From Candidatus Yanofskybacteria bacterium (GTDB taxonomy: Bacteria > Patescibacteriota > Minisyncoccia > 2-02-FULL-40-12 > IGHO2-12-FULL-4): a stretch of DNA of 64,000 bases. The position numbers and the translations under genes were made by a program. Below, piece after piece: positions 1 through 64,000 of this stretch (within the stretch, counting starts at the first letter, position 1; each line of letters begins with the position of its first letter). The notes beneath the pieces were generated by a model. It did not search any database, was not told the DNA's origin, and saw nothing but the letters and a program-made list of their open reading frames with translations. The stretch covers positions 22,728 to 86,727 of the forward strand of contig JACPNK010000006.1 in assembly GCA_016185525.1 (NCBI GenBank). The letters run 5' to 3'.

Positions 1-121
1 AGCGGAGCGCGCATAGATCCGTGGGAGATTACCACGTTGATAGGATGCAGGTGTAAGTCCGGTAACGGATTCAGCCGAGCATTACTAATAGATCAATTAA
101 TTCCTTGCAAGATTAAGCCTA
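1..121 (+). rRNA. rrl: 23S rRNA, 3' terminal segment (gene continues upstream of window)
   Basis: Near-exact match to the conserved 23S 3' end (GTTGATAGG..GGTGTAAG..TACTAAT..GATTAAGCCT, cf. E. coli ACGTTGATAGGCCGGGTGTGTAAGCGCAG...GGCTTAACCTT). Confidence 0.75.
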
Positions 122-160
122 AATTTAACTTTACCCAACAAAAAAAACGAGCAAGACATT

Positions 161-372
161 GTGTACAGTGTAAAGGAGTTATACTGCGAGTGCTCCACCT
201 GATCCCATTCCGAACTCAGAAGTGAAATCTCGCAAGGCCGATGATACCCAGCTCTTTTGACCGCAGCACGACATTATTTTTTGTAGACTTAGGGTCTATA
301 GTAATAAAGTTGTTGCAGTGTTGAGATCAAAAGGGCTGGGAAAAGTAGGTAACTCCTCTACACTGTATGCAA
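161..372 (+). rRNA. rrf: 5S rRNA with a ~90 nt insertion in the 3' half
   Basis: Core CCACCTGATCCCATTCCGAACTCAGAAGTGAAA (195-227) is nearly identical to the bacterial 5S loop B/helix III. The 5' segment GTGTACAGTGTAAAGGAGTTA pairs with the 3' TAACTCCTCTACACTGTATGC (helix I). The insertion at 251-340 is closed by CCAGCTCTTTTGA/TCAAAAGGGCTGG. Confidence 0.55.
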
Positions 373-565
373 TACGCTCGTTTTTGTTTGGGGACTCAGA
401 AGCATACCCCCTTGGGGTAAAAGACATCAAGGCCGATGCGTCAGTCCTGTATAAGGCAAAAATTACGCAAAAGCGAAGCGAGGCTATGCCGAGCGGAGTC
501 CCGCCTATATGAAATATGGGCGGGGTAGGTCGTCGCCAGACTAATGGCTTTAATTTTGGATCCGC

Positions 566-594
566 TTGACAATACGCTGTCTCTGGTGTATTAT
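566..594 (+). promoter_or_regulatory. sigma70-like promoter (TTGACA-17-TATTAT) for the LysM gene
   Basis: Canonical -35 and -10 hexamers with a 17 bp spacer; GGGGG RBS precedes the ATG at 628. Confidence 0.5.
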
Positions 595-627
595 TTTATT
601 ATCCTTTTACAATATGGGGGAAACTAG

Positions 628-1428
628 ATGCGCAAATTTGCTTTGACAGTTGTCGTATTCTTTATTCTGTCCAATGGCTATATCTTTGGGGCCACCTACA
701 AAGTAAAAATCGGAGACAATCTGACCCGAATTAGCCGTAAGATTGGTTATAGTGTTGAGCAAATTGTGACTGTAAACAGTATTAAAAATCCAGACATTAT
801 CATACCCGGACAAATTATCCGATACGTAGACATAGAAGACATTCAACTTGCCAGATTGTGGTTAGTTACAGCTTTATCTGACCCAACATTAACTCAAGAA
901 AGTTACTTGGTCATGAAACAAACCATTCGCGATCTAGATGGTATATGGTCTAAAAGTAATAAAAACTCTAGCCAAACTCTTGGTGAAATTTTGAGGATAA
1001 CTCAACTGGTTCGTTCCTCTGAGAAGCAGTTAATTGACCGTCAACTCATCAACCTAAATCTTTGTGTAAATGGAGCACAGTTCGTACTGCGCAATCCTCC
1101 TAGAGTTGAAATATGGAGTTACCCAGAAATCAAAAAAGCAGTTATTTATGTATCCGATTTTCCTGGTCTTTATCGCCTTACTCTTAGGAATACGATAGAT
1201 TTGTCAGATCTTTTTTATGTTATACAGTTGGATCCTTTTTATGTAGATCTAGGAAACATGGTAGCAATCTCAGTAATCAACACAGACACGGAGCTGTGTC
1301 CAAAAAATGCTGAGGAAGTTTTGCTCTATCTTTTCCAGAGAAAAGGATACCCTTTTCTTTTAGGAATAGAAGCCCTAGAAAGACTCTCTCGGTTGTCCGG
1401 TTTATCTCACTCTTACCGTTTGCCGTGA
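628..1428 (+). CDS. LysM domain-containing secreted protein
   Basis: N-terminal hydrophobic signal; LysM motif YKVKIGDNLTRISRKIGYSVEQIV...IIPGQII; rho-independent terminator at 1436-1462. Confidence 0.7.
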   Translation: MRKFALTVVVFFILSNGYIFGATYKVKIGDNLTRISRKIGYSVEQIVTVNSIKNPDIIIPGQIIRYVDIEDIQLARLWLVTALSDPTLTQESYLVMKQTIRDLDGIWSKSNKNSSQTLGEILRITQLVRSSEKQLIDRQLINLNLCVNGAQFVLRNPPRVEIWSYPEIKKAVIYVSDFPGLYRLTLRNTIDLSDLFYVIQLDPFYVDLGNMVAISVINTDTELCPKNAEEVLLYLFQRKGYPFLLGIEALERLSRLSGLSHSYRLP

Positions 1429-1492
1429 ATTTAAAGCGGCTGCATAGTTAGCCGCTTTTTTTGTACGCATTTTTGTTTATACTTAAAGCGAT

Positions 1493-1639
1493 ATGTTGCC
1501 ACGGATTCAAAAACAGCTGATTTTCGGATTTGTTTTTCTTGTTGCAGTGGGGTTGCTTGTTTTTGGCATAGAACGCTGGACGGAGCCAACGCCGACTTTT
1601 TTGACAGAGTCATACAAATATGCTATCCTATTTTAAAGT
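1493..1639 (+). CDS. small membrane protein (48 aa), N-terminus paralogous to the 2337-3167 protein
   Basis: MLPRIQKQLIFGFVFLVAVGLLVFGIERW resembles MSRTVKQLLFGLIFLTLFGLVSFGIYKSF; both follow a similar terminator + TATACTT motif. Confidence 0.35.
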
Positions 1640-1667
1640 GTAGCGTCATCTTTGGGGGACACATTCT

Positions 1668-2276
1668 TTGAGAATTCTATATCATATTCCTGTTCTACAT
1701 AATTTTGCAGATAACGGACGTAGCCCAGAAGATCCCTTGATGAAATTTGTCGAAAAGTTTTGGGATGCGGTTGATCTAGCCGTTGAGAGTCTTCAGTTGC
1801 CATGGACATCAGTCGTTTTATATAACGATTCGTTTATACTTTCTCCAAACAATCAGTCGTGGATGACAGGAGTCATCAATAGTCAGGCCAACAAAGGGAG
1901 CAGGCATTGGCAACTTGTTCTTAGGTTGGTTGAGATAGGCGCAAGATTAGAAAAAACAGAACACCATAAGCTGTTGGGTATAAAAAGTTGGAGTGTCCCA
2001 CGTGAGTTGACAAAAACGGAGTCTTTTCTCAGGGACCCCTCAACACCAAGTTATAAAAAAAACGAGCTAAAGAAAAAGATTTTGCTTCTTCGTGATCGTT
2101 ATATTGCTCATCGTATTAATATGACGTTGGGAGATAAAGAATCGGGTCTGCTTCTGTTGGGTGCTGCTCACAGAGATTTTATTTGTTTTCTCTCTCACAA
2201 TATTGAAGTAAAAAATGTCTTAAGCCAGGAAGATTACAGGAAGTTCCTTTTGTATGTATATGAAAAAAATTTTTAG
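1668..2276 (+). CDS. hypothetical protein (TTG start)
   Basis: 202 aa ORF followed by a terminator hairpin at 2280-2305. Confidence 0.5.
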   Translation: MRILYHIPVLHNFADNGRSPEDPLMKFVEKFWDAVDLAVESLQLPWTSVVLYNDSFILSPNNQSWMTGVINSQANKGSRHWQLVLRLVEIGARLEKTEHHKLLGIKSWSVPRELTKTESFLRDPSTPSYKKNELKKKILLLRDRYIAHRINMTLGDKESGLLLLGAAHRDFICFLSHNIEVKNVLSQEDYRKFLLYVYEKNF

Positions 2277-2336
2277 GCAGCTGCTAATTAGCTGCTTTTT
2301 TTTACGTTCGATTTGGTCTATACTTGAAATATAGCT

Positions 2337-3167
2337 ATGTCTAGAACTGTCAAACAACTTCTATTTGGCCTTATTTTTCTGACCCTTTTCGGGTTAGTAA
2401 GCTTTGGGATTTATAAATCATTTCAGGTTGAGCCGACTTGTTTTGACAAGATTCAAAACCAGCAGGAAGAAGGCGTGGATTGCGGCAAAGTCTGCGGAAA
2501 TACCTGTCTTCAGTCTTTGGAATCTGTCAGGGTTTTGAGTTCAAACCTTTTTGAGATTAGAGAGTTAAATGGCCAGATAGATTACGATGCTCTTTTCAGG
2601 GTCTATAACCCAAATACTCAATTCGGCTCTTCAAATACCGAGTTTGAACTTAAAATTTTAGATTCTGCCAACAATGTTATATTATCTCAAGCGGGCAGTT
2701 TCTACATTCTTCCCGGCCAGACAAAATATATTTACATTCCACTGCTCAAGACCAGTGTTGCCGGCAATCGCGCGGAACTGAACATCCGGAAAGCTGACTG
2801 GCAAAAACTGGAGGGAATTTTTGGTGAGGAGGTAAAATTAGTCGTCAAATCTAAAGATTATTTTGCCAACGGCAAGCCGGGTGTTTCGGCCAGAGTTACA
2901 GGGACTATTTTTAACTCTTCTGATTTTGATTTTGAGAGAGTAGATGTTGTCGTGGTTCTTTTGAAGAACAATGTTCCTGTCGGGGCAAATAGGACAGAGA
3001 TGAGAACCCTTTTATCTAAAAGCGACAGGTTTTTTGAAGTTGACTGGATCAATCCTATTCCCGAAAACCCCGACCGCATAGATGTTGAAGCCAGTACTAA
3101 TGTTTTTATGAACTCTAACTTTATCAGGCGCTACGGCACTCAAGAAAAGTTCCAACAGCCATTTTAG
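2337..3167 (+). CDS. membrane-anchored hypothetical protein
   Basis: N-terminal TM helix; 276 aa ORF abutting the ftsW start. Confidence 0.55.
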   Translation: MSRTVKQLLFGLIFLTLFGLVSFGIYKSFQVEPTCFDKIQNQQEEGVDCGKVCGNTCLQSLESVRVLSSNLFEIRELNGQIDYDALFRVYNPNTQFGSSNTEFELKILDSANNVILSQAGSFYILPGQTKYIYIPLLKTSVAGNRAELNIRKADWQKLEGIFGEEVKLVVKSKDYFANGKPGVSARVTGTIFNSSDFDFERVDVVVVLLKNNVPVGANRTEMRTLLSKSDRFFEVDWINPIPENPDRIDVEASTNVFMNSNFIRRYGTQEKFQQPF

Positions 3168-3168
3168 A

Positions 3169-4251
3169 ATGAATCCCTCTCTTTTTTTAAGAAAATTTGA
3201 TTGGCGCCTTTTTTTTATTTTTTTGGCTTTATTGGGAGCGGGCTTGTTTTCCATGGCCGGCATGGGACCCAACATCAGGCCTTTTTTGGAAAAACAAATT
3301 TATTTTTTGATTGTCGGTTCCGTTCTTATTTTTCTCGTTTCTTTTTTTGATTACCGTGTTTTTAAAAACAGTTCCCTGCCGTCGCTGTTAATATATCTGA
3401 TAGCCTTAGTTCTTTTGGTGATTTCTTTGATGTCCAGTTCGGTGCGGGGAATTAACGCATGGATCAATTTTGGCAGTATAAGATTGGAGCCATCGGAGTT
3501 TGCCAAACTCGCTGTCGTCATATTGCTGGCCAAGTATTTCTCCCAGAAGCACGCGGAGATTTATAGAATCCACCATATTGTCGCTTCCGGAGTTTATGCT
3601 ATGGTTCCGGCTCTTTTGGTTTTAAAGCAGCCTGACTTGGGGTCGGCTTTTATTTTTTTTGCGATTTGGCTGTCCATGCTTTTGGCAGTCGGAATTAAGA
3701 GAAAGCATCTTATGATAATTTTTTTCTCCGCAATTTTGGTTGCTTCCGTTGCTTGGCTTGTTTTTTTACAACCGTACCAAAAAAACCGCATTACCTCTTT
3801 TTTGAATCCGTATCTGGATCCCAAGGGGGAAGGCTATAGCGTGATTCAGGCCAAGACAGCGATTGGTTCAGGAATGACTTGGGGAAACGGTTTCGGCCAG
3901 GGTACGCAGTCGCGTTTTGGTTTTTTGCCGGAGGCGCATACTGATTTTGCTTTTGCCTCTTTTGGCGAGCAGTTTGGTTTTGCCGGTATTTTAGTTTTGT
4001 TTGCCGCATTTTTTATGTTTCTTTTGCGGGTGGGCGGTATAGGTTTCAGGGCGAAAAACAATTTTGCTAAACTTTTTTCAGTTGGCTTTATTGCTTTTGT
4101 TTTTTCTCACGTTGTCATCAATGCCGGAATGAATTTGGGCTTGATGCCGATTACCGGCATACCGTTTCCTTTCTTGAGTTACGGAGGCAGTTTTTTGATT
4201 TCGCTAAGTTTAGGCATCGGTCTTTTGGAGAGCATAAAGATGAGGAGTTGA
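3169..4251 (+). CDS. ftsW: SEDS family peptidoglycan glycosyltransferase FtsW/RodA
   Basis: Polytopic membrane protein; LPEAHTDFAFASFGEQFG and GLMPITGIPFPFLSYGGS motifs. Confidence 0.85.
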   Translation: MNPSLFLRKFDWRLFFIFLALLGAGLFSMAGMGPNIRPFLEKQIYFLIVGSVLIFLVSFFDYRVFKNSSLPSLLIYLIALVLLVISLMSSSVRGINAWINFGSIRLEPSEFAKLAVVILLAKYFSQKHAEIYRIHHIVASGVYAMVPALLVLKQPDLGSAFIFFAIWLSMLLAVGIKRKHLMIIFFSAILVASVAWLVFLQPYQKNRITSFLNPYLDPKGEGYSVIQAKTAIGSGMTWGNGFGQGTQSRFGFLPEAHTDFAFASFGEQFGFAGILVLFAAFFMFLLRVGGIGFRAKNNFAKLFSVGFIAFVFSHVVINAGMNLGLMPITGIPFPFLSYGGSFLISLSLGIGLLESIKMRS

Positions 4252-4440
4252 CAAAATTTAAGGCAAGGAATACAATGACCATATTGTTTTTGAATAAAGA
4301 GCCAGGTAGACTAATCATTCTAAGAGGCTTGAATTTGCTAGATTTTAAGATAAAATAAGTACTTTCTAGAGGTTTGAAACCCGTCCAAAGGACAGGAGTC
4401 TGTTTTTGTCTATTTTTTAAATTTAGAACACGTTCTAACC

Positions 4441-7400
4441 ATGGCTACTAGAAAACTATTTTCAAAATACGAGCCGGACGTTTTAGAAGCTCCTAATCTG
4501 GCTCAAGTTCAGTTAGATTCCTACGATTGGTTTTTTAAAGAAGGATTAAGAGAACTGCTCAAAGACATATCACCGGTAAAGGACTGGACGGAAAAAGAAT
4601 TTGAACTTCACTTTGTAGATTATATTTTGGAAAAACCCAAGTTTGACGAGAGGGTTGCCAGAGAAAAAAATATCACCTACGAAGCTCCGTTGCGGATCAA
4701 AGTGGAGCTGAAAAACAAAAGAACCGGCAAAACAGTTGACCAAGAGCTCTATCTTGGAGATTTCCCCCTGATGACGCCCAGGGGCACTTTTATTATTAAT
4801 GGGGTGGAGAGAGTAGTCATTTCTCAACTTATAAGAAGTCCGGGAGCCTTTTTTTACGTTGTCAGATCAACCGGCCTGAGAAATCTTTTTGGCGCCAAGA
4901 TTGTGCCGTCAAGAGGCGCCTGGCTTGAATTTGAAACCGAAAGCAGCGGAGTCATATCAGTCAGGATTGACCGTAAAAGAAAGTTAGCTGCTACCGGATT
5001 GCTTCGGGCTTTTGGCATAGGCAAGGATGAAGATATAAAAAAGCTTTTTACTGACGTTGATACCGATGAAAGCATGAAATATATTTTAGCCACTATCGCT
5101 CAAGACCCCTCCTCTTCAGAAGACGAGGGTCTGATCGAAGTCTATAAACGCATTCGTCCCGGCGATCCGGCTACAGCCGAAAATTCCAGACAGATGATTC
5201 ACAACATGTTTTTTAACTTTTCCCGTTATGATCTTTCCAGGGTGGGACGACACAGAATGAATCAGCGCTTCGGTTTAGATTTTGACTTTTCGGAAAGCAA
5301 CAGGACCCTGAAGCCGGAAGATATTGTCGCCACCTTAAAAGAGATTATCCGTTTGAACAATAATCCTTCCGCCGCTTCTGACAACATTGATCATCTTGGC
5401 AACAGGCGTGTCAAGGTTTTAGGCGAACTCTTGCAAGACAAGTTGAGAGTTGCTTTTGCTCAAATGGAGAGAATCATCAAAGACAGAATGAGTACGATGG
5501 ATGTTGACACTATCTTGCCTTCTCAACTTATTAATCCACGTCCTTTTGTTGCCAGACTTAAAGAATTTTTTGCTTCCGGACAACTTTCACAGTTCATGGA
5601 TCAGTACAATCCTCTTTCTGAACTGGAACACAAGCGCCGTCTGTCCGCGATGGGTCCTGGAGGTTTGACTAGAGAAAGAGCCAGTTTTGAAGTTAGAGAC
5701 GTTCATCCTTCCCACTATGGCAGGATTTGTCCGATTGAAACTCCGGAAGGCCCGAACATTGGTTTGGTTGGCTATCTTTCGTTATATGCCAAAATTTCTC
5801 CTCTCGGTTTCATCTTGACCCCTTACAGAAAAGTCAAAAATGGCAAAGTTACAGACGAGGTTTTGTATTTGGACGCCAGTGAAGAAGAAAGACACATCAT
5901 TGCTCCCGCCGGAGTAAAAATAGGCAAAGACGGCAAGATACTGGAAGAAAAGATACCGGCAAGAATTCACAGCGAAGCCGGTATTGCTTCGGCTAGCGAG
6001 ATAGATTTTGTGGATGTTTCTCCAAAACAGCCTTTTTCAGCGGCAACCTCGCTTATTCCTTTTTTGGAGCATGATGATGCAAACAGGGCGTTGATGGGAT
6101 CAAATATGCAAAGACAGGCGGAACCTTTAATCAATCCGCAATCTCCTTATGTCGGCACCGGTTTGGAAGAAAAGGTTGCCAGAGATTCCGGCTTGATGGT
6201 TGTCGCTGACGAAAGCGGAGAAATTGAAAGTGTGGACGCTTCTCACATAGTTTTAAAAACAGCTAAAGACGAGAAAATCAGATATGAACTGGTTAAGTTT
6301 CTGAAGTCAAACGCTTTCACTGCGATTAATCAGAAGCCTCTTGTTAAAAAAGGAGAAAAAGTTAAGAAGAATCAGGTTTTGGCTGACGGCCAGGCGACTG
6401 ACGGCGGTGAGCTGGCTTTGGGCACCAATCTCTTGGTGGCCTTTACTTCTTTTGAGGGTTTGAACTTTGAGGATGCCATTGTTATTTCTGAACGCTTGAT
6501 TAAGGAAGATGTTTTCACGTCGCTTTACATAGAAGATTACTCAACGGATGTCAGAGAGACAAAACTTGGACCTGAAATTACGACTTACGACATACCAAAT
6601 GTCGGAGAAGAAAGACTTAAAGAGTTGGATTCTGAAGGCGTAATCAGGGTGGGGGCGGAAGTCCGCTCGCAAGATATTCTGGTTGGCAAGATCTCTCCAA
6701 AAGGGGAAAGCGATCTCACTGCGGAAGAGCGTTTGCTAAGAGCCATTTTTGGAGAAAAATCCAGAGATGTTAAAGACACTTCGCGCAGATTGGACTATGG
6801 CAGACAGGGCAGAGTGGTGGGGATAAGAGTTTTTTCCCGAGATCAAGGTGACAGGTTGCCGGCCGGCGTTATTAAAACCATCAGAGTTTCCATCGCTCAA
6901 ATGAGAAAAGTCCAGGTTGGCGACAAGCTGGCCGGGCGGCACGGCAACAAAGGCGTTATCTCGGCGATTTTACCGGAAGAGGAAATGCCCTTTTTGGAGG
7001 ATGGACGGAGAGTGGATATGGTTTTAAGTCCCTTGGGTATCATCTCCAGAATGAACATCGGCCAGGTTTTGGAAACCCATCTCGGCTGGGCGGCTCAACG
7101 TTTGGGCTACAAGGCTACTGTTCCGCCAATGGCCGGACCGACCGAGGAGGCAATAAAAGTGGAGCTAAGAAAAGCCGGCTTGCCGGAAGACGGCAAGGTC
7201 CAGCTTTACAACGGGCGCACCGGATTGCCTTTTCACCAAAGGTCAACCGTCGGGATTATCTATTTTATGAAACTTTCCCATATGGTTGAAGACAAGATTC
7301 ACATGAGATCAATCGGGCCCTATTCTTTAATTACCCAACAGCCTCTCGGCGGAAAAGCCCAATTCGGCGGCCAGAGGTTTGGAGAAATGGAAGTTTGGGC

Positions 7401-7599
7401 GTTGGAAGGCTACGGCGCGGCCCACACTTTACAGGAAATGCTGACCATTAAATCAGACGATGTTTTGGGACGCGCCAAAACTTACGAAAACATAGTTAAC
7501 GGCGAGGAAATCAGGGCGCCGCATATTCCCGAATCGTTTAAAGTCCTGCTTTCTGAAATTAAAGGATTGGGCTTGAACGCGGAGTTATTAGAAAGGTAA
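4441..7599 (+). CDS. rpoB: DNA-directed RNA polymerase subunit beta
   Basis: 1052 aa; GEMEVWALEGYGAAHTLQEMLTIKSDD and other RpoB signature blocks. Confidence 0.97.
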   Translation: MATRKLFSKYEPDVLEAPNLAQVQLDSYDWFFKEGLRELLKDISPVKDWTEKEFELHFVDYILEKPKFDERVAREKNITYEAPLRIKVELKNKRTGKTVDQELYLGDFPLMTPRGTFIINGVERVVISQLIRSPGAFFYVVRSTGLRNLFGAKIVPSRGAWLEFETESSGVISVRIDRKRKLAATGLLRAFGIGKDEDIKKLFTDVDTDESMKYILATIAQDPSSSEDEGLIEVYKRIRPGDPATAENSRQMIHNMFFNFSRYDLSRVGRHRMNQRFGLDFDFSESNRTLKPEDIVATLKEIIRLNNNPSAASDNIDHLGNRRVKVLGELLQDKLRVAFAQMERIIKDRMSTMDVDTILPSQLINPRPFVARLKEFFASGQLSQFMDQYNPLSELEHKRRLSAMGPGGLTRERASFEVRDVHPSHYGRICPIETPEGPNIGLVGYLSLYAKISPLGFILTPYRKVKNGKVTDEVLYLDASEEERHIIAPAGVKIGKDGKILEEKIPARIHSEAGIASASEIDFVDVSPKQPFSAATSLIPFLEHDDANRALMGSNMQRQAEPLINPQSPYVGTGLEEKVARDSGLMVVADESGEIESVDASHIVLKTAKDEKIRYELVKFLKSNAFTAINQKPLVKKGEKVKKNQVLADGQATDGGELALGTNLLVAFTSFEGLNFEDAIVISERLIKEDVFTSLYIEDYSTDVRETKLGPEITTYDIPNVGEERLKELDSEGVIRVGAEVRSQDILVGKISPKGESDLTAEERLLRAIFGEKSRDVKDTSRRLDYGRQGRVVGIRVFSRDQGDRLPAGVIKTIRVSIAQMRKVQVGDKLAGRHGNKGVISAILPEEEMPFLEDGRRVDMVLSPLGIISRMNIGQVLETHLGWAAQRLGYKATVPPMAGPTEEAIKVELRKAGLPEDGKVQLYNGRTGLPFHQRSTVGIIYFMKLSHMVEDKIHMRSIGPYSLITQQPLGGKAQFGGQRFGEMEVWALEGYGAAHTLQEMLTIKSDDVLGRAKTYENIVNGEEIRAPHIPESFKVLLSEIKGLGLNAELLER

Positions 7600-7667
7600 G
7601 TAAGTTTAAAGTCTAAAGACTAATGACTAAGGCCAGAAAAATCTTGCTTTAGACTTTAGTCTGTTCA

Positions 7668-10600
7668 ATGAATAACTTTACATCATTAAAACTAAAAATA
7701 GCCTCTCCAGAAGAGATTCTCGAGTGGTCTTACGGAGAAGTTACCAAGCCGGAAACGATAAACTACAGGACCCAAAAACCGGAAAGAGACGGCTTGTTTT
7801 CCGAAGCTATTTTCGGGCCGGTCAAAGATTTTGAATGCTATTGCGGAAAATACAAGAGAATAAGATATAAAGGCATAATTTGTGACCGTTGTGGAGTAGA
7901 AGTAACCAGATCAATCGTTAGGCGTGAAAGGATGGGCCATATCAGGCTTGCCAGTCCCGTTGCCCATATATGGTTTTTGAGAGGTGTGCCATCTAAAGTT
8001 GCCGTGGTTTTGGATGTCTCTTTGGTGGAACTTGAAAGAGTTATATATTTTGCCAGCTATATTGTGATGCGGGTGAACGAGGAGCTTAAGGCCGAAGCCA
8101 TGAAAAAGATTGAAAATGAGTTTCGTTCAAAAATCAAGAATGCCAAAGATGAAAACGAGGCAATTCGTCTGAAAGAGCAGAAAGACTATGAAAAGAACAA
8201 TCTACGCGCCATCAAGAAATACCAGATTCTTTCGGAGTTGGATTTTAGAGATTTATCTTTAAAATACGGCGAGGTTTTTGAGGCGGGCATCGGCGCCGAG
8301 GCCATCAAAAAACTTTTGGGTGAAATTGAACTCAACGACTTGGTGAAAGCTACGGATAACGAGCTTAAGGCAACCGACAACCCTAACATCAGAAAAAAAA
8401 TGATTCGCAGGCTCAAGCTTCTCAGGGGCATGATCAGAAATAATATCAGACCCGAGTGGATGATTTTGGATATTCTTCCCGTGATTCCGCCGGCTTTGCG
8501 TCCGATGGTTCAACTGGACGGCGGCAGGTTTGCTACAGCCGATTTAAACGATCTTTACCGCCGGGTTATCAATAGGAACAACCGTTTGAAACATTTATTG
8601 GAACTCCATGCTCCGGAAGTTATAACTAAAAACGAAAAAAGAATGCTGCAGGAAGCAGTGGATGCTTTGATTGATAACTCTATGCGCCGCGGACAAACCA
8701 TGATTTCCGCTTCAACCGGCCAAAAGAGAGCTCTGAAATCTTTGGCCGATATGTTAAAAGGCAAGACCGGGCGTTTCAGGCAGAATCTTTTGGGCAAGAG
8801 GGTAGACTACTCTGGCCGAAGCGTTATTGTCGTCGGACCGAACCTTGATATTGACCAATGCGGTTTGCCTAAGCATATGGCGCTTGAGCTTTTCAAGCCT
8901 TTCGTGGTGCATAAATTAATCAGCGCCGGTTTAGCTCACAATATCAAATCCGCTAACCGCTTGATTGACCAGCAAATTCCGGAAGTTTGGCAGGCCTTGG
9001 AAGAATCCATTAAAGACAAACTAGTTTTACTTAACAGGGCGCCGACTCTGCATCGTTTGAGCGTTCAGGCTTTCAGGCCAAGCTTGATTGAGGGCAAAGC
9101 TATTACAATTCCGGCTTTGCCGACCAGCGCTTTTAACGCTGATTTTGACGGTGACCAGATGGCGGTCCACTTGCCTTTGACAAACGAAGCACAAAAAGAA
9201 GCTAAAGACTTGATGCTTGCCAGCCACGGAATTCTCAAGCCCTCAACCGGAGAACCGGTTGCCGCGCCGTCAAAAGACGTGGTTTTCGGCTGTTTCTATC
9301 TTACTCATCCTGGTGACAATCTTTTGGGCGAAGGCAAAACGTTTTCTTCAGAAGAGGAAGCATTGCTTTCACACAATAATGGCTTTACCGATTTGAGGGC
9401 TAAAATAAAAATTAAAACAGATAAAAAAATAGATGCTAACGAGCTTTTGGAAAATGGATTTATTACGACTACTGTCGGCCGGATAATTTTTAACCGCGGT
9501 TTGCCTGAAGATTTTCGCTTTGTTAACAAAACTTTGACCAAGGGCCAGTTGAAGGCTCTTGAAGCCGAGCTTTTGGATGAACGGGGAGAAGAGGAAACGG
9601 TAAAGTTTTTGAATACCGCTAAAAATTTAGGTTTTCATTATGCCACTATTTCCGGCGTCTCTTTTGCGGTTGAAGATTTGCGCGCAGTTTCTGACAAGCA
9701 GTCGATGCTAGACGAAGCCGATCAGAAAATTGAAGAAGGCCGCGGCTTGTATGATCAGGGTCTGCTCACGGAATATGAAAGAAAGTCTAAGGCTATAGAA
9801 GTTTGGACCGATGTTAAATCTCGTTTGGAAAAAATGGTTAAACAAAATTTTAAAAATGACGATTCGGTCTTTATGTTGGTTGAGTCCGGCGCCAGAGGTT
9901 CTTGGGCGACGGTTAATCAGCTGGCCGGCATGAGGGGTTTATTTGCTAATCCGGCCGGAGAGTTGATTGAACTGCCGGTAAAAGGCTCTTTCAAAGAAGG
10001 CTTGAGTGTTTTGGAATATTTTCTTTCAACTCACGGCGCCAGAAAAGGTCTGGTTGACACCGCGTTAAACACCGCCCAAGCCGGTTATCTGACCAGGCGT
10101 TTGGTTGATGTTGCTCAAGACGTTGTGGTTAAAGAAAAAGACTGCAAAGACAAAGATGGCTATGTCATGTTAACTGAAGATGGGAAGCAGATAGGCGAAT
10201 CTCTGGGCAAGAGGATAAAAGGAAGAGTAATTCTGGAAGACGTTTTAGACAAGGACGGCGAGGTTGTCATAAAGAAAGGAACTCTTATCAGCAAGGACTT
10301 GGCGGCAAAGATTGACTCTCTCAACTTGGACAAGATAAGGATAAGGTCCATTATTGCTTGCAGAGCCAAAGACGGCATTTGTCAGTATTGCTACGGTTAC
10401 GATCTGTCAAAGAATCGGCTGGTTGAAGTTGGCGAGGCTGTGGGTATTGTAACCGCGCAGGCAATTGGTGAGCCGGGCACCCAGCTGACCATGAGAACTT
10501 TCCATACCGGAGGCGTGGCTGGCGGAGGCGATATTACCATGGGCTTGCCCAGAGTGGAAGAAATTTTTGAAGCCCGGACGCCTTCTGCCAAAGCTCTTGT

Positions 10601-11267
10601 TTCTGATGTTGAAGGACGGGTTGTGGAGATTAAAGAAAGTGCCCGCCAGCACTCCATCAATATTGTTACAACTACAGGCGAGGAGAAATCTTTTACCGCT
10701 CCTTTGGGTCAGGTTTTATGGATCAAAGAGGGCGATGAAATTGTTCCCGGCCAGCAGTTGACTGAAGGACATGTTGACCCCAAAGAGCTTTACACAATTA
10801 CCAAAGACATAAATGCTGTTGCCAACTACATTATTCGTGAAGTTCAAAGCATATATTTTGCCACTGGTGAAGGAATTAACAACAAACACGTTGAGCTGAT
10901 TGTCAGGCAGATGTTTTCCCGAGTCAGGATTATTGATGCCGGAGACACTGATTTGCTTCCGGGAGACATTGTTGAAAGAAGACAGTTCAGAGAGCAAAAC
11001 GATCTTGTCAAAAAAGAAGGCGGAACAGAGGCAACATTTGAGTCTTTTGTTTTGGGCATCAGTAAAGTCGCTCTCTCTACCGAAAGCTTCTTGTCTGCCG
11101 CTTCTTTTCAGGAAACAGCCAGAGTTTTGATTGATTCGGCGATTGTCGGCAAAGAGGACAAACTTCGAGGCCTTAAAGAGAATGTCATTATCGGTCGTCT
11201 TATTCCTGCAGGAACCGGTTATAACGTTGACTTTCAAGATGTGCCGCAGGAACCGGTACAGGAATAG
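7668..11267 (+). CDS. rpoC: DNA-directed RNA polymerase subunit beta'
   Basis: 1199 aa; NADFDGDQMAVHLP catalytic motif; zinc-finger CGKYKRIRYKGIICDRCG. Confidence 0.97.
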   Translation: MNNFTSLKLKIASPEEILEWSYGEVTKPETINYRTQKPERDGLFSEAIFGPVKDFECYCGKYKRIRYKGIICDRCGVEVTRSIVRRERMGHIRLASPVAHIWFLRGVPSKVAVVLDVSLVELERVIYFASYIVMRVNEELKAEAMKKIENEFRSKIKNAKDENEAIRLKEQKDYEKNNLRAIKKYQILSELDFRDLSLKYGEVFEAGIGAEAIKKLLGEIELNDLVKATDNELKATDNPNIRKKMIRRLKLLRGMIRNNIRPEWMILDILPVIPPALRPMVQLDGGRFATADLNDLYRRVINRNNRLKHLLELHAPEVITKNEKRMLQEAVDALIDNSMRRGQTMISASTGQKRALKSLADMLKGKTGRFRQNLLGKRVDYSGRSVIVVGPNLDIDQCGLPKHMALELFKPFVVHKLISAGLAHNIKSANRLIDQQIPEVWQALEESIKDKLVLLNRAPTLHRLSVQAFRPSLIEGKAITIPALPTSAFNADFDGDQMAVHLPLTNEAQKEAKDLMLASHGILKPSTGEPVAAPSKDVVFGCFYLTHPGDNLLGEGKTFSSEEEALLSHNNGFTDLRAKIKIKTDKKIDANELLENGFITTTVGRIIFNRGLPEDFRFVNKTLTKGQLKALEAELLDERGEEETVKFLNTAKNLGFHYATISGVSFAVEDLRAVSDKQSMLDEADQKIEEGRGLYDQGLLTEYERKSKAIEVWTDVKSRLEKMVKQNFKNDDSVFMLVESGARGSWATVNQLAGMRGLFANPAGELIELPVKGSFKEGLSVLEYFLSTHGARKGLVDTALNTAQAGYLTRRLVDVAQDVVVKEKDCKDKDGYVMLTEDGKQIGESLGKRIKGRVILEDVLDKDGEVVIKKGTLISKDLAAKIDSLNLDKIRIRSIIACRAKDGICQYCYGYDLSKNRLVEVGEAVGIVTAQAIGEPGTQLTMRTFHTGGVAGGGDITMGLPRVEEIFEARTPSAKALVSDVEGRVVEIKESARQHSINIVTTTGEEKSFTAPLGQVLWIKEGDEIVPGQQLTEGHVDPKELYTITKDINAVANYIIREVQSIYFATGEGINNKHVELIVRQMFSRVRIIDAGDTDLLPGDIVERRQFREQNDLVKKEGGTEATFESFVLGISKVALSTESFLSAASFQETARVLIDSAIVGKEDKLRGLKENVIIGRLIPAGTGYNVDFQDVPQEPVQE

Positions 11268-11273
11268 AATTCG

Positions 11274-11457
11274 GGAACTTGGCGAACATCACTTCTTTGG
11301 TACGTTCGCTGATTCCAGCCTGCCTGCTGGCAGGCAGGCGGCAGACTCACTCGCTGTTCGCCTGGGTTTTGGCTGGAGTTACAGAATAATTATACTCCAG
11401 CCAACAAAGCAAACCGCAGGCTCACAGCGACCCAGAAGTAATTTTCGCCAAGTTCCC
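11274..11457 (+). ncRNA. structured intergenic element copy A (candidate ncRNA or cis-regulatory RNA)
   Basis: Closing helix GGGAACTTGGCGAA/TTCGCCAAGTTCCC; conserved blocks shared with copy B at 15789-15921; hairpin GGCTGGAGT-loop(TACAGAATAATTAT)-ACTCCAGCC. Confidence 0.45.
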
Positions 11458-11553
11458 TTAGTAAGCCTTGCCTGATTATGTCACTTGCGGGAGTGGGCAG
11501 GTTTTATATAATAAAAACAAGGTCGAGCTAATTTCTAAAAGAGTTCTACTTAT

Positions 11554-11787
11554 ATGATAAAAAAAATAGCGGTTAGCGTTCTCATTACTTCAGTAGTGCT
11601 TTTAACATTTTTAGCGGTACTCTCCATTTGGGATGTTTTACAAAAAGATGTTTTAGGGAAATCTCTTGCTACTCTAGGTGTTATAGCCTTTGCATCGCTG
11701 ATTGTATTGTTGGCAGCTAAATACATAGAGGATCACCCAAGGACAGGCGGTAAAGAAGATCCTGGTCAGAACAATTTTGTTCAATAA
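11554..11787 (+). CDS. small two-TM membrane protein
   Basis: 77 aa hydrophobic ORF downstream of element copy A. Confidence 0.5.
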   Translation: MIKKIAVSVLITSVVLLTFLAVLSIWDVLQKDVLGKSLATLGVIAFASLIVLLAAKYIEDHPRTGGKEDPGQNNFVQ

Positions 11788-11890
11788 AACAAAATAATTA
11801 CATCAAGGCGCCGCCTTGATGACGCACATATCCCAGCTTAAAAGCTTGGGAGAAAAACCGCCATATGTGTGTGGACATTACCAAAGCCTC

Positions 11891-11919
11891 TTGACAGAGG
11901 CTTTGTCATTTGGTATCCT
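11891..11919 (+). promoter_or_regulatory. sigma70-like promoter TTGACA-17-TATCCT
   Basis: Lies within the hairpin AAAGCCTCTTGACAGAGGCTTT; precedes RBS AAGGAG and the ATG at 11955. Confidence 0.45.
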
Positions 11920-11954
11920 GTAGAAGCAGTATCAAGAAGAAAAGGAGAAAAAAC

Positions 11955-12308
11955 ATGTTTGAAGTTGTGGTTGCCATGGAAACGGTTGGGAAGTTTCCAA
12001 ACTTCCAAGAGGCTTTCAGAGTTTTCTTTGACAAAGTAAAAAAGTTGGTTGGGCAAGGGGCGAGTCTCAATGTTTTGGGAACTACTTGTTGGATTGAATA
12101 TTCAAATATACTGATGTATTTTTATGATGCCAGGGATCTGGCCTACAAAGTCGGTGTTTTGAAAGGTAGAGGGGAACTTGTTGATCCTTTGCCTAAGATT
12201 GACCATCAGGTTATTGACGTGGCTTTCGCCGAAAGAGCGCTAGTTGCATTTGAAGAATTCATGATGGTGAAACCTGATGAGCCCTTGGAATATAAGCTCT
12301 TGAAATAG
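11955..12308 (+). CDS. hypothetical protein (117 aa)
   Basis: ATG with an AAGGAG RBS; the longer ORF from 11910 starts at TTG and is less likely. Confidence 0.5.
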   Translation: MFEVVVAMETVGKFPNFQEAFRVFFDKVKKLVGQGASLNVLGTTCWIEYSNILMYFYDARDLAYKVGVLKGRGELVDPLPKIDHQVIDVAFAERALVAFEEFMMVKPDEPLEYKLLK

Positions 12309-12386
12309 CGCGCAGACTGTGAACGGGTTTAAGTATAACCCGTTTTTTGCTTTTTTTGACAGTCTCTAATATGATATAATGTACTT

Positions 12387-14576
12387 ATGTCCAAGAAGAA
12401 AGAATGGAAAAAGAGAGAGTCGGCAACGGCAGAGTCCAAGCCTCTTTTTGACTTGTCGCAAGAGACCAAGAACGGTATTTGGGGGGTATTGAGTTTTGGC
12501 TTGGCAATCTTAGCGACTCTGGCTTTTTTTGATAAAGCCGGACGGGCGGGGGATATTTTTAATAATTTAGCAAATTCACTTTTTGGCTGGGGAATGTTTT
12601 TGGTTCCGCTGGCCTTTTTAATTTTGGGAGCTTCCTTTGTAAAATCGGTTTCCAGGAAAATTTATACCAGCGCTATTTTCGGCACTTTGCTTTTTGTCCT
12701 TACTTTTTTAGCCTTGTTTTTCATTATCGGCCAAGGCGATTTTCAGGCCAGAGTTGCTCAAGGCGGATATTTGGGAGTTCTGATCGGCTTTCCGGTTCTC
12801 AAAGCTTTGAGCTTTACCTCTTCTTTAATTGTTCTGGTTTTGCTTTTGCTGGTTTCTCTTTTGATTGCTCTTAACATTTCCGTAGCCAACTTGCTTTTCA
12901 AGAAGAAAGAAGAAGATGCGCCATTACAGGATAATGTCGTGGTGAAAAGGGGGACGGAAGTGGTGGATATGAAAGAGGAGTCAAGAAAACACGAACCTGC
13001 TCCTAAAGTTGTGCCGGTTAAAAAAAGTATTGTTGACGAAGAAAAAGAGTTCGTTCTAAAAATGAGCAAATCTGGCAACTGGACTTTACCGCCGCTGGAA
13101 CTTTTACATACCGACACAGACCAGCCCCGTTCGGGAGATATCAATGCCCATGTCAATATTATCAAAAGAACTTTATCCAACTTTAACATAGAAGTGGAGA
13201 TGGGCGAGGTTTCTATCGGGCCGACTGTTACGCAATACACTTTGCGTCCGGCGGTGGGGGTCAAACTTTCAAAAATCACCACTTTACAGCCAGACTTGTC
13301 TCTGGCTTTGGCGGCCCATCCGATTAGGGTGGAAGCGCCTATTCCGGGTAAATCACTTGTGGGTATAGAAGTTCCTAACAAAAAGTTTGCCTTGGTGGGG
13401 TTAAGGAATCTGATTGATACCGATGAATTTAAAAAAGGCAATTCGGTTCTGCCTATCGGACTGGGGCGAGATGTCGCCGGTTTTCCGGTTTTTGCCAGTA
13501 TGGAAAAGATGCCTCATCTTTTGGTGGCCGGCGCTACCGGCACGGGTAAATCCGTTTGCATTAACGCGGTAATTTTATCCCTCTTATACAAGCACTCTCC
13601 AAATATTCTTAAATTTATATTTATTGACCCCAAGCGCGTTGAACTTACCGCTTACAATGGCATTCCTCACTTGGTTACTCCGACAATTGTAGACCCCAAA
13701 AAGGCCGTCAACGCCTTGAAGTGGGCGGTCAGAGAAATGGAAAAAAGATATGAATTGCTTTCGGCGGCTGGGGCTAGAGACGTTTTTTCCTATAACTCTA
13801 AAATGTCCGGCAAGAAAGATATTGAGGTTATGCCTTTCGTTGTCATAGTCATAGATGAGCTGGCCGATCTTATGGCTTCTCACGGCCGAGATATAGAGGG
13901 AGCGATTATCCGTTTGGCGCAAATGGCGCGAGCGGTTGGCATCCATCTGATTGTTTCCACTCAAAGACCCTCGGTGGAAGTTATCACCGGCCTTATCAAA
14001 GCCAATATCACTTCACGAATCGCTTTTCAGGTTGCTTCAGGTATAGACTCGCGGACGATTTTGGACTCTTCCGGTGCGGAAAAACTTTTGGGCAGAGGTG
14101 ATATGCTTTTCCAGGCAGGCGATACGGCTAAGCCGAGGCGTATTCAAGGCGCTTTTGTTTCCGAAAAAGAAGTCAAAGATGTGGTCAAGTTTATTAAGAT
14201 GCAAGCCGAACAGGCGGCTGAAGAAGGTGTTGAGGAAAACGGCAATTTGGTGATTGAGCCGGATGCAGTGGTGGCTGATACTCGCGGCGGTTCCGGCGAA
14301 GACATGGGCGACGATATGTACTTTGATGCTAAAGATGTGGTGGTGCAGGCCGGCAAAGCTTCCGCCTCTTTACTCCAGCGCAGATTACGGGTAGGCTATG
14401 CAAGAGCGGCTAGACTACTAGATCTGCTTGAAGAAAAAGGCGTGATTGGGCCGGGTGAAGGCGCCAAACCGAGAGAAGTATTTATCGCCCGTTCTAATAT
14501 GGACGCCGGCATAGGAAGAAACATTGAACCGGATGACGGCAGTATGGCTGAAGAAGCGCCGACAGAAGAAACGTAA
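12387..14576 (+). CDS. ftsK: DNA translocase FtsK/SpoIIIE
   Basis: N-terminal TM helices; Walker A GATGTGKSV; C-terminal gamma domain LLQRRLRVGYARAARLLDLLEEKGVIGP. Confidence 0.9.
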   Translation: MSKKKEWKKRESATAESKPLFDLSQETKNGIWGVLSFGLAILATLAFFDKAGRAGDIFNNLANSLFGWGMFLVPLAFLILGASFVKSVSRKIYTSAIFGTLLFVLTFLALFFIIGQGDFQARVAQGGYLGVLIGFPVLKALSFTSSLIVLVLLLLVSLLIALNISVANLLFKKKEEDAPLQDNVVVKRGTEVVDMKEESRKHEPAPKVVPVKKSIVDEEKEFVLKMSKSGNWTLPPLELLHTDTDQPRSGDINAHVNIIKRTLSNFNIEVEMGEVSIGPTVTQYTLRPAVGVKLSKITTLQPDLSLALAAHPIRVEAPIPGKSLVGIEVPNKKFALVGLRNLIDTDEFKKGNSVLPIGLGRDVAGFPVFASMEKMPHLLVAGATGTGKSVCINAVILSLLYKHSPNILKFIFIDPKRVELTAYNGIPHLVTPTIVDPKKAVNALKWAVREMEKRYELLSAAGARDVFSYNSKMSGKKDIEVMPFVVIVIDELADLMASHGRDIEGAIIRLAQMARAVGIHLIVSTQRPSVEVITGLIKANITSRIAFQVASGIDSRTILDSSGAEKLLGRGDMLFQAGDTAKPRRIQGAFVSEKEVKDVVKFIKMQAEQAAEEGVEENGNLVIEPDAVVADTRGGSGEDMGDDMYFDAKDVVVQAGKASASLLQRRLRVGYARAARLLDLLEEKGVIGPGEGAKPREVFIARSNMDAGIGRNIEPDDGSMAEEAPTEET

Positions 14577-14712
14577 ATTGACCTAATTGCTCTAATTAAC
14601 CTAATTTCTAAAAAATAACCAATGTCTAATTTTAAAATTGGGATTTAGAAATTATTTAGGTCAATTAGAAATTAGAAAAATTAGAAATTTTAATCGGAGG
14701 GATAAATATATT

Positions 14713-15765
14713 ATGGCAAAGGAAAAAAATAAAGACGGCAAAAGTGCGGTCAGTGAGAACAGTAAAAGTGCCAGCACTGAGAATAGTCGAAGTGTTGACT
14801 TGGCTGTCAAAGAAATTCAGCAAAAATACGGCGACGGGTCAATAATGAAACTGGGCGATGCTCGGAAGGTTGATGTTGACGTTATTCCGACTGGTTCAAT
14901 TTCGCTTGACCTGGCTTTGGGTGTCGGCGGTGTGCCCCGGGGAAGAATGATTGAAATTTACGGACCGGAAAGTTCCGGCAAAACCACTTTGGCTTTGCAT
15001 CTTGTGGCCGAAGTTCAAAAAATGGGCGGAACGGCGGCTTATGTGGACGCTGAACACGCTCTTGATCCGGAATATGCCGGCAGAATTGGCGTAAAAACCA
15101 AAGACTTGCTGATTTCCCAGCCAGACCATGGTGAACAGGCGTTGGAAATAGTTGAGACGCTGGTCCGCTCCGGTGGGATAGATTTGGTGGTGATTGATTC
15201 GGTTGCGGCTTTGACGCCAAGGGCGGAAATTGAAGGGGAGATGGATCAACAGCACATGGGTTTGCAGGCGCGTCTCATGTCGCATGCCCTACGCAAACTC
15301 ACCGGAATTGTTTCAAAGACTAACACCACCGTTGTTTTCATAAACCAGATCAGGCACAAAATCGGAATTATGTTTGGTAATCCGGAAACTACAACCGGTG
15401 GTTTGGCTTTAAAATTTTATTCTTCGGTTAGAATAGAAATTCGCCGGGCGGCGCAAATCCAATCGGGCGAAAAAATTATCGGTAACCGGACTAAAGCAAA
15501 AATTGTAAAAAATAAAGTGGCGGCGCCGTTCAAAGTTGCCGAGTTTGATATTTTGTACAACGAAGGCATCTCGCGTTTGGCAGACTTGGTAAATACTGGA
15601 GTTAATCTGGGCGTGGTTGCCAAATCCGGCAGTTGGTATAACTTTGGCGAACAAAAACTGGGGCAAGGGATTGAGGGTTCTCGCCAATTTCTAAAAGAAA
15701 ATCCTAAGATAGAAAAAGAAATTCTCTCAAGCGTCAAAAAAGCGGCGGCGGTCAAAGAGGCGTAA
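14713..15765 (+). CDS. recA: recombinase RecA
   Basis: [20 protein letters not shown] Walker A; RecA L1/L2 regions; GGAGG RBS upstream of the ATG at 14713 (table ORF starts earlier at 14638). Confidence 0.95.
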
Positions 15766-15788
15766 TTTTTACAAGCTTCGCAGATACA

Positions 15789-15921
15789 GTCTTTTCGGTA
15801 CTTTCGCTGATTCCAGCGATCAGCTCACTCGCTGTTCGTCTGGGTTTCAGAAGGAGTTAAAGAATAATTATACTCCTTCTGACCAAGCAAACCGCAGGCT
15901 CACAGCGACCTCAAAGGCTGT
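15789..15921 (+). ncRNA. structured intergenic element copy B
   Basis: Closing helix GCAGATACAG/CTGTATCTGC; hairpin CAGAAGGAGT-loop(TAAAGAATAATTAT)-ACTCCTTCTG; conserved CAAGCAAACCGCAGGCTCACAGCGACC. Confidence 0.45.
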
Positions 15922-16114
15922 ATCTGCTACGCTTTAGACGACATCTTGCCTGCCAAAATCTCCACTATTGGTTTCAAAGTGATCGGCAGTTACTTTTTAG
16001 AAAAATCTCTAAAGGCCCGACCTTTTCAGAGGACTGTCCTTAAATCTGAAAAAAGGACAGTCCTCGGATCGGACCTTGGTGTTAAAACCCTTGCAAAACA
16101 AGGATTTTAAGGTC

Positions 16115-16144
16115 TTGCGCAGTCACCAAGTTTTGTGGTATAAT
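16115..16144 (+). promoter_or_regulatory. promoter with extended -10 (TGGTATAAT)
   Basis: TTGCGC-18-TATAAT with TGn; GGAGG RBS then ATG at 16164. Confidence 0.4.
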
Positions 16145-16163
16145 ATAATTTGGAGGTAAGAAC

Positions 16164-16349
16164 ATGAGAAAGTATGTAGTTCTGGGTGGTGCTCTATTGG
16201 GTGTCGCCTTGGCGCTCTTTTCCAAGGCAAACCCTGAAATGTTGTTGTTCAGGGGAATACCACTCGCGTTCCATTTTACCATTATTGGGGCGGTCGTGGG
16301 CAGTCTCACCCACGACATTGCCACCTCTTTTGGCAAAAAAGAGGAGTAG
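16164..16349 (+). CDS. small membrane protein (61 aa)
   Basis: Two hydrophobic helices; good RBS. Confidence 0.5.
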   Translation: MRKYVVLGGALLGVALALFSKANPEMLLFRGIPLAFHFTIIGAVVGSLTHDIATSFGKKEE

Positions 16350-16452
16350 AGAAGAGTAGTTCAACCAGTTCTCCGGCAGGGGGGGTCCAAAAAGCTCTCT
16401 GCCGGAGTTTTGACAACAGGATTTTTTCAAAGAAGAATTTGCAAAGGAGGCG

Positions 16453-16785
16453 GTGATGGCAAAATACTGTATGTTGGTCAGTGACGAAGAGGAAAGCCAT
16501 GTCGTTTGTGACTGTGGTGAAGATGTTTTTGTGCGGGGTCTTGAGCCGCTACGAAAAAAAAGTCTGGATTTTGCGTTGGACCAGCTTGAGACTAAAGGCC
16601 AAGTAAAAAAGTGCTCGTGTTGCGAGCACCGAGTAGTTGTCTGTCGGGATTGTGTTGATGACGATATTTTCTTATGTATTTGTTGCAGGAAGGAAGCCGA
16701 CGAGTTGCCCGAGTTTTACAACTCGGATGATGACTTTCGGGAACTTGCCGGGGTCTTTGAGGGTCACGACGGTTATGACGAGTAA
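16453..16785 (+). CDS. cysteine-rich (zinc-ribbon-like) protein with acidic C-terminus
   Basis: CDCGED...CSCCEHRVVVCRDC...CICC; RBS AAGGAGG. Confidence 0.5.
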   Translation: MMAKYCMLVSDEEESHVVCDCGEDVFVRGLEPLRKKSLDFALDQLETKGQVKKCSCCEHRVVVCRDCVDDDIFLCICCRKEADELPEFYNSDDDFRELAGVFEGHDGYDE

Positions 16786-16923
16786 ACCTTAGTGTATTTA
16801 CCGAGTGTTTACTGAGGACTGTCCTCAGGAGTGGTCAAAAGAAAAGAGAAAAGAAAAAGGAGACTGAAAAGCCCTGTACCGTATGGTATGGGGCTTCATT
16901 TTTAAAACTCTTGCTTAAAAACT

Positions 16924-16954
16924 AAAACCCCTTGCATTAATGCAAGGGGTTTTA
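16924..16954. terminator. bidirectional rho-independent terminator
   Basis: AAAACCCCTTGCATTAATGCAAGGGGTTTT palindrome flanked by A/T runs. Confidence 0.7.
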
Positions 16955-16957
16955 GCG

Positions 16958-17026
16958 TGGAGCCAAGGGGAATTGAACCCCTCTATCCGAATGACAATTG
17001 CGGATTCCTCACCTTGAGGTGGCCCC
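16958..17026 (-). tRNA. probable reduced tRNA (about 69 nt), tentative anticodon UGU (Thr)
   Basis: Minus strand ends ...AGGGGTTCAATTCCCCTTGGCTCCA (T-arm + acceptor); 5' GGGGCCA pairs with TGGCTCC; atypical D region, so the assignment is uncertain. Confidence 0.4.
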
Positions 17027-17196
17027 TTAAACTCCACAAAGTTATCCTATCATTTTAGTATTAAAAATTAAAACTGGAATTAAAAAAAGAAAATCCGAGA
17101 ATTTTCTCGGATTTTCGAGGCTAAATTGAACCCGCAATTGTCAACTTAAAGTATAGCAAATTCAAAAATCTTGTCAATGACTAATGTGGATAAACC

Positions 17197-17403
17197 TTAT
17201 TTTCTTGTCTGCGCGCGAGTATACGGCATCAAAGCCATGAAGCGGGCGTGTTTGATGGCGGCGGCGAGCTGGCGCTGATGTTTGGGGCAGAGGCCGGTGC
17301 GTTTGGCGGTGATAATTTTAAATTGACCCGTTGTAAACTTGCGCAATAAACGAGCGTCTTTATAGTCAATCGTATTTATTTTTTCCTGACAGGCGATACA
17401 CAT
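17197..17403 (-). CDS. rpsR: 30S ribosomal protein S18 (short N-terminus)
   Basis: IDYKDARLLRKFTTGQFKIITAKRTGLCPKHQRQLAAAIKHARFMALMPY. Confidence 0.85.
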   Translation of the reverse strand: MCIACQEKINTIDYKDARLLRKFTTGQFKIITAKRTGLCPKHQRQLAAAIKHARFMALMPYTRAQTRK

Positions 17404-17485
17404 GTTTGCTTCGCAAACTAGTTATCAAGTTAAAAGTTCATCAAATTCTTAAAGTTTTTACTTTATAACTTTATAACTTTACGAA

Positions 17486-18037
17486 CTAGAAAGGTATATC
17501 TTTCAAATCTACTTCCGCTTCTTCAATTTCATTGCTTGAAATTATCGGTTCGTTGATGGGCTCGTTTTCATTGATAACCGGTATTTCTTCGTCTTCAATT
17601 TCCTTAGCTGTTATTGCCGGTTTTTGTGAGGTGAATTTCTGGGACATCGGGCTGGAGTTTTGAGAGTAACCATTGCTGTTGCCAAGGCTTCTTGAGCCGG
17701 ATTCATTTGTTGTGCGCGGACCCAATTGTATGTTTTCAGCAACTACTTCTGTTCTGTAGCGTTTCAAATTATCTTGTCCGGTCCAAGATCGCGTCTGCAA
17801 TCTGCCCTCTATCATTACAAGTCCGCCCTTTTTTAGGTACTGGGCGGCTATCTGCGCCAATCTGCCCCACAAAGTGATGCTGTGGAATTCGACCTGCTCT
17901 TGTTTTTGTCCCGATTGGTTTGTCCAGACTCTGTTTGTCGCGACTCGCATACTGACAACTTCTTGCCCCGTGGCGGTGGTTCGGCTTTCCGGATCAGCCG
18001 CCAAACGGCCTACTAAAATGACGCGGTTTAAGTTCAT
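17486..18037 (-). CDS. ssb: single-stranded DNA-binding protein
   Basis: OB-fold N-terminus; C-terminal acidic tail ending DIPF. Confidence 0.9.
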   Translation of the reverse strand: MNLNRVILVGRLAADPESRTTATGQEVVSMRVATNRVWTNQSGQKQEQVEFHSITLWGRLAQIAAQYLKKGGLVMIEGRLQTRSWTGQDNLKRYRTEVVAENIQLGPRTTNESGSRSLGNSNGYSQNSSPMSQKFTSQKPAITAKEIEDEEIPVINENEPINEPIISSNEIEEAEVDLKDIPF

Positions 18038-18043
18038 GTTATT

Positions 18044-18499
18044 TTATAATTTAGTTATTACTTCTTCAATTTGTTTTTCAATTTCTTCCGGTTTGACTTC
18101 TTCTTTTGGTCTCTTTTCTAGTGCCGGCGGCGTATGGGTTCTAATCTTTGGTCTGGAAGAAGTTTCTTTGATACTTCTTAAAACTCTCTGATTTTCTTTG
18201 ATCTTAAGTATCAGAAATCTAAGCAAAGAGTCGTTGAGTTTAAGCTGATTTTCCAAGGGCTTAATCGCTTCCGTTGGCGATTTAAATTCAACAACTCCAA
18301 AGAAAGAAAAGCGTTTGTGTTTGAGAGGATAGGAAAGTCTTTGCTTTTTTGGTTCCCTTGAATTCAAAATAGTGCCGCCAAGCCGGGATATTACATCTTC
18401 TATTTCCTTGAGTTTGGTTCCAGTTTCGCTCTCTTCCAATTCAGGCAGAAGATGGAAACCGAGCTCGTAGTTGTCTATTTTTTGTTCTAATTCCGCCAT
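18044..18499 (-). CDS. rpsF: 30S ribosomal protein S6
   Basis: MAELEQKIDNYELGFHLLPELEE...; classic rpsF-ssb-rpsR order. The table ORF extends to 18655 but an in-frame ATG with RBS sits at 18499. Confidence 0.8.
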   Translation of the reverse strand: MAELEQKIDNYELGFHLLPELEESETGTKLKEIEDVISRLGGTILNSREPKKQRLSYPLKHKRFSFFGVVEFKSPTEAIKPLENQLKLNDSLLRFLILKIKENQRVLRSIKETSSRPKIRTHTPPALEKRPKEEVKPEEIEKQIEEVITKL

Positions 18500-18537
18500 T
18501 TTGTATGGTGGCATCCTAACAAAGAAAGTTAGTTGAG

Positions 18538-19557
18538 TCAAATTTTTATTTCCACCACGTCGCCGTCTTGGACTATGTAATCTCGGCCGACAAGTTTCAA
18601 GGTGCCGTTTTCGCGTGCTTTGCCCCACGAGCCAGCCTCCACTAACTTTTGCCAATTAATAACTTCTGCTCTAATGAAAAGTTTTTCAAAGTCAGTATGA
18701 ATAGCCCGGGAAGCTTTGGGGATAGGTGTATTTTTGGGCGCGGTCCAGGCCCGGGTTTCGTCTTCCCCCGTGGTTAAGAAGGTGATTAAATCCAGAAGCT
18801 TATAACTTTTGGAAATCAGTTCATCTAAACCGGAGTGTTCCCGGAAGACTTCTGTGAGGTATAAATCTTTTTCTTCCGGAGAGGCTTCAGACAGCAGAAG
18901 TTCAAAATTAGCGGACAAGACGACATATTGTGATTCGCCCATGGCTTTGATTAGCTCCGGTTCCGGTTGCCAGCGGTTTTTAACCTGCTCTTCCGAAGCG
19001 TTTAAAACATATATCACTTTTTTTGAAGCGAGCAGTTCCAATTCCGGCAATCCTGCCTGACCGGCAGACAGGTCTTCATTCTTGTTTTTTTTGGCCTTTC
19101 TTTTTTCTATGGATTGCAAATCGGCCAATGCTAACTCTGTCTTGATTATTTCTATGTCATGAACCGGGTCAACTTTGCTGTGGACGTGAATTATATTCTT
19201 GTCTTCAAAAACTCTTACCACATGAGCGACTGCATCCACCTCTCTGATGTTGGCCAAAAACTTATTGCCCAAACCCTCGCCTTCAGCGGCGCCTTTGATT
19301 AGTCCGGCAATGTCTATGAACTCAATTGCTGTCGGCACTATTTTTTTTGAATGAGAAAGTCCGGCTAGTATTTTCAGTCTTTCATCCGGCACCTCAACTA
19401 CGCCTACATTGGGATCAATCGTCGTAAAGGGGTAGTTGGCAATGGCTATTTGTTTTCCTGCCCCGTGGCCGCCGTCAGGCGACTTTACGGGGTTAGTTAA
19501 GGCCTTAAAGAGGGTGGATTTACCTACATTAGGCAGGCCTACGATTCCGATTTGCAT
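18538..19557 (-). CDS. ychF: ribosome-binding ATPase YchF (Obg-like GTPase family)
   Basis: [22 protein letters not shown]1 motif; C-terminal TGS-like [13 protein letters not shown]. Confidence 0.85.
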
Positions 19558-19683
19558 ATGCGGTGAATATTAGCAAAAATCCAGTAGATACGCCAATTTT
19601 TTGAGCTTGACTTTTTGCTGAAAAGGTATATGATTAAGGTATAGTTAGGATAGTTCCTTTATTTACTACTTGCCCGCTTCGAC
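19541..19683. repeat. direct repeat DR-L (ychF start + promoter region), partner at 23915-24056
   Basis: About 143 bp, roughly 93% identical to 23915-24056; includes the first 17 nt of ychF. Confidence 0.8.
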
Positions 19684-19828
19684 AAGTCGAAGACGAGGCG
19701 AGCGAGCAGTCATAGCCATAAGTTTCTGATACAAATTGGAAGTTTATTGCTATGACTGCCATTCTGGTGGTCATCGCTGCCGCATAGTGCGGCCAAAACT
19801 GCCGGCATAGCGCCGGAAGGAGGAAGTT

Positions 19829-20422
19829 ATGCGTTGGAATCCAGTTGAACAAGTACAGGATGTCGTGAACAAGTTCGGGACCGAGGAGCGCGTCAAGCGT
19901 TTCCAGTCCGGCGAGCTCGTGCTCGTGGAACGGACGGACCCTCGTGCAGTCGCGATGGTCCTCAACTTCGAGCGGAAGGTCTCGGTGGCCAGCCGCCGGT
20001 TCGTCACCGGCGAGAGCTTCACCAAGAGCAATCCCAAGGTGAAGTTTGGCCACATTGACGAGAAGGTCGTCAAGCTTTTTGGCAAGAGCCAGGACGTGCC
20101 GGCCGGCGAGCTGGCCACACACACGCTCTTACTGCCTAAGCACGATCCCGAAATCATGGTCGCTCTTGGACCTCAGTCCAGGCGTTTCATCAAGCTGGGC
20201 CAGTTCTACCAGTTGATCGAAGCGCAGGGCCAGGGCCAGGAAGGCTCCCTTCTCGTCAACGGATGCGCGAACATTGCGTACATTCTTGACGAGAACGGCG
20301 CGCCTTGGGCGGTCAGCGCGTACTGGGGCCCGATCGATGGCGACTGGCGCATGTGCGTTAACTCGGTTGCCCGCCTGCACGCGTGGCTTGCCGGCAGCCG
20401 GGTTCTCTCGCAAGTCGGATAA
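19829..20422 (+). CDS. DGR target protein 1 (variable C-terminus, C-type-lectin/FGE-like fold presumed)
   Basis: GC-rich (~60%) ORF with GGAGG RBS; its last ~35 codons are VR1. Confidence 0.75.
   Translation: MRWNPVEQVQDVVNKFGTEERVKRFQSGELVLVERTDPRAVAMVLNFERKVSVASRRFVTGESFTKSNPKVKFGHIDEKVVKLFGKSQDVPAGELATHTLLLPKHDPEIMVALGPQSRRFIKLGQFYQLIEAQGQGQEGSLLVNGCANIAYILDENGAPWAVSAYWGPIDGDWRMCVNSVARLHAWLAGSRVLSQVG
20304..20410 (+). repeat. DGR variable region VR1
   Basis: 107 bp aligned with TR1 (20701-20807); nearly all mismatches fall where TR1 has A (AAC codons in TR become GGC/CGC/TGC etc.). Confidence 0.8.
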
Positions 20423-20427
20423 GAACT

Positions 20428-20482
20428 GGGTTCCTTGGGAACTTGGTTCTTGGGCCGGCAGTAGCTTCAACGCTGTTGCCGG
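20428..20482 (+). other. GC-rich hairpin downstream of VR1 (DGR cruciform/stem-loop)
   Basis: GGGCCGGCAGTAGCTTCAACGCTGTTGCCGGCTC inverted repeat. Confidence 0.5.
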
Positions 20483-20700
20483 CTCATTTTTATTTCTATA
20501 AAATACAACTTGGATATTAGGCGAATCTGCTGATCTCCAATTGGATATCAGCGGCCGAACTCTAAGCGCGCATTCAGATTGCTATCGGAGCTTAAAAACG
20601 AAGATACTTGGTGCGGAACACTATGTGAGTCAGCTCACGAATTCGATGCAGTCCCGAGAGTATTCAACGGACAGTGGTAATGGTGGTGTTTCGCACAGAG

Positions 20701-20807
20701 CTTGGGCGGTCAACGCGAACTGGAACCCGAACTATGGCGACTGGAACATGAACGTTAACTCGGTTGCCAACCTGAACGAATGGAATGCCGGCAACCAGGT
20801 TCTCTCG
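20701..20807 (+). repeat. DGR template region TR1
   Basis: Asn-codon (AAC) rich: NWNPNYGDWNMNVNSVANLNEWNAGNQ; downstream hairpin AAACTCC/GGAGTTT and a CCAGCCGCC motif. Confidence 0.8.
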
Positions 20808-20820
20808 AAATTCTCTTCGT

Positions 20821-21168
20821 TCAAAAACTCCTTTGCGGAGTTTTTGTTTGTTTTTGCCAGCCGCCGAGCATTTTGCCTATCTCATTCAGATGATTCGACA
20901 ATGTTACATATTTCTTTACATCAAGTATTTCTATTTCCCATGCAATCTGTAATATAAATTTCAACATATCAAATGAGTCCGAGGCCTTGGCAAGATAAAA
21001 TCCTTTTTGTTCACGGTTTTTATGAGCTGCAATAAATAAATGTTCCGTGGTTTCGATAAACAGGTTATCAATTTTTAGACCAATAGTATATCGATTGATT
21101 TTCTCTAATCTAATAAAATATTCATGCCAAACTTTGTAAACCACAATCAACTTTTGGATAATCGGCAA
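20821..21168 (-). CDS. avd: Avd-like accessory variability determinant (four-helix-bundle / 23S rRNA IVS protein family)
   Basis: 115 aa; ...KFILQIAWEIEILDVKKYVTLSNHLNEIGKMLGGWQK is the typical IVS/Avd C-terminus; immediately adjacent to TR1 and the RT. Confidence 0.65.
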   Translation of the reverse strand: MPIIQKLIVVYKVWHEYFIRLEKINRYTIGLKIDNLFIETTEHLFIAAHKNREQKGFYLAKASDSFDMLKFILQIAWEIEILDVKKYVTLSNHLNEIGKMLGGWQKQTKTPQRSF

Positions 21169-21177
21169 AGTAGCGCT

Positions 21178-21187
21178 GGGGGGGGGG
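21178..21187. repeat. G10 homopolymer tract in the avd/RT divergent intergenic region
   Basis: gctggggggggggcgtag. Confidence 0.9.
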
Positions 21188-21232
21188 CGTAGAAGGATTG
21201 AATTTGGTCATAGTTTTGATGAGGTTATTAGT

Positions 21233-22177
21233 TTGGAAAATTTACTGGAATCCTGGAAAGAGTTCCTGAAAGGCAAACGCAAGAGAAAGGATGTCCAGGA
21301 GTTTGGCCTTTTTCTGATGGATAATATTATAGGCCTGCACAACGATCTTGACAATCATACATATAACCACGGGCCATATCAAGCGTTTCGCATAAATGAT
21401 CCCAAACCGAGACAGATACACAAGTCATTGGTCCGTGACCGGTTGCTCCACCATGCTATTTATCGTCAACTCTATCCGTTTTTTGATCGAATGTTTACTG
21501 CCGACTCCTTCTCATGCCGACTTGGCAAGGGGACACACAAAGCATTAAACAGGTTCAGAAGTTTTGCATTCAAAGTCAGCAAAAACAACACCAGGACGTG
21601 TTGGATTTTGAAATGTGATATCAAGAAGTTCTTTGAGAATATTGACCACGAGGTTTTGCTTAGCATCTTAAAAGAATACATCCGTGACCGGAACACTATC
21701 TGGCTTTTAGAGAGAGTGATTTACAGCTTCTCATCCGCTCCAGGTAGGGGATTGCCTCTCGGCAATCTCACCTCGCAGTTGTTCGTGAATATCTATATGA
21801 ACGAATTTGATCAGTTTGTGAAGCACAATTTGAAGGCAAAATACTATATCAGATATGCCGATGACTTTGTGGTCTTGTTTCAAGACAAATCTTGGCTCGA
21901 AGAGATGCTTCCTAAAATGGGTGACTTTCTGGAAGAAAGATTAAAACTTGAACTTCATCCAGACAAGGTTTTTATCAAAACGTTTGCTTCGGGAGTTGAC
22001 TTCCTTGGCTGGGTTCACTTTCCAGATCACAGAGCATTGAGAACGACTACCAAGAAGCGGATGCTTAAAAGGATTAAGGCAAAACAGGATATTAGCACAA
22101 CCAAATCTTATTTGGGACTTATTAGTCATGGAAATGCTAAAAAACTAGAAAAAGAGATATTAAGGATTTCTGAATAA
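21233..22177 (+). CDS. DGR reverse transcriptase
   Basis: 314 aa; RT motifs including GLPLGNLTSQLF (DGR-specific IGxxxSQ) and YIRYADDFVVL (YADD). Confidence 0.85.
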   Translation: MENLLESWKEFLKGKRKRKDVQEFGLFLMDNIIGLHNDLDNHTYNHGPYQAFRINDPKPRQIHKSLVRDRLLHHAIYRQLYPFFDRMFTADSFSCRLGKGTHKALNRFRSFAFKVSKNNTRTCWILKCDIKKFFENIDHEVLLSILKEYIRDRNTIWLLERVIYSFSSAPGRGLPLGNLTSQLFVNIYMNEFDQFVKHNLKAKYYIRYADDFVVLFQDKSWLEEMLPKMGDFLEERLKLELHPDKVFIKTFASGVDFLGWVHFPDHRALRTTTKKRMLKRIKAKQDISTTKSYLGLISHGNAKKLEKEILRISE

Positions 22178-22182
22178 TTTCT

Positions 22183-22272
22183 GTAGAGGGGGAAGTTTTA
22201 TTGTAAACTGAAACGGGATGTATTTGAGCCGGTTATCGTCAAATCCATGTCGCATTGCGTTCCGACTATACC
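22183..22272 (+). repeat. about 90 bp junction element, copy 1 (copies at 23811-23914 and 25389-25507)
   Basis: Shared GGAGGAAGTTTTAYTGTRAAC...TGTCGYATTGCGTTC blocks. Confidence 0.6.
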
Positions 22273-22406
22273 AATCTGGAGCATTTTGGTAATTTATCAT
22301 TTTAAACCCACCTTCTCAAGTTAACTTGCTATCATCAGGATCTTATGATTTAATTCCGATATAATTACTAATGTAAATTTAGTGAGTGTTTGGTAAATTA
22401 TTATTT

Positions 22407-22976
22407 ATGGAAAACGGCTATTTTTATTCACGAAGAGAAAACGTCAACGATTTGTACTATGATGCTATGGAATTGCTTCATGGAAACATTGAGGAGGCCA
22501 GGAAAGCTGAAAAATTATTAGCAAAAGCTCTTGGCCTGGATCCTAATAATATCCAAACGCATATTGGTTTTGCGCATTTGTACGGACGTCTTAAAAATAA
22601 AAAGAAAACAGAAGAACATATCAAGAAGGCCTACGAAGAAACAACTAAGAAATTTCCGGTTTGGCCCAAGCGTATGGAGTGGGGCGACATGGATAATCGG
22701 GCGTATATGAGAGCGATACAATACCGCGCTGATCTTTACGCTGATGATGGAGAAAAAGAAAAAGCCGTAAGTTTATATCGGCTGCTTCTTAAGTTGAATC
22801 CCAACGATAACCAGGGTGCTAGGTACACCATCTCTGGTGTCTATGCCGGAATAAGCGGAAAAGAAATTAATAAAATGTTTGACGAGTGCAACAGGCGACA
22901 AAATTGGGCTAGGCTTGAAGACCTGATCAAAAAACAAAATGCCAAACACAAGTTTTGGAAAGAACCAAGATTTTGA
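22407..22976 (+). CDS. TPR repeat protein
   Basis: TPR-like helical repeats (AEKLLAKALGLDPNN..., LYRLLLKLNPNDNQG); table ORF starts at a GTG at 22386. Confidence 0.5.
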   Translation: MENGYFYSRRENVNDLYYDAMELLHGNIEEARKAEKLLAKALGLDPNNIQTHIGFAHLYGRLKNKKKTEEHIKKAYEETTKKFPVWPKRMEWGDMDNRAYMRAIQYRADLYADDGEKEKAVSLYRLLLKLNPNDNQGARYTISGVYAGISGKEINKMFDECNRRQNWARLEDLIKKQNAKHKFWKEPRF

Positions 22977-23019
22977 GAAGATTGTTGATATCAAATTTCC
23001 TACATGGTATATAATAAAA

Positions 23020-23358
23020 ATGAGTACAATTCATGAGTACCTCATTGATACAGAAGATTATAGAGGCAAGCGGGTAATCTTTACTGAAGCTAAGCGTCTA
23101 GAAAAGTCAGCCCAGCATGCCGAATTAAACAATAAGCAGTTTCTAAAAAATATTGAGCCGACCATTAAAGATCCCGAAGAGGTCTGGCCAGACTATAGTG
23201 ACAAAAATAGAAAAGCATGTTATTATAAGAAATACTCAGCCACTACTTATGTTAAGGTGGTAATTTGGATATATGACAGTCCTTGTCGAGTAGTTACTGC
23301 TTATGAAACTGATAAAATTAAGGAAATGCTATATCCAGAATTAAATCGTCTTAAATAA
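23020..23358 (+). CDS. hypothetical protein
   Basis: ORF; internal ATG with A-rich upstream region, since the table start at 22939 overlaps the previous gene. Confidence 0.4.
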   Translation: MSTIHEYLIDTEDYRGKRVIFTEAKRLEKSAQHAELNNKQFLKNIEPTIKDPEEVWPDYSDKNRKACYYKKYSATTYVKVVIWIYDSPCRVVTAYETDKIKEMLYPELNRLK

Positions 23359-23368
23359 TTATAAAAAC

Positions 23369-23791
23369 ATGACAACTAACATTAAACAAAATAGAGAGTT
23401 TATTGACCTAGCCTCAAATCTCCAAGGATTTATTCAGAAAAACGGTTGGATTAGTAGATACGATCTTGAAAGTGATGCCTTTTCAATTACCACCCCGAAT
23501 TTATCGGAGGACGCTAGAATTCGCTATTTCGATGATGAGATAGCTCTTTATGTTACGAATGACAATAAGATTGAGGGTATCTTTATGGAATACTTCAAGA
23601 GTAATTTTGTCCAACACCATAAAGACCTCAAGCCTGTTTTAGAAAATATAGAAAAAGAACAAGGAAAGAAAGAAATCGGTCTTGTCCAATTAGGTAAAGA
23701 TAAAATACAAAAACTCGCTCCTGACATACAGGAAGCCCTCCAGGTGCTTCTGGCAGAGAAGCTTAATCTAGGATTAAACCAAGCTCGATAG
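23369..23791 (+). CDS. hypothetical protein
   Basis: 140 aa ORF. Confidence 0.45.
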   Translation: MTTNIKQNREFIDLASNLQGFIQKNGWISRYDLESDAFSITTPNLSEDARIRYFDDEIALYVTNDNKIEGIFMEYFKSNFVQHHKDLKPVLENIEKEQGKKEIGLVQLGKDKIQKLAPDIQEALQVLLAEKLNLGLNQAR

Positions 23792-23810
23792 TAGCCTGCT
23801 CAAATAATTG

Positions 23811-23914
23811 CTAAGGATTACCAAATAACTTCTGGACAGGAGGTAATTTTTTTTGAAACTAAAAGGTATCAGTTTTACCGGCATATTACCATAGCTGTAT
23901 CGCATTGCGTTCAT
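23811..23914 (+). repeat. about 90 bp junction element, copy 2
   Basis: CTAAGGATTACCAAATAACTT...TCGCATTGCGTTCAT. Confidence 0.6.
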
Positions 23915-24056
23915 ACGATTCCTATTTGCATATGCGGTGAATATTAGCAAAAATCCAGTAGATACACCAGTTTTTGAACTTGACTTTTTGCTGAAAAGGT
24001 ATATAACTAAAGTATAGTTAGTATAGTTCCTTTATTTACTACTTGCCCGCTTCGAC
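23915..24056. repeat. direct repeat DR-R (remnant ychF promoter + first 6 codons MQIGIV then stop)
   Basis: Matches 19541-19683. Confidence 0.8.
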
Positions 24057-24112
24057 TCCTACTACCGTCTCGTTCGTCCTCGCAGGTAGCAAAAACCTGA
24101 GACTCTTGGTTC

Positions 24113-24361
24113 TTGGACCCCGTTCAGTTTACTGAACGGGGTCGTTTTCTTTGTAGCTTTTCAACTTTAAGCACTTTTACAGGCCTTGCCTGTCAGAATA
24201 CAATGAAATACCTCGCAAACCTGTGCAATCAGACGACCAATTCAAGAAAGTTCTGGCCCAAAACAATGCTTTACCACAGCAATGACCCTGAAGGCGTTGA
24301 AATAACGAGAGCCTTTACGACAAGTTTTGAAAAAGAAACTCTGCCTAAATATAGTGAGTAA
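24113..24361 (+). CDS. hypothetical protein (weak)
   Basis: 82 aa ORF only. Confidence 0.25.
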   Translation: MDPVQFTERGRFLCSFSTLSTFTGLACQNTMKYLANLCNQTTNSRKFWPKTMLYHSNDPEGVEITRAFTTSFEKETLPKYSE

Positions 24362-24543
24362 CTGGGTAGGGTAATCTGCTCTAATCAAAATAAAACCAAC
24401 CAACAAAAAAAACACCCCTCCGAGCCATATGTTGATATCTAATTTTCTATATGGTATATAATGAAGTTAAGGAAAATTTATAGTATAGAGCGTTGGTTAT
24501 AGGTAATGTTGACTTTTCTAGTTTACTAATTTATAATATTGCT

Positions 24544-25388
24544 ATGGTAAAAAATGTCAAAAATACTCTTCATATCGGTATTAAACAACTCCTAAAATTA
24601 GATGATAAGTTGGCGAAGCTGCGTAAGCCTACATCTATTGAGGAGGAGTCTTTGCATGCCCAACACAGATTTGAAGCGACATATTACTCAAACAAGCTTG
24701 AGGGGAATAAACTAACGAAAGAAGAGGCCAGAAAAGCTATTCTATTTAAGTAATTAATGAAACGTCCACTTAATAAACGTGAGTCAGACATATTAGAAGA
24801 AGAGGCCACTGGGAAGCCTCTTCTTCTTTACATAGACTTATCAAACGCTTAGTTCGTAAAAGACTTCCTTTAGAGCTGAGGTTTATTAAAACTGCACACA
24901 AAACTATTTTTGATATTGCTAAACAACCAGAAATCGGAGGCGTGTATCGAAACGACAACAGTCCAGAGTTAAAAAGAATAGATGGAACTACTCTGCCAAT
25001 GACAGATTGGCCCTTAATATCTAACGCAATGGCAGAACTTGATTCAGAACTTAGAGAAAAAACTAAAAATCTTGTGCATCCGAAAACTGAGCAAGGATAT
25101 TCTGAATTGATAATGCTAGCAACTAGACTTTCTCATAAACTGGTCTGTATACACCCCTTTAGAAATGGGAATGGAAGAGCGTCTAGATTATTATTAAATG
25201 CTATTCTTTTAAGAGCGGGCTTATCAGAAATTGCCATTAAAAAATCAAAACCAACATATCTCCGTGCCATGAGACAAGCTGATGATGGTGACTTTTCTCT
25301 TCTAGAGAACCTTGTTGTCAACGGGTTGGTCGAAACTAAAAAAATAAATTACTCAAGTATCCATTTGTCTTACCCATCAGGTCGCTAG
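24544..25388 (+). pseudogene. fic: Fic family protein, disrupted (in-frame TAA at 24754 plus a frameshift before 24850)
   Basis: N-terminal part has SNKLEGNKLTKEEA; C-terminal part has IHPFRNGNGRASR (HPFx[DE]GNGR). The two parts lie in different frames; promoter TTGACT-17-TATAAT at 24509-24537. Confidence 0.7.
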
Positions 25389-25507
25389 CTAAGGATTACC
25401 AAATAACTTTTGAGCAGGAGGAAGTTTTACTGTGAAACGGAATGGCATGAATTTAACTGATGAGCCGCTTGAGCTATGTCGTATTGCGTTCATACAATTC
25501 CGATTTT
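25389..25507 (+). repeat. about 90 bp junction element, copy 3
   Basis: Starts CTAAGGATTACCAAATAACTT like copy 2; ends GTCGTATTGCGTTCATACAATTCCGATTT, resembling the ychF 5' end. Confidence 0.6.
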
Positions 25508-25670
25508 TAACATGTTCAGATTGTAGCAGAAAACTATGGAAAACCAAGAAAATAAAATTTAAAAACCGCCGTTACGGCGGGTCAAAAGCTTAGTCGCTCG
25601 AGTCATAATTTTGATTAAGCACCGCTTGTCAGCTTTTTACATTTTAGCGGAACAGGTTTAACATAAGAGA

Positions 25671-26477
25671 GTGCAAAAGCCATGGTACACGATAGAGGAA
25701 AAACACAAAAATAAGAAGCTGATTGTTTTTGATTTAGACGGTACGCTGACCGAGAGCAAAAAGGAGATAGACCAAGAGATGGCCTTGCTTTTGGCTAAAC
25801 TGCTTGAAAAAAAAGAAGTTGCCGTGGTTGGCGGCGGAAAATATGAGTTGTTTCAGAGTCAACTTTTGGCGAGGCTGAAAGTGCCGGAATCCTCACTGAA
25901 AAAACTTTTTATATTTCCAACTTCAGCCTCGTCCTTTTACAGTTATGTTAGGGGTTGGAAAAAAGTATATTCCAAAGAACTTTCAGAGGAAACACGGGCC
26001 AGAATTAAGAAGGCTTTTGAAGAAGTTTTCAAGGAAGTAAACTATAAACATCCCGAAAAAACTTATGGAGAGGTTATTGAAGACAGGGGTTCACAGGTTA
26101 CATTTTCCGTTTTTGGCCAGGACTTAGTTAAGGTTTTGGGCAAAAAAGGAGTTGAAATGAAAAAAGAATGGCGGGACAAAAATACTAGACTCAAATTAAG
26201 GCTCGCAAAGATGCTTCAAAAAAAACTGCCCGATTTGGAAGTCCGCGCGGCGGGCTATACTTCGATTGATGTAACTCAAAAGGGGATAGACAAGGCTTAT
26301 GGTTTAAGGCAAATAAAAAAGCATCTCGGAATTAAATTCAGCGAGATGCTGTTTGTAGGCGATGCTTTGTTTAAGGGCGGCAACGACTACGCTGCTCTTA
26401 AAACCGGCGTAGAATGTGTCGCGGTAAAGGGGCCGGAAGAAGCCAAGAAGATTATCAAATTCCTATTTTTTCTTTGA
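25671..26477 (+). CDS. HAD-IIB family hydrolase, phosphomannomutase-like
   Basis: LIVFDLDGTLTE motif I; KGIDKAYGL; FVGDALFKGGNDY. Confidence 0.65.
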   Translation: MQKPWYTIEEKHKNKKLIVFDLDGTLTESKKEIDQEMALLLAKLLEKKEVAVVGGGKYELFQSQLLARLKVPESSLKKLFIFPTSASSFYSYVRGWKKVYSKELSEETRARIKKAFEEVFKEVNYKHPEKTYGEVIEDRGSQVTFSVFGQDLVKVLGKKGVEMKKEWRDKNTRLKLRLAKMLQKKLPDLEVRAAGYTSIDVTQKGIDKAYGLRQIKKHLGIKFSEMLFVGDALFKGGNDYAALKTGVECVAVKGPEEAKKIIKFLFFL

Positions 26478-27435
26478 TTTCTTTCAAGGTACTGCTTGCA
26501 ATTACTCTAGCTTTTTCTTCTGACTCTGTCAATACCTTATCAACATAGTCCATGTTGTTCTTGAGTTCACTGTATTTCTTTTGAAAAGGCTTTAGAAAAT
26601 CTACAACGACTTCAGCTAAGTCATTTTTAAAGTCCGCGTAAGTTTTGCCTTCATAGTCTTTTTCAATTTCTTCTATCGTTCTGCCGGATAGTAACTGGTA
26701 AATTGTGAGTAAATTGGAAATAGCCGGTTTTTTGTCCTCGTCATATTTTATTTCTTTGCCCGAATCAGTTACCGCCTTTTTTATTTTTTCTCTGACAACC
26801 TCCGGATTATCAGATAAGGCAATGCCCTCGTCGCCGGTTTTGGACATTTTTTTAGCCGGATCCTGCAGGGACATAACTCGGGCGCCTTCAGTAAGGTGTG
26901 GCTTGACCGTCTGGAAAGTTTCGCCGAAAAGATGGTTGAACTTTCTGGCAATTTCGTTTGTCAGGTCAATGTGGGGGAGCTGGTCGTCGCCGACTGGCAC
27001 AAGGTTTGATTTGTAAATTAAAATATCAGCGGCCATGAGCACCGGGTAGTCCAAAATTCCCATATGGGTGTACTTGCCCTGCGTCTGTTCTATTTTTTCC
27101 TTGTAAGTGGGTAAGCGGTCCAGCCAGCTTACCGGAGTTATTGTGTTAAAAATCCAAGCAAGCTCGGTATGCTGTGGAACTTTTGATTGGCGGATTAGTA
27201 TGGATTTTTCCGGATCAACGCCGGCGGCCATATAGTCCAAAACCGCTTCCATAACTTGCTGATGATAGGTTTTGGGGTCAAAAGGCGTGGTGATGCCGTG
27301 GTAGTCCACAACAGCAAAAACAGTCCTTTCCGTGTCCGGACTTTTTTGCAGTTCTACCCAATTTTTTATGGCGCCCAGATAGTTGCCTAGATGCAATTTA
27401 CCGGAAGGCCGTATACCGGAAAAAATTTTATTCAT
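26455..27435 (-). CDS. trpS: tryptophan--tRNA ligase
   Basis: IFSGIRPSGKLHLGNYLGAI (HIGH region) and KMSKT. Confidence 0.9.
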   Translation of the reverse strand: MNKIFSGIRPSGKLHLGNYLGAIKNWVELQKSPDTERTVFAVVDYHGITTPFDPKTYHQQVMEAVLDYMAAGVDPEKSILIRQSKVPQHTELAWIFNTITPVSWLDRLPTYKEKIEQTQGKYTHMGILDYPVLMAADILIYKSNLVPVGDDQLPHIDLTNEIARKFNHLFGETFQTVKPHLTEGARVMSLQDPAKKMSKTGDEGIALSDNPEVVREKIKKAVTDSGKEIKYDEDKKPAISNLLTIYQLLSGRTIEEIEKDYEGKTYADFKNDLAEVVVDFLKPFQKKYSELKNNMDYVDKVLTESEEKARVIASSTLKEIKEKIGI

Positions 27436-27510
27436 ACAACTAAGAATACAGCATTAAAAGTTTTTAGACAATTTTACTGCGACCTGCTATAATTATTATA
27501 ATGGAATTTA

Positions 27511-27606
27511 ACCAACCAACCAACCAACCAACCAACCAACCAACCAACCAACCAACCAACCAACCAACCAACCAACCAACCAACCAACCAACCAACCAAC
27601 CAACCT
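27511..27606. repeat. (CCAA)n tetranucleotide microsatellite, about 24 units
   Basis: Uninterrupted accaacc... run. Confidence 0.95.
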
Positions 27607-27881
27607 AAATTTTTAGAAGTTTGTTCGGTTCTACTATACAGATATACAGACCGTGATAAACGGTTTTTTTATTTTTCGGTTAACCAAAACCAGAATTGAT
27701 TTTTTAGTTCTCGTGACAATTTATATGAATTAGCATGACTTAAAACACCGAGATACGTTTGCAACGATTGTTCAAGAGTTTCAGTAGAAATAAGGTCTTG
27801 CTTTTGGCGGCTGGATAAAATCAACCCGCGATTGTTAAAGAAATATCCTCCAAGCGGAGGATATTTCTTGTAAGAGAGAAA

Positions 27882-27998
27882 GAAGTTCCGGGAGGCACCA
27901 ACGCCCACGTTGTTGTTGCGATTGCCGTTCCAGTTATTGATGTTGAGGCCGTTCTCGTCGAAGTTGCCGACACACGAAACGTTGTCAGCGTTGGCCGA
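27882..27998 (-). repeat. DGR template region TR2 (minus-strand sense)
   Basis: Sense strand encodes FFSANADNVSCVGNFDENGLNINNWNGNRNNNVGVGASRNF (AAC rich); 117 bp aligned with VR2. Confidence 0.75.
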
Positions 27999-28297
27999 AA
28001 AGAACGCATAATGCCCATCTCCATCTATGTCACCGGGGATTTAGGTTTACCACCCAAGCGGGCCTATATCCTATCTCCCCTGAATTTTATTCGGGAGCAT
28101 CTGCTTTTTACGGCAGAACCTCCACTAAAGACAAGCAAGAAGTTCAATCTCAACTTTTTATCGCGCACTACCGTAATCCGTAAACGACGGTATTCCGGCG
28201 ATTCCTCAAAAGAAGAGGTGTCCGCGAGGTGAAGCCGTAACCGCATCTGCATTAGCAGACAAAGAAATTGTATCAAGTATTATTATAAAAACAAAAC

Positions 28298-28338
28298 GAG
28301 CCTTCGGCGCTGCGAAAAAAAATTCGCGCCGAAGGCTC
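28298..28338. terminator. strong hairpin just downstream of VR2 / target 2 stop
   Basis: GAGCCTTCGGCGC-loop-GCGCCGAAGGCTC (13 bp stem). Confidence 0.6.
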
Positions 28339-28355
28339 AAGCAAGGCTTCAAGGT

Positions 28356-29210
28356 TCAGAACTTCCGGGAGGCACCAACGCCCACGTTGCCGGCGCGACC
28401 GCCGTCCCAGCTATCGATGCGGAGGCCGCGCCCGTCGAAGCGGCCGACACACGAAACGTCGCCAGCGAAGGCCGAGTCGGTCTTCACTGTCCGCTCCGCG
28501 CAGGCTGCCCATTTGGATCCGTTGGGACGAACACCAGTCTTACGGAAGACGAGGATGTCCTTGGTCGTTTCCATTATCGTCGATGGCACTTCGTACTCGG
28601 GCGGAAGCATCGCCACCTGCTCTTCGGGCGTCTTGTTCGTCGAGTTAGGAACGATCTCCGTATGGAGCAGGTAATAGCGAAGCCGCATGGTCGCCACATC
28701 GGTGTGGGGCTGGCCTCCGTGCCAGGGGTTGCTGTTGAAGTAGAACTTCGGCTGGCCCGTTGCCGGATGCAACTGAAGCCACTTGGCCACCGTGAGAGGC
28801 GAACCGTTGATGGCGGTCAGGCCCAGGAATGCGAAGTGGCAGTCCTTCACCACCTTGCCGCAGAGCGGGCAGGTGGAATTGAGGATGTCCTCACCCCACG
28901 GGAACTTTCCGGCGTCGCGGATCTGCTTCTTCGTGAACTTGGCGTCGTAGTAGCTCATCCAGTCGGCAACATCGAAAATGTTGCGACCGAGAACCATACG
29001 AGCCATGCGCGATTCGATAGAACCGATGAGGCCTTTTCGCAACATCGCCTGAGCGATGCGGCGAGTGTACTCGCTGTCGGTGCGGAAGAGATCGAAGAGA
29101 TCGCGGGGATTGCCTCCCTCACTGGCAATCGCTTTCTCAAGCGACGCCACGCTTTCCTCGAACTCACCCTTGGTCATGGTCCAGAGACCGCTTGTCTTGG
29201 CTTGTGTCAT
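28356..29210 (-). CDS. DGR target protein 2 (variable C-terminus)
   Basis: GC-rich ORF; ATG at 29210 with GGAG RBS (the longer ORF to 29279 is unlikely); C-terminus DSAFAGDVSCVGRFDGRGLRIDSWDGGRAGNVGVGASRKF is VR2. Confidence 0.7.
   Translation of the reverse strand: MTQAKTSGLWTMTKGEFEESVASLEKAIASEGGNPRDLFDLFRTDSEYTRRIAQAMLRKGLIGSIESRMARMVLGRNIFDVADWMSYYDAKFTKKQIRDAGKFPWGEDILNSTCPLCGKVVKDCHFAFLGLTAINGSPLTVAKWLQLHPATGQPKFYFNSNPWHGGQPHTDVATMRLRYYLLHTEIVPNSTNKTPEEQVAMLPPEYEVPSTIMETTKDILVFRKTGVRPNGSKWAACAERTVKTDSAFAGDVSCVGRFDGRGLRIDSWDGGRAGNVGVGASRKF
28359..28475 (-). repeat. DGR variable region VR2
   Basis: Differs from TR2 almost only at positions that are A in the TR2 sense strand (T on plus). 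Confidence 0.75.
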
Positions 29211-29480
29211 AACACATCTCCTTTTTTTGTCGGTTTGCTCTCCATGTCCTTTAGGGACTCTTGAGAGCGGATGCCCCATGCCGTGGGGCTGCGGTCCTGC
29301 CTACCGGCAGGCAGGCTTGTCTCAGAAGTTGAGACAAGTATGCTGGAAACCATTGTTTAGGCATCCAAAATGCTTGTCTCAAGTAGAACCTTATTGTAAG
29401 GAACTACATCATAATTATATCATCTTGTAAGTGTGCCTGTCAATAGGGTATTTTACTCGGGACTAGGGAATGGACTGGGT

Positions 29481-31298
29481 TTACACTTCTATGACTACCG
29501 GCAAGACCATGGGTCTTTTTTCTGTTTTTTGGAAGAGAAACTTGCCGATTTCTTCGCGGAGATTGTCTTTAAGATAAGCGGTGTCAACCCTGCCGACAGC
29601 GCTGGTTTTTTCAACAACAAATCTGGCCTTCTTTCTGACTTGAGCAAGGAGTTCTTTGTTGTCTTTCAAATAAATAAAACCACGGGAGATGATATCCGGA
29701 CTGGTCAGTACTCGGCCGGTTTTTGTATCTATGAGAATGACTATGACAAACATACCGTCTTCGGCTAGAACTTGTCTGTCTCTCAAGACTACGTTGCCGA
29801 CATCGCCGATGCCTAAACCGTCGACTAGTATCGGATTGCTGGCGACCGTTCTTTTGTCAAACCACCACCTGATCTTATCTGAAATCGGGTTTTCTAAATC
29901 GGGGTTGCTTAGATGAATAACAGAGCCGTTGTCGGCAATAATGATGTTTTCTTCGGGAATTCCTTTGGTCTGGCCTATTTCTGAATGGCTGACCATCATT
30001 GAATATTGTCCATGGATTGGCATGAGGATTTTTGGGTTCATAACTTCCATCATGTGTCCCAAGTCTTCTCTCTGAGCATGTCCGCCGGCGTGTATGTCCA
30101 TCATTTGGTAGTGGTAAACTTTCATGCCTGCTCTGTAAAACATATCTTTTAAATTTTGCACGGCTCTTTCATTGCCCGGCACGGTGGAAGAGGAAAAAAT
30201 CAAAGAGTCTTTTTTAATCAGACGAATAAAACGGTGTTCATGGTTGGCAATACGCATCAAAGCGGCGTTGCTTTGTCCCTGCGCGCCGGTGGCGATGACT
30301 GTAATTTTAGACCGAGGATAATCATTTACCTGATTGGATGTAATCTGGGTGTCTTTTTGCATTTTTATATAACCCAGCTCCTTGGCTATTTCAACGTTTG
30401 ACTTCATGCTGTAGCCTTCAAAAACAACCTTCCGGCCGTATTTTTCCGAAAGCCAGACTATTTGCTGGATACGGTCAACCATGGAAGCAAAAGTTCCAAA
30501 GACAATCATCTGCTTTGATTCTCTGAAAATCAGCTCCATGTTGTCCATGATAGTTTTTTCTGAAATTGAGTGGCCTTCTCTTTCTGCGCCGGTTGAGTCG
30601 GCCATTAAGACTGATACGCCTCTTCTGCCGAGTTCTCTTAGGTGGTCAAGGTTTATGGGTTGGCCGTTGGTGGGCGAATGGTCAAACTTAAAATCAGCCG
30701 TATGAACTATTGTTGCTTTGGGTGTTTTGATGAATAAAGCAAGGTCGTCAGGTATGTTGTGGTTAACATGAAAAAATTCAACTTCAAAATAGTCTCCGAA
30801 TTTTGCGGTGTCATCGGCTTTTACGATATGGAATTTTAGTTTTGGCAAATGGGGGAATTCTTCATGTCTTTTGGCGACGATGCCTCTGGTCAAAGCGCCT
30901 CCGTAAATATCCGGATTGCCAAGTTTTTCCAGCAAGTAGGGCAGAGCGCCGATATGGTCCATGTGGCCGTGAGTTAAAATCAAGCCTCTTATATTCCCTC
31001 TTTTTCTTTCCAGATATTCGGTGTTGGGGATAATGTAATCTATCCCCAAGTGGTCTTCGTCGGGAAACTTAAAACCGGCATCAATTACCAATATGTCGTC
31101 TTTGTATTCCAGGAGACACATATTTTTTCCTATCTCGCCGAGTCCGCCCAGGGGAATAATTTTAAGAGTTTCTTCCCCGTGGTCGGAGGTCATTTTTGTC
31201 GGTCCTAAAGCTGGGGGAGTTCTCCTCGCGGGGCGCGGATTGGGAGATCTTTTCCAAGAAGATCTTCTTGGTTTTTTAGCTGTAGTTGTTTCTATCAT
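29481..31298 (-). CDS. rnj: ribonuclease J (beta-CASP metallo-beta-lactamase)
   Basis: LKIIPLGGLGEIGKNM; HGHMDHIGALPYL; beta-CASP region. Confidence 0.85.
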   Translation of the reverse strand: MIETTTAKKPRRSSWKRSPNPRPARRTPPALGPTKMTSDHGEETLKIIPLGGLGEIGKNMCLLEYKDDILVIDAGFKFPDEDHLGIDYIIPNTEYLERKRGNIRGLILTHGHMDHIGALPYLLEKLGNPDIYGGALTRGIVAKRHEEFPHLPKLKFHIVKADDTAKFGDYFEVEFFHVNHNIPDDLALFIKTPKATIVHTADFKFDHSPTNGQPINLDHLRELGRRGVSVLMADSTGAEREGHSISEKTIMDNMELIFRESKQMIVFGTFASMVDRIQQIVWLSEKYGRKVVFEGYSMKSNVEIAKELGYIKMQKDTQITSNQVNDYPRSKITVIATGAQGQSNAALMRIANHEHRFIRLIKKDSLIFSSSTVPGNERAVQNLKDMFYRAGMKVYHYQMMDIHAGGHAQREDLGHMMEVMNPKILMPIHGQYSMMVSHSEIGQTKGIPEENIIIADNGSVIHLSNPDLENPISDKIRWWFDKRTVASNPILVDGLGIGDVGNVVLRDRQVLAEDGMFVIVILIDTKTGRVLTSPDIISRGFIYLKDNKELLAQVRKKARFVVEKTSAVGRVDTAYLKDNLREEIGKFLFQKTEKRPMVLPVVIEV

Positions 31299-31350
31299 AA
31301 ATTAAAAAATTGAATTAAATTTAGAGATGTTTAAAACTATTTATTTTTTT

Positions 31351-31455
31351 GGTGCAGTATTCTTGAATTAGTCCGAACGCATTTCGCCGCCACAGGCGGC
31401 GAGGAAGTCCCCTCGCGAAAATTCGGAAAGGCGGCGGAGCCACACCGCTGACAAT
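31351..31455. repeat. att-like site L (core GGTGC + arm), inverted copy of 32408-32512
   Basis: Reverse-complement identity to the central block. Confidence 0.7.
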
Positions 31456-31490
31456 TTCAAGTTTTTCTTTGGCGGCAAGTTCTTTAAAAA

Positions 31491-32304
31491 CTATTTAGTA
31501 AATTTGAAAGTTGAAAAAACTTGCGATAGATAATTAAATAATTTTGTTTTATCTAATTCATCTAGCTGTTTCTTTTCGGATGAACTGATTCCTGTATAAA
31601 GTTCTAGGGCGATCCAGTAGCATCTTTCGTTGCGATAGGTTCTGTAAGCTTGTTCGCGACGATTACCAAGATCGATATCGTCATAGGCGTAATCAGTTCC
31701 GTTAACCGATACTTGGGTTGTGTTTTTTTCCATGTAGACCGTTGCTAAACAATCTTTTTGGGATGTATCCTTTTCTGGCACAACTTGCAAAAGCGCGGCG
31801 TCGAGATTTGTGTTTACAAATTCGTCCCCCGTATAGAAAAGGCAAATTGCACTTTTAGGGCTACAATAAGACGTTCCGTCGACCATTGAAAAAGATTTTT
31901 GTTGGTTGGGTCTCAGATCTGTCGAAAGGGTGTAAAACTTTTCCGGGAACTTAAATTCAAAACCGTAATCACGATTATCATAAGCTCTCCAGCTTACCAA
32001 CTGGTCCTGTGACGGTGGTTGCGTATTAAATGCTTCTCTTTTTCGAAAAAGAGTGTTCCCTAAGTCAAGGCTAAATAGGAGTTGAGAGATAAAAAAAACA
32101 ACTAAAAGTGAGAACAAAATCCAATGCCATTTTTTAGTAAAACCACCTCTAACCGCAACCAATGTTCCCCAGACAATCAGCCCGCCTATTGGTATCAATC
32201 GAGCAAGCGATAAATTACCTTTCAGTAAGAAGTATATTGCTAAAGCAGAAGCCACCAGTAAAAGCAAGGCTATAACACCAGCAAATTTTCTATTTTGGTT
32301 CATA
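31491..32304 (-). CDS. hypothetical secreted/membrane protein
   Basis: Start MNQNRKFAGVIALLLLVASALAIYF; the longer table ORF to 32738 reads through the repeat block and is likely spurious. Confidence 0.5.
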
Positions 32305-32407
32305 TAATTATTGTACAAACTTAATTTCGACCTTATGATTAAAAAATTTTCTTCCCCCAAAATTAAAACATGGTTCGAGCCGATGTTTTTCTCCGGGCTC
32401 TTTTGCG

Positions 32408-32608
32408 GTTTTGAGCGGTGCAGCTCCGCCGCCTTTCCGAATTTTCGCGAGGGGACTTCCTCGCCGCCTGTGGCGGCGAAATGCGTTCGGACTAATTCAA
32501 GAATACTGCACCAGACAGGAAATTGCAAGTTTGAAAGGTTTGCCTCGCTTCGCTCGGCGACTAATTCGTATTGGATTTTCGGGGCAAAAAAGAATTGGCG
32601 ATTTTGCA
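32408..32608. repeat. central att-like block (inverted attP-like): arm X' + core GCACC (32508-32512) + arm Y
   Basis: Left half is the reverse complement of 31351-31455; right half is the reverse complement of 34011-34112. Confidence 0.7.
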
Positions 32609-32651
32609 TTTTGGGGGAAGAAAATTTTTTAATCCTTAATCCAAAAACAAT

Positions 32652-34160
32652 ATGAAATATATACTTTACGCTCGTAAATCTACCGAGGAGGATGACCGAC
32701 AAGTGCTTTCGATTCAAGCGCAACTCGAAGAGTTGCAAGAGTATGCCGCCAAAGAAAAACTTGAAATTGTCGCCTCGTTTTGCGAGGCGAAAACCGCAAA
32801 AGAGCCCGGGCGAATTAAATTCGCTGAAATGTTGTCATTGATTGAGAAGGGGAAAGCAGACGGAATTATTTCTTGGCACCCCGATAGATTGGCTCGTAAT
32901 TCTGTGGACGGAGGGAAGATTATTCATTTCGTAGATCGTGGCTTGATTCATTCCCTAAAATTTCCCACTTTCTGGTTCGAGGCAACACCACAAGGTTTGT
33001 TTATGCTTCAGATTGCTTTCGGTCAATCAAAATATTTTGTAGATAATTTGCGAGAGAATGTGAAGCGCGGTTTGCGACAAAAGATACGAAATGGAACATG
33101 GCCCGGTTGGGCTCCGGTTGGCTACCTAAATAACCCTAAAACCCGTGGTATAGACATTGATGTGGACAAAGCACCTAAAGTGCTAAAAATGTTTGAACTG
33201 TATGCCACCGGAGCGCATACGCTCCACTCTCTCGCAAAATGGTGCGATAACAATAACCTACGCGGCAATCTTGGGAAAAAACTTGTTATCGCAAATATAC
33301 AGAAAAATCTACAAAATATTTTCTATCTCGGTTTGATGAAGTGGAAAAGGGAAATTTTTGAGGGAAAACACGAGCCGTTAATCTCAAAGAAACTTTTTGA
33401 TAAATGTCAGGAAGTTATGGCGAAACGCGGTAAAGTGCAGGAGGTTCGCAAACATCATTTTGCTTTTCTTGGCCTTTTAAAATGTGCCTCTTGTGGTTGC
33501 TCAATCACCGGAGAGCGACAGAAAGGACATAATTACTATCGTTGCACGAAAAAGAAAGGGCCATGCCAAGAAAAGCATTATCTCCGCGAGGAAGTGTTAA
33601 CCGAGCAGATCAAAAACTTCTTGCAAAAAGTTTCTTTGTCGAGCCAAGACACCGAGAAAGTTTTGGCGGCGTTGGATAGCGAACAGGATAAAGCACGGCA
33701 AGATGCACAAGGCGAGATTAGTATTTTGAAAGAGCAATTAGGAGAGGTTGAAACAAAACTTCAAAAACTATTAGACATCTATCTTGCCGACACTTTATCC
33801 ACAGAAGAATATGCCGCCAAAAAGAAAAGTTTGCTGTATCAAAAAATGTCTTTGAATGAGAAAATCACCGACTTTGAGACAAAAGGATTGTCTTGGCTCG
33901 AACCGGCTCGTGATTTCGTTTTATCTTTGAATCAAGCCACGAATCTGCTTTCCCCTCCCAATCTTTCTGGAATGACAACATTTCTAAAAAACATCGGCTC
34001 GAACCATGTTTTGCAAAATCGCCAATTCTTTTTTGCCCCGAAAATCCAATACGAATTAGTCGCCGAGCGAAGCGAGGCAAACCTTTCAAACTTGCAATTT
34101 CCTGTCTGGTGCCCAGGGGGAGATTTGAACTCCCACGCTCTTACGAGCACACGGCCCTGA
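32652..34160 (+). CDS. large serine recombinase (integrase-type)
   Basis: N-terminal resolvase domain YARKSTEEDDRQ (catalytic Ser), zinc ribbon CASCGC...CTKKKGPC, coiled-coil; the 3' end reads through att site R into tRNA-Leu, so the true C-terminus is uncertain. Confidence 0.8.
   Translation: MKYILYARKSTEEDDRQVLSIQAQLEELQEYAAKEKLEIVASFCEAKTAKEPGRIKFAEMLSLIEKGKADGIISWHPDRLARNSVDGGKIIHFVDRGLIHSLKFPTFWFEATPQGLFMLQIAFGQSKYFVDNLRENVKRGLRQKIRNGTWPGWAPVGYLNNPKTRGIDIDVDKAPKVLKMFELYATGAHTLHSLAKWCDNNNLRGNLGKKLVIANIQKNLQNIFYLGLMKWKREIFEGKHEPLISKKLFDKCQEVMAKRGKVQEVRKHHFAFLGLLKCASCGCSITGERQKGHNYYRCTKKKGPCQEKHYLREEVLTEQIKNFLQKVSLSSQDTEKVLAALDSEQDKARQDAQGEISILKEQLGEVETKLQKLLDIYLADTLSTEEYAAKKKSLLYQKMSLNEKITDFETKGLSWLEPARDFVLSLNQATNLLSPPNLSGMTTFLKNIGSNHVLQNRQFFFAPKIQYELVAERSEANLSNLQFPVWCPGGDLNSHALTSTRP
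34011..34112. repeat. att-like site R (arm Y inverted + core GGTGC overlapping the tRNA-Leu 3' end)
   Basis: Reverse-complement identity to 32508-32608. Confidence 0.7.
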
Positions 34161-34193
34161 ACCGTGAATGTCTGCCAATTTCATCACCTGGGC
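34107..34193 (-). tRNA. tRNA-Leu (anticodon CAG), CCA encoded
   Basis: GCCCAGG acceptor stem, anticodon stem-loop CACGG-TTCAGGG-CCGTG, long variable arm, T-arm GGGAGTTCAAATCTCCC, 3' CCTGGGCACCA. Confidence 0.85.
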
Positions 34194-34207
34194 TTTTGCG
34201 ATGCGGT

Positions 34208-35140
34208 TTAGAGTTTTTTAAAACTCTCAATTATTTCCGTGGAGTCGGGGTCAACTCCCAGTTGTTGGGCGAGTTGAGCTGATGTTGTGGAAGCTAAAAT
34301 GTATTGGCCAAGTACTTTTTCCAGACGGGTTTTGCCCTCAATTTTAATCAATACATTCTCTGTGTTATATTTTTTCAGGAATTTATAAAATTTTTCTAAA
34401 TTAAGTCGGTCTGTCGTTTCTTCTTCGGAATCTTCTAAAATCAAATAGAAAAACCTTTGATCTTTTTCTTTTACTCCGGCTATTTCGTTGTGTACTGCTT
34501 CGGGCAGGAAACTTGCAAAAGCGTGGATTTTAGAGTTCTCATTAAAAAACTTTTTCCAAAATAGTCCGAGAAATCTCCAAGAGTAAGAAGAATATATAAT
34601 AGGAGTTTTTGCGCCTATGGCTTCAGAGATGCTGGCACCAAAGCCAAAATTATCCTTTTCTTGGGAGAATAGCGGAGAGTTAAAAGTACTTTCAATTATA
34701 TCAGAGTGGGAAAATAAAGTCAACGTGGAGGCCAGCATTGAACCAAAGGCGTTTCTGGGGTTGAGGTTTTGGTTGGGGAGCAGGATTAAGATTACGCCGT
34801 CTTTTCGGGCCAGTTCGGCAAGTCTGCCGCCGCTGGTTATAACTACTGTTTTAATATTTTTTTCCATAGCCGATTCATACGAGGCGATGGTTTCTTCGGT
34901 GTTGCCGGACCAGGAAGTGCATATGACCAGATGTTCTTTTGATGCCCAGTGGGGGAGATGGCGCGCGCGGTTTATATAGACTGCGATATCTTCCAACCAA
35001 AGCATTGAGATGGCTTCGGCAGGCATAATTGAACCGCCCATTCCGCAGAAAATTATACGGGAATAATCCGAAGGATTAATCGGAGTTATTCTTTTGGCAA
35101 CATTTAAGCCGTCTATTAGTTGTTGTCTAACTTGGACCAT
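34208..35140 (-). CDS. bifunctional phosphoglucose/phosphomannose isomerase (SIS domain)
   Basis: IIFCGMGGSIMPAE, ICTSWSGNTEET SIS motifs. Confidence 0.7.
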   Translation of the reverse strand: MVQVRQQLIDGLNVAKRITPINPSDYSRIIFCGMGGSIMPAEAISMLWLEDIAVYINRARHLPHWASKEHLVICTSWSGNTEETIASYESAMEKNIKTVVITSGGRLAELARKDGVILILLPNQNLNPRNAFGSMLASTLTLFSHSDIIESTFNSPLFSQEKDNFGFGASISEAIGAKTPIIYSSYSWRFLGLFWKKFFNENSKIHAFASFLPEAVHNEIAGVKEKDQRFFYLILEDSEEETTDRLNLEKFYKFLKKYNTENVLIKIEGKTRLEKVLGQYILASTTSAQLAQQLGVDPDSTEIIESFKKL

Positions 35141-35297
35141 TTGTTTTTTAGAGTTATGAGTTAGAATTTCTAATTAATCTAATTATTTTAATCAAGCTCC
35201 AAACCCCAATAACTAATAATTGAAATCTTTTTTTGGGATTTGGTAATTGGGAATTGTTTAGATCAATTAGATTAACTAGAAATTAGAAATTTTATTT

Positions 35298-37127
35298 TCA
35301 TCTTCTTACCCTCTTTGTTTCTATGTACCATTGGCTTATATTATCAAATCTGGCCGACGGGATTGAGAGTATTTCTGTCTGGTTGCCTTTGATTTTTTTG
35401 CTGGGCAGATATAGGTAGTAAGGCGAGTAAAGGAATATGGCAGGTGCGTCTTCCAACAAGATTTTTTCAAAATCTTCGTACTTTTTAATCCTTTCCGAGG
35501 TGTTGAAAATTTGTCTGCCCTCTTCAAGAATTTTATCAGCGGTCTTGTTGTCATACAAGGCCAGGTTTAAACCCGGATCTTTTTTCTGCGATGAATGCCA
35601 GAAGCTGTATGGGTCAAAGTCAAGACCCAGAACTTCTCCAAAAAGCAGGACTTCATAATCACGGTCTCTGATGGATTGCTGTATTTCTGTTAAAGTCTCA
35701 ACTTTTACGCTGACTTTAAACCCGACTTCTTCCCACTGTTTTTTCAAGATTTCCGCCGCCTTGCTAAGATCAGAAGAATGAGAAGTTTTTATCTCAATCA
35801 CCGCTTCATCTTTTGGCTCTGTTTGGCTTTTTTTTGCCGGTTCTTTTTCCCTGAATCCGTCGCCGTCAGAGTCTTTCCAGCCGCTGTTTTCAAGGATTTG
35901 CTTGGCAAATTCTTTGTCATAAGCGTATTTTTGAGCAGTTTCTTGCTGTTGGGTTAGTTCCTTTAGTATCGGTGAATTTATAATTAGGCCTTTTTGGTCC
36001 AGCACTTTGTCCAGCAATTCTTGTTTGTCGGTAGCGTAGTTAATGGCCAGACGGATGTTTTTATCGGTTAGGACCTTGCTTTGGTTTTGATTAAAAAAGG
36101 CGGCGAAATATCTGGGCAACCGAATTTTTTGCGGAGAGAGTTTCTGGCTGAACTTAAGGTTTTTAATTTTTTCCGTGGATAAAAATCCTATACCCTCAAC
36201 CATGTTGCTGTTATAAGCCCGCACGAGTTCGTCTTCGGAGTTAAAAAATTTAAATGTAAGGTTTTTAATGAACGGTTTCTGTCCGTGGTAATTTTCATAA
36301 GCCGTTAATTCGTAGCTTGTGGTTGAGCCGTTGGAATCTTTTTTTAATTTTTTAAATTTGTATGGGCCGGAACCTATGGGTTTAAGATTGAGCTCGGAGA
36401 AAGAAAACAGGCTGGGCTTTACGTTTTCCCATAGATGCTTAGGCAGGATGCCTAAAGTTGTGTTATTTAGAAACTGGGCATATTTATTTTTTAGTTTCAA
36501 CTTGATTGTGTAGTCGTTTATTTTTTCAATCTCCACTCCTTGCCAGTTTATTCTTTGGATACTGCCATAGTCGTTATTCTGTAAAATCCCGAGAGTGAAA
36601 ATCACGTCATCGGCGTTAAGAGGCAAGCCGTCGTGCCACTTGATATTTTTTTTAAGTACAAAGGTATACTCCAGCTGGTTATCCGATATTTCATAAGATT
36701 CAGCCATATCGGGTACAATATTGCCCGATTGGTCGTATTTCATAAGCGAGGAATAAATGACTTCAGATATGTCTCTATCTGCGTCGTTGGCCTGAATTAA
36801 AAGAGGGTTTATATATTGAGGCGTTCCCAACAAGCCCTCTGAATAAGAACCGCCGAAATCCGGCACGGGCTGTGTTATGTGGTAAAAAAATCCCAGGGGA
36901 ATATAAAGCAGTGAGAAAAGACCGGCTGACAGAAAAAGCAAAATTAAATAACGCTCTTTTTTGGAAAGAACCTGCGGAAGCAGACGAAGTTGATTTTTTG
37001 ACGGCAGGCTGTTTTTAAAACGTTGCCAAAAACCGGGCCTTTCGGTCTTTCTTTTATTTGAGGAATCGTTTTTATTTGGAGACGAGCTGGTATAAAACTC
37101 GTCAATCTGGTTGTCTAAGTTTGGCAT
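35298..37127 (-). CDS. ABC transporter substrate-binding protein, family 5 (peptide/nickel type)
   Basis: N-terminal TM anchor; SBP-5 features (WHDGLPLNADDVIFTL). Confidence 0.7.
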   Translation of the reverse strand: MPNLDNQIDEFYTSSSPNKNDSSNKRKTERPGFWQRFKNSLPSKNQLRLLPQVLSKKERYLILLFLSAGLFSLLYIPLGFFYHITQPVPDFGGSYSEGLLGTPQYINPLLIQANDADRDISEVIYSSLMKYDQSGNIVPDMAESYEISDNQLEYTFVLKKNIKWHDGLPLNADDVIFTLGILQNNDYGSIQRINWQGVEIEKINDYTIKLKLKNKYAQFLNNTTLGILPKHLWENVKPSLFSFSELNLKPIGSGPYKFKKLKKDSNGSTTSYELTAYENYHGQKPFIKNLTFKFFNSEDELVRAYNSNMVEGIGFLSTEKIKNLKFSQKLSPQKIRLPRYFAAFFNQNQSKVLTDKNIRLAINYATDKQELLDKVLDQKGLIINSPILKELTQQQETAQKYAYDKEFAKQILENSGWKDSDGDGFREKEPAKKSQTEPKDEAVIEIKTSHSSDLSKAAEILKKQWEEVGFKVSVKVETLTEIQQSIRDRDYEVLLFGEVLGLDFDPYSFWHSSQKKDPGLNLALYDNKTADKILEEGRQIFNTSERIKKYEDFEKILLEDAPAIFLYSPYYLYLPSKKIKGNQTEILSIPSARFDNISQWYIETKRVRR

Positions 37128-37149
37128 GAGAAAAAACGAGCTTTCAAAA

Positions 37150-37368
37150 CTAAAGCCTGATTCTGACGACCGACAGGATTATAAAGACTGCCGCCAAGAA
37201 AATAGTGGCGTAAAAAAGAACTTTTTCCATACCCCGTCGGGTGCTGTAGACATTGCCGCCGTCCGAGCCGAAAGCCGATCCCAGTCCGGAACCTTTTTGT
37301 TGGAGAAGAATAGTGATTATTAAAAGAAAAGAAACAGCAATTTGTATTATCGTAAGAGTTTTAGTCAT
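37150..37368 (-). CDS. secG: preprotein translocase subunit SecG
   Basis: LLQQKGSGLGSAFGSDGG motif; two TM helices. Confidence 0.75.
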   Translation of the reverse strand: MTKTLTIIQIAVSFLLIITILLQQKGSGLGSAFGSDGGNVYSTRRGMEKVLFYATIFLAAVFIILSVVRIRL

Positions 37369-37723
37369 TTTGGCTGGTTAGGGCTTTTGAAGCGGTTGTG
37401 ATGATTACATTTACAAAAGAAATAATTATTGTGGACCAAATCAAGGCGCCGGAAGTCTGAATAACGACAAAGTCTAAAAAGTAAGACACGAGCCACAACA
37501 AAAAGCCGTTGATAATTAAACTGAAAATACCCAGAGTGAGAATTATGATCGGAGCCGAAACAAATTTTAGAATAGGCTTAACAGTCAGATTAAGCAAGCC
37601 CAAAACCAAACCGGCTAATACAAATCCAGCTATGCCTCTGTTGATAACAAGTCCCGGCACCAAGAGGTAAGCCACCCAAAGGGCAATTGAATTTGAAAAA
37701 AGCCTTATAATAAAAGAAGCCAT
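37361..37723 (-). CDS. DUF360/YvlD-like (phage holin 4 family) membrane protein
   Basis: Four TM helices; GFLLWLVSYFLDF pattern. Confidence 0.5.
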   Translation of the reverse strand: MASFIIRLFSNSIALWVAYLLVPGLVINRGIAGFVLAGLVLGLLNLTVKPILKFVSAPIIILTLGIFSLIINGFLLWLVSYFLDFVVIQTSGALIWSTIIISFVNVIITTASKALTSQND

Positions 37724-37756
37724 AGGCTAAATATATGGTAGCAAATATGACCTGTT

Positions 37757-37802
37757 TTAGCAACTACAACTGTGGGACGTTCAACGTCCCACAGTTGTAG
37801 TT
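37757..37802. terminator. long perfect hairpin terminator
   Basis: GCAACTACAACTGTGGGACG-TTCAA-CGTCCCACAGTTGTAGTTGC. Confidence 0.7.
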
Positions 37803-37857
37803 GCCGGGTATGCTGGGTAAGGGAAGCAATAAAAAAGAGGCTTTGTGCCTCTGTTGT

Positions 37858-38727
37858 TTACTCAACAATATGACCGTCAATTTTATGGATATCAATAGTA
37901 ACCTCAATTGGACCCTTTTTTGCGGACAAAAAGTTAAGTAAGCTTTTTTTATTCTGATGTATTTCTTCAGCTCTTTTTCTTTGTTCTGGTTTGTAAGTTG
38001 AAAGAAATTCATTCCAAATAATTTCAACTTCCTCAGTTTTTAACAAGAAAGCTTTTGAAGGCTTTGTTGTAGACTCGATTATGAGTTTCTTAAAAGTTGG
38101 AGAGTCTTCAATAAGCCAGGCTAAACTTCCAGTGATAAATTCACATCCTGGTTGCAGTGATGTGCTATCATATTGATATGGCCAAGGAAAGTTGATGTCC
38201 TTAATCTTGCCAGAAAAAGTGTGAATTTTTTCTTTTTCTAGCAAACCTCTTAAAACAAAAACTGTATCTAGACTTACAGGCTGAGAAACCCTAATCTCAA
38301 AAGGCTGTTCAATGAAAAGGTTTAATTTGTATTTTTCCAATCCTACCGCTATAAGTTCATTTTGTCGTGAGATTGTCATAAAAAAACTTCCGCTTCTTTC
38401 GATACTCTCTCTGGTGACTTTTTTTTCTTCTCTTATCTTAAATTCTTTTACTTTGCCTTTGAAAGTTATAAAACTGCCATTTTTTGGTTCACGCTCCTCT
38501 TTTACTACCAAGTTGAATCCGCTTGATTCGTCATAACCCAGTGCGGTTGATACAAAGTTAGACATAGATTCATACATTTTTTCGGGGCTGGTTTCTTTGT
38601 AAGTGGCCATTATGTTTGGGTTGTAGTCGCAGGCAGATACCAAAAGTAAGCTTAAAAACAAAGAAGATACTAGAGATATTTTTTTCAAGGTTCGTCTCCT
38701 TTCTAAGACTGTTGGTAAGCGTAGCAA
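37858..38727 (-). CDS. putative lipoprotein
   Basis: Signal peptide with lipobox LLVSAC. Confidence 0.55.
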   Translation of the reverse strand: MLRLPTVLERRRTLKKISLVSSLFLSLLLVSACDYNPNIMATYKETSPEKMYESMSNFVSTALGYDESSGFNLVVKEEREPKNGSFITFKGKVKEFKIREEKKVTRESIERSGSFFMTISRQNELIAVGLEKYKLNLFIEQPFEIRVSQPVSLDTVFVLRGLLEKEKIHTFSGKIKDINFPWPYQYDSTSLQPGCEFITGSLAWLIEDSPTFKKLIIESTTKPSKAFLLKTEEVEIIWNEFLSTYKPEQRKRAEEIHQNKKSLLNFLSAKKGPIEVTIDIHKIDGHIVE

Positions 38728-38730
38728 TTT

Positions 38731-39999
38731 TTACCCACTTTTGTCAAGGGCGGTTTTGCGGTGGGTTTTGCGATAATAGCTTATTGCGAAACGATGAGCT
38801 TCACTGTCAGCCCAAAGAATCAACTTTCTGACATCGGGTGTCAGAAAGTCTAGGTGGAACGGTTTTGGGCTTGCCGGAGTAAAGACGTGGTCGGCTTGAT
38901 GTTTTTTGTTTTTGGTTAGGGCGATAATTTGGATTTGTTTGGGGATGATTGAAGATGCGGTATTCAGTTGCGCTTTTCCACCGTCAACCAAAATCAAATC
39001 AGGCATGGGCCATTCTTTGTGTCTTAATCTCCTTGATAATACTTCTTTAAGCATGGCGATGTCATCAGGAGAAGACTTTGATTGAATTTTAAATTTACGG
39101 TACTGGCTTTTGTCCGGCTGGCCGTCAGTAAAAACTGCCATAGCTCCGACGGCATCAGTTCCTTGAATATTAGATACATCGTAAGCTTCAATTCGTCTTG
39201 GCAAGTCATTAAATACTCCCTGAGGACAGTCCTCAGGGGATTTGTTTATTATTCTGGCGTTTTCAAAAACCTTTTTTAAATTATCGAGCTGTTTGCGTAT
39301 CTTTATCGCTTCTTTAAATTTTTCTTTCTTGGCTAGCGCCATCATTTCTTTCTCTAATTGTTTTGCCAACACCACTCTTTTTCCACTTAAAATATTTCTT
39401 ATCGCTCCGATATTTTTCTGATAAATCCTTAATTCATAATTCACCTGCCCGTCAGTCACCTTGGCTCCAGGCCATGGCAGGCGGGTAATTCTTGATTCAT
39501 TTTTCAGGCAGCAATATCCGGGGCAATTTTCAAGGTGGTAATTTAAACAATAGTTGTGGTGCGTCTGTTTGCAGGTGCAGTAAGGGAAAACCCGGCGAAG
39601 AACTTTCAACGTGATTTTGAGGGCTCCGCCATCGGTAAAGGGGCCGATGTCTTTTTGCTGATGAGATGTGAATATTTTTGGGAAGATGTCCTTAGTAAAG
39701 TTCACATAAAAATATTGCTTATCGTCTCGCATCAAAATGTTGAATTTTGGGCGGTGTTTTTTGATAAGTTGTGATTCTAAAATCAACGCTTCAATCTCCG
39801 AACCTGTTTCTTGCCACTCAAGCCCATCGGCTGTTTCCAGCATATTCAAAACTCGCATGTCTTTAATGCTTTTGGAGAGGTAAAATCTTAAACGATTTCT
39901 TAAGTCGGCCGCTTTGCCTATGTAAATTATTTTTTTGTTCTTGTCCTTAAAAAAATAAACCCCTGACTTTTTGGGGATTTTTGTTTTTAACTTAAGCAT
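38731..39999 (-). CDS. uvrC: excinuclease ABC subunit C, short form (GIY-YIG + UvrC core, no C-terminal HhH)
   Basis: GVYFFKDKNKKIIYIGKAADLRNRL GIY-YIG; RDEAHRFAI-like SEAHRFAISYYRKTHRK near the C-terminus. Confidence 0.75.
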   Translation of the reverse strand: MLKLKTKIPKKSGVYFFKDKNKKIIYIGKAADLRNRLRFYLSKSIKDMRVLNMLETADGLEWQETGSEIEALILESQLIKKHRPKFNILMRDDKQYFYVNFTKDIFPKIFTSHQQKDIGPFTDGGALKITLKVLRRVFPYCTCKQTHHNYCLNYHLENCPGYCCLKNESRITRLPWPGAKVTDGQVNYELRIYQKNIGAIRNILSGKRVVLAKQLEKEMMALAKKEKFKEAIKIRKQLDNLKKVFENARIINKSPEDCPQGVFNDLPRRIEAYDVSNIQGTDAVGAMAVFTDGQPDKSQYRKFKIQSKSSPDDIAMLKEVLSRRLRHKEWPMPDLILVDGGKAQLNTASSIIPKQIQIIALTKNKKHQADHVFTPASPKPFHLDFLTPDVRKLILWADSEAHRFAISYYRKTHRKTALDKSG

Positions 40000-40122
40000 A
40001 ATAATCCAAGGATGACCCTTGGATTATTAAAGCACATACCTACTATTTTGGTCAAAGGTTGGCGGGCTTGCTATCTTGGCAGATAAGTTGTACTCTTTGT
40101 CCAGCAATATTAGGGATGTTTT

Positions 40123-41196
40123 TTGACAACGAGGAATAAAATGAAAGAAGAAGCAGTTAGAAAGATATTGGAAAAATGCCGCCGGGCCAGAGAAGAAATT
40201 CACCGGAAAATTATCGGTTTGGACGGGCATATTACTTTGCTTTTTGTTACTCTACTTGCCAAGGGGCATATTTTGATTGAGGGTGAACCTGGTGAAGGCA
40301 AGTCGCTTTTGGCCAGTGCTTTTCTTGAGATCTTCAACTTGGACGCCAGCAGAATCCAAATGACAGCCGATATCATGCCTGAAGACATACGCTTTGCATA
40401 TAATCTTCTGCAGGAAGGCGGAACGGAGCTAAAAAACTTAAAGGTGGACAGAGGTTCTCTTTTTGCCCAGCTTATTTTGATTGACGAAATTAACCGGGCA
40501 CAGCCCAAGACCCAGTCTGTTCTTCTGGAACCGATGGAAGAGGGAACGATAAGCTATGAACGCAAGACTATAAAGATGAAGCAGCCGTATATGGTAATTG
40601 CCACAGCCAATCCGGTGGAGACTTCCACGGGAGGAGTGTTTGAGCTGCCTCCGGCCGCTTGCGACCGTTTTATGCTTAAGGACCTTTATCCGTATCCGAA
40701 CATAGAATTACTAAAAAAAATCTATGTGCGTGACCGGCGGCACCTTTCGCTGGAGAAAATTTTTATGAGCGGCGATGAGATTTTGGAAGCCCAGAACTTT
40801 GTGACTGAATTTCGTCTGCGTTACGACGAACACCACTATATTATTGAGTATATTGCTCGTCTCATCAACTGCATTCGCCAGAGCGGTTTAATCAGGCATG
40901 ACGAGGAAAAGGGCAGTGGTTATGGTCCGACTCCGCGCGCGGGAGAAGATCTTTTGGATGCGGCCGCGGCTTATGTGGTTTTACATTGGCAAGAACGTCA
41001 AATAAAACACGTGACTTTTGACGATGTTCTGCAGCTGGTTTATCCCACTGTCCGTTTCAAATTTGTCTTTGATCCCAGAAAAAGAGCGGAAGCGAGAGAA
41101 CTGGGTATCAACAGCAACGACGATCTTATCAGAATTGCCATAGCCAATACGCCCATTCCCATTGGCTTAAAAAAAGTTAAGGCGGTTCGGCCATGA
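40123..41196 (+). CDS. MoxR-like AAA+ ATPase
   Basis: GHILIEGEPGEGKS Walker A; LILIDEINRAQPKTQSVLLEPMEE. Confidence 0.85.
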   Translation: MTTRNKMKEEAVRKILEKCRRAREEIHRKIIGLDGHITLLFVTLLAKGHILIEGEPGEGKSLLASAFLEIFNLDASRIQMTADIMPEDIRFAYNLLQEGGTELKNLKVDRGSLFAQLILIDEINRAQPKTQSVLLEPMEEGTISYERKTIKMKQPYMVIATANPVETSTGGVFELPPAACDRFMLKDLYPYPNIELLKKIYVRDRRHLSLEKIFMSGDEILEAQNFVTEFRLRYDEHHYIIEYIARLINCIRQSGLIRHDEEKGSGYGPTPRAGEDLLDAAAAYVVLHWQERQIKHVTFDDVLQLVYPTVRFKFVFDPRKRAEARELGINSNDDLIRIAIANTPIPIGLKKVKAVRP

Positions 41197-42038
41197 GTAC
41201 GGACCGTCATCAATTACGCCTTCAGATATCTAGAAAAATTTACGGAACTACGGCTGGCGGACACACAAGTGTGTACAAGTCAACAAGCGGGTATGAGTTA
41301 AGCGAAAAAAGACCATTTCAAATTTCTGATAATCCCAAAGCGGTTGACCTTGTTTCAACTATCACTAAAGACACCTGGTTGGTAAAAGTTAAAAATCCTG
41401 ACAAGGGGGCCAACATTTTTATGTCGTGGGATGTTTCTGGTTCTCACCAATTTGGTCCCCTTGGCAAAAGCAAACTGAAGTTCATGTCTGAACTAAGCGA
41501 GTTGTTAGTGGCTGCTTGTGTCGGCGAGGGTAATCGTGTGGCTATGATTTGCCATACGGAAGTTGTGGAGCACTTTACTTCTTTGACCACCAACCGTTTT
41601 CTTCTTGAAGAGTCAAGCGGATTTATCAAAGAAGGCGTTTTCAAGCGCAAAGGCACAAATTTGAACGCATCAATTCGCGAGATCATGGAATGCGCCAGTA
41701 CCAGCGGACAAAAACCGGATTTGGTTTTTATTGTGTCCGACTTTCTGGCGCAGGACTTTGAAAAAAAGTTGCGCGCTCTGGCGCAGGAAGTTGACTGTGT
41801 CGCTCTGGTTCTGCGGGAGCCGGTTGAGGAAAAATTTCCGGCATTGAGCGGAGCAATGGCGGTCAGAGATCTTGAGACCGGGAAAATCTTTTATGCCTCC
41901 GGACTGACCAATCTGTATGGCGATTTGAGCGCGTGGTTCAAAAAAAATCAGATAACCCATGTTTTCATGGATACTTCGCGGCCAGTTTTGGAGAATCTTG
42001 ACCGCTTAGCGCAGGTTTTGGAGGACAAATTTGATTGA
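41193..42038 (+). CDS. DUF58 domain protein (MoxR partner)
   Basis: LVFIVSDFLA motif; translationally coupled to the MoxR gene. Confidence 0.7.
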   Translation: MSTDRHQLRLQISRKIYGTTAGGHTSVYKSTSGYELSEKRPFQISDNPKAVDLVSTITKDTWLVKVKNPDKGANIFMSWDVSGSHQFGPLGKSKLKFMSELSELLVAACVGEGNRVAMICHTEVVEHFTSLTTNRFLLEESSGFIKEGVFKRKGTNLNASIREIMECASTSGQKPDLVFIVSDFLAQDFEKKLRALAQEVDCVALVLREPVEEKFPALSGAMAVRDLETGKIFYASGLTNLYGDLSAWFKKNQITHVFMDTSRPVLENLDRLAQVLEDKFD

Positions 42039-43584
42039 GAAAGGAGGAAAAATGAAAAAGCAAAATGTTTTTGGCGCAATTCTTTTATTGACTGCGTGTT
42101 TTTGGCCGGCAGTTTTTGGCCAAGAAACGCCTCAACAAGTCGAACCGTCTCCTAAGCCGTCTTCCCAAGTGGAGTTGGTGGTCCGTGGAGCGGTTGTAAA
42201 TCCGGAAATTGTCGGTGACGAATTTGTTCAAGTCCGGCTGGAGATTCTGGTTTTGCAAGGACGAAAAGTAAATTGGGAGGTTACGAAAAAACCTAAAACC
42301 TTTGAACCGTTTACACTGGAAAGTTCTTCTGTGGTCGAGAGGGGCATTCCTCTTGACTCGAGGTTTAAAGATTATAATGCATTTGAAGTTCTGATTTTCT
42401 TGTCTTTACCAGACAAACCTCCTGGCAGGTACAAGTCTATAGCGATGCCTTTGGAAATTGGTTTTACCGATTTCCAGTATAAAGACCAAGCCGTGGAAGG
42501 CAAGGAAAAAAAGAAAACGGTTTACTTGAAAGGCTTTACGGTCTCCAAAGTTTCTCTTCGTGCAGAGCTTGATGCTGACAGAAAGTCGTTGGAAATCGGA
42601 GACCAGTTCAACATTATCTTAAAAATTGTACATGACCCGGAAACGCGTGTTTTAAATCTCCGACAACCCGCTTCGCCAGAGTTACAGCCCAGCCTCGACT
42701 CGCATCTTCGGCGAGGCGGGCAAGGCGAGCCGAAAGATATTGATGCCTCTGAAAGTAGCGTTTTGTTTCTGGACAAGGTCAAAATGCCGGGTAATGAAAC
42801 GCTTGGCGTAGAGATGAAAGAAACAAGTGAAAGCGTTTCTCGCAAGGTGACCCAAATTGTTTATCATCTCACCTCTTTTGAGCTTCCGCCGCAAGAATTT
42901 AAAATTGGGCCTTTGTCTGTTTTGTATCAGGCAAAAGACGCGGAAAATGCCCAGTCTTATAAAACGGGTGAGCTTAGCATAAAGCTCAACAGCGTATTAA
43001 CTAAAAATTCCCAATGGGAAGGAACCAAGTCTCCTGTTTTTACTGACGCATTTGAGCGTTTCTGGCTGATAACCGTACCATACTACGGGTCGGCAACGTC
43101 TGCTATCTTGTTGGTTGTTGTGCTGTGTTTTTGGCTGGCAAACTTTATTCTTGCCGCGCGCAAGAAGACCAGAGAAGAAATTCTGCCCGTCCAACTTCTG
43201 CTTGAAAGAAAATCGCCGATGCCGTTCTTTATCAGGCATTGGGCATATCTACGGTTTAATTATAGAAAGTTGGCAGCAGGTAACAGGGAACTACTTGAAA
43301 ACTTTATTTGTCACTATCGGCTTTGCGCCGGTTCTGCTGAAGGTTTGTCTACGGACAGAGCTTTGACGCTGACAGCCGGGCAATTCAAGAAATGTACGGC
43401 TGGGTCAGCATTATTGCTTGGTAAGCTGGAAAATTCTCTTTTTGAAAATGTTCAGCCTGATTTTTCTGAAAATGAGCTACGGGATGTGTTGAGTGACTTA
43501 GCCAGAACTAAACTAAGAGAAGGTTTGCAAAGATTTTTTAACAGGCTGTATGTTTTTACCAAAAACGCGGTTAGACATTCTTAA
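42031..43584 (+). CDS. BatD-like hypothetical membrane/secreted protein
   Basis: Signal peptide, internal TM; position within the Bat-like operon. Confidence 0.45.
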   Translation: MIEKGGKMKKQNVFGAILLLTACFWPAVFGQETPQQVEPSPKPSSQVELVVRGAVVNPEIVGDEFVQVRLEILVLQGRKVNWEVTKKPKTFEPFTLESSSVVERGIPLDSRFKDYNAFEVLIFLSLPDKPPGRYKSIAMPLEIGFTDFQYKDQAVEGKEKKKTVYLKGFTVSKVSLRAELDADRKSLEIGDQFNIILKIVHDPETRVLNLRQPASPELQPSLDSHLRRGGQGEPKDIDASESSVLFLDKVKMPGNETLGVEMKETSESVSRKVTQIVYHLTSFELPPQEFKIGPLSVLYQAKDAENAQSYKTGELSIKLNSVLTKNSQWEGTKSPVFTDAFERFWLITVPYYGSATSAILLVVVLCFWLANFILAARKKTREEILPVQLLLERKSPMPFFIRHWAYLRFNYRKLAAGNRELLENFICHYRLCAGSAEGLSTDRALTLTAGQFKKCTAGSALLLGKLENSLFENVQPDFSENELRDVLSDLARTKLREGLQRFFNRLYVFTKNAVRHS

Positions 43585-43598
43585 TAAGGAGGCAACAA

Positions 43599-44657
43599 AT
43601 GGATATCCAAAATCCGCTTTGGCTTTTGGCCATTGCGCCATTTCTCTGCCTCCTTTTTTTCTTAAGGCGGGAGAGAAAAGTTATCAAAGGCTCAAGGTTT
43701 ATTTTCCGGCGGCCGAATCTGGTTGATCGTTTGATTCTGAAAATCAGAAAACCTCTCTGGCTGACATCTGTTCTGTTGGTGATTTACGCTTTAGCTTCGC
43801 CGATAGTCAAGCAGGAGAGCCTACCCAGTTTCTATACGGAAAGCCGTGTTATGGCGATTTGCATTGATACTTCAACCAGCATGGGAGGAGGTCCTGAATC
43901 GGCCATGGAAAAGATAAAGAGACTTTCCAAAGATTTTGCCTTGAAACGCCACCAGAGCGGAGACTATTTAAGCGTGACCGCTTACAGCGGAATTTCGGGA
44001 AATCCGCGCGGAGGGGCGGCAATCATTATGCCCCCGACTCGCGACTGGGAAAATATTGAAAACAGCATCGGTATTCTTAAATCCCAACTTTTGGGTACGC
44101 ATACTGCTATCGGTGAAGGTGTCTGGGTGTCGTTGAAGGCGCTTTTGAAAGAACAGGTTTTTGAAAATAAACTTGACTTTGAAATGATGCGCCAATCGCT
44201 TAAAACTATCGGTACGCCGGAAGAAGATGTTTCCTACCTGCTTAAAGCGGCCAACAAACTGGGAGTCCAGAAAAATAAAGTGATTGTTCTCTTTACCGAC
44301 GGCTACTATAACACTGGTATTGATCCGGCCAAACCCTTATGGTTTGCCAAAAGGCTTGGTATCAGGGTTCACTTTGTCGCTTTCCACGCTTCTTCTGCAA
44401 CCGGATTGTCACGAGAAGAAGCTGAAAAACACAAGGCCTTGTTAGCTCAAAGCGTTGTTGCGACAGGCGGGCTTTACTATGAAAGCGGCAACATTGAGGA
44501 AGTGGCGCACTTTTACAGCCTTATTGACCATGCAGAAAAGGGAAAAGTTTTGGTGAAGCCGGAATTTGTCACTCAAGAAAACTATAAGCAATATATCTGG
44601 CTATCTTTCATTTTGTTTTCGGTTCTGATTATAAGCGAAGGGAGGATAAAAGTATGA
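43599..44657 (+). CDS. vWA domain protein (BatA-like)
   Basis: N-terminal TM helices; MIDAS-like AICIDTSTSM. Confidence 0.7.
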   Translation: MDIQNPLWLLAIAPFLCLLFFLRRERKVIKGSRFIFRRPNLVDRLILKIRKPLWLTSVLLVIYALASPIVKQESLPSFYTESRVMAICIDTSTSMGGGPESAMEKIKRLSKDFALKRHQSGDYLSVTAYSGISGNPRGGAAIIMPPTRDWENIENSIGILKSQLLGTHTAIGEGVWVSLKALLKEQVFENKLDFEMMRQSLKTIGTPEEDVSYLLKAANKLGVQKNKVIVLFTDGYYNTGIDPAKPLWFAKRLGIRVHFVAFHASSATGLSREEAEKHKALLAQSVVATGGLYYESGNIEEVAHFYSLIDHAEKGKVLVKPEFVTQENYKQYIWLSFILFSVLIISEGRIKV

Positions 44658-45274
44658 AAACTTCAGGAGTCTTTTTGTTGATTGTTTTGGCGGTAACTCT
44701 GTATGCCAGTTTCTGGTTTTTCGGCCAGATATATCAGGTTTATGACGCAAATGCTTTGCAAACAGAGCGTTCAAATTTTCAATCAGTCGGCAAGAATGTT
44801 GACAGTTTTTTGTCTTCAAAGGCCGGGATTGTTCTGGAGAAACTTGATATTAGTTTTTTGAAGAACCAAAAAGCCAAGCTTCTTCACCAGAAAGCAGTGG
44901 CTCTTTACCGGTCGGGCTCTAAAGAGTCGGAGCAGGTATTTTCCGAGGCCCAGACTTCAGCTGTTAACCCTCGGGTAAAAGCGGATATTATTTTCAACTC
45001 TACAGAAGGTAAGGTTATAAAGGGAGACACTGAATCGGCAATTGCCGCTTATCAGGAAAATCTGAAGTTGAATCCTGAAGATTGGCAGGCGAAAAATAAC
45101 TTAGAAATGCTTTTGCAACAGCAAGAAGGTTCCGGTAAGGGCAAGGACAAAGACGGCAAAGACAAGGGCAAACTAGACAATCAAAAGGGCGGTGGGGGCA
45201 ACAAAAGAAGCAAGATGTTTGACCTGGAACTGTTCCAACAGATTCCCAAGGGTACAAAGAAAGTAGATAAATAA
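44654..45274 (+). CDS. TPR protein (BatC-like)
   Basis: AIAAYQENLKLNPEDWQAKNNLEML TPR; lysine/glycine-rich tail. Confidence 0.55.
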   Translation: MKTSGVFLLIVLAVTLYASFWFFGQIYQVYDANALQTERSNFQSVGKNVDSFLSSKAGIVLEKLDISFLKNQKAKLLHQKAVALYRSGSKESEQVFSEAQTSAVNPRVKADIIFNSTEGKVIKGDTESAIAAYQENLKLNPEDWQAKNNLEMLLQQQEGSGKGKDKDGKDKGKLDNQKGGGGNKRSKMFDLELFQQIPKGTKKVDK

Positions 45275-45283
45275 GGAGGGGCT

Positions 45284-46348
45284 ATGAAATTGGGATTTGA
45301 CTTTCCGGCTTACCTTCCGTGGCTGATTGGAACGGCCGGACTAATCCTGATTTTTTACATCTGGAATGTCTTTGGCCGTTATAGAAGTTTTATGAAGCAG
45401 TTTGGAAGTTACTATTTTTTGCGCAGGGATAAGCAGGCGTTCAATCTTGTCCGTTTGATGTTCAGAGGCATTTGCGTAACTTTGATTTTTTTTCTGCTGG
45501 GGCTTGTGCTTATAGGGGTCTATGACGTTGAGGAAGTCAGTCATCCAAAATATGACGGCATGCAGATTGTTTTTGTTCTCGATGGCTCTTTGAGTATGCT
45601 GGCAGAAGATATTTTCCCCTCCCGTTTTGACAGGGCGATTGAAGAGATGCGCAATGTGACTAAAGATCTTGCCGGCAGAGGAGACAAGCTTGGTTTGGTG
45701 ATTTTCGCGGAAATTGGTATTCCCTATGTGCCTTATCTGACTTCTGACGCCACTCTTTTCCAATGGTACCTTGATACTCTAGATCCGGCTTTACTGGAAA
45801 ACGAGCTACCGCAGGGAAGCAATATCAGTGATGGATTTTATGAAGGTTTAATGCTTTTTACGGAAGAGAAAAAGAAAAAGGTGCTAGTTATTATCAGTGA
45901 TGGCGAGCCGGCTGATGTCAGTGGTCCGGACCAAAAGTATCTTGAAGAAAAATTTGCCGAAGCGGCAAAGAAAAAAAACGAAATGCAGAATGTTTCCTTG
46001 TTTCTGGTGGGTATCGGTGACCCTTCAAAAAAGTCTCTGATACCGATTAAAGACCAAAACGGCCGAATCGTTGATTACTATAAATATGTTGAAGGCGAAA
46101 AAAAAGATGAGTTTCTTCTGACTAGCCCCAATCTATGGTTTTTGAAAGATATGGCCTCAATGTTTGGCGGTGTTTACCGGCACTCAACAACTGGTCATGA
46201 CCTGAAACAGTTAATGTATGAAATAATTGAGAATCAGCGCCCGATAGTCAAAAGAGTAAAAGTTGAAGAGCGAAGAGATATAAGCAAGTATCTGCTTATA
46301 TCCGCACTGGTGTTAATGTTCTTTTTTCCTATATTAAAAAGCCCCTAA
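45284..46348 (+). CDS. vWA domain protein (BatB-like)
   Basis: VFVLDGSLSM MIDAS; TM helices at both ends. Confidence 0.7.
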   Translation: MKLGFDFPAYLPWLIGTAGLILIFYIWNVFGRYRSFMKQFGSYYFLRRDKQAFNLVRLMFRGICVTLIFFLLGLVLIGVYDVEEVSHPKYDGMQIVFVLDGSLSMLAEDIFPSRFDRAIEEMRNVTKDLAGRGDKLGLVIFAEIGIPYVPYLTSDATLFQWYLDTLDPALLENELPQGSNISDGFYEGLMLFTEEKKKKVLVIISDGEPADVSGPDQKYLEEKFAEAAKKKNEMQNVSLFLVGIGDPSKKSLIPIKDQNGRIVDYYKYVEGEKKDEFLLTSPNLWFLKDMASMFGGVYRHSTTGHDLKQLMYEIIENQRPIVKRVKVEERRDISKYLLISALVLMFFFPILKSP

Positions 46349-46359
46349 AGTTAGGGGTT

Positions 46360-47358
46360 TTATTTTTGCGTTGGTTCAGCTATAGTTTTAACAAAAACGT
46401 CAATACTGGTTTTTGTTTTTGATTTAAATACTGACAGTGCAACTTCTGTTCCCGGTGGTGCGTTTCTTACGGCCCACTCAAGGTCGCTTTTTAGAACAGT
46501 GACAGTATTGTTTACTTTTGTTACCACGTCTAGCGACTCCAGTTTATTTTTTGCCGGACTAAGCGGATGTATTGAAGTTACCACTAGTCCATTGATATTT
46601 TTTGGAATGTTAGCGGCTGACCGCAAGTCGGAGGTTAGCTCTTGCGTGCTTATGCCAAGCCAACCCGTTTGGTTAGAAGGTGAAAGTAGTTGCGGCAAAA
46701 CTGTTTTTAGGACGTTTACCGGGATTGCAAAGCTGATATTTTGCCAACCGGCCAACATCAAGGTTGGTATTCCAACAAGCTTTCCTTCTAAATTTACCAA
46801 AGCTCCGCCAGAGTTGCCTGGATTGATGGCGGCGTCGGTTTGTATGAAGGTGTGCGGTGTGGGCCTGTCTTCGCCTGGAATGTAGCGCCCGACAGCTGAA
46901 ACAATTCCTTGGGTTAAGGTTTTGTTTAAGCCGGCTGGGTTGCCTAAGGCTAAAACAATTTCTCCCGGCTCGAGTTTTTCAGAGTCACCAAGAATTATAG
47001 GCTTAAGATTTGGGGGCGGGTTACTGATTTGAATAACTGCCAAGTCAATATCTCTGCTGGCACTGATCAAGCGAGCCGGATACTCTTCGTTGTTGTAAAG
47101 AATAACTTTTAAGTCTCGTGTTCTCTCTACGACATGTTTATTTGTTACAATCAAACCTTGGTCATTCAGAATAACCCCTGTGCCTGTTACGGGGGAATAG
47201 GTTCCGCCTCTCAAAGGATTGCCTACTTGTATAGCTTTTATGCCTATCACTGACTCGGCCACTTTTTGATAAGTTGTTTTATATATGTTTTGATAATCTT
47301 GTGCTTTAACTGTGAATGACAGTAAAGTTAAAGGCAACAACCAACCCACTTTTTTCAC
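46360..47358 (-). CDS. trypsin-like serine protease (S1C, HtrA-like without obvious PDZ)
   Basis: GLIVTNKHVV (His), NPGNSGGALVN (Ser). Confidence 0.75.
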   Translation of the reverse strand: MKKVGWLLPLTLLSFTVKAQDYQNIYKTTYQKVAESVIGIKAIQVGNPLRGGTYSPVTGTGVILNDQGLIVTNKHVVERTRDLKVILYNNEEYPARLISASRDIDLAVIQISNPPPNLKPIILGDSEKLEPGEIVLALGNPAGLNKTLTQGIVSAVGRYIPGEDRPTPHTFIQTDAAINPGNSGGALVNLEGKLVGIPTLMLAGWQNISFAIPVNVLKTVLPQLLSPSNQTGWLGISTQELTSDLRSAANIPKNINGLVVTSIHPLSPAKNKLESLDVVTKVNNTVTVLKSDLEWAVRNAPPGTEVALSVFKSKTKTSIDVFVKTIAEPTQK

Positions 47359-47485
47359 AACATCTCCTTTTTAAGGTTCTCTCCCGCTTTTTTCACAGTA
47401 ATACATTTTCCCAAAACTAGCAAGTAAAGGATTTGGGACCGAATAATTCACGGGTATTTCTTGGACAAGTCCTAGTGTTTTAGTT

Positions 47486-48475
47486 ATGACCGGTTTAGAA
47501 AAGTCAGTTTTGGCTACCATAATTTACTATGATGTTTTTGACTTTCCTCTGACTTTGTTGGAGGTTTTTAACCTGCTGATTAACCCCAGGAGGATTTCCG
47601 TTACAGAAGAAGTTGGTGAGCCGGATCTTGAGAAAGTTTTCAAGGCTCTGGAGGAGTTAAAAAAACTTGGAGAGATTCAGGAGTGGCAAGGCTTCTATTT
47701 CCCATCAAGGCTTAGCCTTGATGGGAGAATGCTGGTTCAGGAACGGCTTGAGAAAAACAAAATCGCCGAGGAGAAATGGAAAAAAGCCAGGCGGTATCTT
47801 TTTTGGGTTCAAGCTCTCCCGTATATTGAAGCTGTTTTTGCCAGCGGTTCTCTGGCTTTGAACCATACCGCGGAGGAAAGCGATCTGGATGTTTTGGTTG
47901 TGGCCAGCCAAGGCAGAATTTGGATAGCGAGAGTTTTTATATCTTTGCTGATGGGTTTCTTGGGAGTAAGAAGGAAAAAGAATCAAACTATTGCTCCAGA
48001 CAAAGTTTGTCTAAACCACTACATTACTTCTTCCTCACTAAAAATTTCTTTTGAGAGTTTGTATAATGCGCAAAGCTATGTTCATTTGGCGCCAATTTAT
48101 TGTCGTAAGGGGGGTTTGATAAAAGATTTTTTAACTGAAAATAGGTGGGTTTTAAACTTTGTAAATCACTGGCCGGACCCGCTTCTTTTGCAAAAAAGGA
48201 GGGTCGCATCAAGCCCGTTTTTAAGAGCTATAGCTTTTTTGGCAGAAAATTTTTTAGAAGTCACTTTCCTTGGTTCAACTTTAAACAAACTGGCCAAAAA
48301 ACTTCAGCTTAAAAGAATCAACCCGAACCTTCCCGGCAGGGTTATTGCCAATGACCAACAGTTGGAATTTCATCCTTATTCGGCGGAGAAAACAGTACTG
48401 GAAAAATATAATCGGGCTATTGCTTCCCGCGATGTTTTTGGCGATTATCGTGAACTTGACTCGGGTTTAAAATAG
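47486..48475 (+). CDS. nucleotidyltransferase-fold (Pol beta superfamily) protein
   Basis: GSLALNHTAEESDLDVLVV matches the GS-x(9-13)-DxD NTase signature. Confidence 0.45.
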   Translation: MTGLEKSVLATIIYYDVFDFPLTLLEVFNLLINPRRISVTEEVGEPDLEKVFKALEELKKLGEIQEWQGFYFPSRLSLDGRMLVQERLEKNKIAEEKWKKARRYLFWVQALPYIEAVFASGSLALNHTAEESDLDVLVVASQGRIWIARVFISLLMGFLGVRRKKNQTIAPDKVCLNHYITSSSLKISFESLYNAQSYVHLAPIYCRKGGLIKDFLTENRWVLNFVNHWPDPLLLQKRRVASSPFLRAIAFLAENFLEVTFLGSTLNKLAKKLQLKRINPNLPGRVIANDQQLEFHPYSAEKTVLEKYNRAIASRDVFGDYRELDSGLK

Positions 48476-48528
48476 TCATACTCTCACTCAAGATGTTCGT
48501 TTAAAATAATTTTTAGATTGGAGCAGTT

Positions 48529-50493
48529 GTGAAAAAAATTCTAAGTTATAGTCTTTTGGTTTTTTGTTTTTTGGCGGTGTGGCCAACTTCTGTTTTTTCC
48601 GCTGATCTGCCTTCCGAATTTATGTCTCTTGCTGAATTGGATAATCTTTTGAGGGCCGGTCCTGTAAATGCCTTTTTTGAAACTGTGCCTAAGGGCATGT
48701 GGCCTAGAGATATCAGAAAGTTTAAGGTCCAAATCCAAGGGATTCACCGAATGCCCGGTCTGGGTGTTGTGATGTTTACCACCAAGGTTAAGATCGCCGC
48801 CGGCATGAGCGGAAGTCCGGTCTATGTTAAAGGCAAGTTGGTTGGCGCTTTGGCTTACAGTTTTAACAAATTTGCTTTTAATCAGCTTTCTTGGGGCGGC
48901 ATTTCGTCGGCGGAGTTGATGTATTATGACCAGCTTGGCTCTGCCACCGCCGGTTTGCAAAGATTGCAAAGCGTGAAGTCTTTCATCTATGAAGGTAAAA
49001 CTTTCACTCCCATCGCTTTGGGTGACGAATCATTAAGTTTTTCTTCGTTTGTTCAAGTCCAAGCGGGTTTTCCGGAACTTGCCGGCATGCTTAAAAGCCA
49101 GAAGTTCGTCTTTTCTCAAGTGCAGAGCAGTGATAGCCACGGCACCAATGTTTTAAGGGTAGAAAAGGCCGCATTAAAAGCCGGCATGCCGATTATGGTT
49201 GACCTTTTAGAATGGACAGACCAATCAGGCAAGAGGACATTGTTGGGTGTTATCGGCACTATCACATATATTGACAAAAAAAGCGGGCGTATTTACGCTT
49301 TCGGCCATCCTTTTTTGGGAGCCAAGAAAATAAAATATACTTTTAGAACATATAATATTATAGGTACGGTTTTTTCAGAAGGAGGTTCTTTTAAGTTGTC
49401 GGGCGACAGTTCGGAGCCTCTCGGCTTGATAGACTTTGATTCTAACTACGGAATCTACGGCAATCTGTCTCTTGATGGTTTGGAAAAATTGCACAGCTTA
49501 TACCTTGAGCTAAAAAAGCAAGGACAAACCTACAACAATTTTTCTGTCAGAATTGCTGACCATCAGGCTTTGGTGCCTTTGATTGTCGGCGGGGTTCTGG
49601 GTTTGATAGGCGAGACAAACGATACCCCGTTGTCTAATGAGCCGAGTGTCACCGAGCTTGAAAGCAAGATAAGCATTGAAAATTTTCAGCCGGTGGAAAG
49701 CAAGCAGATATCTTACTCCGATTCTTCCAGCTTTGGCGATAGGGTAATTTACTCCTCTTCCTATAAGGTGGCTATAAGCAGGTTTATTCACGGAATTTAC
49801 GCACCGCTTTTCTTCAGCAATTATAATTTTAAGATTAGCAATGTGGAGTTAGCGGCCAACTTTATTCCTGGCAGGCCGCAGGAACTTAAGCTGGTCGCTT
49901 ATAAGTTGCCCAGCAAGGTTGCTTGGGGCGAGGATCCGGTTCTTGAAATTTTGCTGGTTAACGAAACTAACACAATGGCTTTTGAAAAGAAAATGGCCAT
50001 CCCAATCAATTGGAGCGAGGTTGAAGAGCCGGTCTATTTCAGAGAAACCAGGGACCTAGAAAAGGAACCGGAAAAAATTATAAATGCTGTTGTAAAAATT
50101 TTTGGTGCTGATGTCGCTAAAACCTTGCTTTCGGGGAAGGAAAAACAAGATCTTTTTCCAGACTATTTTCTTGGGCCGGAAGATTTTCTTAAATCCTTCT
50201 CCGGGCGTCTGCGTTTTGCGGACAAGGGTCTTTTTGGGGCGGTAGCCGTCAGGGTCAAAAGCGGTTTGGCGGAAGAAAAAGTTGCCAATGCGGAAAGTGT
50301 CGTGACCGACCAAGCTGAATATGTTGAAGGCTGGCATATGATGGAAGGCGGTATCAAGAGCAGGAAGGCGACAATCAAGAGTGAAAATTTTGTCAAATTT
50401 AACATTCCATTTCCTCCTATACCGAGTGGCTATGTCATAGATCCAGACTTGAGCGAGACAGCTGTTTTTGAAGTTGTGAAGAAAACCGAATAA
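48529..50493 (+). CDS. secreted peptidase S55 (SpoIVB-like) domain protein
   Basis: Signal peptide; GMSGSPVYVKGKLVGAL matches the SpoIVB catalytic-serine motif; terminator with C9 tract at 50494-50520. Confidence 0.55.
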   Translation: MKKILSYSLLVFCFLAVWPTSVFSADLPSEFMSLAELDNLLRAGPVNAFFETVPKGMWPRDIRKFKVQIQGIHRMPGLGVVMFTTKVKIAAGMSGSPVYVKGKLVGALAYSFNKFAFNQLSWGGISSAELMYYDQLGSATAGLQRLQSVKSFIYEGKTFTPIALGDESLSFSSFVQVQAGFPELAGMLKSQKFVFSQVQSSDSHGTNVLRVEKAALKAGMPIMVDLLEWTDQSGKRTLLGVIGTITYIDKKSGRIYAFGHPFLGAKKIKYTFRTYNIIGTVFSEGGSFKLSGDSSEPLGLIDFDSNYGIYGNLSLDGLEKLHSLYLELKKQGQTYNNFSVRIADHQALVPLIVGGVLGLIGETNDTPLSNEPSVTELESKISIENFQPVESKQISYSDSSSFGDRVIYSSSYKVAISRFIHGIYAPLFFSNYNFKISNVELAANFIPGRPQELKLVAYKLPSKVAWGEDPVLEILLVNETNTMAFEKKMAIPINWSEVEEPVYFRETRDLEKEPEKIINAVVKIFGADVAKTLLSGKEKQDLFPDYFLGPEDFLKSFSGRLRFADKGLFGAVAVRVKSGLAEEKVANAESVVTDQAEYVEGWHMMEGGIKSRKATIKSENFVKFNIPFPPIPSGYVIDPDLSETAVFEVVKKTE

Positions 50494-50593
50494 CCCCCCC
50501 CCGCCTAATAGCGGGGATTTACTTTTTTTAGGGCTTGCTTTATAGTTTAGCGAAGTTCTTTGAAACTCATGTAAAGATAGAAGAGGTGACGAA

Positions 50594-52096
50594 ATGTTGC
50601 CAAAAAAAGTCTTGTCAATTTTTTTGGTTGTTGTTTTGGTTCTTTTGAGCCACTCTATTTTTGCTGCTGGAAAGAAAAAAGTCTGGCCGGGAATCGGCAT
50701 GAATAATCCGGGGCTTTTTAATATGTATTTGGGCAATGCATTTGTGGCCGGACCGGAATTACAGGAGACGATTGCTCGCAAGACCATTATTGACGCTCGC
50801 AATAATAGCATTGGCTACTTCCGTTTTTCAGCCAGCGGATTCGGCAGTTATGAGTTGGAATTATGGCAGAGATACCCCGATTTTTTCTGGAACCGTTTTG
50901 ATAAAATGATGGGGGACTTGTATGAAAACCATGTCCAGGCGGTTTTTGTTTTAAGCTGGTGGAACATACAATTTCCACGGTTTGCCGGTGACAGTATGCA
51001 TATCTTTTTTACCGACCCAAATTCGGCTTCAAGAAAACTTTGGTCAAAATATGTTCGGGAGGTTGTAAACCGGTATAAAAATCATCCGGCAGTGCGTTTC
51101 TGGGAAATGGGCAACGAATGGAACTTGGATGCCGACATGGACATTGACAAAAGAATGGGTACCAAAGGCGACAACTACAGTACCGGTGAACTTCTTGATC
51201 TTGTGCGTGAATTTGCTAACCTTGTCCGCGCAACTGACCCGAACCACCTGATTTCCAACGGTTTTTCCATGCCGCGTCCGGCTGCCGAACATATTAGAAG
51301 ACAGCCGGAGTGGTCGCCAGATGGTCCTGACTGGACAAGCGATTCAAGAGAGGAGTTCAGGAAAAATTTGATTGACGCAAGTAGAGATGTGGAAATAATA
51401 AGTGTCCACTTTTACAACCTTTGCCCTGATATTTCAGACAATTGTTCTACTTCTCGTGATAACGAAAGATTTGATATTGTGGGAAAGAATAACGTTGATC
51501 TTTTGGACGAGGTGGTTAAGGTTGCCAACGAAACCAGTAAATTTGTTTTTGTGGGCGAGACCGGAGATGGTTTAAACGATAATTACTCGGTGGGTTCTTT
51601 CACTCAAGCAACGCTGGAGAGAGTCGGGCGACTGAAAATTATGTTTAGCGCTCTTTGGGCTTGGGAGGAATATTCGCCAATAATTAAACCGGGACCGTCA
51701 AATATTGAACCGGGTTTCAGCGACGCTTTGATAAACAAGATAAGAGAAGTTAATAGCATTTATTTTAATAGGGTGTCTCCGGAACCGAGAGTACCTGATC
51801 TTGAACCGCCTATTGTTATTATTACGGCTCCTTTGGAAGGGACAAGCATCCTAAAATTTTATTACGGTTTAGAAATTTATGCTTTAGCCAGCGATAACGA
51901 CCGTATAGAGAGAGTGGAATTTTGGCTGGAAAATGCTTTTTTGGGTGAAGTAAGAAAAGCTCCGTATACTATTAAACTGCTCGGTGGAACATATCCTGTG
52001 GTTGGCCGCAACCTTAAATTGAAAGCAAAAGCTTTTGATTCTTCGGGTAATTTTTCAGAATCAGTAGTTAATGTTTCCGGTTTCTACTTTTGGTAG
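50594..52096 (+). CDS. glycoside hydrolase (GH5-like) with C-terminal Ig-like domain
   Basis: Signal peptide; FWEMGNEWN catalytic-acid motif; C-terminal beta-rich region. Confidence 0.5.
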   Translation: MLPKKVLSIFLVVVLVLLSHSIFAAGKKKVWPGIGMNNPGLFNMYLGNAFVAGPELQETIARKTIIDARNNSIGYFRFSASGFGSYELELWQRYPDFFWNRFDKMMGDLYENHVQAVFVLSWWNIQFPRFAGDSMHIFFTDPNSASRKLWSKYVREVVNRYKNHPAVRFWEMGNEWNLDADMDIDKRMGTKGDNYSTGELLDLVREFANLVRATDPNHLISNGFSMPRPAAEHIRRQPEWSPDGPDWTSDSREEFRKNLIDASRDVEIISVHFYNLCPDISDNCSTSRDNERFDIVGKNNVDLLDEVVKVANETSKFVFVGETGDGLNDNYSVGSFTQATLERVGRLKIMFSALWAWEEYSPIIKPGPSNIEPGFSDALINKIREVNSIYFNRVSPEPRVPDLEPPIVIITAPLEGTSILKFYYGLEIYALASDNDRIERVEFWLENAFLGEVRKAPYTIKLLGGTYPVVGRNLKLKAKAFDSSGNFSESVVNVSGFYFW

Positions 52097-52235
52097 CCCC
52101 CCCTCTTGACGGGGTTTTTTCTTTAGCTTAAGATACCCCAGTTGGCAGTCAGTGGTCGTGAGTGCCAGGAATCTTTAAGTTGTAAGTTATAAGTTAAAAT
52201 TTTAACCTATAACCTAAAACTTGTAACCTATAACA

Positions 52236-52523
52236 ATGCTTAAGATTAAGCCATTGCGAGATCAAGTTCTGTTGGAGCCTCTTAAAGAGGAAAGGAAGAA
52301 AGGCGGGATAATTTTGCCGGATACCGTTCAGAAAGAAAGGCCGGAGAAAGCTAAAGTGGTTGCCGTCGGGCCGGGCAAATACGAGGACGGAAAATTAGTG
52401 CCGCTGTCTGTTAAAAAGGGAGATGTGGTTTTGTTTACAAAATACGGCCCGAACGAAATTAAGGTCGACGACAAAGAGTACTTAATTGCCCGCGAGGAAG
52501 ATATTCTCGCCATAATTGACTAA
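52236..52523 (+). CDS. groES: co-chaperonin GroES
   Basis: [15 protein letters not shown]...GGIILPD. Confidence 0.95.
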
Positions 52524-52583
52524 AGACTAAAGTCCAAAGACTAAAGCCAATCTGGCCTTAGACTTTAGACCTTAGACTTTTAG

Positions 52584-54230
<1,647 letters not shown>

Positions 54231-54292
54231 ATCAAAAGCGGCGCTAGCGCCGCTTTTGATTTAATTTAGATAAAAATATAATCTGTTGGTAT

Positions 54293-55915
54293 ATGCAAAA
54301 ACCTAAATTCATTTTCATAGCCGGCGGGGTGATGTCTGGAATCGGCAAAGGCGTGACCGTGGCTTCCACGGCGAGAATTTTAAAAGACTATGGTTTCAGG
54401 GTAACGGCCGTAAAAATTGACCCTTACCTCAATGTTGATGCCGGCACGATGAACCCCACTGAACACGGTGAGGTTTTTGTGACTGACGATGGTTTGGAAT
54501 GCGACCAAGACATCGGCAACTACGAAAGATTTTTGGACGAGGATATTTTAAGGACTAACTACATGACTACCGGCTCGGTTTATCAGTCGGTTATAAATCG
54601 GGAACGCGCTTTAGGATACAAAGGCAAATGCGTTGAAACTATTCCTCATGTGACCGACGAAATTAAAAACCGTTTGCTTTTGGTGGCTAAGAAAAATAAA
54701 GCAGAAATAGTTTTGGTTGAAATTGGCGGCACGGTGGGCGAGTATCAGAACTTAGTTTTTTTGGAAGCGGGTAGAATCATGAAATTGGAAATGCCGGGCG
54801 ACATCTTGTTTATGCTGGTCAGCTATTTTCCGGTGCCGAAAATGCTGGGCGAAATGAAAACTAAACCGACGCAATATGCGGTACGCACCTTAAACTCTGC
54901 CGGAGTCCAGCCGGATTTTATTATCGCCCGTTCTTCGGTGGCTTTGGATGATGTCCGCAAGAAGAAGGTTTCAACTTTTTGCAATATGAGTCCGGGCGAT
55001 GTCATTTCCGCGCCGGATATCGCTTCCATTTATGAAATTCCCATTAATTTTGAAAAAGACAATTTGGGCAAAAAAATTCTTGAAAAGTTTAATTTAAAAC
55101 CAAGGACTAAAAACGTAAGCCAATGGACAAAGATGGCGGGGAAGATAAAAACAGCTAAAACGCCGGTTAAAATCGGTATTGTCGGCAAGTATTTTGGCAC
55201 GGGAGATTTTACATTGTCCGACTCCTATCTTTCTGTGATTGAGGCGATAAAACACGCCGCTTGGTCTTTGAACCGCAAGCCGGAGATTACTTGGCTGGAT
55301 GCCGAGTCTTATGAAAAAGAGCCGGTTAAACTGTCGGAACTGAAAGAGTTTGACGGAGTAATCGTGCCGGGAGGTTTTGGCAAAAGAGGAGTAGAAGGTA
55401 AAATTATGGCGATAAATTATGTCCGTGAAAACAACATTCCTTTTCTGGGTTTGTGTTATGGTTTACAGTTGGCGGTCGTAGAATTTGCCCGGAATGTTTG
55501 CAAGTTAAAAGAGGCGAATACCACAGAAATTGAGCCGGATACTTCCCAGCCGGTGATTTGTACCATGGCGGAGCAGATGGCAAACATAGCCGGAAAAAAA
55601 ATGGGCGGGACAATGAGGTTGGGTGCTTATGGTTGCAAGTTGGCGGAGGGAAGTTTAAGCCGGAAACTTTACAGCGAGGAAAAAATTTCTGAAAGGCATC
55701 GCCATCGTTATGAAGTCAACAACCGCTACAGAAGTGTTTTGATAAAAAAAGGGATGTTGATTGCCGGTGAAAACACGAAGCAAAAGTTAGTTGAAATTAT
55801 TGAAATTCCGCAAAATAAATTTTTTGTGGCGACCCAATTCCATCCTGAACTTAAATCTCGTCCGCTTAACCCGCACCCATTGTTTTTGGGGCTTATTAAA
55901 GCATCCATTAACTAA
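54293..55915 (+). CDS. pyrG: CTP synthase
   Basis: FIFIAGGVMSGIGKG; glutamine amidotransferase domain GLCYGLQ. Confidence 0.95.
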   Translation: MQKPKFIFIAGGVMSGIGKGVTVASTARILKDYGFRVTAVKIDPYLNVDAGTMNPTEHGEVFVTDDGLECDQDIGNYERFLDEDILRTNYMTTGSVYQSVINRERALGYKGKCVETIPHVTDEIKNRLLLVAKKNKAEIVLVEIGGTVGEYQNLVFLEAGRIMKLEMPGDILFMLVSYFPVPKMLGEMKTKPTQYAVRTLNSAGVQPDFIIARSSVALDDVRKKKVSTFCNMSPGDVISAPDIASIYEIPINFEKDNLGKKILEKFNLKPRTKNVSQWTKMAGKIKTAKTPVKIGIVGKYFGTGDFTLSDSYLSVIEAIKHAAWSLNRKPEITWLDAESYEKEPVKLSELKEFDGVIVPGGFGKRGVEGKIMAINYVRENNIPFLGLCYGLQLAVVEFARNVCKLKEANTTEIEPDTSQPVICTMAEQMANIAGKKMGGTMRLGAYGCKLAEGSLSRKLYSEEKISERHRHRYEVNNRYRSVLIKKGMLIAGENTKQKLVEIIEIPQNKFFVATQFHPELKSRPLNPHPLFLGLIKASIN

Positions 55916-55953
55916 AAACCCCGCGTTTGCAAAGCGGGGCAGACTTTACTGGT

Positions 55954-56859
55954 CTAGAGTTTCTTTATCAGGGAAAAGTCAAAACTTAAACCGAGCACCG
56001 GCCCTCCGGCGCCGAAGCGCATATCTGCTCCTGCGGCTTGTGTGTTGAGTTTTGCAAACGCACGGCTCCAGCCAAAGAAAAAAGTACCCGATCCGTATCT
56101 TTTGCCGATAACAGGCGCGACGACGAGGATTTTGGCAAACGATTTATGGTCGCGAGTGGTAAGTGCGTCCCAAGAGTCAACGCCGCGTTGGATATCCAAC
56201 CGATAGTTTTCCAAGTGTATGCCCGCAAACCAGGCGCGGTAATCCCCGGTTTTTCTTTCGTATTCTAACACTGCGCCCGGGATGTAACTCCAGCGGGCCT
56301 TGGAAGCGTAATATACCAAAGACCGGCCGGTTCCCCGGTAAGTCGTGCCATTACCGGCATCTTCGCTAGTATTATCAGAACCGATCATAGCAGCTGGAAT
56401 AAAGCCGAATGCTGTCCAAGAGGGACCAAATCGCAGTGTATTTTTGTTCCAGCTATATTTGGGAACAAGTTTGAAAGATAACAATGCGAGATGGCCGGGG
56501 TTGATATTTTGTTTAAAGACCAGAGTGCACCCTAAGGGTATGCTGGTCAGACCTAACGGTTGGGAACTACAATCAGTACCTTTGATACTGGGAACCAAAC
56601 GATATTCACGCGGAATGTTTCGTATTTCACTGATGTGAAAGAGCGCGCCCCAGATGGAAAAACGCCAGTCCAAACTGAAATGCTTTTGTTCAGTTTCGCC
56701 TGTCTGCACAGGCGGGGCAGACTGTTCAGACGCGAATGCAAAGGATGTAAATAATGCAGTTAATAACACTAAAACTGTCAGTTTTACAGTCACTTTTGGC
56801 CTCCTTTCGGGCCTCACTGTTATAGTCCTCCAGTAAACGAAAGTCAAACAATCTTGCAC
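55954..56859 (-). CDS. hypothetical secreted protein (start uncertain)
   Basis: Signal-like LVLLTALFTSFAFA; beta-rich. Confidence 0.4.
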   Translation of the reverse strand: MQDCLTFVYWRTITVRPERRPKVTVKLTVLVLLTALFTSFAFASEQSAPPVQTGETEQKHFSLDWRFSIWGALFHISEIRNIPREYRLVPSIKGTDCSSQPLGLTSIPLGCTLVFKQNINPGHLALLSFKLVPKYSWNKNTLRFGPSWTAFGFIPAAMIGSDNTSEDAGNGTTYRGTGRSLVYYASKARWSYIPGAVLEYERKTGDYRAWFAGIHLENYRLDIQRGVDSWDALTTRDHKSFAKILVVAPVIGKRYGSGTFFFGWSRAFAKLNTQAAGADMRFGAGGPVLGLSFDFSLIKKL

Positions 56860-56889
56860 TCGTTTTAAATTAGAAGTAACTTTACTAAT

Positions 56890-57435
56890 ATGCCGACCGT
56901 GCCCATGAAAGTCGTTATTGCCACAAAAAATCCGGGCAAGTTGAGGGAAATCAAAGAATTTTTGGGTCCTGACTTTGAGTGTGTCTCTTTTTTAGATTTT
57001 GAAGATTCTCCCGATATTGAAGAAACCGGAACAACTTTTTTGGAAAACGCCATTTTAAAGGCTAAAACTTGTTTTGAATGGTCCCGCCTGTCGGTCGGGC
57101 AAGCAGGTTTGCCTTCAGTTGCTGATGACGGCGGACTGGAGATAGACTTTTTAAACGGCGAGCCCGGAATTAAAAGCCGGCGCTGGCCGGGTTATGAAGC
57201 TACCGATGAGGAACTTATTGAACTGGCACTGAGTAAGCTTCATGGCATTCCTTGGGAAAAAAGAACAGCCTCTCTGGTTTCGGTCGGAGTATTTTATGAC
57301 GGCAAAAATACAATAAACGTTGTAGAGAAAATCAAAGGCTTTATTACGGAAAACAAAGCGTCTCGCTTTGAAAAAGGCTATCCTTTCAGATCAATTTTCT
57401 GGGTGCCGGAATTTAAAAACTTTACCAAGACTTAG
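56890..57435 (+). CDS. rdgB: non-canonical purine NTP pyrophosphatase (RdgB/HAM1)
   Basis: VVIATKNPGKLREIKEFL, SVADDGGLEID. Confidence 0.8.
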   Translation: MPTVPMKVVIATKNPGKLREIKEFLGPDFECVSFLDFEDSPDIEETGTTFLENAILKAKTCFEWSRLSVGQAGLPSVADDGGLEIDFLNGEPGIKSRRWPGYEATDEELIELALSKLHGIPWEKRTASLVSVGVFYDGKNTINVVEKIKGFITENKASRFEKGYPFRSIFWVPEFKNFTKT

Positions 57436-57511
57436 CCAAAGAGGAACACGAAGACATAAATCACCGCCGAAAAGTTTTCCTAAAATTGGCAAATATGGTA
57501 AAAGCGGGTAT

Positions 57512-58972
57512 ATGAAACCCAGCTTATTTCAAACAGATTTTAAAGGCAAAAAAGTCCTTGTTTTTGGTTTGGGGCTTTTGGGCGGGGGAGTGGCGACAAC
57601 TAATTGGCTTTTAAGGCAAGGTGCAAAAGTTACGGTTACTGATTTGAAAGACAAAAAAACATTAATGCCGTCTCTTAAAAAAATCAAAGGTCCATCAAGG
57701 TTCAACCTTGATGAGCAGAAGCTCGGCGGGCATAGCGAGCAAGACATCAAAGAAAACGAAGTTGTTGTCGTCAACCCCGATGTATCAATAAACAACAAAT
57801 ATATTCAGCTTGCTTTTAATCTTGGCAAGCAAGTTGAAAATGAGGCGACAATTTTTTTAAAAAACTGGCAAAAACCGGTGGTAGCTATAACGGGTACAAG
57901 AGGCAAGACCACAACCGTAAATTGGACGAATCATTTTTTGAAATCAAAATACAAATCTTCTGTTGCCGGCAATTCTTACGACAATCCTTTTCTTAAAATT
58001 TTAGATAAGCAAAAAAGTTTTGAAATAGCGGCAGTGGAAATACCTTCTTTTGCTTTGGAGTTTTTTGATAAAACAGTTCCGTCTTCTGACGTTGCTGTCA
58101 TAACCAGTATTTATCAAGACCACCTCAATCGTCACAATACTCTTAAAGACTATGCGCTGACTAAAGCCAACATTTTTAAAAACCAATCTTCAAAACAGCA
58201 CTTAATTTTAAATTATGATAACGATTGGACTAAGTTTTTTTTGAAGCAAAAACCAAGGTCGCAGGTTTGGTTTTTCTCAAATAAAAAATTGCCACTAAGG
58301 TTTAACGGCATTTACTCTCAAAAAGAGGCGATACTCTTTCAAAAAAATGGCAAAGCAGAAGTTGTTTTGAAAGTTAACGATTTTGTTAAAAATTGGGGAG
58401 GGCACAATCTTTACAATTTGCTTGCCAGTTCTCTTTCAGCGCACTTGTCAGGTGTATCTTGGCGGGAGATCGAAAATAAAATTGCCGATCTTCCGCAAGT
58501 GCCATTCCGTCAGGAGATTATATTTCAAAGCCCTAAGCTTAAAATTATTAATGACACAACAGCAACTTCACCTGACGGAGCAATTGCGGCTCTGGAAAGG
58601 TTCGGCTCTGCGAACACGATTTTAATTACCGGCGGCACCGACAGACAACTGGAATACCAAGCGTGGTCAAAGGTTGTTAAGAAAAAAATTAAGTCCAAAA
58701 ACTTAATTTTTCTTTCCGGTAGTGCGACTGATAAGATGCTCAAGGCAAAAGGACTAAGGACTAAGGCCACAATTTTTGACACCCTTAAAGAGTGTTTCGA
58801 AGCCGCTCTAGAAAAAGCTGGAAAATATTCTCAATCCGTGATATTGTTCTCACCAGCTGCCAAGAGCTTTGAAAAGTTCAAAAACGAATATGATCGCGGC
58901 GAACAATTCAACAACTTGGTCGGCGGGTTAATTAAAAAGGAGAGAAAAATTGAGTCAAGGCAATCGGGATAG
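57512..58972 (+). CDS. murD: UDP-N-acetylmuramoylalanine--D-glutamate ligase
   Basis: KKVLVFGLGLLGGGVA Rossmann fold; ITGTRGKTTT P-loop; start taken at the internal ATG (MKPSLF), not the table start 57368. Confidence 0.8.
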   Translation: MKPSLFQTDFKGKKVLVFGLGLLGGGVATTNWLLRQGAKVTVTDLKDKKTLMPSLKKIKGPSRFNLDEQKLGGHSEQDIKENEVVVVNPDVSINNKYIQLAFNLGKQVENEATIFLKNWQKPVVAITGTRGKTTTVNWTNHFLKSKYKSSVAGNSYDNPFLKILDKQKSFEIAAVEIPSFALEFFDKTVPSSDVAVITSIYQDHLNRHNTLKDYALTKANIFKNQSSKQHLILNYDNDWTKFFLKQKPRSQVWFFSNKKLPLRFNGIYSQKEAILFQKNGKAEVVLKVNDFVKNWGGHNLYNLLASSLSAHLSGVSWREIENKIADLPQVPFRQEIIFQSPKLKIINDTTATSPDGAIAALERFGSANTILITGGTDRQLEYQAWSKVVKKKIKSKNLIFLSGSATDKMLKAKGLRTKATIFDTLKECFEAALEKAGKYSQSVILFSPAAKSFEKFKNEYDRGEQFNNLVGGLIKKERKIESRQSG

Positions 58973-59294
58973 ATATTTGGAAGAAGGTTACAGAAAACTT
59001 TTCGGCAAAGAACCGGAACCCGGTATGAATGACTGGCAGATTGCAGCTTTGGTCATGGAAGGGCTAGACCCTCGTGTTCTGGGGGCAAAGCTCTCTAAGC
59101 AATGTATATTTCGGGTTTTCAATTATCTACTGCAGGATGTAGATGAAGATTTAATAAGGTCAGTTTGGTTCTTAGCAGAAAGCAATGCTCGTCAGTTTTT
59201 TTGGCCAAACCTGCCGGAAGAAATTCACCGGGACGATATGGCGGCGTTGGAGTATCTGGAGTCTAGCGGTTTTTGGAGCAAAGTTGGCGATTAG
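58950..59294 (+). CDS. hypothetical protein
   Basis: 114 aa ORF with terminator hairpin at 59320-59345. Confidence 0.4.
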   Translation: MSQGNRDRYLEEGYRKLFGKEPEPGMNDWQIAALVMEGLDPRVLGAKLSKQCIFRVFNYLLQDVDEDLIRSVWFLAESNARQFFWPNLPEEIHRDDMAALEYLESSGFWSKVGD

Positions 59295-59347
59295 TTTTTA
59301 CCTTTTTACCACCTCGCCAAAAGCGAGGTTTACTTTTGGAGGATTCG

Positions 59348-59432
59348 CCTAATGGTATGGCACACGCTTGGAAAGCGTGCGGGAGCAATCCCTTACAGGT
59401 TCGACTCCTGTATCCTCCGCCAAAATTCGGAA
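59348..59432 (+). tRNA. tRNA-Ser (anticodon GGA), CCA encoded
   Basis: GGAGGAT acceptor, anticodon stem-loop CACGC-TTGGAAA-GCGTG, long variable arm, T-arm CAGGTTCGACTCCTG, ATCCTCCGCCA. Confidence 0.8.
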
Positions 59433-59475
59433 AACGATTTACTTTTAGTTTTTATCTTTATATAATTGTCTTACT

Positions 59476-60189
59476 ATGGAAAATAAATTTGATAAGACCA
59501 AACTCATTTTGCCCGGCGCAATTTTGATTGCCGCCGTTTTAATTTCCGGATCGATTTTTTATGTCAACGGAGGCTTGCCGAATAAGAACAGCCAGGCCCA
59601 AATTAATCAGGGGGCCGGCGGCGCTGACGATAGTGTCCCTGTCGATGTCGCCGAAGACAATGACTCTTTTTTGGGAGAAAAAAATGCCGAAGTAGTAATT
59701 ATTGAGTTTAGCGATTTCCAATGTCCTTTTTGCCGAAGTTTTTGGAGAGACACACTGCCTTTAATTAAAAAAGAATACATAGATACAGGAAAAGTGAAGC
59801 TTGTCTATCGGGATTTTCCTTTGTCTTTCCATCCGGCGGCCCATCCGGCGGCCCAAGCGGCCGAATGCGCCAAAGATCAGGACAAATTCTGGGAGATGCA
59901 CGACAAAATTTTCAGCGAACAGGAAAAGATGGGCAGCGGCACTATTCAGTTCACGGTCAATGATATTAAAAAGTGGGCGGGCCAGATTGGTCTCAACACG
60001 GGAGACTTTGATCAGTGTCTGGACTCTGAAAGCAAGAAAGGTGAGGTTGAAAAAGATACGGCCGACGGCTCAAACGCCGGAGTAAACGGCACACCAGCCT
60101 TTTTCATTAACGGACGCAAGCTGGTGGGCGCCCAGCCATTTGCTGTTTTTAAAGCCGCTATTGAAGAAGAAATTTCATCAGTAAAGTAA
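59476..60189 (+). CDS. DsbA-like thiol:disulfide oxidoreductase (thioredoxin fold)
   Basis: N-terminal TM; FSDFQCPFC CxxC motif. Confidence 0.8.
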   Translation: MENKFDKTKLILPGAILIAAVLISGSIFYVNGGLPNKNSQAQINQGAGGADDSVPVDVAEDNDSFLGEKNAEVVIIEFSDFQCPFCRSFWRDTLPLIKKEYIDTGKVKLVYRDFPLSFHPAAHPAAQAAECAKDQDKFWEMHDKIFSEQEKMGSGTIQFTVNDIKKWAGQIGLNTGDFDQCLDSESKKGEVEKDTADGSNAGVNGTPAFFINGRKLVGAQPFAVFKAAIEEEISSVK

Positions 60190-60360
60190 ACCAATTTTAA
60201 TCCCGATATTGCAATTTGCCGAGTTTTCACACTGTTACGGATAGGACAAAGTAAAATATTGGCATAAAATTAGTTTAATGCTATAATGCAATTTAACCAG
60301 CTTTAAAAAGCTGATTTTGGCTTATTTTATTAAATAAGCCGCTCGAGTGTTCAAATTCAA

Positions 60361-62181
60361 ATGGAAGACAATGTCCAAAAAATAAAGGAGAGGGTGGATA
60401 TTGTTGACCTCATTTCCGGTTATTTAAAACTTCAAAAGGCGGGTGTTAACTACAAAGCCAGATGCCCGTTTCATAGTGAGAAGACGCCTTCCTTTTCAGT
60501 TTCTCCGGAGAGGCAGATTTGGCATTGTTTTGGTTGCGGCAAGGGTGGCGACCACTTCACTTTTATAGAAGAAATTGAAGGAACTGACTTTCCGGAAGCT
60601 CTAAAAATGCTGGCAAAAAAAGCCGGCGTTGAGCTTCGTGATTTTGACCGTTCTTTCCAAAACGAAAAAACCAAGTTGCTGGAAATTTGCGAGTTGGCAG
60701 CCAAATTTTTTGAAAAACAGCTTTGGCGTTCTAACGTCGGACAAAAAGCCCTTGCTTATCTTAAAGAGAGGGGAGTGCAAGATGATTTTATAAAAAATTT
60801 CAGGTTGGGTTTTGCGCCGGAGTCATGGCAGAGTCTAAGCGATTTTTTAAACAGCAAAGGCTATCGGAATCAGGAAATTTTTGAATCAGGAATGTCTATC
60901 CGCCGCGAATCCAGAGACGGATTTTATGACCGCTTTCGTTCAAGGATAATTTTTCCAGTAACTGACGCCAATGCTCAAGTTGTGGGTTTTACCGGAAGGA
61001 TTTTTCCCGACCAAAAAGATAAAGACTCCTCGGATTTTAAAGAAGCAAAATACATCAATACGCCGCAGACGCCAATCTACGACAAAAGCAAAATTCTTTA
61101 CGGTTTGGATAAGGCAAGAAGCCAGATAAAAAAGGTTGACCAGTGTCTGGTGGTGGAGGGCAACATGGATGTGGTTTTGTCTCACCAGGCAGGAGTTGTT
61201 CACGCGGTGGCTTCTTCAGGAACGGCGCTGACCGACCAGCATCTTAAAGTCATTAAGCGATTTACCAATAATCTTAATCTGTGTTTTGACCAAGATTCGG
61301 CCGGCTCAAACGCAACCGAGAGAGGAATTGCTTTAGCTCTTGAAAATAACTTTAACGTTTCAGTTTTGGGTATAGATGATCCGGAGTGCAAAGATCCTGC
61401 CGACTTTGTAAAAAAATTCGGATTGAAGTGGCGGGAACAAGCAAAAAACTCCAAACCCCTGATAGAGTTCTATATAGAGCATTCTTCCAGATTGTTTGAT
61501 TCCAGTACGGCTGTCGGTAAAAAAATGATTGCCGATAAAGTTTTGCCGTTTATAAAGACCATACCCAATGAGATAGAAAGGTCGCATTGGGTCGGTGATT
61601 TGGCGGTCAGGCTGGCGGTTAAAGAAGAAACCCTGATACGGCAGATGGAAACGATGCAGAACAAGTTGTCGGACGCCAAAACAATTTCAAGCGTTTCCAA
61701 CAAAAAAGAACATTTTTTTGAGTCGGCAAGTTTTGACCTGCTGGAGGAATACTTAATTTCTCTGCTGATGCTGAAACCGCAACTGGCTTCCGGCGCGGAC
61801 CAGCAGAAAATTGGCTTTTTTTCTGATAAACTGGCAACGATTTTTTCCGCTCTCGCCGGCTATCTGAACGAAAAACCTTTTGAAAAAGCCATTGATTATA
61901 TTTTACAAAAATCTGCGGATAAAAATTTGGGGCTTGAGAAGATGTATTTAGAAAAATTATATTTACAAGCCCAAGAAGTTAACTTTGATGACAAGATGCT
62001 GGCCGAAGACTTTGATATGGCACTAAAGAGGCTTCAAGAAAGAAAGGTAAAAGCCAAAATGGTTGACCTGGAGTTGGCCATCAAGAAAGCCCAAAAAGAA
62101 CAAAATAAAGACCTGACAGCAAAATTAATAAACGAAGCCCAGATCACAGCCAGTTTTTTAAATAGCGTAAAGACAATATAA
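60361..62181 (+). CDS. dnaG: DNA primase
   Basis: Zinc-binding CPFHSEKTPSFSV...CFGCGKGGD; TOPRIM EGNMDV. Confidence 0.92.
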   Translation: MEDNVQKIKERVDIVDLISGYLKLQKAGVNYKARCPFHSEKTPSFSVSPERQIWHCFGCGKGGDHFTFIEEIEGTDFPEALKMLAKKAGVELRDFDRSFQNEKTKLLEICELAAKFFEKQLWRSNVGQKALAYLKERGVQDDFIKNFRLGFAPESWQSLSDFLNSKGYRNQEIFESGMSIRRESRDGFYDRFRSRIIFPVTDANAQVVGFTGRIFPDQKDKDSSDFKEAKYINTPQTPIYDKSKILYGLDKARSQIKKVDQCLVVEGNMDVVLSHQAGVVHAVASSGTALTDQHLKVIKRFTNNLNLCFDQDSAGSNATERGIALALENNFNVSVLGIDDPECKDPADFVKKFGLKWREQAKNSKPLIEFYIEHSSRLFDSSTAVGKKMIADKVLPFIKTIPNEIERSHWVGDLAVRLAVKEETLIRQMETMQNKLSDAKTISSVSNKKEHFFESASFDLLEEYLISLLMLKPQLASGADQQKIGFFSDKLATIFSALAGYLNEKPFEKAIDYILQKSADKNLGLEKMYLEKLYLQAQEVNFDDKMLAEDFDMALKRLQERKVKAKMVDLELAIKKAQKEQNKDLTAKLINEAQITASFLNSVKTI

Positions 62182-62193
62182 AAATAAAACAAA

Positions 62194-63417
62194 ATGCCTA
62201 AAACCAAAAAAATAAAAAATAAAAAACCTTTGAAAAAAAAGAAACCTGCCAAGGCCAAAAAAGCCAAGTTTCATGTTTCAAAAAAACAGAGCAAGCCAAA
62301 GGCAAAACCGGCAAAAAAACCCGCCAAAGTTAAGGTTCCCAAGGAGTTGATTAAAGAAGAAGACATTTTAAAGTTGATTGAAAAGGGTCGTCATCGCGGT
62401 TTTGTTACCGAGTCGGAAATTATGCACACCTTTCCGCATATTGAAAAAGATATTGAGGGATTGGAGAGGCTGTACGAGAGGCTGGAGTCTTCAAACATCA
62501 ACATTATTGAAACGGGCAGAGTCTTTGAACAGGATCGGGCTAAAGAATTTGAGGAAAAGAAAAAATTGGAAACCGAACTTGGCGATATTTCTTCAGACTC
62601 GGTGCAAATGTATTTGCGGGAAATTGGCCAATATCCGCTTTTGCGGGCCGAAGAGGAAGTTGACTTGGCTAAGAAGATTTTAGAAAGCGACGAAGCGGCC
62701 AGACAAAAACTTATTTTATCCAATTTGCGTCTGGTGGTTTCAATCGCTAAAAAATATATCGGGCGTTCGGCAAATTTAACTCTTTTGGATTTAATCCAAG
62801 AGGGTAACATCGGTCTTTCAAAAGCCGTTGAAAAATTTGACTACAAAAGGGGCTACAAATTCTCAACTTATGCAACTTGGTGGATCCGGCAGGCTATTAC
62901 CCGCGCTTTGGCAGACCAGGCCAGAACCATCCGTATTCCAGTGCATATGGTTGAAACGATAAACAAGTATCAGCAAGTGGTCAGAAGGTTGGTGCAGGAT
63001 TTGGGGCGGGAGCCTTTGCCGGAAGAAGTCGCTATGGAAATGGGGATGGATATAGACAAAATCAGGCATATTATTAAAATTTCCCAAGATACAATTCCTT
63101 TGGAAACTCCGGTGGGCGATGACGACGAAGACAGCATGCTGGCGGATTTTATTCCTGACGAAGACAGCATCTCGCCGGCGGTTTCAGCGGCGCGCAGGAT
63201 TTTGAAGGATCATCTGGTTGAGATTATTGCTGACCTGACTCCGCGTGAACAAAAAATTCTTGAGATGAGATTTGGCTTGAATGATGGCGTTCTGCATACT
63301 CTTGAAGAAGTCGGCAAAGTTTTTGCCGTTACCCGCGAACGCATCCGACAAATTGAAGCGAAGGCGTTAGAGAAAATCAGACAGCATCATAAGGCGGAGA
63401 AGCTTAAAGGCTATTAG
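62194..63417 (+). CDS. rpoD: RNA polymerase sigma factor RpoD (sigma-70) with lysine-rich N-terminus
   Basis: Regions 2-4: [38 protein letters not shown]. Confidence 0.92.
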
Positions 63418-63638
63418 CCTTTAAGCTTCGGAGTCCAGCCCTTTCTAAGACTTTAAAGAAAGAGCTGTGGCAGATAAGCTTAAGGGATATTAGTGAAATT
63501 TCTAATTTCCCCGTAAAGGGCCAGTGGCCCCACGGGGCTTTACTGGCTAATTAACCTAATTTCTAAATTCTAAACGAACGCCTATTTGTAAAAACACTGA
63601 AAATAGCGTAAATTTGTCTTAGTTTGAAAATTAAATAT

Positions 63639-63910
63639 TCCCCGGTAGCTCAGCGGTAGAGCGGCTCGCTGTGAAATAACGCAGCTACCTAGAGAAATCT
63701 AGGATGAAAAACTTTGGGATAACGGTGAAACCTTTTTTAAAATGGTAACACCGTGGGAACCACGTAAAATGCTAAGGCATCACGTGGGCGCCGTAGAGAC
63801 TAGATACCGAAGCACCCAACAGTAGGGTGGTGATATAGTCCATCCCACTACGAAAGTAGTGGACAAATGTAACGAGAAGGTCGTAGGTTCGATCCCTACC
63901 CGGGGAGCCA
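63639..63910 (+). tRNA. tRNA (tentatively Asn, anticodon GUU after splicing) interrupted by a group I intron
   Basis: 5' exon TCCCCGGTAGCTCAGCGGTAGAGCGGCTCGCTGT; 3' exon TAACGAGAAGGTCGTAGGTTCGATCCCTACCCGGGGAGCCA; acceptor halves pair perfectly. Confidence 0.6.
63673..63869 (+). ncRNA. group I intron (197 nt) in the tRNA anticodon loop
   Basis: Follows a U in the exon and ends in G; contains the R-like GTAGAGACTAGA and S element GATATAGTCC. Confidence 0.55.
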
Positions 63911-64000
63911 AAAGTTGACACAGTACAGTTTTAGTGTTACTGTACGATCAGTTCTCGTTAGATTAAAGTCAAAAATAGGGTGCAAATGAAAAAATCTATC

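Follow-up and report, generated by a model that had tools for sequence, protein, structure and literature searches.

The window analysed here is a 64,000-nucleotide stretch of a Candidatus Yanofskybacteria chromosome (contig JACPNK010000006.1 of assembly GCA_016185525.1), and it carries two cassettes of a diversity-generating retroelement (DGR). Cassette 1 is complete and comprises a target gene (T1), a hairpin, a template repeat (TR1), an antisense avd gene and a reverse transcriptase (RT). T1 (19829..20422, + strand) encodes a variable protein of 197 amino acids with a C-type-lectin/FGE fold. A sigma-70-like promoter (TTGACT-16-TATGAT) is predicted at 19607..19634 (+), and from its position a structured 5' leader of ~190 nt would extend over 19641..19828 (+; GC 0.484). 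The MFE of this leader is -78.4 kcal/mol, compared to -54.2 +/- 4.3 kcal/mol for shuffled sequences (z = -5.6); an Rfam search returned no match for it. VR1 (20304..20416, +) lies in frame at the 3' end of T1, whose stop codon is at 20420-20422, and is 81% identical to TR1 (20701..20813, +), with 19 of the 21 mismatches at TR adenines. It is followed by a GC-rich hairpin with a 15-bp stem and a T-run (20451..20486, +). The avd gene (20821..21168, -), located between TR1 and the RT gene, matches Pfam PF22296 (bAvd-like; 48.6 bits, cutoff 40, E = 1.2e-12) and is found in the same antisense position in about 87 related loci. The RT (21233..22177, +; 314 amino acids; Pfam RVT_1, E = 3.9e-25) displays the motifs LGNLTSQ at residue 176 and YADD at residue 208, and its residues G177-Q182 are invariant across 12 related RTs. 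It scored below cutoff with group II intron maturase, retron and Drt models and groups with other CPR RTs (63-79% identity in 80 genome loci). An ORF at 20541-20957, considered as a candidate for Avd, was rejected as it corresponds to TR1 read in frame; given that it matches no family and that the TR has the same codon phase in it as VR1 has in T1, it is taken to be a non-gene. The ychF-5'/T1-promoter region forms part of a 145-nt direct repeat (95% identity; 19540-19683 and 23914-24056), so that the T1 promoter and the first part of the T1 leader are duplicated at 23914-24056, and weaker copies occur at 22247 and 25476. Neither an integrase nor a tRNA gene was found beside either cassette within the window.

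Cassette 2 consists of a second target gene (T2; 28356..29210, -), a hairpin and TR2. T2 encodes 284 amino acids (its longest ORF extends to 29279), with a helical N-terminal domain followed by a C-terminal C-type-lectin/FGE fold. Its predicted promoter (TTGACA-18-TATAAT with a TG; 29414..29443, -) agrees with the sigma-70 consensus at 12/12 positions. The T2 leader (29211..29407, -) is predicted to be structured and to be conserved in homologs: RNAalifold analysis of 11 homologs gave 34 pairs, a 22-bp hairpin among them, and compensatory double changes in 14, while Rfam yielded sub-threshold hits only and no family. VR2 (28358..28475, -) is in frame at the 3' end of T2 (stop at 28356-28358) and is 82% identical to TR2 (27881..27998, -), 20 of the 21 mismatches being at TR adenines on the minus strand. 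A GC-rich hairpin with a perfect 13-bp stem (28298..28338) lies downstream of VR2. The last 34 codons of a second RT (27705..27806, -) were revealed by tblastn with the RT2 of the close relative L081 (residues 293-326, 82% identity, E = 1.8e-11); RT1 and RT2 are 48% identical. Homology to the intact L081 cassette stops ~78 nt beyond TR2, which means that avd2 and RT2 residues 1-292 were deleted and that cassette 2 thereby lost its own avd and RT. The ORF at 26455-27435, a candidate for a second RT, turned out to encode TrpRS. An antisense ORF within T2 (28662..29264, +) had been attributed purely to base composition. This ORF exists and has no family match, and the antisense open stretches are matched by shuffles of synonymous codons (p about 0.6), their length in homologs lying anywhere between 87 and 284 codons; it is a by-product of GC-rich codon usage that is not conserved, and not a gene.

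The motif [LIV]GxxxSQ, replacing the QGxxxSP of group II introns, marks DGR RTs together with YxDD. The locus thus holds an RT of the DGR clade, adenine-specific TR/VR pairs with an in-frame 3' VR, an Avd (cassette 1 only), a GC-rich inverted repeat in the putative IMH region 3' of the VR, and targets with a C-type-lectin fold. The two genes under study are therefore the variable-protein genes of a CPR-type DGR. As judged from sequence, the VR-TR differences at 19-20 adenines show past mutagenic retrohoming only.

Both targets had been described as GC-rich islands of ~60% GC, and this was borne out by a GC content of 0.606 for T1 and 0.600 for T2 (0.591 for the longest T2 ORF), compared to 0.428 for the whole window. 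T1 and T2 were the top two GC peaks at window sizes of 200, 300, 600 and 900 nt (z = 3.8-4.65), with island edges coinciding with the edges of the ORFs. GC3 was 0.778 for T1 and 0.737-0.77 for T2, compared to 0.432 +/- 0.054 (maximum 0.511) in the 43 other ORFs of the window. The sliding-window and codon-usage comparisons proposed with the original prediction thus place both genes outside the distribution of the window. The excess is largest at GC3, with GC1 and GC2 somewhat raised (GC1 0.64, GC2 0.40, GC3 0.78). The further claim that the targets with their TRs are GC-rich relative to all flanking genes holds for the targets and, moderately, for the TRs (TR1 0.531, TR2 0.551; the VRs are higher, with 0.681 for VR1 and 0.703 for VR2), but the wording "cassette" does not, as RT (GC 0.404, GC3 0.47) and avd (GC 0.330) are not enriched; the spacers are at 0.46-0.47. 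Codon usage of RT and avd equals that of the host. In T1/T2, AAA drops from a host value of 0.71 to 0.10, TTT from 0.78 to 0.09, TAT from 0.60 to 0.10 and AGA from 0.36 to 0, while CTC rises from 0.06 to 0.46. A is the most depleted base at third positions (0.08-0.10, compared to about 0.30), and T is depleted there as well. Recoding of T1/T2 with host codons lowered the GC content from 0.60 to 0.485; about two thirds of the excess are due to synonymous codon choice and about one third to amino-acid composition, Gly, Ala, Arg, Trp and Cys being enriched in the target proteins. Translational selection was rejected as the cause, as long ORFs presumed to be housekeeping genes (4441-11267 and 12387-15765 among them) show an ordinary GC3 of 0.44-0.47.

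The islands recur across 55 related CPR loci whose hosts range in GC from 0.34 to 0.60. Of the 56 targets, 55 had a GC3 above background (sign test, p = 1.6e-15) and 47 surpassed every background ORF, with an excess that varied continuously from -0.08 to +0.46. A meta-profile of 42 loci revealed a plateau of +0.08 to +0.15 over the target ORF, a spacer at baseline, a smaller peak at the TR and an RT below the locus mean; for T1-type targets the excess climbed mildly toward the VR. RT GC followed host GC closely (slope 0.92, r = 0.86), compared to a slope of 0.18 (r = 0.08) for target GC with the VR excluded. Enrichment spans the whole target ORF, including the non-lectin N-terminal domain of T2, and remains when the VR is removed. 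The original prediction had alternatively proposed a compositional constraint linked to the TR/VR. A constraint does exist, but this formulation is too narrow for an effect that covers the whole ORF and persists without the VR. Nor is it a general consequence of carrying a TR/VR: in 54 phage-type targets the gene body was not enriched (dGC3 +0.03, p = 0.13), although VR and TR were GC-rich, and the lectin domains of phage Mtd-type targets (last 150 codons before the VR) reached only +0.02. Given that phage-type targets lack it, the whole-gene effect is specific to this CPR DGR clade. Two simpler candidates were rejected on the same data: spread over a fixed distance from the VR does not fit both the 850-nt plateau of T2 and the long target of locus L056, which is enriched in its last ~80 codons only, and the lectin domain per se does not account for the equally enriched T2 N-terminal domain or for the phage lectin domains. 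Orphan targets with neither RT nor TR nearby stay very GC-rich (0.87 for L204 and L206, 0.76 for L103), and in a syntenic pair the DGR-less locus L205 has a GC3 of 0.64 and the DGR-bearing L203 one of 0.76. All T2 homologs that were found are in hosts with a GC content of 0.34-0.48, none of them GC-rich.

The synteny of T2 with RNase J extends to L081. Between the window and L081, RNase J is 95% identical in amino acids with a pS of 0.447, and the adjacent T2 has a pS of 0.383 and GC3 values of 0.758 and 0.746. By these sequence comparisons T2 was inherited vertically with RNase J without losing GC3. The DGR is found near YchF/TrpRS/RNase J in several deeply diverged genomes, and within the T2 family pS reaches 0.73 (saturation, 0.74). 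The surroundings of T1 homologs vary, some lying beside transposase or integrase genes, and mobility of T1 over long timescales is real. Since the non-VR parts of targets are too diverged (median 15% identity) for an RT-target co-phylogeny over the 80 loci, the T1 and T2 families were analysed instead. Equilibrium GC3 (GC3*) was estimated with a homogeneous two-state maximum-likelihood (ML) process on a fixed NJ tree. For T2, GC3* was 0.69 (stationarity, p = 0.19), and a host-like value of 0.45 was rejected by 33 lnL units; in the same six genomes, GC3* was 0.76 for T2 and 0.33 for RT2. The T1 family gave 0.68, with 0.77 for T1 and 0.40 for RT1 in the RT-linked subset, and across the T1/T2 fits a GC3* of 0.45 was rejected by 11.6-33 lnL units. 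The ML model was used in place of parsimony polarisation, which is biased. Parsimony on the T2 tree counted 194 synonymous GC-to-AT and 71 AT-to-GC changes, with a mirror image for the RT2 control, but stationary simulations on this tree gave 1.6-2.3:1 from method bias alone, and the short branches (13:6) were not significant. On the window and L081 branches only, the count was 23:3, with 17 sites ambiguous and a criterion biased against ancestral A/T owing to distant GC-rich outgroups. Given that much of the parsimony excess is method bias and that the fit of the full T1 family is mildly non-stationary (p = 0.023), slow net GC loss may occur in some lineages.

The target transcripts are predicted to be more folded than protein sequence and codon usage call for. 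In MFE z-score relative to synonymous shuffles, T1 reached -3.5 (n = 13) and T2 -2.7 (n = 11), whereas host genes stood at -1.3 and GC-matched CPR genes at -1.1 (median -0.3); the targets differed with p = 5e-5 to 6e-3, Mann-Whitney values that overstate independence as family members are phylogenetically related. The excess remains without the VR and is strand-dependent, with z = -3.4 for the sense and -1.9 for the antisense strand (p = 0.0015). Within the helices of the T1 ORF, which are mostly invariant, no covariation was detected (covariation term about 0). Together with the structured leaders, this excess of predicted folding points to selection on the target transcript. We infer that it may be the cause of the high GC content, and it could also be a separate feature.

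The reading we consider probable joins both sets of observations: a gene-specific, clade-wide GC equilibrium of the targets is maintained, with selection on the target transcript as the force. Target ORFs of this clade hold a set point in every host (GC about 0.57-0.60, GC3 about 0.7-0.8), and RT and avd, 0.3-1 kb away, equilibrate at or below host composition, the GC of the islands being a maintained equilibrium with no donor residue. The equilibrium part is established: the islands recur and do not follow host GC, T2 descended vertically with its GC retained, and targets and RTs differ in their substitution equilibria. The force is less certain than the equilibrium itself. High GC may be a means or a correlate of keeping the target mRNA heavily folded against AT-biased mutation of the host, and the fold might serve RNA stability, expression control or, if target and TR are co-transcribed, a stop to reverse transcription running upstream from the TR. 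Taken by itself, the stronger proposition that leader and ORF are kept folded and GC-rich at a host-independent set point by RNA-level selection, as needed for retroelement function, is a tentative one, doubtful but worth retaining; here the fold could act as a roadblock or insulator confining adenine-mutagenic reverse transcription to the TR, or alternatively govern how long the variable-protein mRNA lives and how it is translated.

Recent horizontal acquisition of the cassette, or of both targets, from a higher-GC donor without amelioration was the main suggestion of the original prediction, and taking atypical DGR GC as recent transfer is the standard reading in Wu et al. 2018 (PMC5758913). 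The codon-position profile indeed resembles that of a gene from a ~60% GC genome, DGRs are known to move horizontally, and both the varied contexts of T1 homologs, some by transposase/integrase genes, and the 145-nt direct repeat would fit. We nevertheless give this suggestion hardly any credence: the accompanying RT and avd have the codon usage of the host and a composition that is host-like or AT-richer, the island is present in 55/56 related targets, T2 is as diverged as the syntenic RNase J yet has retained its GC3, and GC3* is 0.69-0.77, not about 0.45. A variant in which target (+TR) modules are repeatedly imported from a GC-rich reservoir (GC-rich CPR lineages or their phages), with targets swapped more often than RTs and decaying slowly after import so that most look foreign, appears quite unlikely on balance. 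It would account for the incongruent histories of T2 and RT2 (L081-L100: T2 88%, RT2 63% identity; L081-L106: T2 66%, RT2 82%), for N-terminal target parts with an identity of only ~15-18% between loci whose RTs share 65%, and for varied contexts and orphan targets; the continuous GC excess among loci, the GC-to-AT lean of the parsimony counts and the lower GC3 of L205 relative to L203 are likewise in its favour. The reservoir, however, has no counterpart among the T2 hosts, which are all of low GC; a pS of up to 0.73 within such hosts combined with neutral decay leads to an impossible ancestral GC3, and the ML equilibrium lies far above host values. One-way transfer from high to low GC in >50 lineages is moreover unparsimonious, and the excess of sense-strand RNA structure is left unexplained.

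Whether GC-biased gene conversion occurs in bacteria is debated. If targets were recombination hot spots, through strain exchange under diversifying selection or through repair accompanying cDNA integration, GC-biased mismatch repair would drive GC up much as selection does, yield a gene-specific equilibrium and affect GC3 more than GC1 and GC2, in agreement with the data; module shuffling around targets and the mild rise toward the VR in the T1-type meta-profile also agree. Such conversion is unlikely as the source of the islands, given that their boundaries are the ORF ends with the target-TR spacer at baseline, that phage DGR targets with the same homing lack the gene-body effect, that orphan targets without a nearby RT/TR (L204, L206, L103) remain GC-rich, and that it does not predict a strand-specific structure excess. 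Collateral mutagenesis, in which the DGR RT acts on long cDNAs or target-mRNA templates and depletes adenine gene-wide, would match the strong depletion of A3, the growth of the excess toward the VR and the adjacency of target and TR on one strand, which makes co-transcription plausible. T3 is depleted too, however, and the use of NNC for NNT is beyond A-to-N mutagenesis, which would counteract it; AGC is up, not down; phage DGRs with the same gene order show no effect; synonymous divergence should be raised, but T2 pS is at or below that of its neighbours; and targets without an RT retain their composition. We regard this mechanism as very improbable. A need of the C-type-lectin variable-protein fold for amino acids with GC-rich codons is refuted as the main cause and has a negligible chance of being it: the raised GC1/GC2 and the enriched amino acids are in line with it and account for about one third of the excess, but the excess is largest at synonymous sites, recoding with host codons removes most of it, the non-lectin domain of T2 is just as GC-rich, and phage Mtd-type lectin domains are not enriched.

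Recent transfer of a DGR is routinely concluded from atypical GC and codon usage (Wu et al. 2018; PMC10053308). In this large CPR clade such a conclusion is wrong: only the target gene deviates, and its deviation is a maintained trait. If RNA-level selection holds, target composition would count among the functional components of the DGR, and GC/codon deviation would be unusable as evidence for DGR transfer. Genes ~1 kb apart in one cassette with opposite equilibria (GC3* about 0.75 and about 0.35) in >50 lineages constitute an unusually clear natural example of a force that acts on the base composition of individual genes, one that is testable by recoding and bears on the long debate over selection, biased conversion and mutation. 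Sense-strand structure and conserved leaders suggest an unstudied RNA layer in the expression of CPR DGR targets or in their separation from the RT. On the practical side, DGR targets in CPR genomes whose proteins lack a family annotation, orphan and remote targets among them, could be located with the help of the GC3 contrast.

The clade of CPR/Patescibacteria DGRs was reportedly seen by Paul et al. in 2017. In these DGRs, surveyed by Wu et al. 2018 (PMC5758913), Roux et al. 2021 (PMC8144416) and a 2024 MAG survey (PMC11661182), the LGNLTSQ/YADD RT, bAvd, adenine-specific TR/VR pairs, a target of C-type-lectin fold with the VR at its 3' end, and a GC-rich hairpin downstream of that repeat are shared with the locus described here, whose parts are nothing new. 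Neither a whole-ORF, host-independent GC equilibrium of targets beside an AT-rich RT/avd nor an excess of target-transcript structure was found in these surveys, and no published report of the compositional split turned up. The DGR of BPP-1 (Mtd-avd-TR-Brt) and other phage-type DGRs have targets of ~350 amino acids with host-like bodies, whereas here the whole short ORF is enriched. In Bordetella phage BPP-1, avd lies upstream on the same strand, unlike the antisense avd between TR and RT observed here. Treponema denticola TvpA (PDB 2y3c) is likewise a chromosomal DGR variable protein with an FGE-type C-type-lectin fold, but sequence identity to it is 8-9% and T1 is a minimal stand-alone lectin domain. 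With genomic islands of atypical composition the targets share a sharp-edged block of foreign-looking GC, GC3 and codons; the difference is that here the target ORFs alone deviate, without the co-located RT and avd, and that the deviation is at equilibrium, recurs in >50 lineages and is vertically inherited. The amelioration model of atypical islands is said to go back to Lawrence and Ochman. Readings of this type have been applied to DGRs (Wu et al. 2018, PMC5758913; Sharifi and Ye 2019 / PMC10053308). The GC-favouring forces of bacteria, selection on GC or biased gene conversion, resemble the force considered here in that they push against AT-biased mutation; the scaled force needed to move GC3 from 0.46 to 0.76, as calculated from the values of the window-L081 comparison, is modest (about 1.3). 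Such forces were reportedly described by Hershberg and Petrov in 2010, Hildebrand et al. in 2010, Raghavan et al. in 2012 and Lassalle et al. in 2015. They are genome-wide or tied to recombination, whereas here one functional gene class is affected, with a near-constant set point across hosts.

The two target genes of the diversity-generating retroelement (DGR), T1 (19829-20422, + strand; GC 0.606) and T2 (28356-29210, - strand, with the longest ORF reaching to 29279; GC 0.600), are GC-rich islands in a window of GC 0.428, as the original prediction had it. They formed the top two GC excursions at sliding-window sizes of 200, 300, 600 and 900 nt (z 3.8-4.65), and the island borders coincide with the ORF borders. 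The excess was greatest at synonymous positions: third-codon-position GC (GC3) was 0.778 for T1 and 0.737 for T2, compared with 0.432 ± 0.054 (maximum 0.511) for the 43 other ORFs of the window, with A reduced approximately 3-fold and T approximately 1.6-fold at third positions. Codon usage of the targets departed strongly from that of the host. Given as the fraction within the codon's own amino acid (host versus T1 and T2 pooled), AAA (Lys) accounted for 0.71 versus 0.10, TTT (Phe) for 0.78 versus 0.09, TAT (Tyr) for 0.60 versus 0.10, AGA (Arg) for 0.36 versus 0.00, and CTC (Leu) for 0.06 versus 0.46, while the reverse transcriptase (RT) and accessory variability determinant (avd) genes of cassette 1 use the codons of the host. 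Recoding T1 and T2 with host codon usage yielded a GC of 0.485-0.486, compared with 0.60-0.61 observed and a background of 0.43; protein composition thus accounts for about one third of the excess and synonymous choice for the larger part, about two thirds. Simple translational selection does not account for it, since the window's long housekeeping ORFs show nothing unusual in GC3 (0.44-0.47). The antisense ORF noted earlier within T2 is a by-product of composition.

T1 ends in the variable repeat VR1 (20304-20416, +), which differs from its template repeat TR1 (20701-20813, +) by 21 mismatches, 19 of them at TR adenines; T2 ends in VR2 (28358-28475, -), which likewise has 21 mismatches to its template TR2 (27881-27998, -). 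A GC-rich hairpin lies 3' of each VR. In cassette 1, T1, the hairpin and TR1 are followed by an antisense bAvd-like avd gene (20821-21168, -; score above the Pfam cutoff) and the RT gene (21233-22177, +; Pfam RVT_1, with LGNLTSQ and YADD motifs). Given the TR/VR pairs, RT, avd and hairpins, the T1/T2 system is a genuine DGR of the type found in CPR bacteria, and within the CPR DGR clade the element itself is unremarkable. Exact matches to these proteins come from a Candidatus Yanofskybacteria MAG, where they carry the annotation 'hypothetical protein'. The window is chromosomal, carrying the 23S rRNA 3' end followed by 5S rRNA (1-260), tRNAs and housekeeping genes; a group I intron (63663-63862, +; 55.4 bits, over the Rfam gathering score) lies near its 3' end.

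The interval between the RT and a HAD hydrolase gene (interval 22386-25388, +) holds small accessory genes of conflict-system type, encoding a TPR protein (22386-22976, +), a PBECR2 Barnase/EndoU/RelE-like nuclease (22939-23358, +) and a Fic/DOC protein (24942-25388, +); all small genes in this interval, including several unannotated ORFs, are AT-rich (GC 0.34-0.39). A direct repeat of 145 nt (95% identical) is present at 19540-19683, where it takes in the 5' end of ychF together with the T1 promoter and the beginning of the T1 leader, and at 23914-24056, upstream of small ORFs at 24113-24753, with weaker copies near 22161-22287, 23812-23937 and 25390-25516. Three gene blocks each have, after the stop, a copy of an intergenic element of ~125 nt, suggesting that cassettes were duplicated or inserted here in series.

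Cassette 2 is incomplete. T2 homologs elsewhere have their own reverse transcriptase, RT2, ~950 nt downstream (46-49% identical to the window RT), whereas the window's copy of RT2 is reduced to its final 34 codons, right after TR2 (27806→27705; 82% identity, E 1.8e-11). Since homology to the complete cassette of L081, a close relative, ends ~78 nt beyond TR2 (window 27705-27998, -, versus L081:6185-8095), avd2 and RT2 residues 1-292 have been removed by a ~1.2 kb deletion. T2 is otherwise intact despite this deletion, and differences at 20 adenines still separate VR2 from TR2; VR2 would therefore be either frozen or diversified in trans by the cassette 1 RT. Near the deletion scar, between TrpRS and the RT2 remnant, lies a perfect (AACC)x24 microsatellite (27510-27605).

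To see if the island was unique to the window, 80 CPR-genome loci were fetched by related RTs (63-79% identity), and TR/VR pairs were detected by self-BLAST with an adenine-mismatch filter, which recovered both known window pairs. Of 56 targets (55 loci), 55 had a GC3 above the average for the remaining ORFs of their locus (sign test p 1.6e-15) and 47 had one above every other ORF, with a mean ΔGC of +0.11 and a mean ΔGC3 of +0.20. With 42 loci aligned on the RT start, the meta-profile had a plateau coinciding exactly with the target ORF (+0.08 to +0.15), flat flanks, a spacer at baseline, a smaller TR peak, and an RT 0.03-0.09 under the locus mean. RT GC rises with that of the host (slope 0.92, r 0.86); GC of the target with VR excluded does not track it (slope 0.18, r 0.08). 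The T2 family (36 metagenome loci) had a GC of 0.58-0.61 and a GC3 of 0.73-0.80 at host GC values of 0.34-0.48, with neighboring RT2 genes at GC3 0.30-0.41, and 12 T1 homologs obtained by exact look-up had GC3 0.64-0.88 at host GC3 of 0.32-0.58. The most distant T2 homolog found (L109:4133-4936, 43% identity), which may or may not be a DGR target as its contig stops 127 nt past the gene, is not GC-rich (GC 0.43, GC3 0.39, host 0.35).

The antisense-avd architecture was seen in ~87 loci, and in several genomes at deep divergence (TrpRS 48-71% identical) YchF, TrpRS or RNase J is located close to the DGR. L081 (RNase J 95% identical) carries T2 at the same place. Synonymous divergence (pS) between the window and L081 was 0.447 for RNase J and 0.383 for the adjacent non-VR part of T2, and GC3 was 0.758/0.746 for T2 and 0.471/0.459 for RNase J. 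T2 has thus been inherited vertically with RNase J through approximately half-saturation of synonymous sites, with no visible GC loss. Over longer timescales modules get shuffled: the trees of T2 and RT2 disagree with each other, and the surroundings of T1 homologs vary, some homologs lacking an RT and some lying next to a transposase or integrase gene. One (L200:5727-6392, no RT nearby) directly adjoins a Y1 (IS200/IS605-type) transposase gene and another (L202:3867-4760) an rve integrase gene; such neighbors suggest a route by which target modules move.

Parsimony-polarised synonymous changes suggested an excess of GC→AT in targets. These counts were set aside as evidence of decay because the RT2 control gave the mirror image and most of the skew also arose in a simulation of stationary evolution along the same tree. 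We instead fitted a maximum-likelihood two-state continuous-time model (GC- versus AT-ending codons) with root composition and process equilibrium (GC3*) as separate parameters. For the non-VR part of the T2 family (n = 25), GC3* was 0.69 (95% CI about 0.64-0.73; current value 0.73), stationarity was not rejected (p 0.19) and a GC3* of 0.45 was rejected by 33 lnL. In six genomes also carrying RT2, GC3* was 0.76 for T2 and 0.33 for RT2. The full T1 family (n = 14) gave 0.68 (0.45 rejected by 13.5 lnL) with a mildly non-stationary fit (p 0.023); in the five RT-linked cassettes GC3* was 0.77 for T1 (stationary, p 0.83) and 0.40 for RT1. Target and RT, ~1 kb apart, therefore evolve toward opposite compositional equilibria. 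One matched pair hints that maintenance may relax after DGR loss: in the syntenic loci L203:5001-7382 and L205:5001-5747 (TIM-target-...-PGK), the former retains TR and RT (GC3 0.76; GC→AT/AT→GC 9/4), while the target of the latter abuts PGK without TR, avd or RT (GC3 0.64; 19/2; Fisher p 0.17). However, two orphan targets, L204 and L206, are the most GC-rich of all (GC3 0.87).

T1 and T2 each have a consensus-like promoter and a leader of ~190 nt. The T1 leader (19641-19835, +) is predicted to be strongly structured (MFE -78.4 kcal/mol, z −5.6); immediately 5' of the RBS it has two GC hairpins that resemble each other, with loops of the CAUAG type. The T2 leader (29211-29410, -) has a predicted structure, a 22-bp hairpin and two smaller ones, conserved in 11 homologs (among them L081, L083, L091, L093, L097, L100, L101, L103, L106 and L110), with compensatory double changes at 14 of 34 pairs. 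An Rfam search gave no match for either leader, and that of T2 could represent a cis-acting regulatory RNA of CPR DGR targets, as yet unannotated. Folding of the coding sequences was compared with synonymous-codon shuffles preserving protein and codon usage. Mean z was −3.5 for the T1 family (n = 13, all ≤ −1.5) and −2.7 for the T2 family (n = 11), versus −1.3 for window host genes (n = 14) and −1.1 (median −0.3) for 16 GC-matched background ORFs of GC-rich CPR loci (L080, L066, L022, L024, L027, L059, L076), two of these 16 ORFs having extreme values of −8.0 and −7.1. Targets differed from controls with Mann-Whitney p of 5e-5 to 6e-3; since members of a family are related, these values overstate independence. 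With VR removed the excess remained (−3.1 and −2.9), distributed along the ORFs. The sense strand was more structured than the antisense (z −3.4 versus −1.9, paired p 0.0015), as expected if selection acted on the transcript. Predicted helices within the T1 ORF are mostly invariant, not covarying; at a 10-bp stem (GCUUCACC...GGUGAAGU; 20015-20046, +), synonymous positions are invariant in 12 of 12 homologs examined, although synonymous sites elsewhere are near saturation.

What keeps the targets GC-rich? Recent horizontal acquisition of the cassette from a GC-richer donor, one of the two readings originally proposed, is not supported: the cassette's RT (GC 0.404) and avd (0.330) are not GC-rich, and the deviation recurs across the clade independently of host GC, has been passed on vertically in T2 and sits at its own substitution equilibrium. 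A maintained, gene-specific equilibrium is very probably the correct reading. As to the force behind it, collateral mutagenesis of adenines is contradicted by the shift from NNT to NNC codons, and protein-level constraint by the outcome of host-codon recoding.

Selection for a heavily folded target transcript would hold the gene GC-rich, and we infer that the excess structure may be the reason for the high GC; taken alone, this proposal is tentative, its chances somewhat short of even. GC-biased conversion driving target GC is unlikely, and repeated import from a GC-rich reservoir slightly less likely still.

Atypical GC or codon usage is read in the DGR literature as a sign of transfer (Wu et al. 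2018 PMC5758913; PMC10053308). In the open-access text of DGR surveys and mechanistic papers we found neither the compositional split between target and RT nor the equilibrium nature of target GC or the transcript-structure signal. The same pipeline was applied to 80 viral DGR loci (RT 35-62% identical), yielding 56 targets, mostly of ~350 aa. VR (0.65) and TR (0.57) were GC-rich in every setting, but viral targets had no gene-body enrichment outside VR (ΔGC3 +0.03, p 0.13), nor were the 150 codons immediately upstream of VR enriched (+0.02). Two loci clearly departed from this pattern, L118 and L122, whose RTs are among the nearest to the CPR clade; on these IMG/VR 'viral' contigs the DGRs are CPR-like and the islands stronger than any others seen (target GC3 0.83 versus 0.28 and 0.77 versus 0.39), and the contigs represent either CPR phages or CPR chromosomal fragments misclassed as viral. 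In a long CPR target (L056, 646 aa), enrichment was limited to the last ~80 codons. The effect is thus neither universal to DGRs nor an artefact of the detector; nor is it a property of the lectin fold, the non-lectin N-terminal domain of T2 being equally enriched. Whereas phage-type DGR targets have host-like gene bodies, whole-gene enrichment is a feature of this CPR clade, and there of its short stand-alone targets.

Follow-up and report, generated by a model that had tools for sequence, protein, structure and literature searches.

DGRs of CPR bacteria are said to have been treated by Paul et al. in 2017 (Nat Microbiol). The members of DGR clade 2 from the Patescibacteria/CPR (Roux et al. 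2021, PMC8144416) combine an RVT_1 RT with a bAvd accessory protein, show A-specific TR/VR mismatches and have targets in which no Pfam domain is recognisable. Incomplete DGR loci have been described in Thiohalocapsa PB-PSB1 (Dore et al. 2024, PMC10907252), where several DGRs occur in one genome, some of them without an intact RT, and where the question was raised whether the diversity is historical, arises in trans or comes from intact variants in the population. In Treponema denticola SP32, one DGR was partly lost and another gained (Nimkulrat et al. 2016, PMC4891356). In the DGR of Bordetella phage BPP-1, the mechanistic paradigm (Handa et al. 2018, PMC6182149), avd lies upstream of the TR on the same strand, and the TR is followed on its 3' side by an essential structured spacer (Sp, with priming at A56). 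A survey case from Stenotrophomonas SKA14 holds two TR/VR pairs within reach of one intact RT.

Here we analysed a stretch of 64 kb (the window) of a MAG of Candidatus Yanofskybacteria (Patescibacteria/CPR), the same host lineage as the clade 2 systems. It carries an intact cassette, DGR1, and a second template/variable pair, TR2/VR2, at locus 2. The targets without a recognisable Pfam domain, the RVT_1 RT with bAvd and the A-specific mismatches are all shared with the CPR DGRs; unlike these, locus 2 has neither RT nor Avd and is probably a remnant rather than a working member. The genome resembles Thiohalocapsa in its several DGRs and in the lack of an intact RT at one of them, and poses the same question about the source of diversity. 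As in T. denticola SP32, an intact DGR stands beside the leftovers of a different one, and the leftover target carries A-type differences. The Treponema leftovers, however, include no TR, whereas here a complete TR module and both deletion end-points are kept. The arrangement is also distinct from BPP-1, in that avd lies downstream of the TR and antisense to it, the conserved structured RNA is found on the 5' side of the TR, and the TR unit is closed by a terminator-like hairpin. Like the Stenotrophomonas case, the window places two TR/VR pairs within reach of one intact RT; such survey calls come without evidence of origin, whereas here the second TR can be traced to its own, since deleted cassette.

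The TR2/VR2 pair and the intact DGR1

The features of both loci are collected in Table 1. At locus 2, a direct repeat of 117/118 nt with 82% identity connects positions 27881–27998 and 28358–28475. Of the 117 positions, 21 differ between TR2 and VR2, and all but one of these differences (20) fall on TR2 adenines (A to G 14, A to C 4, A to T 2); the sole non-A mismatch, a C/G difference, lies 6 nt from the 3' end, leaving no internal one. The bias towards adenine is strong (hypergeometric p = 8e-11, for a slightly wider span than the repeat). TR2 translates as SANADNVSCVGNFDENGLNINNWNGNRNNNVGVGASRNF, with 11 AAC and 2 AAT codons for Asn. The first-pass annotation had placed the pair on the minus strand, with mismatches almost exclusively at TR2 adenines and an Asn-rich TR2, and these points are borne out. 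VR2 lies at the 3' end of target gene 2, whose predicted C-terminal domain is C-type-lectin/FGE-like, and carries TR2-specific derived substitutions at non-A-informative sites (ATC, AAT, GTGGGCGTTGGTGCC), which argues that homing took place in this lineage. TR2/VR2 is a genuine second DGR-type TR/VR pair. The GC-rich hairpin just 3' of VR2 is kept in L001 and other orthologues, and its equivalent after VR1 scored as terminator-like; it stands at the site expected of the VR-flanking hairpin and target-gene terminator and may serve as such.

Table 1. Features of DGR1 and locus 2 (positions in the window)
Feature	Positions	Strand	Description
Target gene 1	19829-20422	plus	197 aa
VR1	20304-20416		within target gene 1
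Leader RNA of DGR1	20590-20702	plus	two hairpins shorter than the locus-2 leader; ends at the first bases of TR1
TR1	20701-20813	plus	
TR1-proximal hairpin	20822-20846		AAAAACTCC-TTTGC-GGAGTTTTT; terminator-like scan match
avd1	20821-21168	minus	115 aa, bAvd (Pfam PF22296, E 1e-12); antisense to and convergent with TR1
RT1	21233-22177	plus	314 aa from a TTG start; Pfam RVT_1, E 4e-25; YADD and LGNLTSQ motifs
RT remnant	27669-27803	minus	type-2 DGR RT, last 44 codons and stop
Deletion junction	27802-27805		A-run microhomology of 3-4 nt, AAA(A); ~1,234 bp missing relative to L001 (6758-7991), L007 and L010
avd remnant	27806-27838	plus	last 10 codons and stop (GGWIKSTRDC*)
TR2-proximal hairpin	27840-27867	minus	GAAATATCCTCC-GCTT-GGAGGATATTTC; 12-bp stem, GCTT loop, U-rich tail
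TR2 (template repeat)	27882-27998	minus	
Leader RNA of locus 2	28005-28162	minus	directly 5' of TR2; three-way junction, 38 base pairs; conserved spacer 27999-28262
VR2-proximal hairpin	28298-28338	minus	GAGCCTTCGGCGC ... GCGCCGAAGGCTC, then T-run
VR2	28359-28475	minus	last 39 codons of target gene 2
Target gene 2	28356-29210	minus	284 aa (NCBI HYX21_02970); ORF open to 29279, annotated start 29210

At DGR1, 19 of 21 mismatches within the 113-nt repeat lie at TR1 adenines (19 of 24 over a 116-nt span), and one internal non-A mismatch, a T-to-G change, is present, so that TR2/VR2 is the cleaner of the two pairs. No DGR RT in the window other than RT1 is intact, and relatives of RT1 at 70–81% identity share the same cassette architecture, here called type 1. 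TR1 and TR2 are unrelated in sequence (z = 0.9), in agreement with the earlier observation that they differ. The orthologues of locus 2 form type 2, and RT1 shares 48% identity with the type-2 RT and Avd1 29% with the type-2 Avd. At these distances, the two loci are separate cassettes rather than a single RT provided with two TRs of its own.

A deletion with RT and avd remnants at locus 2

In related Patescibacteria, the orthologous loci follow the order target-leader-TR-hairpin-avd (antisense)-RT. L001/L016 are syntenic with locus 2 (SBP-PGI-RNase J-target), and in L001/L016, L007, L010, L004 and others an antisense avd (116 aa) and an RT (349 aa) come directly after the TR. Locus 2 is colinear with the type-2 cassettes of L001, L007, L010 and L041, with identities of 79–86% in the target, 86–94% in the spacer/leader and 92–97% in the TR. 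Its TR2 matches the L041 TR at 97% identity and the TRs of L001, L007 and L010 at 92%, all of which sit within intact cassettes. Target proteins with 54–87% identity occur in MAGs named Yanofsky-, Kuenen-, Pace-, Lipton- and Falkowbacteria.

The colinearity is broken at the deletion junction. Blastn aligns the window with L001 over 5164–6757 at 83.6% identity and resumes at 7992–8132 at 81%, and the same break is found with L007 and L010. The cassette-encoded DGR RT, a protein of 349 aa in the orthologues, is thereby reduced to its last 44 codons, and the accessory Avd to 10 codons and a stop. Both remnants stand where they are expected, the C-terminus of the RT sharing the strand of TR2 and that of avd lying on the other. 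At the nucleotide level, the RT remnant matches the 3' ends of the RT genes in L001, L007 and L010 at 82–83% identity, and when the window is searched with RT1 it ranks first among the non-self matches (tblastn, 37% identity, E 0.014). The avd remnant aligns to the intact avd 3' end in L001, L004, L010 and L041 (...GGWIRSTRDR*). A longer avd pseudogene over all of 27606–27880 was rejected: the pairwise DNA alignment to the avd1 region was weak, and the orthologues show that only 33 nt are left. The first-pass annotation had reported no RT or avd ORF near TR2. No intact ORF of either gene is indeed found there, but the remnants flank the junction, and a second DGR RT does lie beside TR2 in the form of its 44 codons; a second RT near TR2 was what the first-pass annotation itself had named as refuting its reading. 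The remnants and the junction show that TR2 once had an RT and an avd of its own.

The RT remnant has a dN/dS of 0.06–0.11, as compared with 0.01–0.08 among intact RTs, and holds no stop or frameshift in its 44 codons. This likeness to intact genes suggests that the deletion is recent. Two independent Logan assemblies are 100% identical to the window, SRR12113428 across 27576–31002 and SRR12113422, a different run, across 27576–30057. Both contain the same junction, giving three assemblies with the deletion when the window is included, and the arrangement of locus 2 is not an assembly artefact. Relatives form a decay series: L006 has a truncated TR and neither avd nor RT, L027/L028 retain the VR, the leader and a 132-aa RT C-terminus, and L013, L032, L037, L038 and L043 retain the VR only. 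The whole TR module is kept only at locus 2, as compared with ~7 decayed relatives.

Structured RNAs and the CCAGCCGCC motif

A hairpin follows shortly after each TR, 15 nt from TR2 and 9 nt from TR1, as had been proposed from the sequence. The promoter/terminator scan called neither hairpin at locus 2, owing to its loop and T-run criteria, and the TR2-proximal hairpin was assessed by covariation in place of that scan. Over nine type-2 loci, 95.6% of cells are paired, as compared with at most 69% in slid controls, and compensatory changes occur at 3 pairs (10 cells), supporting a real element. It resembles a terminator and is placed between the TR unit and the convergently oriented avd.

The first-pass annotation had also pointed to a motif shared downstream of both TRs. 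CCAGCCGCC is present at both loci, at 27806–27814 (minus) and 20857–20865 (plus), and again at 13763 and 19989, so that four copies stand against an expectation of 0.36. Read on the opposite strand, the motif gives the Gly-Gly-Trp codons of the Avd C-terminus, and the last codons of avd1 hold both the TR1-proximal hairpin and CCAGCCGCC. Across type-1 and type-2 relatives, its variants (CCACCCGCC, CCAGCCCCC, CCATCCTCC, CCAACCGCC, CCAGCCACC, CCAACCACC) differ in third codon positions alone, all of them synonymous changes, and we therefore rejected CCAGCCGCC as an RNA or DNA signal: the motif is real, but it is antisense avd coding sequence and not a spacer signal. The supposed resemblance of the TR-downstream regions, when compared with shuffled sequences, proved only marginally above expectation (z = 2.2, p ~0.03 over 150 nt; z = 3.2, p ~0.008 over the 76 nt to the junction), and is accounted for by the avd coding sequence that lies there. 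The shared spacer elements thus have two sources, a terminator-like hairpin and the antisense of the Avd Gly-Gly-Trp codons.

What the two loci truly share is a structured leader RNA that immediately precedes each TR and is preserved in full at locus 2. In an alignment of 10 type-2 loci, RNAalifold found compensatory changes in 18 pairs of the leader, and a covariance model built from type-2 loci only (R1) scores 180.5 bits at the locus-2 leader with zero broken pairs. The same model matches the DGR1 leader at 28.4 bits (E ~1e-5 in a 20-kb search with filters off) and the same position in the type-1 loci L052 (35 bits), L054 (25 bits) and L058 (16 bits). Over both cassette types, 95.5% of cells are paired, as compared with at most 50% in slid controls, and 25 of 38 pairs covary. 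A scan of 19400–29400 against Rfam returned no relevant family. RNAalifold also proposed a long-range pairing that would join the leader segment GAGAUUGAACUUCU to the pyrimidine tract bordering the TR at its 3' end; it was set aside, as its pairs are invariant and gain no support from covariation.

Origin of locus 2 and the possible use of its template

Beyond the observed deletion, remnants, orthology and nature of CCAGCCGCC, we consider it probable that TR2/VR2 represents the remains of a second, independent DGR that lost its RT and accessory gene by a clean deletion. The ancestor would have carried two complete DGRs of different lineages with the same layout, namely a target with a 3' VR, a terminator hairpin, the leader RNA, the TR, a hairpin, an opposite-strand avd and then the RT. 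DGR1 (19.8–22.2 kb) is intact, while DGR2, at its ancestral position next to RNase J, lost 1,234 bp by deletion across the short A-run. This event removed avd codons 1 to ~106 and RT codons 1 to ~305, and left the target gene, VR2, the leader, TR2 and the TR-proximal hairpin untouched. The adenine differences between TR2 and VR2 were presumably written by the cognate RT-Avd before its loss, and the orphaned parts, which show no disabling mutations and no internal non-A differences, suggest that the deletion is evolutionarily recent. Most likely, TR2/VR2 is now an inactive, frozen relic heading for the decay seen in its relatives.

That the gene's 3' end was duplicated by chance or by recombination, unconnected with any DGR activity, deserves practically no credence: this reading has nothing in its favour beyond the bare existence of the repeat, and is refuted by the A-specific mismatches (p ~1e-10), the Asn-codon-rich TR2, the predicted CLec-like fold of the target, the intact DGR cassettes at the orthologous position and the colinear alignment break. 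The first-pass annotation had instead asked whether one RT serves two distinct cognate templates. This does not hold in that form, as TR2 had its own RT and avd, and the RT that it lost shared no more than 48% identity with RT1. A modified version, in which RT1-Avd1 recognises the TR2 leader after the loss of RT2 and avd2 and diversifies VR2 in trans, with the TR2 module under selection, is unlikely, and it draws on several observations. A homologous leader abuts both TRs, the type-2 model finds the type-1 leader at 28–35 bits (E 1e-5 to 2e-6), the match ends exactly at the TR start in four type-1 loci, and the covariation holds over both cassette types. Locus 2 alone among the decayed relatives kept the whole TR module, and continued use would also produce the spared leader, TR2 and hairpin and the clean A-only pattern. 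Surveys list DGRs with at least two TRs (PMC11661182, PMC6642488), and in Thiohalocapsa a case was made for DGR components acting in trans where a VR matched the TR of another locus (PMC10907252). Here, by comparison, TR2 is unrelated to TR1, so that action in trans would require an RT of another lineage to work on a TR RNA foreign to it. Against the trans reading, RT1 and Avd1 are distant from the lost proteins, the type-1 leader is without two hairpin extensions (28 vs 180 bits), and in the Bordetella phage paradigm bRT-Avd shows specificity for its own RNA and requires ~140 nt downstream of the TR (PMC6182149), while locus 2 keeps only 76 ancestral nt. Furthermore, a young deletion removes any need for trans activity, since recency alone explains the clean A-only TR2/VR2 pattern. 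The VR2 consensus is the same in the window and two Logan assemblies, and that of VR1 likewise in the window and five, so the consensus cannot discriminate between these readings.

We regard as more improbable still that a cognate type-2 RT continues to serve TR2, either from elsewhere in the genome or as an intact population variant. The search for RTs covered the 64-kb window of a 183-kb contig in an incomplete MAG, MAGs are consensus sequences, and long reads of Thiohalocapsa revealed intact variants of seemingly disrupted DGR loci (PMC10907252), all of which leave room for such an enzyme. Yet the deletion is present in all three assemblies, tblastn found no second RT besides RT1 in the window, and among the best 120 type-2 RT homologues (at least 61% identity), most of which have no source name, none of the named hits is from this MAG.

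Under the preferred reading of a decayed second DGR, locus 2 offers a well-resolved snapshot of DGR decay, in which both end-points, the microhomology and the intact orthologues are visible, and related genomes supply later stages with a truncated TR, a lost TR or the VR only. It also advises caution in DGR surveys, as a multi-TR or RT-less call may concern a young remnant, and a short motif found at both loci may turn out to be coding sequence read antisense. The leader is a covariation-supported RNA common to two CPR cassette lineages and absent from Rfam. It is a candidate for a role in recognition or priming, and sits 5' of the TR, where the Bordetella spacer sits 3'. The genome is also a natural test case for the use of a foreign template by a DGR RT. 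Should the leader-TR2-hairpin unit still be transcribed and used by RT1-Avd1 through the shared three-way-junction leader, which we think doubtful, a single RT would diversify two unrelated targets, each from a template unrelated to that of the other; DGR template swapping would then occur in nature, and the 5' leader would be a portable recognition element of CPR DGRs, as compared with the 3' spacer in BPP-1.

Template and variable repeats at the two loci

The repeat search recovered two direct-repeat pairs in the window, 20304–20416 with 20701–20813 at the intact cassette DGR1, and a 118-nt repeat (27881–27998 versus 28358–28475, 82% identity) at DGR2. As the first-pass annotation had claimed, TR2 and VR2 differ almost solely at TR2 adenines, which account for 20 of the 21 differing positions (A to G 14, to C 4, to T 2; hypergeometric p ~8e-11); the 21st is a C/G mismatch, 6 nt from the 3' end. 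TR2 translates as SANADNVSCVGNFDENGLNINNWNGNRNNNVGVGASRNF, with 11 AAC and 2 AAT codons, and is unrelated in sequence to TR1. Target gene 2 comes from a 183-kb contig in a Candidatus Yanofskybacteria MAG. The consensus sequences of VR1 and VR2 show no variation between runs. The absence of an intact RT or avd ORF near TR2 was likewise confirmed, and tblastn found no further RT in the 64-kb window.

Features of the two loci and of related leaders (leader scores from the type-2 covariance model)
Feature	Position	Strand	Remarks
Target gene 1	19829–20422		ends in VR1
DGR1 leader	20590–20702	plus	28.4 bits, E~1e-5
TR1	20701–20813		
avd1	20821–21168	opposite TR1	Pfam bAvd, E 1e-12
RT1	21233–22177		RVT_1, E 4e-25
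RT remnant	27669–27803	minus	44 codons + stop; SLQxYLGVLSHANxYKL...NQFWFW block intact
avd remnant	27806–27838	plus	10 codons + stop
TR2	27882–27998	minus	
Locus 2 leader	28005–28162	minus	180 bits, no broken pair
VR2	28359–28475	minus	final 39 codons of ORF 28356–29279
Target gene 2	28356–29279	minus	HYX21_02970 (public annotation); annotated start 29210, 284 aa
L001 leader (type-2)	6402–6555		
L004 leader (type-2)	7210–7369		
L052 leader	3956–4068		35 bits
L054 leader	1486–1601		25 bits
L058 leader			16 bits

At DGR1, TR1 and avd1 are convergent, as they lie on opposite strands. Direct repeats of 144 bp (95% identity; 19540–19683 and 23914–24056), both including the start codon of a GTPase gene (18538–19557) and the sequence upstream of it, enclose a 4.37-kb segment that comprises the entire DGR1 and three small ORFs (22386–23791), which suggests a target-site duplication as DGR1 came in by insertion or recombination. 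An element of ~130 nt occurs in three diverged copies (61–74% identity; 22161–22287, 23812–23937 and 25390–25516), the first beginning within the final RT1 codons; their 3' parts resemble the GTPase gene 5' end (...GCATTGCGTTC.TAC.ATTCC.ATTT...). The divergent starts of avd1 and RT1 are 64 nt apart, with a G10 homopolymer (21178–21187) in the gap, and a similar tract (G9–G11; C8G10 in L054) is found there in all relatives of this cassette lineage (type-1) examined, L052, L054, L056, L057 and L058. The ATG used for RT by L056/L057 is absent in the window and in L052/L055; the start codon of RT1 must be TTG 21233 or a non-canonical one.

Cassette remnants and a deletion beside TR2

The best non-self tblastn match of RT1 in the window (27809–27705, 37% identity, RT1 residues 282–309) lies on the TR2 strand directly 3' of TR2, and the reverse complement of the 9-mer CCAGCCGCC near TR2 translates as ...GGWIKSTRDC-stop, an Avd-like C-terminus; together they point to remnants of a second cassette. 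In blastn comparison with L001, an orthologous locus, the minus strand of 27400–29400 is colinear at 83.6% to L001 position 6757, and the alignment restarts at 7992 (81% identity); L007 and L010 show the same break. The skipped 1,234 bp correspond to avd codons 1 to ~106 and RT codons 1 to ~305, and the junction is an A-run (27802–27805) with AAA microhomology common to both flanks. The deletion is real: in this region the window has 100% identity to two Logan assemblies, each obtained independently from a separate run. Both Logan contigs terminate within an (AACC) microsatellite (~24 units, 27510–27605) just beyond the RT remnant. The microsatellite precedes the trpS start (27435, minus strand) by 75–170 nt and might undergo slipped-strand mispairing or phase variation.

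The target 2 protein has 292 homologues at E ≤ 0.001; the best 120 of them share 48–100% identity, and those with a named source are mostly from Patescibacteria MAGs. L001/L016, on the contig of homologue P0006, has the neighbourhood of the window (SBP_bac_5, PGI, RNase J, target), and its target is followed by an antisense 116-aa bAvd and a 349-aa RT. The same layout (type-2) is found in Kuenenbacteria loci L004/L005 and in L007, L010, L018–L026, L029/30, L035, L036, L041, L042 and L045. The divergent type-2 avd and RT start codons are 3 nt apart (L001 7072–7076; L010 7784–7788), so that each promoter must lie inside the other gene. In both cassette types, avd is antisense to target, TR and RT. 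The leader, TR and TR-proximal flank of locus 2 are 93–97% identical to L041 (27669–28358 compared), whereas the RT remnant is 72% identical to L041 versus 82–83% to L010, L007 and L001; the ancestry of the locus is mosaic, which suggests recombination between related cassettes. Both target genes are GC-rich islands (0.51–0.56 versus ~0.40–0.45 for the genome; read at 20001–21000 and 28001–29000), and target 2 identity is 54–87% between MAGs placed in different CPR lineages, a pattern indicative of cassettes spreading horizontally.

RNA elements around the template repeats

The final avd1 codons (...MLGGWQKQTKTPQRSF-stop) contain both the post-TR1 hairpin and CCAGCCGCC. The 9-mer varies as CCACCCGCC, CCAGCCCCC, CCATCCTCC or CCAACCGCC in type-2 relatives and as CCAGCCACC or CCAACCACC in type-1 relatives, every change falling at the third position of antisense Gly-Gly-Trp codons. 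Because variation is confined to these positions, conservation of CCAGCCGCC bears the mark of protein-coding constraint on avd and of no nucleotide signal; its identical copies in this genome are a coincidence of synonymous codon choice. The hairpins and both copies lie where the first-pass annotation placed them, and its reading of the 9-mer as a shared spacer motif gives way to antisense avd codons. Shuffle tests put the similarity of the two TR-downstream regions at z = 2.2 (p~0.03) over 150 nt and at z = 3.2 (p~0.008) over the 76 nt from TR to junction, the best local alignment within the latter being the avd tail.

The hairpin 3' of TR2 is a genuine conserved element: across nine type-2 loci 95.6% of cells are paired versus ≤69% with slid partners, and three pairs show compensatory changes (e.g., AUAUCC/GGAUAU to ACACCC/GGGUGU). 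It separates the TR unit from avd, the two being convergent, with a U-rich tail after it, and its locus 1 equivalent scored as an intrinsic terminator. We read it as a putative terminator of the TR transcript, perhaps a bidirectional one.

In type-2 cassettes, conservation of the VR–TR spacer equals that of coding sequence. Directly 5' of TR, the type-2 leader RNA forms a three-way junction of 38 pairs, 18 of which show compensatory changes across 10 type-2 loci; no family in Rfam 15 matched it. A covariance model built from type-2 loci only places type-1 leaders at the equivalent position, ending on the first TR bases. In the combined alignment, fitted to that model, 95.5% of cells are paired versus ≤50% when slid, and 25 of the 38 pairs covary. 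The structured leader of the two CPR cassette lineages has CGAAU..AU.CAG and GUG(A) as conserved single-stranded motifs. The leader may be a functional counterpart of the Bordetella spacer, although the two lie on opposite sides of TR.

Template use and decay of DGR2

RT1 shares 48% identity with the type-2 RT, and Avd1 29% with the type-2 Avd. The nearest RT1 relatives (70–81% identity) belong to cassettes laid out like DGR1, and in most of the RT1-relative loci retrieved the cassette has RNase III on one side and ribosomal protein S16 on the other, unlike the neighbourhood in the window. Given the divergent RT and Avd, the unrelated TRs and the type-1 relatives' own cassettes, TR2 is no second cognate template of RT1 and belonged to another RT. 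Instead of one RT natively paired with two cognate TRs, as previously proposed, TR2/VR2 and the remnants beside TR2 represent a second DGR, recently reduced to a remnant. The named matches among the best 120 type-2 RT homologues, most of which are unnamed, include no entry from the source MAG.

The RT remnant has neither stop nor frameshift, and its dN/dS against L001, L007 and L010 is 0.06–0.11 (37 alignable codons), versus 0.01–0.08 for intact RTs against one another. Nearly all of its divergence therefore accrued under purifying selection. TR2-specific derived bases at non-A sites are present in VR2, so homing went on in this lineage once it had diverged from the relatives sampled. A deletion of recent date would leave TR2 and VR2 with A-only differences and make a trans-acting RT needless. 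RT1–Avd1 could nevertheless conceivably use TR2 RNA in trans, since the unbroken, high-scoring leader of locus 2 indicates that the TR2 RNA unit is probably still complete. Against such heterologous template use stand the high divergence of RT1/Avd1 from their type-2 counterparts, the shortened hairpins of the type-1 leader, and the Bordetella enzyme, which is specific for an RNA of its own that in turn requires ~140 nt 3' of TR (PMC6182149).

The second-DGR remnant has counterparts among relatives with enough flanking sequence to score decay. L006 (2282–2961) retains a 3'-truncated TR without avd and RT, L027/L028 (L027 2916–3583) have a VR and a leader fused to a 132-aa RT C-terminus, and L013, L032, L037, L038 and L043 keep the VR-bearing gene alone; these are independent decay stages of the same cassette, and only in the window has the whole TR module survived. 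Precedents are T. denticola SP32, in which one DGR was partly lost and another gained (PMC4891356), and the incomplete DGR loci of Thiohalocapsa (PMC10907252); DGR2 adds a further case to a type of event already known. Its main interest lies in the shared 5' leader and in possible heterologous template use.

Follow-up and report, generated by a model that had tools for sequence, protein, structure and literature searches.

The question raised by this locus is why a small integrative element residing at the 3' end of a tRNA gene carries, between its cargo gene and its recombinase gene, a further complete attachment site in inverted orientation. Within the window, i.e., the whole stretch of 64,000 nucleotides from Candidatus Yanofskybacteria bacterium that was analysed, positions 31353-34110 (~2,757 bp) are an integrated copy of such an element, an assignment in which we have high confidence. 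Read on the tRNA strand, the locus is composed of tRNA-core-Y (attL type), the recombinase segment, rcY-core-rcX (a complete attP, inverted), the cargo segment and X-core-flank (attR type), with the coordinates of all parts given in Table 1. Exact self-comparison reproduced the reverse-complement identities which the first-pass annotation had claimed for the two terminal sites and the central block, whereby the arm X pair aligns over 105 nt at 96% identity (100 nt at 98%) and the arm Y pair over 101 nt at 100%. The three att-like sites with a common core were recovered likewise, GCACCA being shared by the tRNA 3' end, the central block and site L, and the adjoining tRNA-Leu(CAG) was identified by ARAGORN as an intact gene. 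The cargo gene, too, is where it had been placed, with its end one base earlier than the annotated 31491-32304. Four short exact inverted copies (boxes P, Q, rcB and A') fill the remaining central region and the left end; these boxes were absent from the first-pass annotation. An Rfam search of positions 30500-35000 (E<=1) gave no match, the tRNA-Leu itself also being unreported, and the arms thus correspond to no known RNA.

Table 1. Parts of the integrated element and of the adjoining tRNA gene (window coordinates; rc, reverse complement).
Feature	Position	Strand	Remarks
Core, site L	31350..31355	-	GCACCA (31355->31350), then former tRNA-downstream flank AAAAAAATAAATAG...
Arm X, left end (attR-type X-core-flank)	31350..31454	-	inverted repeat with 32409-32513
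Box A'	31450..31477	-	exact copy of recombinase nt 93-120 (GCCGCCAAAGAAAAACTTGAAATTGTC); rc of 32744-71
Cargo gene, 270 aa	31491..32303	-	ORF
Boxes P (32337-63), Q (32365-90), rcB (32393-412)	32337..32412	+	exact inverted copies: P of the recombinase upstream box (rc of 32608-34), Q of recombinase nt 1336-1361 (rc of 33987-34012), rcB of recombinase nt 139-158 (rc of 32790-809)
Internal inverted attP	32409..32608	+	arm X 32409-32513, core GCACCA 32508-32513, arm Y 32508-32608 (rc of 34012-34112)
Box rcP, promoter-like shared upstream box	32608..32634	+	17 nt before recombinase ATG
Large serine recombinase ORF, integrated form, 502 aa	32652..34160	+	
Box A, hairpin m (32772-32789), box B	32744..32809	+	recombinase codons 31-53
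Box rcQ (33987-34012) and right-end arm Y (34012-34112)	33987..34112	+	encodes recombinase residues ~446-487; arm Y with core forms the attL-type site tRNA-core-Y
tRNA-Leu(CAG)	34107..34193	-	final six bases GCACCA (34112->34107) are the core

That this layout is an artefact, either an assembly chimera with inverted joins or a set of ordinary dispersed REP-like repeats, is extremely improbable. Assemblers can mis-join inverted repeats which are longer than k, and the Logan contigs of this population are broken at the core; against this, the same five repeat pairs recur at equal offsets in dozens of loci that were obtained in unrelated studies and with differing assemblers (MEGAHIT, SPAdes, IDBA-type scaffolds), and the repeats carry element-specific variants. 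Moreover, the 64-kb window holds just two copies of each arm, and 100 shuffles gave 0 matches, hence the arms are not REP-like, a reading which the earlier annotation had itself considered. The comparison with related loci comprised 80 genome loci and 9 metagenome loci, and revealed the same layout at fixed positions around homologous recombinases (66-92% amino acid identity) in dozens of independent Patescibacteria assemblies, the motif map showing a single constant order of parts. Among the 42 loci whose flank is long enough, 41 possess the Y inverted repeat and 32 the X repeat, and a tRNA gene adjoins the recombinase 3' end in 64 of 71 loci, with 23 isoacceptors being represented and recombinases at 88% nucleotide identity occupying different tRNAs. 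Within an element the copies of X and Y are ~99% identical, as compared to 36-56% (ungapped) between elements, and the P boxes likewise co-vary within an element. On either side, sequence of the element extends precisely to the core, and the left flanks are unrelated between loci, which bears out the earlier attL...attR reading, and the internal inverted attP-like site is present and constant across the family. As the layout recurs family-wide, the footprint of an unusual integration or duplication pathway, as formerly suggested, is not needed to account for it. Hundreds of copies occur in one-genome-per-species collections, several per genome; IMG/VR yielded two partial recombinase fragments only, and no description of the family was found in the searchable literature. 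With 2-3 kb per copy, this element family is very common in Patescibacteria (candidate phyla radiation) and apparently undescribed, and among the mobile elements of this radiation it may rank first in frequency.

The recombinase is the sole constant gene of the family, the cargo genes being unrelated from element to element; there is no conserved second gene and no candidate directionality factor. Three domains were identified in it, i.e., PF00239 Resolvase (E 2e-22, residues 4-150; YARKST, Ser10), PF07508 Recombinase (172-259) and PF13408 Zn_ribbon_recom (272-324). Matches to PDB entries (4kis, 6dnw and 9dxh) are weak yet significant, models of CcrB and XisF are matched with NCBIfam scores far under the cut-offs, and no solved or named member reaches more than a very low identity. 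In the window, the cargo ORF matched neither a Pfam nor an NCBIfam family, and its protein possesses a membrane anchor at the N-terminus. The cargo ATG has the same P/rcP box 33 nt upstream. A scan for promoters and terminators gave counts not exceeding the shuffled expectation and no support for long 5' leaders, and for this reason the idea of a 100-bp mRNA panhandle was dropped.

As had been noticed earlier, the recombinase ORF reads through arm Y into the tRNA. This can be explained by the arms Y and X being the 3' coding end of the recombinase gene, a point that the first-pass annotation did not contain. The conserved protein ends with ...FPVWC (codon 487, nt 34112), the final 15 codons of the integrated form being tRNA antisense, and tblastn homology of the recombinase continues through arm Y. 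What is new here is that the full-length recombinase ORF spans attP, with Y encoding residues ~454-487, the core encoding W-C and X encoding a tail of ~31 amino acids. In rcX, 11 stops were counted in the recombinase frame, as compared to 45 and 36 in the other two frames, and X types differ from each other by in-frame indels. An ORF test showed the left arm X of the window to be open in the recombinase frame on the plus strand, where it reads SILELVRTHFAATGGEEVPSRKFGKAAEPHR and then stops, the stop codon of the full-length ORF being taken from box A' at the X boundary. The reconstructed junction ORFs comprise 514-522 amino acids and stop <=3 nt from the X edge in ~26 of 36 elements, and recombinases bearing the X-encoded tail were found as such (P0069 and further ORFs). 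Conservation of the first 10 residues of the tail is confounded with the DNA-binding site in X. Integration exchanges the X-encoded tail for tRNA-antisense codons; both the attP-spanning gene and this exchange belong to that part of the account which, taken as a whole, we regard as very well founded. Given that the gene spans attP, the central block is, on its minus strand, a spare version of the gene's final ~65 codons in inverted orientation.

Near the other end of the gene, the A-m-B stretch is constrained at the nucleotide level, and hairpin m shows compensatory changes. Box A and hairpin m were considered as a terminator on the antisense strand; their fold is stable (z = -2.8), but the T-tract lies away from the stem, which leaves this idea speculative. 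Two further candidates were discarded: a conserved small protein expressed from the internal copy is called by gene finders, but the repeat-boundary ATG exists in only 14 of 46 loci, and a recombinase-cargo fusion upon inversion would require the minus-strand frame to be open from the central block into the cargo gene, as it is in the window copy only (1 of 36).

The core consists of the last acceptor-stem bases, the discriminator and CCA, 4-8 nt being common to the sites, and it co-varies with the tRNA end (GAGCCA with tRNA-Asn, GTACCA with tRNA-Arg(gcg), CCACCA with Ala/Leu). Site L, at the far end, has just GCAC(CA) and no partial tRNA repeat. Crossover most likely occurs at A73-C74, a register with which every R site and 33 of 36 L sites (those that read GCAC) agree, while in the remaining three (L063, L036, L005) an earlier register fits or later mutations are present. 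A palindromic GC crossover, which would permit deletion between inverted sites, is disfavoured, as R sites (L041, L032) retain the tRNA's own GT at positions 71-72. As to the arms, their consensus sequences place the start of GTTCGA 18 nt before GCACCA in the tRNA arms and 23 nt before it in the X arms, while the flank is without consensus; the distance between the core and the T-loop-like motif GTTCGRAC of arm X thus exceeds that of the genuine T-loop by 5 bp. For the LI integrase, the DNA motif recognised by the zinc-ribbon domain was reported to be shifted 5 bp towards the centre in attB as compared to attP (PMC3783163). Judged from the arm consensus sequences, the offset seen here is the attP/attB geometry of large serine integrases. 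With the same high confidence as stated for the gene end, since it is part of that whole, the target half-site is taken to be the generic T-arm and acceptor end of a tRNA, with the flank half-site unconserved. Such a generic half-site explains insertion into 23 isoacceptors, and it would enable one integrase family to enter nearly any tRNA with a core-matching discriminator (A73; G73 in one subfamily) and C74.

The crossover position bears on the idea that the locus is a composite of two units which were inserted successively at one tRNA, namely a recombinase unit bounded by Y terminal inverted repeats and a non-autonomous cargo unit bounded by X terminal inverted repeats. Each free circle would then possess a palindromic att site, and the central attP would be a mere junction of neighbours. 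Several loci look as expected from this: repeated insertion at one tRNA is seen (L012, L030), two or three cargo units follow each other without recombinase between them (L057, L062, L033), one locus (L039) holds a cargo-less 70-bp rcX-X palindrome, and in another (L064) the recombinase unit lies between two tRNA arms. Nonetheless this origin is judged highly unlikely, as palindromic att sites could not be religated by a non-palindromic crossover at A73-C74, as suggested by the R and L sites described above. Furthermore, the order of tRNA, recombinase unit, cargo unit and flank is invariant, as are the orientations, the conserved tail and stop of the recombinase ORF depend on X, an arm which in the composite would be part of the other unit, and the P boxes that co-vary within an element belong to both halves.

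For the spare attP copy of the single integrative element, a function as ON/OFF switch of the recombinase gene by self-inversion is suggested, tentatively and as somewhat less than an even bet. This proposal assumes the flank side of attB to be irrelevant to the enzyme. If so, tRNA-core-Y would still look like attB to it, while the internal site would be an intact attP, and as both are mutually inverted, the integrase alone, or host homologous recombination over the 101-bp repeat, could flip the recombinase segment. In the flipped (ON) state the gene would be co-directional with the tRNA and would have regained its X-encoded tail, while in the usual (OFF) state it would be truncated and would face tRNA read-through. 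An active enzyme would then flip the segment repeatedly until the OFF state is reached; the usual arrangement would thereby become an absorbing state, and its dominance would be accounted for. Excision by L x R would yield a 2.76-kb circle carrying two inverted attP. The wider proposal, i.e., a self-inverting integrase gene that flips without a directionality factor, is transcribed together with the tRNA in its full-length form and finally settles in the silent one, and an internal attP that also reacts with other tRNA genes, is put forward with slightly more reserve still.

Flipped forms of the recombinase segment do exist: in L084 a complete flipped isomer adjoins a tRNA, L081, L086 and L087 belong to this type as well, and a further one (L095) was derived from an assembly with k=127, i.e., k exceeding the repeat of ~100 nt. 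The recombinase is in canonical orientation in ~50 loci and the flipped form amounts to no more than a few percent (none of the 80 genome loci, one of 120 protein clusters), with most flipped isomers coming from assemblies where k may be smaller than the repeat length. Of the two halves which the first-pass annotation had proposed to be invertible, the recombinase half is thus found in both orientations (L084, L095), while the cargo half is inverted in none of ~55. Tandem arrays (L012, L030, probably L083 and possibly L096) are taken to reflect re-use of attL as attB, and a recombinase segment with tRNA-Ala arms on both sides (L064) suggests that the internal attP may be active on another tRNA. 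Canonical large serine recombinases are not known to recombine attP with attL; for the family described here such a reaction may be assumed from the unconserved flank side and the tandem arrays. The flips could be explained by host homologous recombination without the integrase, and in the flipped state the ORF overruns the X edge by a variable 0-30 codons, which is untidy for a designed ON state. The switch also leaves boxes A', rcB and Q unexplained, as well as the single cargo orientation, for which it would be necessary that only the A-X-core-Y-Q copy of attP is used for integration.

Another view is that the element is the same, with its internal inverted attP being without switching role. 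The free form would be a circle similar to that of the 2-micron plasmid, its two long inverted repeats would be kept identical by gene conversion and the occasional inversions would be by-products of host homologous recombination, while the copy itself may persist as an operator between two divergent promoters or through difficulty of loss. Copies which are near-identical within an element and diverged between elements are as gene conversion predicts, the block is positioned exactly between two P boxes upstream of divergent genes, flipped forms are rare, and the position of the stop following the tail is not conserved in the internal copy. On the other hand, the copy is kept in 41 of 42 loci with recombinases diverged down to 66% amino acid identity, which points to selection, ~50 bp would suffice for an operator in place of 200 bp matching exactly the last ~65 codons, and a symmetric two-attP circle should integrate via either site, yet the other cargo orientation was encountered in 0 of ~55. 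We consider this view rather unlikely, albeit the least so among the rivals to the switch. Far less probable is a role of the block as a splint, as known for the internal complementary region of DIRS elements, whereby the termini rcX and rcY of a single-stranded copy would anneal side by side on X-core-Y and allow for circularisation or end regeneration. Both termini do have their complement in the block and would be brought together at the core, and the arms are re-homogenised within each element; however, the element is without a gene for reverse transcriptase, HUH nuclease, Rep protein or ligase, the sole protein common to the family, a serine recombinase, acts on double-stranded sites, and the arms are more simply understood as coding sequence plus att half-sites. 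When the well-founded and the tentative parts are blended, the integrated element equipped with a self-inversion switch is the best explanation overall and, as such, a reasonably probable one.

The junction pattern expected of the excised circle had 0 matches in viral contigs and 7 in metagenome contigs, and no excised circle was recovered. Integrated copies that are flipped or rearranged account for six of these matches (L082 and L085 being recombinase-deleted or truncated), and the seventh (L083) is probably a tandem array. The junction of L096 is as expected of a circle, with a tandem array fitting too, and in L086 (2,702 bp) both contig ends meet precisely at the core, for which a flipped integrated copy would account equally well. 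An empty tRNA-Leu site was not recovered either, as exact look-ups of the two flanking host proteins gave only short Logan contigs, which break at the core or inside X. Both negative results count against the explanation preferred here.

A serine integrase family having the generic tRNA 3' end, read via the T-loop, as its natural target bears on the evolution of integrase specificity and on the search for multi-site integrases as tools. An attP inside the integrase ORF, together with its inverted spare, offers a testable answer to the question of how an integrase is controlled in a two-gene element without directionality factor. Each element carrying a different single cargo gene behind a common promoter box, a route of gene exchange in very small genomes is plausible. 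If the internal attP does react with other tRNA genes, these elements would drive tRNA-to-tRNA chromosomal inversions in Patescibacteria.

Among known systems, the large serine integrases (Listeria A118/LI integrase, SPbeta SprA, CcrAB, XisF) share the Resolvase, Recombinase and zinc-ribbon domains with the enzyme described here, as well as att sites with few bases in common and a motif located 5 bp nearer to the centre in attB than in attP. Their attP x attB reaction is unidirectional, excision needs a separate directionality factor, and polarity is determined by an invariable crossover dinucleotide of 2 bp. Unlike them, the present family targets a generic tRNA 3' end instead of one locus, has one attB half-site that is apparently sequence-independent, harbours attP inside the integrase ORF, carries a second, inverted attP and lacks a candidate directionality factor. 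In SSV-type archaeal elements, attP likewise resides within the ORF, and integration splits the tyrosine integrase gene into two large parts; here it is a serine recombinase gene from which the last ~31 codons are severed, and a spare inverted copy of the severed end is present, while SSV elements carry no such copy. Among serine-invertase switches (Hin, the Gin/Cin G and C segments, shufflons), those of the Hin/Gin/Cin type employ a small enzyme (~190 aa) with a C-terminal helix-turn-helix and a Fis-bound enhancer. Similar to Hin, Gin and Cin, a segment with the recombinase gene lies between inverted sites and is found in both orientations, inversion swapping the 3' end that is joined to a constant gene body, and the nucleotide-constrained element in the 5' coding part recalls the enhancer position of Hin and Gin. 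The enzyme here, in contrast, is a three-domain integrase of 502 aa, the sites are attP and attL rather than two hix or gix sites, it is the recombinase's own gene end that would be switched, the whole unit is also an integrative element, and A-m-B would at best be a candidate enhancer. The yeast 2-micron plasmid is a free circle that isomerises, and its recombinase is a tyrosine recombinase; the free circle predicted here would resemble this plasmid in having two unique segments between two identical inverted repeats with the recombinase target, and would differ from it by its serine recombinase and by having no replication function. DIRS elements, which employ a reverse transcriptase and an RNA intermediate, share the internal block complementary to both termini and differ in that no reverse transcriptase or other polymerase is encoded here. 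As opposed to REP/MITE repeats, whose many dispersed copies are not tied to a particular gene, every locus shows the arms at constant places with respect to the recombinase gene. Finally, tycheposons were described as small cargo-bearing elements at tRNA 3' ends with variable cargo and successive insertions that push older copies outward; they mostly use tyrosine recombinases, and their integrase is specific for one tRNA, with an att site of ~40 nt leaving partial tRNA repeats (bioRxiv 10.1101/2020.12.28.424599). The position beside the 3' end of an intact tRNA, repeated insertion at one tRNA and variable cargo are common to both, while the serine recombinase, the core of 4-8 nt, the 23 isoacceptors hit by one close-knit family and the internal inverted attP set the present elements apart.

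Exact alignment of the tRNA-Leu locus reproduced the repeat structure described in the first-pass annotation: the X arms of the left end (site L) and of the central block are reverse complements over 105 nt at 96% identity (98% over 100 nt), the Y arms of the central block and of the tRNA end (site R) over 101 nt at 100% identity, and the core GCACCA at the tRNA-Leu end recurs in all three sites. The tRNA-Leu(CAG) was located at the right end as annotated, and the neighboring ORF indeed encodes a three-domain large serine recombinase. The cargo ORF is likewise present, its end being 32303 instead of 32304 (270 aa), and a family search with it returned no match. That the arms might be repeats found elsewhere was not borne out, as the window contains no further copy of X or Y. 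Self-comparison of the window revealed that the remainder of the central region is likewise built from exact inverted copies (see table). An open frame of 415 aa leads from the recombinase start (antisense) through the central block into the cargo gene; this junction is in-frame in the window copy only (1/36 elements) and probably fortuitous. The tRNA-Leu(CAG) is an ARAGORN call with a normal class II fold by eye; searches with the Rfam tRNA model, run at E<=1 on 4.5 kb and at the gathering threshold on the whole window, missed it, whereas a tRNA-Ser(GGA) was reported by this model. Elsewhere in the window, the 3' end of 23S rRNA is followed by 5S rRNA, a group I intron match (Rfam RF00028, 55 bits) lies near the end, and a 307-aa hypothetical ORF of 58-63% G+C, as compared to ~40% elsewhere, is probably foreign DNA.

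Features of the window and inverted pairs of the family (rc, reverse complement)
Feature	Window position	Inverted counterpart	Strand or remark
X arms	31350-31454	32409-32513	
Y arms	32508-32608	34012-34112	
Box P	32337-63	32608-34	27 nt directly upstream of recombinase gene
Box Q	32365-90	recombinase nt 1336-1361	
Box rcB	32393-412	recombinase nt 139-158	
Box A'	31450-77	recombinase nt 93-120	adjoins left X arm
Cargo ORF	31491-32303		
Recombinase	32652-34160		
Recombinase codons 31-53	32744-32809		
tRNA-Leu(CAG)	34107-34193		minus
ORF on internal copy	32409-32611		minus
415-aa open frame	31491-32738		minus
23S rRNA 3' end, 5S rRNA	1-260		
307-aa hypothetical ORF	28356-29279		minus
tRNA-Ser(GGA)	59338-59419		
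Group I intron match	63663-63862		
Family, X pair	left X arm	-230..-140	offsets from recombinase start
Family, 28-mer	adjoining left X arm	+92..+119	offsets from recombinase start
Family, pair	-304..-277	-44..-17	offsets from recombinase start
Family, pair	-275..-250	+1334..+1360	offsets from recombinase start
Family, Y pair	-144..-44	+1360..+1460	offsets from recombinase start

Relatives of the recombinase number in the thousands; identity is 78-92% for the best 120 protein clusters, among which the named members belong to Patescibacteria. A scan of one genome per species identified more than 530 loci, 80 of which were fetched for comparison. In 64 of the 71 loci containing the recombinase 3' end, a tRNA on the opposite strand abuts or overlaps this end, whereby 23 isoacceptors are targeted (Leu with all five anticodons, Arg, Gly, Tyr, Lys, Ala, Val, Asn, Ile, Phe, Gln, Met and Glu). 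Different tRNAs are occupied by recombinases 88% identical at the nucleotide level, and single genome bins harbor several copies of the element at different tRNAs. When each locus was compared with itself, identical inverted pairs emerged at constant offsets from the recombinase start; of the 42 loci in which the whole gene is preceded by a left flank of 1.8 kb or more, 41 have the Y pair and 32 the X pair. As the contigs span many studies and several assemblers, an assembly artefact was ruled out as the source of this layout, which is a family architecture rather than a local accident. Full-text literature searches on serine recombinases, Patescibacteria/Parcubacteria/CPR, tRNA and inverted repeats in combination returned no description of such an element. 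The cargo ORFs, which run in the opposite direction to the recombinase gene, are nearly all mutually unrelated (SAM methyltransferases, an HD hydrolase, a radical SAM enzyme, DUF218, an FAD oxidoreductase and membrane-anchored secreted proteins among those sampled), and every cargo gene is bracketed by the shared P box on one side and box A on the other.

Homology among the family recombinases (tblastn) extends through arm Y to residue 487-501, and all homologues finish with FP-x-W-C followed by tRNA-antisense residues, the TGG codon of this W being the complement of CCA. Excision was mimicked by joining each recombinase gene via the core to the far-left X arm of the same element, which yielded ORFs of 514-522 aa (518 aa with the tail SILELVRTHFAATGGEEVPSRKFGKAAEPHR for the window copy), whose stop lies at most 3 nt from the distal X end in ~26/36 elements. 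Across rcX, 11 stops fall into the recombinase frame, mostly the terminal one, as compared to 45 and 36 in the other frames; furthermore, the two main X types are separated by a 12-nt in-frame indel, and another element contains an in-frame insertion of 51 nt. With the recombinase frame open through rcX and its stop at the X edge, the full-length gene thus spans attP. Integration swaps the last ~31 recombinase codons for whatever the tRNA antisense encodes, and the central block, read on its minus strand, is a spare of the last ~65 codons, with the repeat limits as coding-segment limits. An ORF of 65-110 aa on the internal copy is routinely called by gene finders (proteins P0122-P0240), following the pattern M-RNRQFVF...WCSILELVRTHF...EPHR...; an ATG exactly at the repeat boundary occurs in 14/46 loci, in the main sub-clade only.

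All loci were aligned on the core, and the tRNA arm consensus was found to comprise only features universal to tRNAs (...GGTTCGAnTCC...(acceptor)...GCACCA), while the flank outside site L showed no consensus whatever. Ahead of the core, AAATGCGTTCGRACTAWTTCAAGAATACT is conserved in the X arm, where GTTCG begins 23 nt ahead of GCACCA; the GTTCGA of the T-loop begins 18 nt ahead of it. For LI integrase, the motif of the zinc-ribbon domain is located 5 bp nearer to the centre in attB than in attP, and the same shift was proposed for other serine integrases (PMC3783163). The shift between X and T-loop follows exactly this rule, hence X behaves like the half-site of a P-type site and the tRNA T-arm like that of a B-type site, which explains how one integrase family fits nearly any tRNA with a matching end. 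Variant cores of sub-families match their tRNA (GAGCCA, tRNA-Asn; GTACCA, tRNA-Arg(gcg); CCACCA, tRNA-Ala and some tRNA-Leu). Judged from the aligned sites, crossover most likely occurs at discriminator-C74: GCAC is read in 33/36 L sites, the remaining three being in disagreement, and the R sites of loci L041 and L032 retain the tRNA's own GT at positions 71-72. Since Y starts with CA, the encoded CCA end is supplied by the inserted element; the empty tRNA-Leu site would read tRNA-GCACCA-AAAAAAATAAATAG.

In an alignment of 65 loci (A1), codons 31-53 of the recombinase gene comprise box A (27 nt, almost free of variation), the 6-bp hairpin m and a conserved box B. Hairpin m is paired in 97.7% of the alignment cells and includes two covarying pairs (CG 29, UA 24; and CG 23, GC 19, UA 11), one covariation altering the amino acid (Q to C); its score was reached by none of 500 shuffles. 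This stretch has the look of a nucleic-acid element inside a coding region, and in the predicted circle boxes A and B would flank a giant inverted repeat as they flank m in the gene. From the homologue P0108 (573 aa), a precise deletion bounded by direct repeats (AAKE, TAKE) has removed 16 residues, KLEIVASLCEAKTAKE, and with them hairpin m as well as parts of boxes A and B.

One of the two alternatives raised in the first-pass annotation was that each half of the element is invertible. Metagenome contigs were scanned with a pattern matching solely where rcX comes after rcQ-rcY-core, and seven contigs matched. Locus L084 is a complete element, integrated at a tRNA, whose recombinase segment is inverted: P adjoins rcY-core-tRNA, and the central site is what the recombinase gene runs into. 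Three further contigs (L081, L086 and L087) belong to this type. An assembler with k shorter than the repeat may traverse it wrongly, hence a case with longer k was sought and found in L095, a MEGAHIT contig with the order recombinase-rcQ-rcY-core-rcX-B-rcQ-rcP-cargo-A-X-core-flank. Because its k (127) exceeds Y (~100 nt), the flipped form is real, and the recombinase segment does occasionally invert; the form is rare (0/80 genome loci, 1/120 protein clusters, namely P0069). As an inverted cargo segment was found in none of the loci compared, the proposal was supported for the recombinase half (L084, L095) and not for the cargo half. In L012, L030, L083 and L096, a second element's X arm follows on the recombinase 3' end; these loci are best read as tandem arrays in which a newcomer was inserted at the resident's tRNA-core-Y, thus attL still serves as a target and is re-used. 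In L064, tRNA-Ala arms flank the recombinase segment on both sides, as would be expected when the internal attP recombines with a second tRNA gene (chromosomal inversion); here (4799-6600) the segment is bounded on one side by tRNA-Ala(cgc) and on the other by a tRNA-Ala 3' fragment together with tRNA-Ala(tgc), 3' ends inward. Further variants lack cargo (L039) or the central core (L025) or carry two or three cargo units (L057, L062, L033). The serial units (P-Q...cargo...A') are located 1-2.5 kb upstream of the recombinase with no recombinase gene between, and L057 has a decayed X-rcX palindrome at their joint. At several loci (L019:6440-6640, L057:4080-4300, L064:6400-6620, L080:1750-1960) the element abuts a 35-60-nt 3' fragment that is of the same tRNA type but stems from another copy, and the intact tRNA follows a few to ~70 nt beyond; this suggests that elements may sometimes carry along a piece of the former host's tRNA. 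Among Logan contigs from the same population as the window (L088-L092), those from four sequencing runs stop at most a few bases away from the tRNA/Y core, and the RNase J contig begins 21 nt inside X. The L089 break is the one that a k=31 graph imposes; the other three come earlier and might reflect a second branch, e.g., an empty site.

A serine integrase with attP within its own ORF integrates the element at tRNA 3' ends, and the element carries an internal inverted attP in addition. If the flank half of attB is irrelevant, internal attP and own attL would constitute an ordinary inverted attP x attB pair; the products would again be attP and attL, so that the integrase would need no directionality factor to flip its own gene again and again. 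In the flipped state, the gene would regain the X-encoded tail and lie behind the tRNA, in the same direction; in the common state it would be truncated and would run against read-through from the tRNA. If the enzyme were active only or mainly in its full-length form, the system would be pushed into the common state and remain there, which fits the observed orientation bias of 95-99%. This self-inversion switch is put forward tentatively, as a conceivable reading that falls somewhat short of being probable. Its main rival assumes a 2-micron-like circle whose inverted repeat is passive and kept alike by gene conversion, the flips being the work of host recombination. Within an element, both X copies and both Y copies are ~99% identical; between elements, mean ungapped identity is 36% (X) and 56% (Y), with indels, and the P boxes ahead of both genes share matching element-specific variants. 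The repeat copies either undergo frequent gene conversion or are renewed during the element's life cycle. Switch and passive repeat alike leave boxes A', rcB and Q unexplained, and neither accounts for the exclusive use of the A-X-core-Y-Q version of attP for integration.

The window enzyme belongs to the large serine recombinases, yet is very distant from any studied one, and the element works in a manner like phage-type serine integration. In lifestyle it is similar to tRNA-targeting islands such as the tycheposons (bioRxiv 10.1101/2020.12.28.424599), but it misses their defining features, i.e., a tyrosine recombinase, one tRNA per integrase and long att identity. Finally, its split recombinase ORF recalls SSV-type elements, its invertible recombinase segment the Hin/Gin switches and its predicted circle the 2-micron plasmid.

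Follow-up and report, generated by a model that had tools for sequence, protein, structure and literature searches.

The window analyzed here, a stretch of 64,000 nucleotides, very probably carries a tRNA-Asn(GUU) gene of a Patescibacteria genome, split by an ORF-less group I intron of 197 nt that lies between U35 and U36. The whole split gene spans positions 63639-63910, downstream of dnaG and rpoD, and its exons and intron elements all read on the + strand. The intron class is already known from descriptions and splicing experiments of 2025-2026, and the locus is a further ORF-less, compact member. This intron type was included when the intron-interrupted tRNA types were expanded to 21 (Williams, bioRxiv 2020; 10.1101/2020.01.27.920355), and is cited as type 'Asn.4Ug' by Nakagawa et al. 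(mSystems 2026; PMC13011429), who reported 35/36 introns in 15 tRNA-Asn(GUU) and 3 tRNA-Asp(GUC) genes among 95 complete Patescibacteria genomes, together with precise in vitro self-splicing of one tRNA-Asn (GCA_016700035.1) and one tRNA-Asp (GCA_001029755.1) intron. The window locus shares with that class its host tRNA, insertion site, U(-1), terminal G and phylum, a guide GCAG that pairs with C32-U35, the core GTAGAGACTA...GATATAGTCC, and the property of being overlooked by default tRNA finders. The compact tRNA-Asn intron of a Paceibacteria genome listed in Table S3 of that study (GCA_030583765.1) is approximately 75% identical to ours over 182 aligned positions and has the same helices; the exact intron and exon strings of the window were not found in the stored text of the supplement (PMC13011429).

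The 5' exon (63639-63672; tRNA positions 1-35) contains the acceptor 5' strand, the D-arm, the anticodon stem strand GCUCG and loop bases C32, U33, G34, and U35, and the 3' exon (63870-63907) extends from U36 to G73, followed by a genomically encoded CCA (63908-63910). Re-reading of positions 63400-64000 bore out each of the arm pairings proposed in a first-pass annotation of this DNA, namely an acceptor stem of TCCCCGG (63639-63645) with CCGGGGA (63900-63906), a D-arm of GCTC-AGCGGTA-GAGC and a T-arm of GTAGG-TTCGATC-CCTAC. The insert, there described as 197 nt that start after a U and end with a G, is indeed exactly 197 nt (63673-63869), preceded by U63672 and with G63869 as its last base, and the Asn(GUU) loop that it had predicted is likewise obtained: the loop reads CUGUUAA once 63672 is joined to 63870, and the 75-nt spliced product is recognized by ARAGORN as tRNA-Asn(GTT). 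When every combination of candidate boundaries, 10 at each end of the insert, was spliced in silico, several others also produced cloverleaves (Thr, His, Tyr, and others), and 63672|63870 alone had a 7-nt loop together with U(-1) and G as the last intron base; G63869 is the only terminal guanosine (omega-G) that restores the 7-nt anticodon loop. Nakagawa et al. define their class by insertion at 35/36 in a tRNA whose anticodon is GUN, and the window intron, placed between U35 and U36, conforms to this.

An intron-less orthologue bears directly on this parse. Intron-less genes with the same anticodon stem were sought in metagenomes, which led to a contig (L149; Ga0209542_10010106) with an RpoD that is 98% identical in protein sequence to that of the window, and with 88% DNA identity across 1433 bp covering the 3' end of dnaG and rpoD. 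At the same position downstream of rpoD, this contig encodes a contiguous tRNA-Asn(GTT) that is identical to the predicted ligated exons at 74 of 75 positions, the sole difference being position 26 in the 5' exon (G vs. A), and positions 63870-63911 (42 nt), which take in the 3' exon, are 100% identical. The intron is precisely missing from the orthologous locus, and at the level of sequence this empty site settles the predicted junction, anticodon and boundaries.

A search for the pattern GATATAGTC-N(12-42)-GTAA-N13-GGTTCGA in 185,579 species-representative genomes returned at least 120 loci. Among the matches listed, a complete tRNA-Asn(GUU) split at 35/36 was recovered in 113 of 120 loci, with introns of 180-723 nt, and all 114 reconstructed introns end in G, albeit by construction, as the pattern demanded one. 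The first-pass annotation had named a better tRNA parse with other exon boundaries as the finding that would overturn its reading, and none emerged. The only competitor is a tRNA-Thr(UGU) gene whose intron would lie at 33/34, shifted upstream by two bases: joining 63670 to 63868 does give a cloverleaf that ARAGORN calls tRNA-Thr(tgt), and Thr calls are common for such genes, being frequently produced by ARAGORN and tFind (Table 1 of PMC13011429). In that parse, however, the intron would terminate in A63867 instead of G, and at the 5' splice site the conserved wobble U·G would give way to a U33-A63683 pair. The tRNA body is moreover of the Asn type, with U1-A72 and discriminator G63907 (G73), from which just one of the 114 Asn genes reconstructed among the matches listed departs; the intron-less orthologue has a contiguous GTT anticodon in a gene otherwise matching at 74 of 75 positions; and sequenced spliced products of homologues have their junction at 35/36 (PMC13011429). 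We therefore give the threonine parse practically no credence, and retain tRNA-Asn(GUU) with the junction at 63672|63870. The G·A mismatch that had been pointed out in the anticodon stem is real, and corresponds to G27·A43. As the 27:43 mismatch recurs in relatives (unpaired in 7 of 15) and in the intron-less orthologue, it is a trait of the lineage rather than a sign of a wrong parse, and the remaining four anticodon-stem pairs covary across both exons.

Run with default settings on the raw window, ARAGORN reported only tRNA-Leu(CAG) and tRNA-Ser(GGA) and missed the split tRNA-Asn. A simple scan of 63300-64000 for sigma-70 promoters and intrinsic terminators returned nothing usable, its sole promoter-like match falling within the intron at chance level. 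The block AAATAG(C/T)GTAA(A/G)TTTGT(C/T)TTA upstream of the tRNA is shared between the window (63601-63622) and the intron-less contig (approximately 1433-1454), where the remaining spacer has diverged; it may constitute the tRNA promoter region, although it failed the sigma-70 consensus scan. Separately, the terminal 25 nt of rpoD, stop codon included (63393-63417), recur with 84% identity in 63469-63493, and a perfect 15-nt palindrome (63399-63413/63415-63429) lies across the rpoD stop codon. The spacer that leads from rpoD to the region upstream of the tRNA is approximately 180 nt longer in the window than in the intron-less contig, and it is the second repeat copy (63469-63493) that more resembles the rpoD end of that contig; the extra sequence may represent a small insertion with target duplication.

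The group I assignment is supported by covariance modeling, thermodynamic folding and comparative evidence. The covariance-model check that had been proposed in the first-pass annotation was positive: the Rfam group I model RF00028 detects the fold at 63663-63862 on the + strand, scoring 55.4 bits where the gathering score is 50 (E = 2.5e-11 for the 64-kb window and all 4227 families), and the match covers the model in full length (1-253). The additional matches in a permissive Rfam scan of 63300-64000 were sub-threshold chance ones, to eukaryotic miRNA and snoRNA models. The minimum free energy (MFE) of the precursor lies at z = -5.2 relative to shuffled sequence, and the unconstrained MFE fold recovers the acceptor stem, P1, P2, P4-P6, and P9. 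For the comparative analysis, 15 compact-type sequences (the window and 14 relatives) were aligned with MAFFT, fitted to no structure, and the pairings tested were those read from the window sequence. Standard pairs occupied 92.8% of cells, vs. 35-44% when the 3' partners were slid by 1-3 columns; both-side (compensatory) changes occurred in 27 of 52 pairs, and none of 500 shuffles reached the observed covariation score. Such changes, found in P1 (intron side), P2, P3, P4/P5, P6a, P8, and P9, uphold the group I interpretation, whereas P7 and the exon part of P1 are invariant in this alignment and give no covariation signal either way.

The individual helices can be followed along the intron. 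P1 (63669-63684) is formed by exon bases C32-U35 (63669-63672) and intron base G63673 with C63680, G63681, C63682, A63683, and G63684, closing an L1 loop of 63674-63679, with the wobble U63672·G63681 at the 5' splice site; all five pairs form, and the wobble is present, in 15 of 15 sequences of the compact alignment. The intron-side pair covaries (GC in 8, CG in 6, UG in 1). In contrast, the guide GCAGC is invariant across a separate alignment of 57 loci, which in the case of GCAG follows from its pairing partner being the invariant loop bases C32-U35. The P2 hairpin (63688-63693/63698-63703; CCUAGA/UCUAGG) bears a GAAA tetraloop (63694-63697) that is of the GNRA type in all relatives, and has changed on both sides in 6 of 6 pairs. 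The 5' strand of P3, CUUUGG (63712-63717), and its 3' strand, CCGAAG (63807-63812), identified from the alignment of relatives, pair in 100% of cells, with both-side changes in 4 of 6 pairs. Positions 63722-63754 comprise P4 (63722-63727/63749-63754), P5 (63730-63732/63744-63746) and a U/A-rich distal stem-loop, in accordance with the MFE fold, with 94% of cells paired and three pairs changed on both sides. In the subsequent P6 domain (63755-63792), which is supported by both alignment and MFE fold, P6 (GG/CC) is invariant, P6a (CCACGU/ACGUGG) is paired in 77.5% of cells with both-side changes in 4 of 6 pairs, and P6b (AUGC/GCAU) has a UAAG loop. The P8 hairpin (63813-63817/63825-63829; CACCC/GGGUG) encloses a 7-nt loop and is paired in 94.7% of cells, with 4 of 5 pairs changed on both sides. 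Finally, the P9 hairpin (63845-63851/63856-63862; CCACUAC/GUAGUGG) is capped by a GAAA tetraloop (63852-63855), again a GNRA tetraloop in relatives, with both-side changes in 5 of 7 pairs.

Both of the group I elements named in the first-pass annotation, one R-like and one S, are present in the insert, as GTAGAGACTA and GATATAGTCC. The former is the 5' strand of P7, G-(A bulge)-GACUA (63796-63802), which sits inside the invariant GUAGAGACUAGAUACC: G63796 is followed by bulged A63797, and 63798-63802 are paired, with 63836-63841 as the partner strand, such that 6 of 6 pairs are standard and invariant in 15 of 15 sequences. The latter comprises J8/7 and the P7 3' strand, within GUGAUAUAGUCC (63830-63841), which matches the Rfam consensus; GATATAGTCC is invariant in the 57 sequences, largely by construction, as nine of its ten bases were set by the retrieval pattern. 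We take this P7, from established group I knowledge, to be the predicted guanosine-binding helix. All of the conserved core elements are intact and identical to the family invariants, and all helices pair. As the gap between P7 and the P3 3' strand consists only of GAUA (63803-63806), P7.1 and P7.2 are absent. These helices, located between P7 and P3', are a classical feature of subgroup IA. Nearly all Patescibacteria tRNA introns were assigned to subgroup IA, and none to IC (PMC13011429).

The homologous introns fall into two architectures, which also differ in the sequences of P3, J3/4, P4, and P6 (compare, for example, L054, L011, and L058 with the window, L061, and L120). Among the matches listed, 82 of 114 are of the majority type, with P7.1/P7.2 inserted after P7; 19 of 114, including the window, are of the compact type, in which AGACTA is followed directly by GATACC; and 13 of 114 match neither signature. 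The introns of 510-720 nt contain an HNH-like ORF of 100-120 aa that starts in the P1 loop, approximately 30 nt from the 5' end of the intron, and has a CxxC...HH...CxxCH motif, with Pfam HNH scores of 19-20 bits, just under the 21.4-bit cut-off. Introns with this ORF (L045, L093, L095, L113, L055, and about 30 other loci) occur in both architectures, and HNH genes have been reported in four tRNA-Asn introns (PMC13011429). The window intron differs from these long members in having no such gene: sense ORFs of 40 aa or more are absent from 63673-63869.

A course of expression for the window gene can be proposed by combining the general group I pathway with what in vitro assays have shown for homologues (PMC13011429). 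The gene would be transcribed as a precursor of approximately 272 nt, in which the intron would fold into its P1-P9 core, with the guide 5'-CGCAG-3' (63680-63684) pairing with G63673 and C32-U35, so that U35·G63681 marks the 5' splice site. The attack after U63672 would come from a free guanosine bound in P7; the terminal G63869 would then occupy the G-site, and the 5' exon would attack after G63869. In homologues tested in vitro, a change of the terminal G to C blocked exon ligation (PMC13011429). Exon ligation would create the loop CUGUUAA in a 75-nt tRNA that already has its CCA, with ...GCUCGCUGU|UAACGAG... as the expected junction. Comparison of the 3' exon start UAAC with the L1 loop revealed no convincing P10 pairing, and so the anticodon stem, composed of GCUCG of the 5' exon and CGAG of the 3' exon, probably holds the exons together. 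Catalysis by the window intron is inferred by analogy with these homologues, as is the activity of the compact form, given that the tRNA-Asn intron tested in vitro differs from ours in having P7.1.

The intron could instead be a decayed relic that splices inefficiently, leaving a tRNA pseudogene while another tRNA-Asn gene does the work. Several points would accommodate decay: splicing of the window sequence is a prediction, the intron is among the shorter ones of its family (197 nt) and lacks P7.1/P7.2, an intron-less allele exists in a very close relative, and our view spans 64 kb of the genome. Against this, a relic would hardly be expected to have retained every core element in its family-invariant form with every helix paired, or exons that are intact, 74/75 identical to the intron-less orthologue and complete with CCA. 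Among the matches listed there are also 18 other compact-type introns, from diverse lineages, whose compensatory changes imply selection on the fold. We accordingly regard decay as very improbable, and prefer a functional intron in an intact tRNA-Asn gene.

Small introns in tRNA anticodon loops are familiar from other bacteria. The Azoarcus tRNA-Ile(CAU) intron, a subgroup IC3 intron of about 205 nt inserted at 36/37, is likewise small and ORF-less in a bacterial tRNA anticodon loop, with P1-P9 lacking P5abc and P7.1/P7.2, and with GAAA tetraloops on P2 and P9. In Azoarcus, the GAAA loops of P2 and P9 dock into P8 and P5. Judged by this general architecture, the window intron probably works as the Azoarcus intron does, although the two differ in host tRNA and in insertion site (36/37 vs. 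35/36 in the window). The cyanobacterial and plastid tRNA-Leu(UAA) intron (34/35) also belongs to the self-splicing group I class, interrupts a bacterial tRNA anticodon loop, is usually ORF-less and is patchy among relatives, but differs in tRNA, insertion site and phylum, and is of subgroup IC3.

Approximately three quarters of the listed loci bear Patescibacteria/CPR names, and a few are labeled Omnitrophota, Elusimicrobia, Planctomycetales, or 'Gammaproteobacteria'. The gene order dnaG-rpoD-tRNA-Asn is common to the window and many of the listed loci, including Patescibacteria assemblies, and the closest informatively labeled intron-bearing locus among the matches listed is a Paceibacterota MAG (L120; RpoD 76% and DnaG 58% identical). 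The shared synteny and relatedness to this MAG would place the window in the Patescibacteria, as a Paceibacteria/Parcubacteria-like genome. The genome from which the window derives is not itself among the listed loci, and exact matches to the DnaG of the window were confined to three short Logan contigs. Split tRNA-Asn genes labeled 'Gammaproteobacteria' were found at L013, L044, L067, L068, L084, L092, L103, and L116, several of which have dnaG-rpoD-tRNA-Asn synteny and an RpoD 58-62% identical to that of the window; this window-like synteny and RpoD identity suggest that the labels may be binning or naming errors. Other labels from outside the Patescibacteria are Omnitrophota (L015, L018, L022, L065, L111), Elusimicrobia (L088, L091), Planctomycetales (L040), and Oligoflexia (L041); in the Omnitrophota and Elusimicrobia, the split gene may truly occur beyond the phylum. 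As an aside on RNA genes elsewhere in the window, a 5S rRNA match (171-260) directly follows the 3' end of a 23S rRNA (1-109) and is 90 nt long relative to a 120-nt model, 41 model positions of the 3' half being represented by 11 nt.

Alleles with and without the intron are interleaved among relatives with 76-85% RpoD identity to the window. Beyond the orthologue with 98% RpoD identity (L149), intron-less loci occur at 85% (L226, partial), 79% (L133), and 78% (L230), and intron-bearing loci at 79% (L098) and 76% (L120), both sets having been chosen by pattern, such that no frequencies can be derived from them. This interleaving shows intron gain or loss over a short evolutionary scale. The nearest intron to that of the window, among the matches listed, is that of L120, with 79% identity over aligned positions; a nearest intron in a fairly close host fits vertical descent plus losses, and is compatible with recent gain too. 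Lacking a homing endonuclease gene, the window intron should not move by itself, and gain could proceed through reverse splicing into the C32-U35 target or through the action in trans of an HNH endonuclease from a long-form intron. We advance tentatively, and consider rather unlikely, the idea that Patescibacteria populations continue to acquire ORF-less, compact 35/36 introns; the alternative to ongoing gain is that the introns are old and have been lost repeatedly.

As one more compact, ORF-less example, the locus leaves the picture of group I introns unchanged, and its main use is in the correct annotation of tRNAs in Patescibacteria genomes. Since default ARAGORN misses the split gene, this genome would appear to have no tRNA-Asn, and omissions of this kind distort tRNA-based estimates of the completeness of Patescibacteria genomes, as noted by Nakagawa et al. 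(PMC13011429). Together, the window and its intron-less orthologue form a clean natural pair in which to study how reduced genomes gain and lose tRNA introns.
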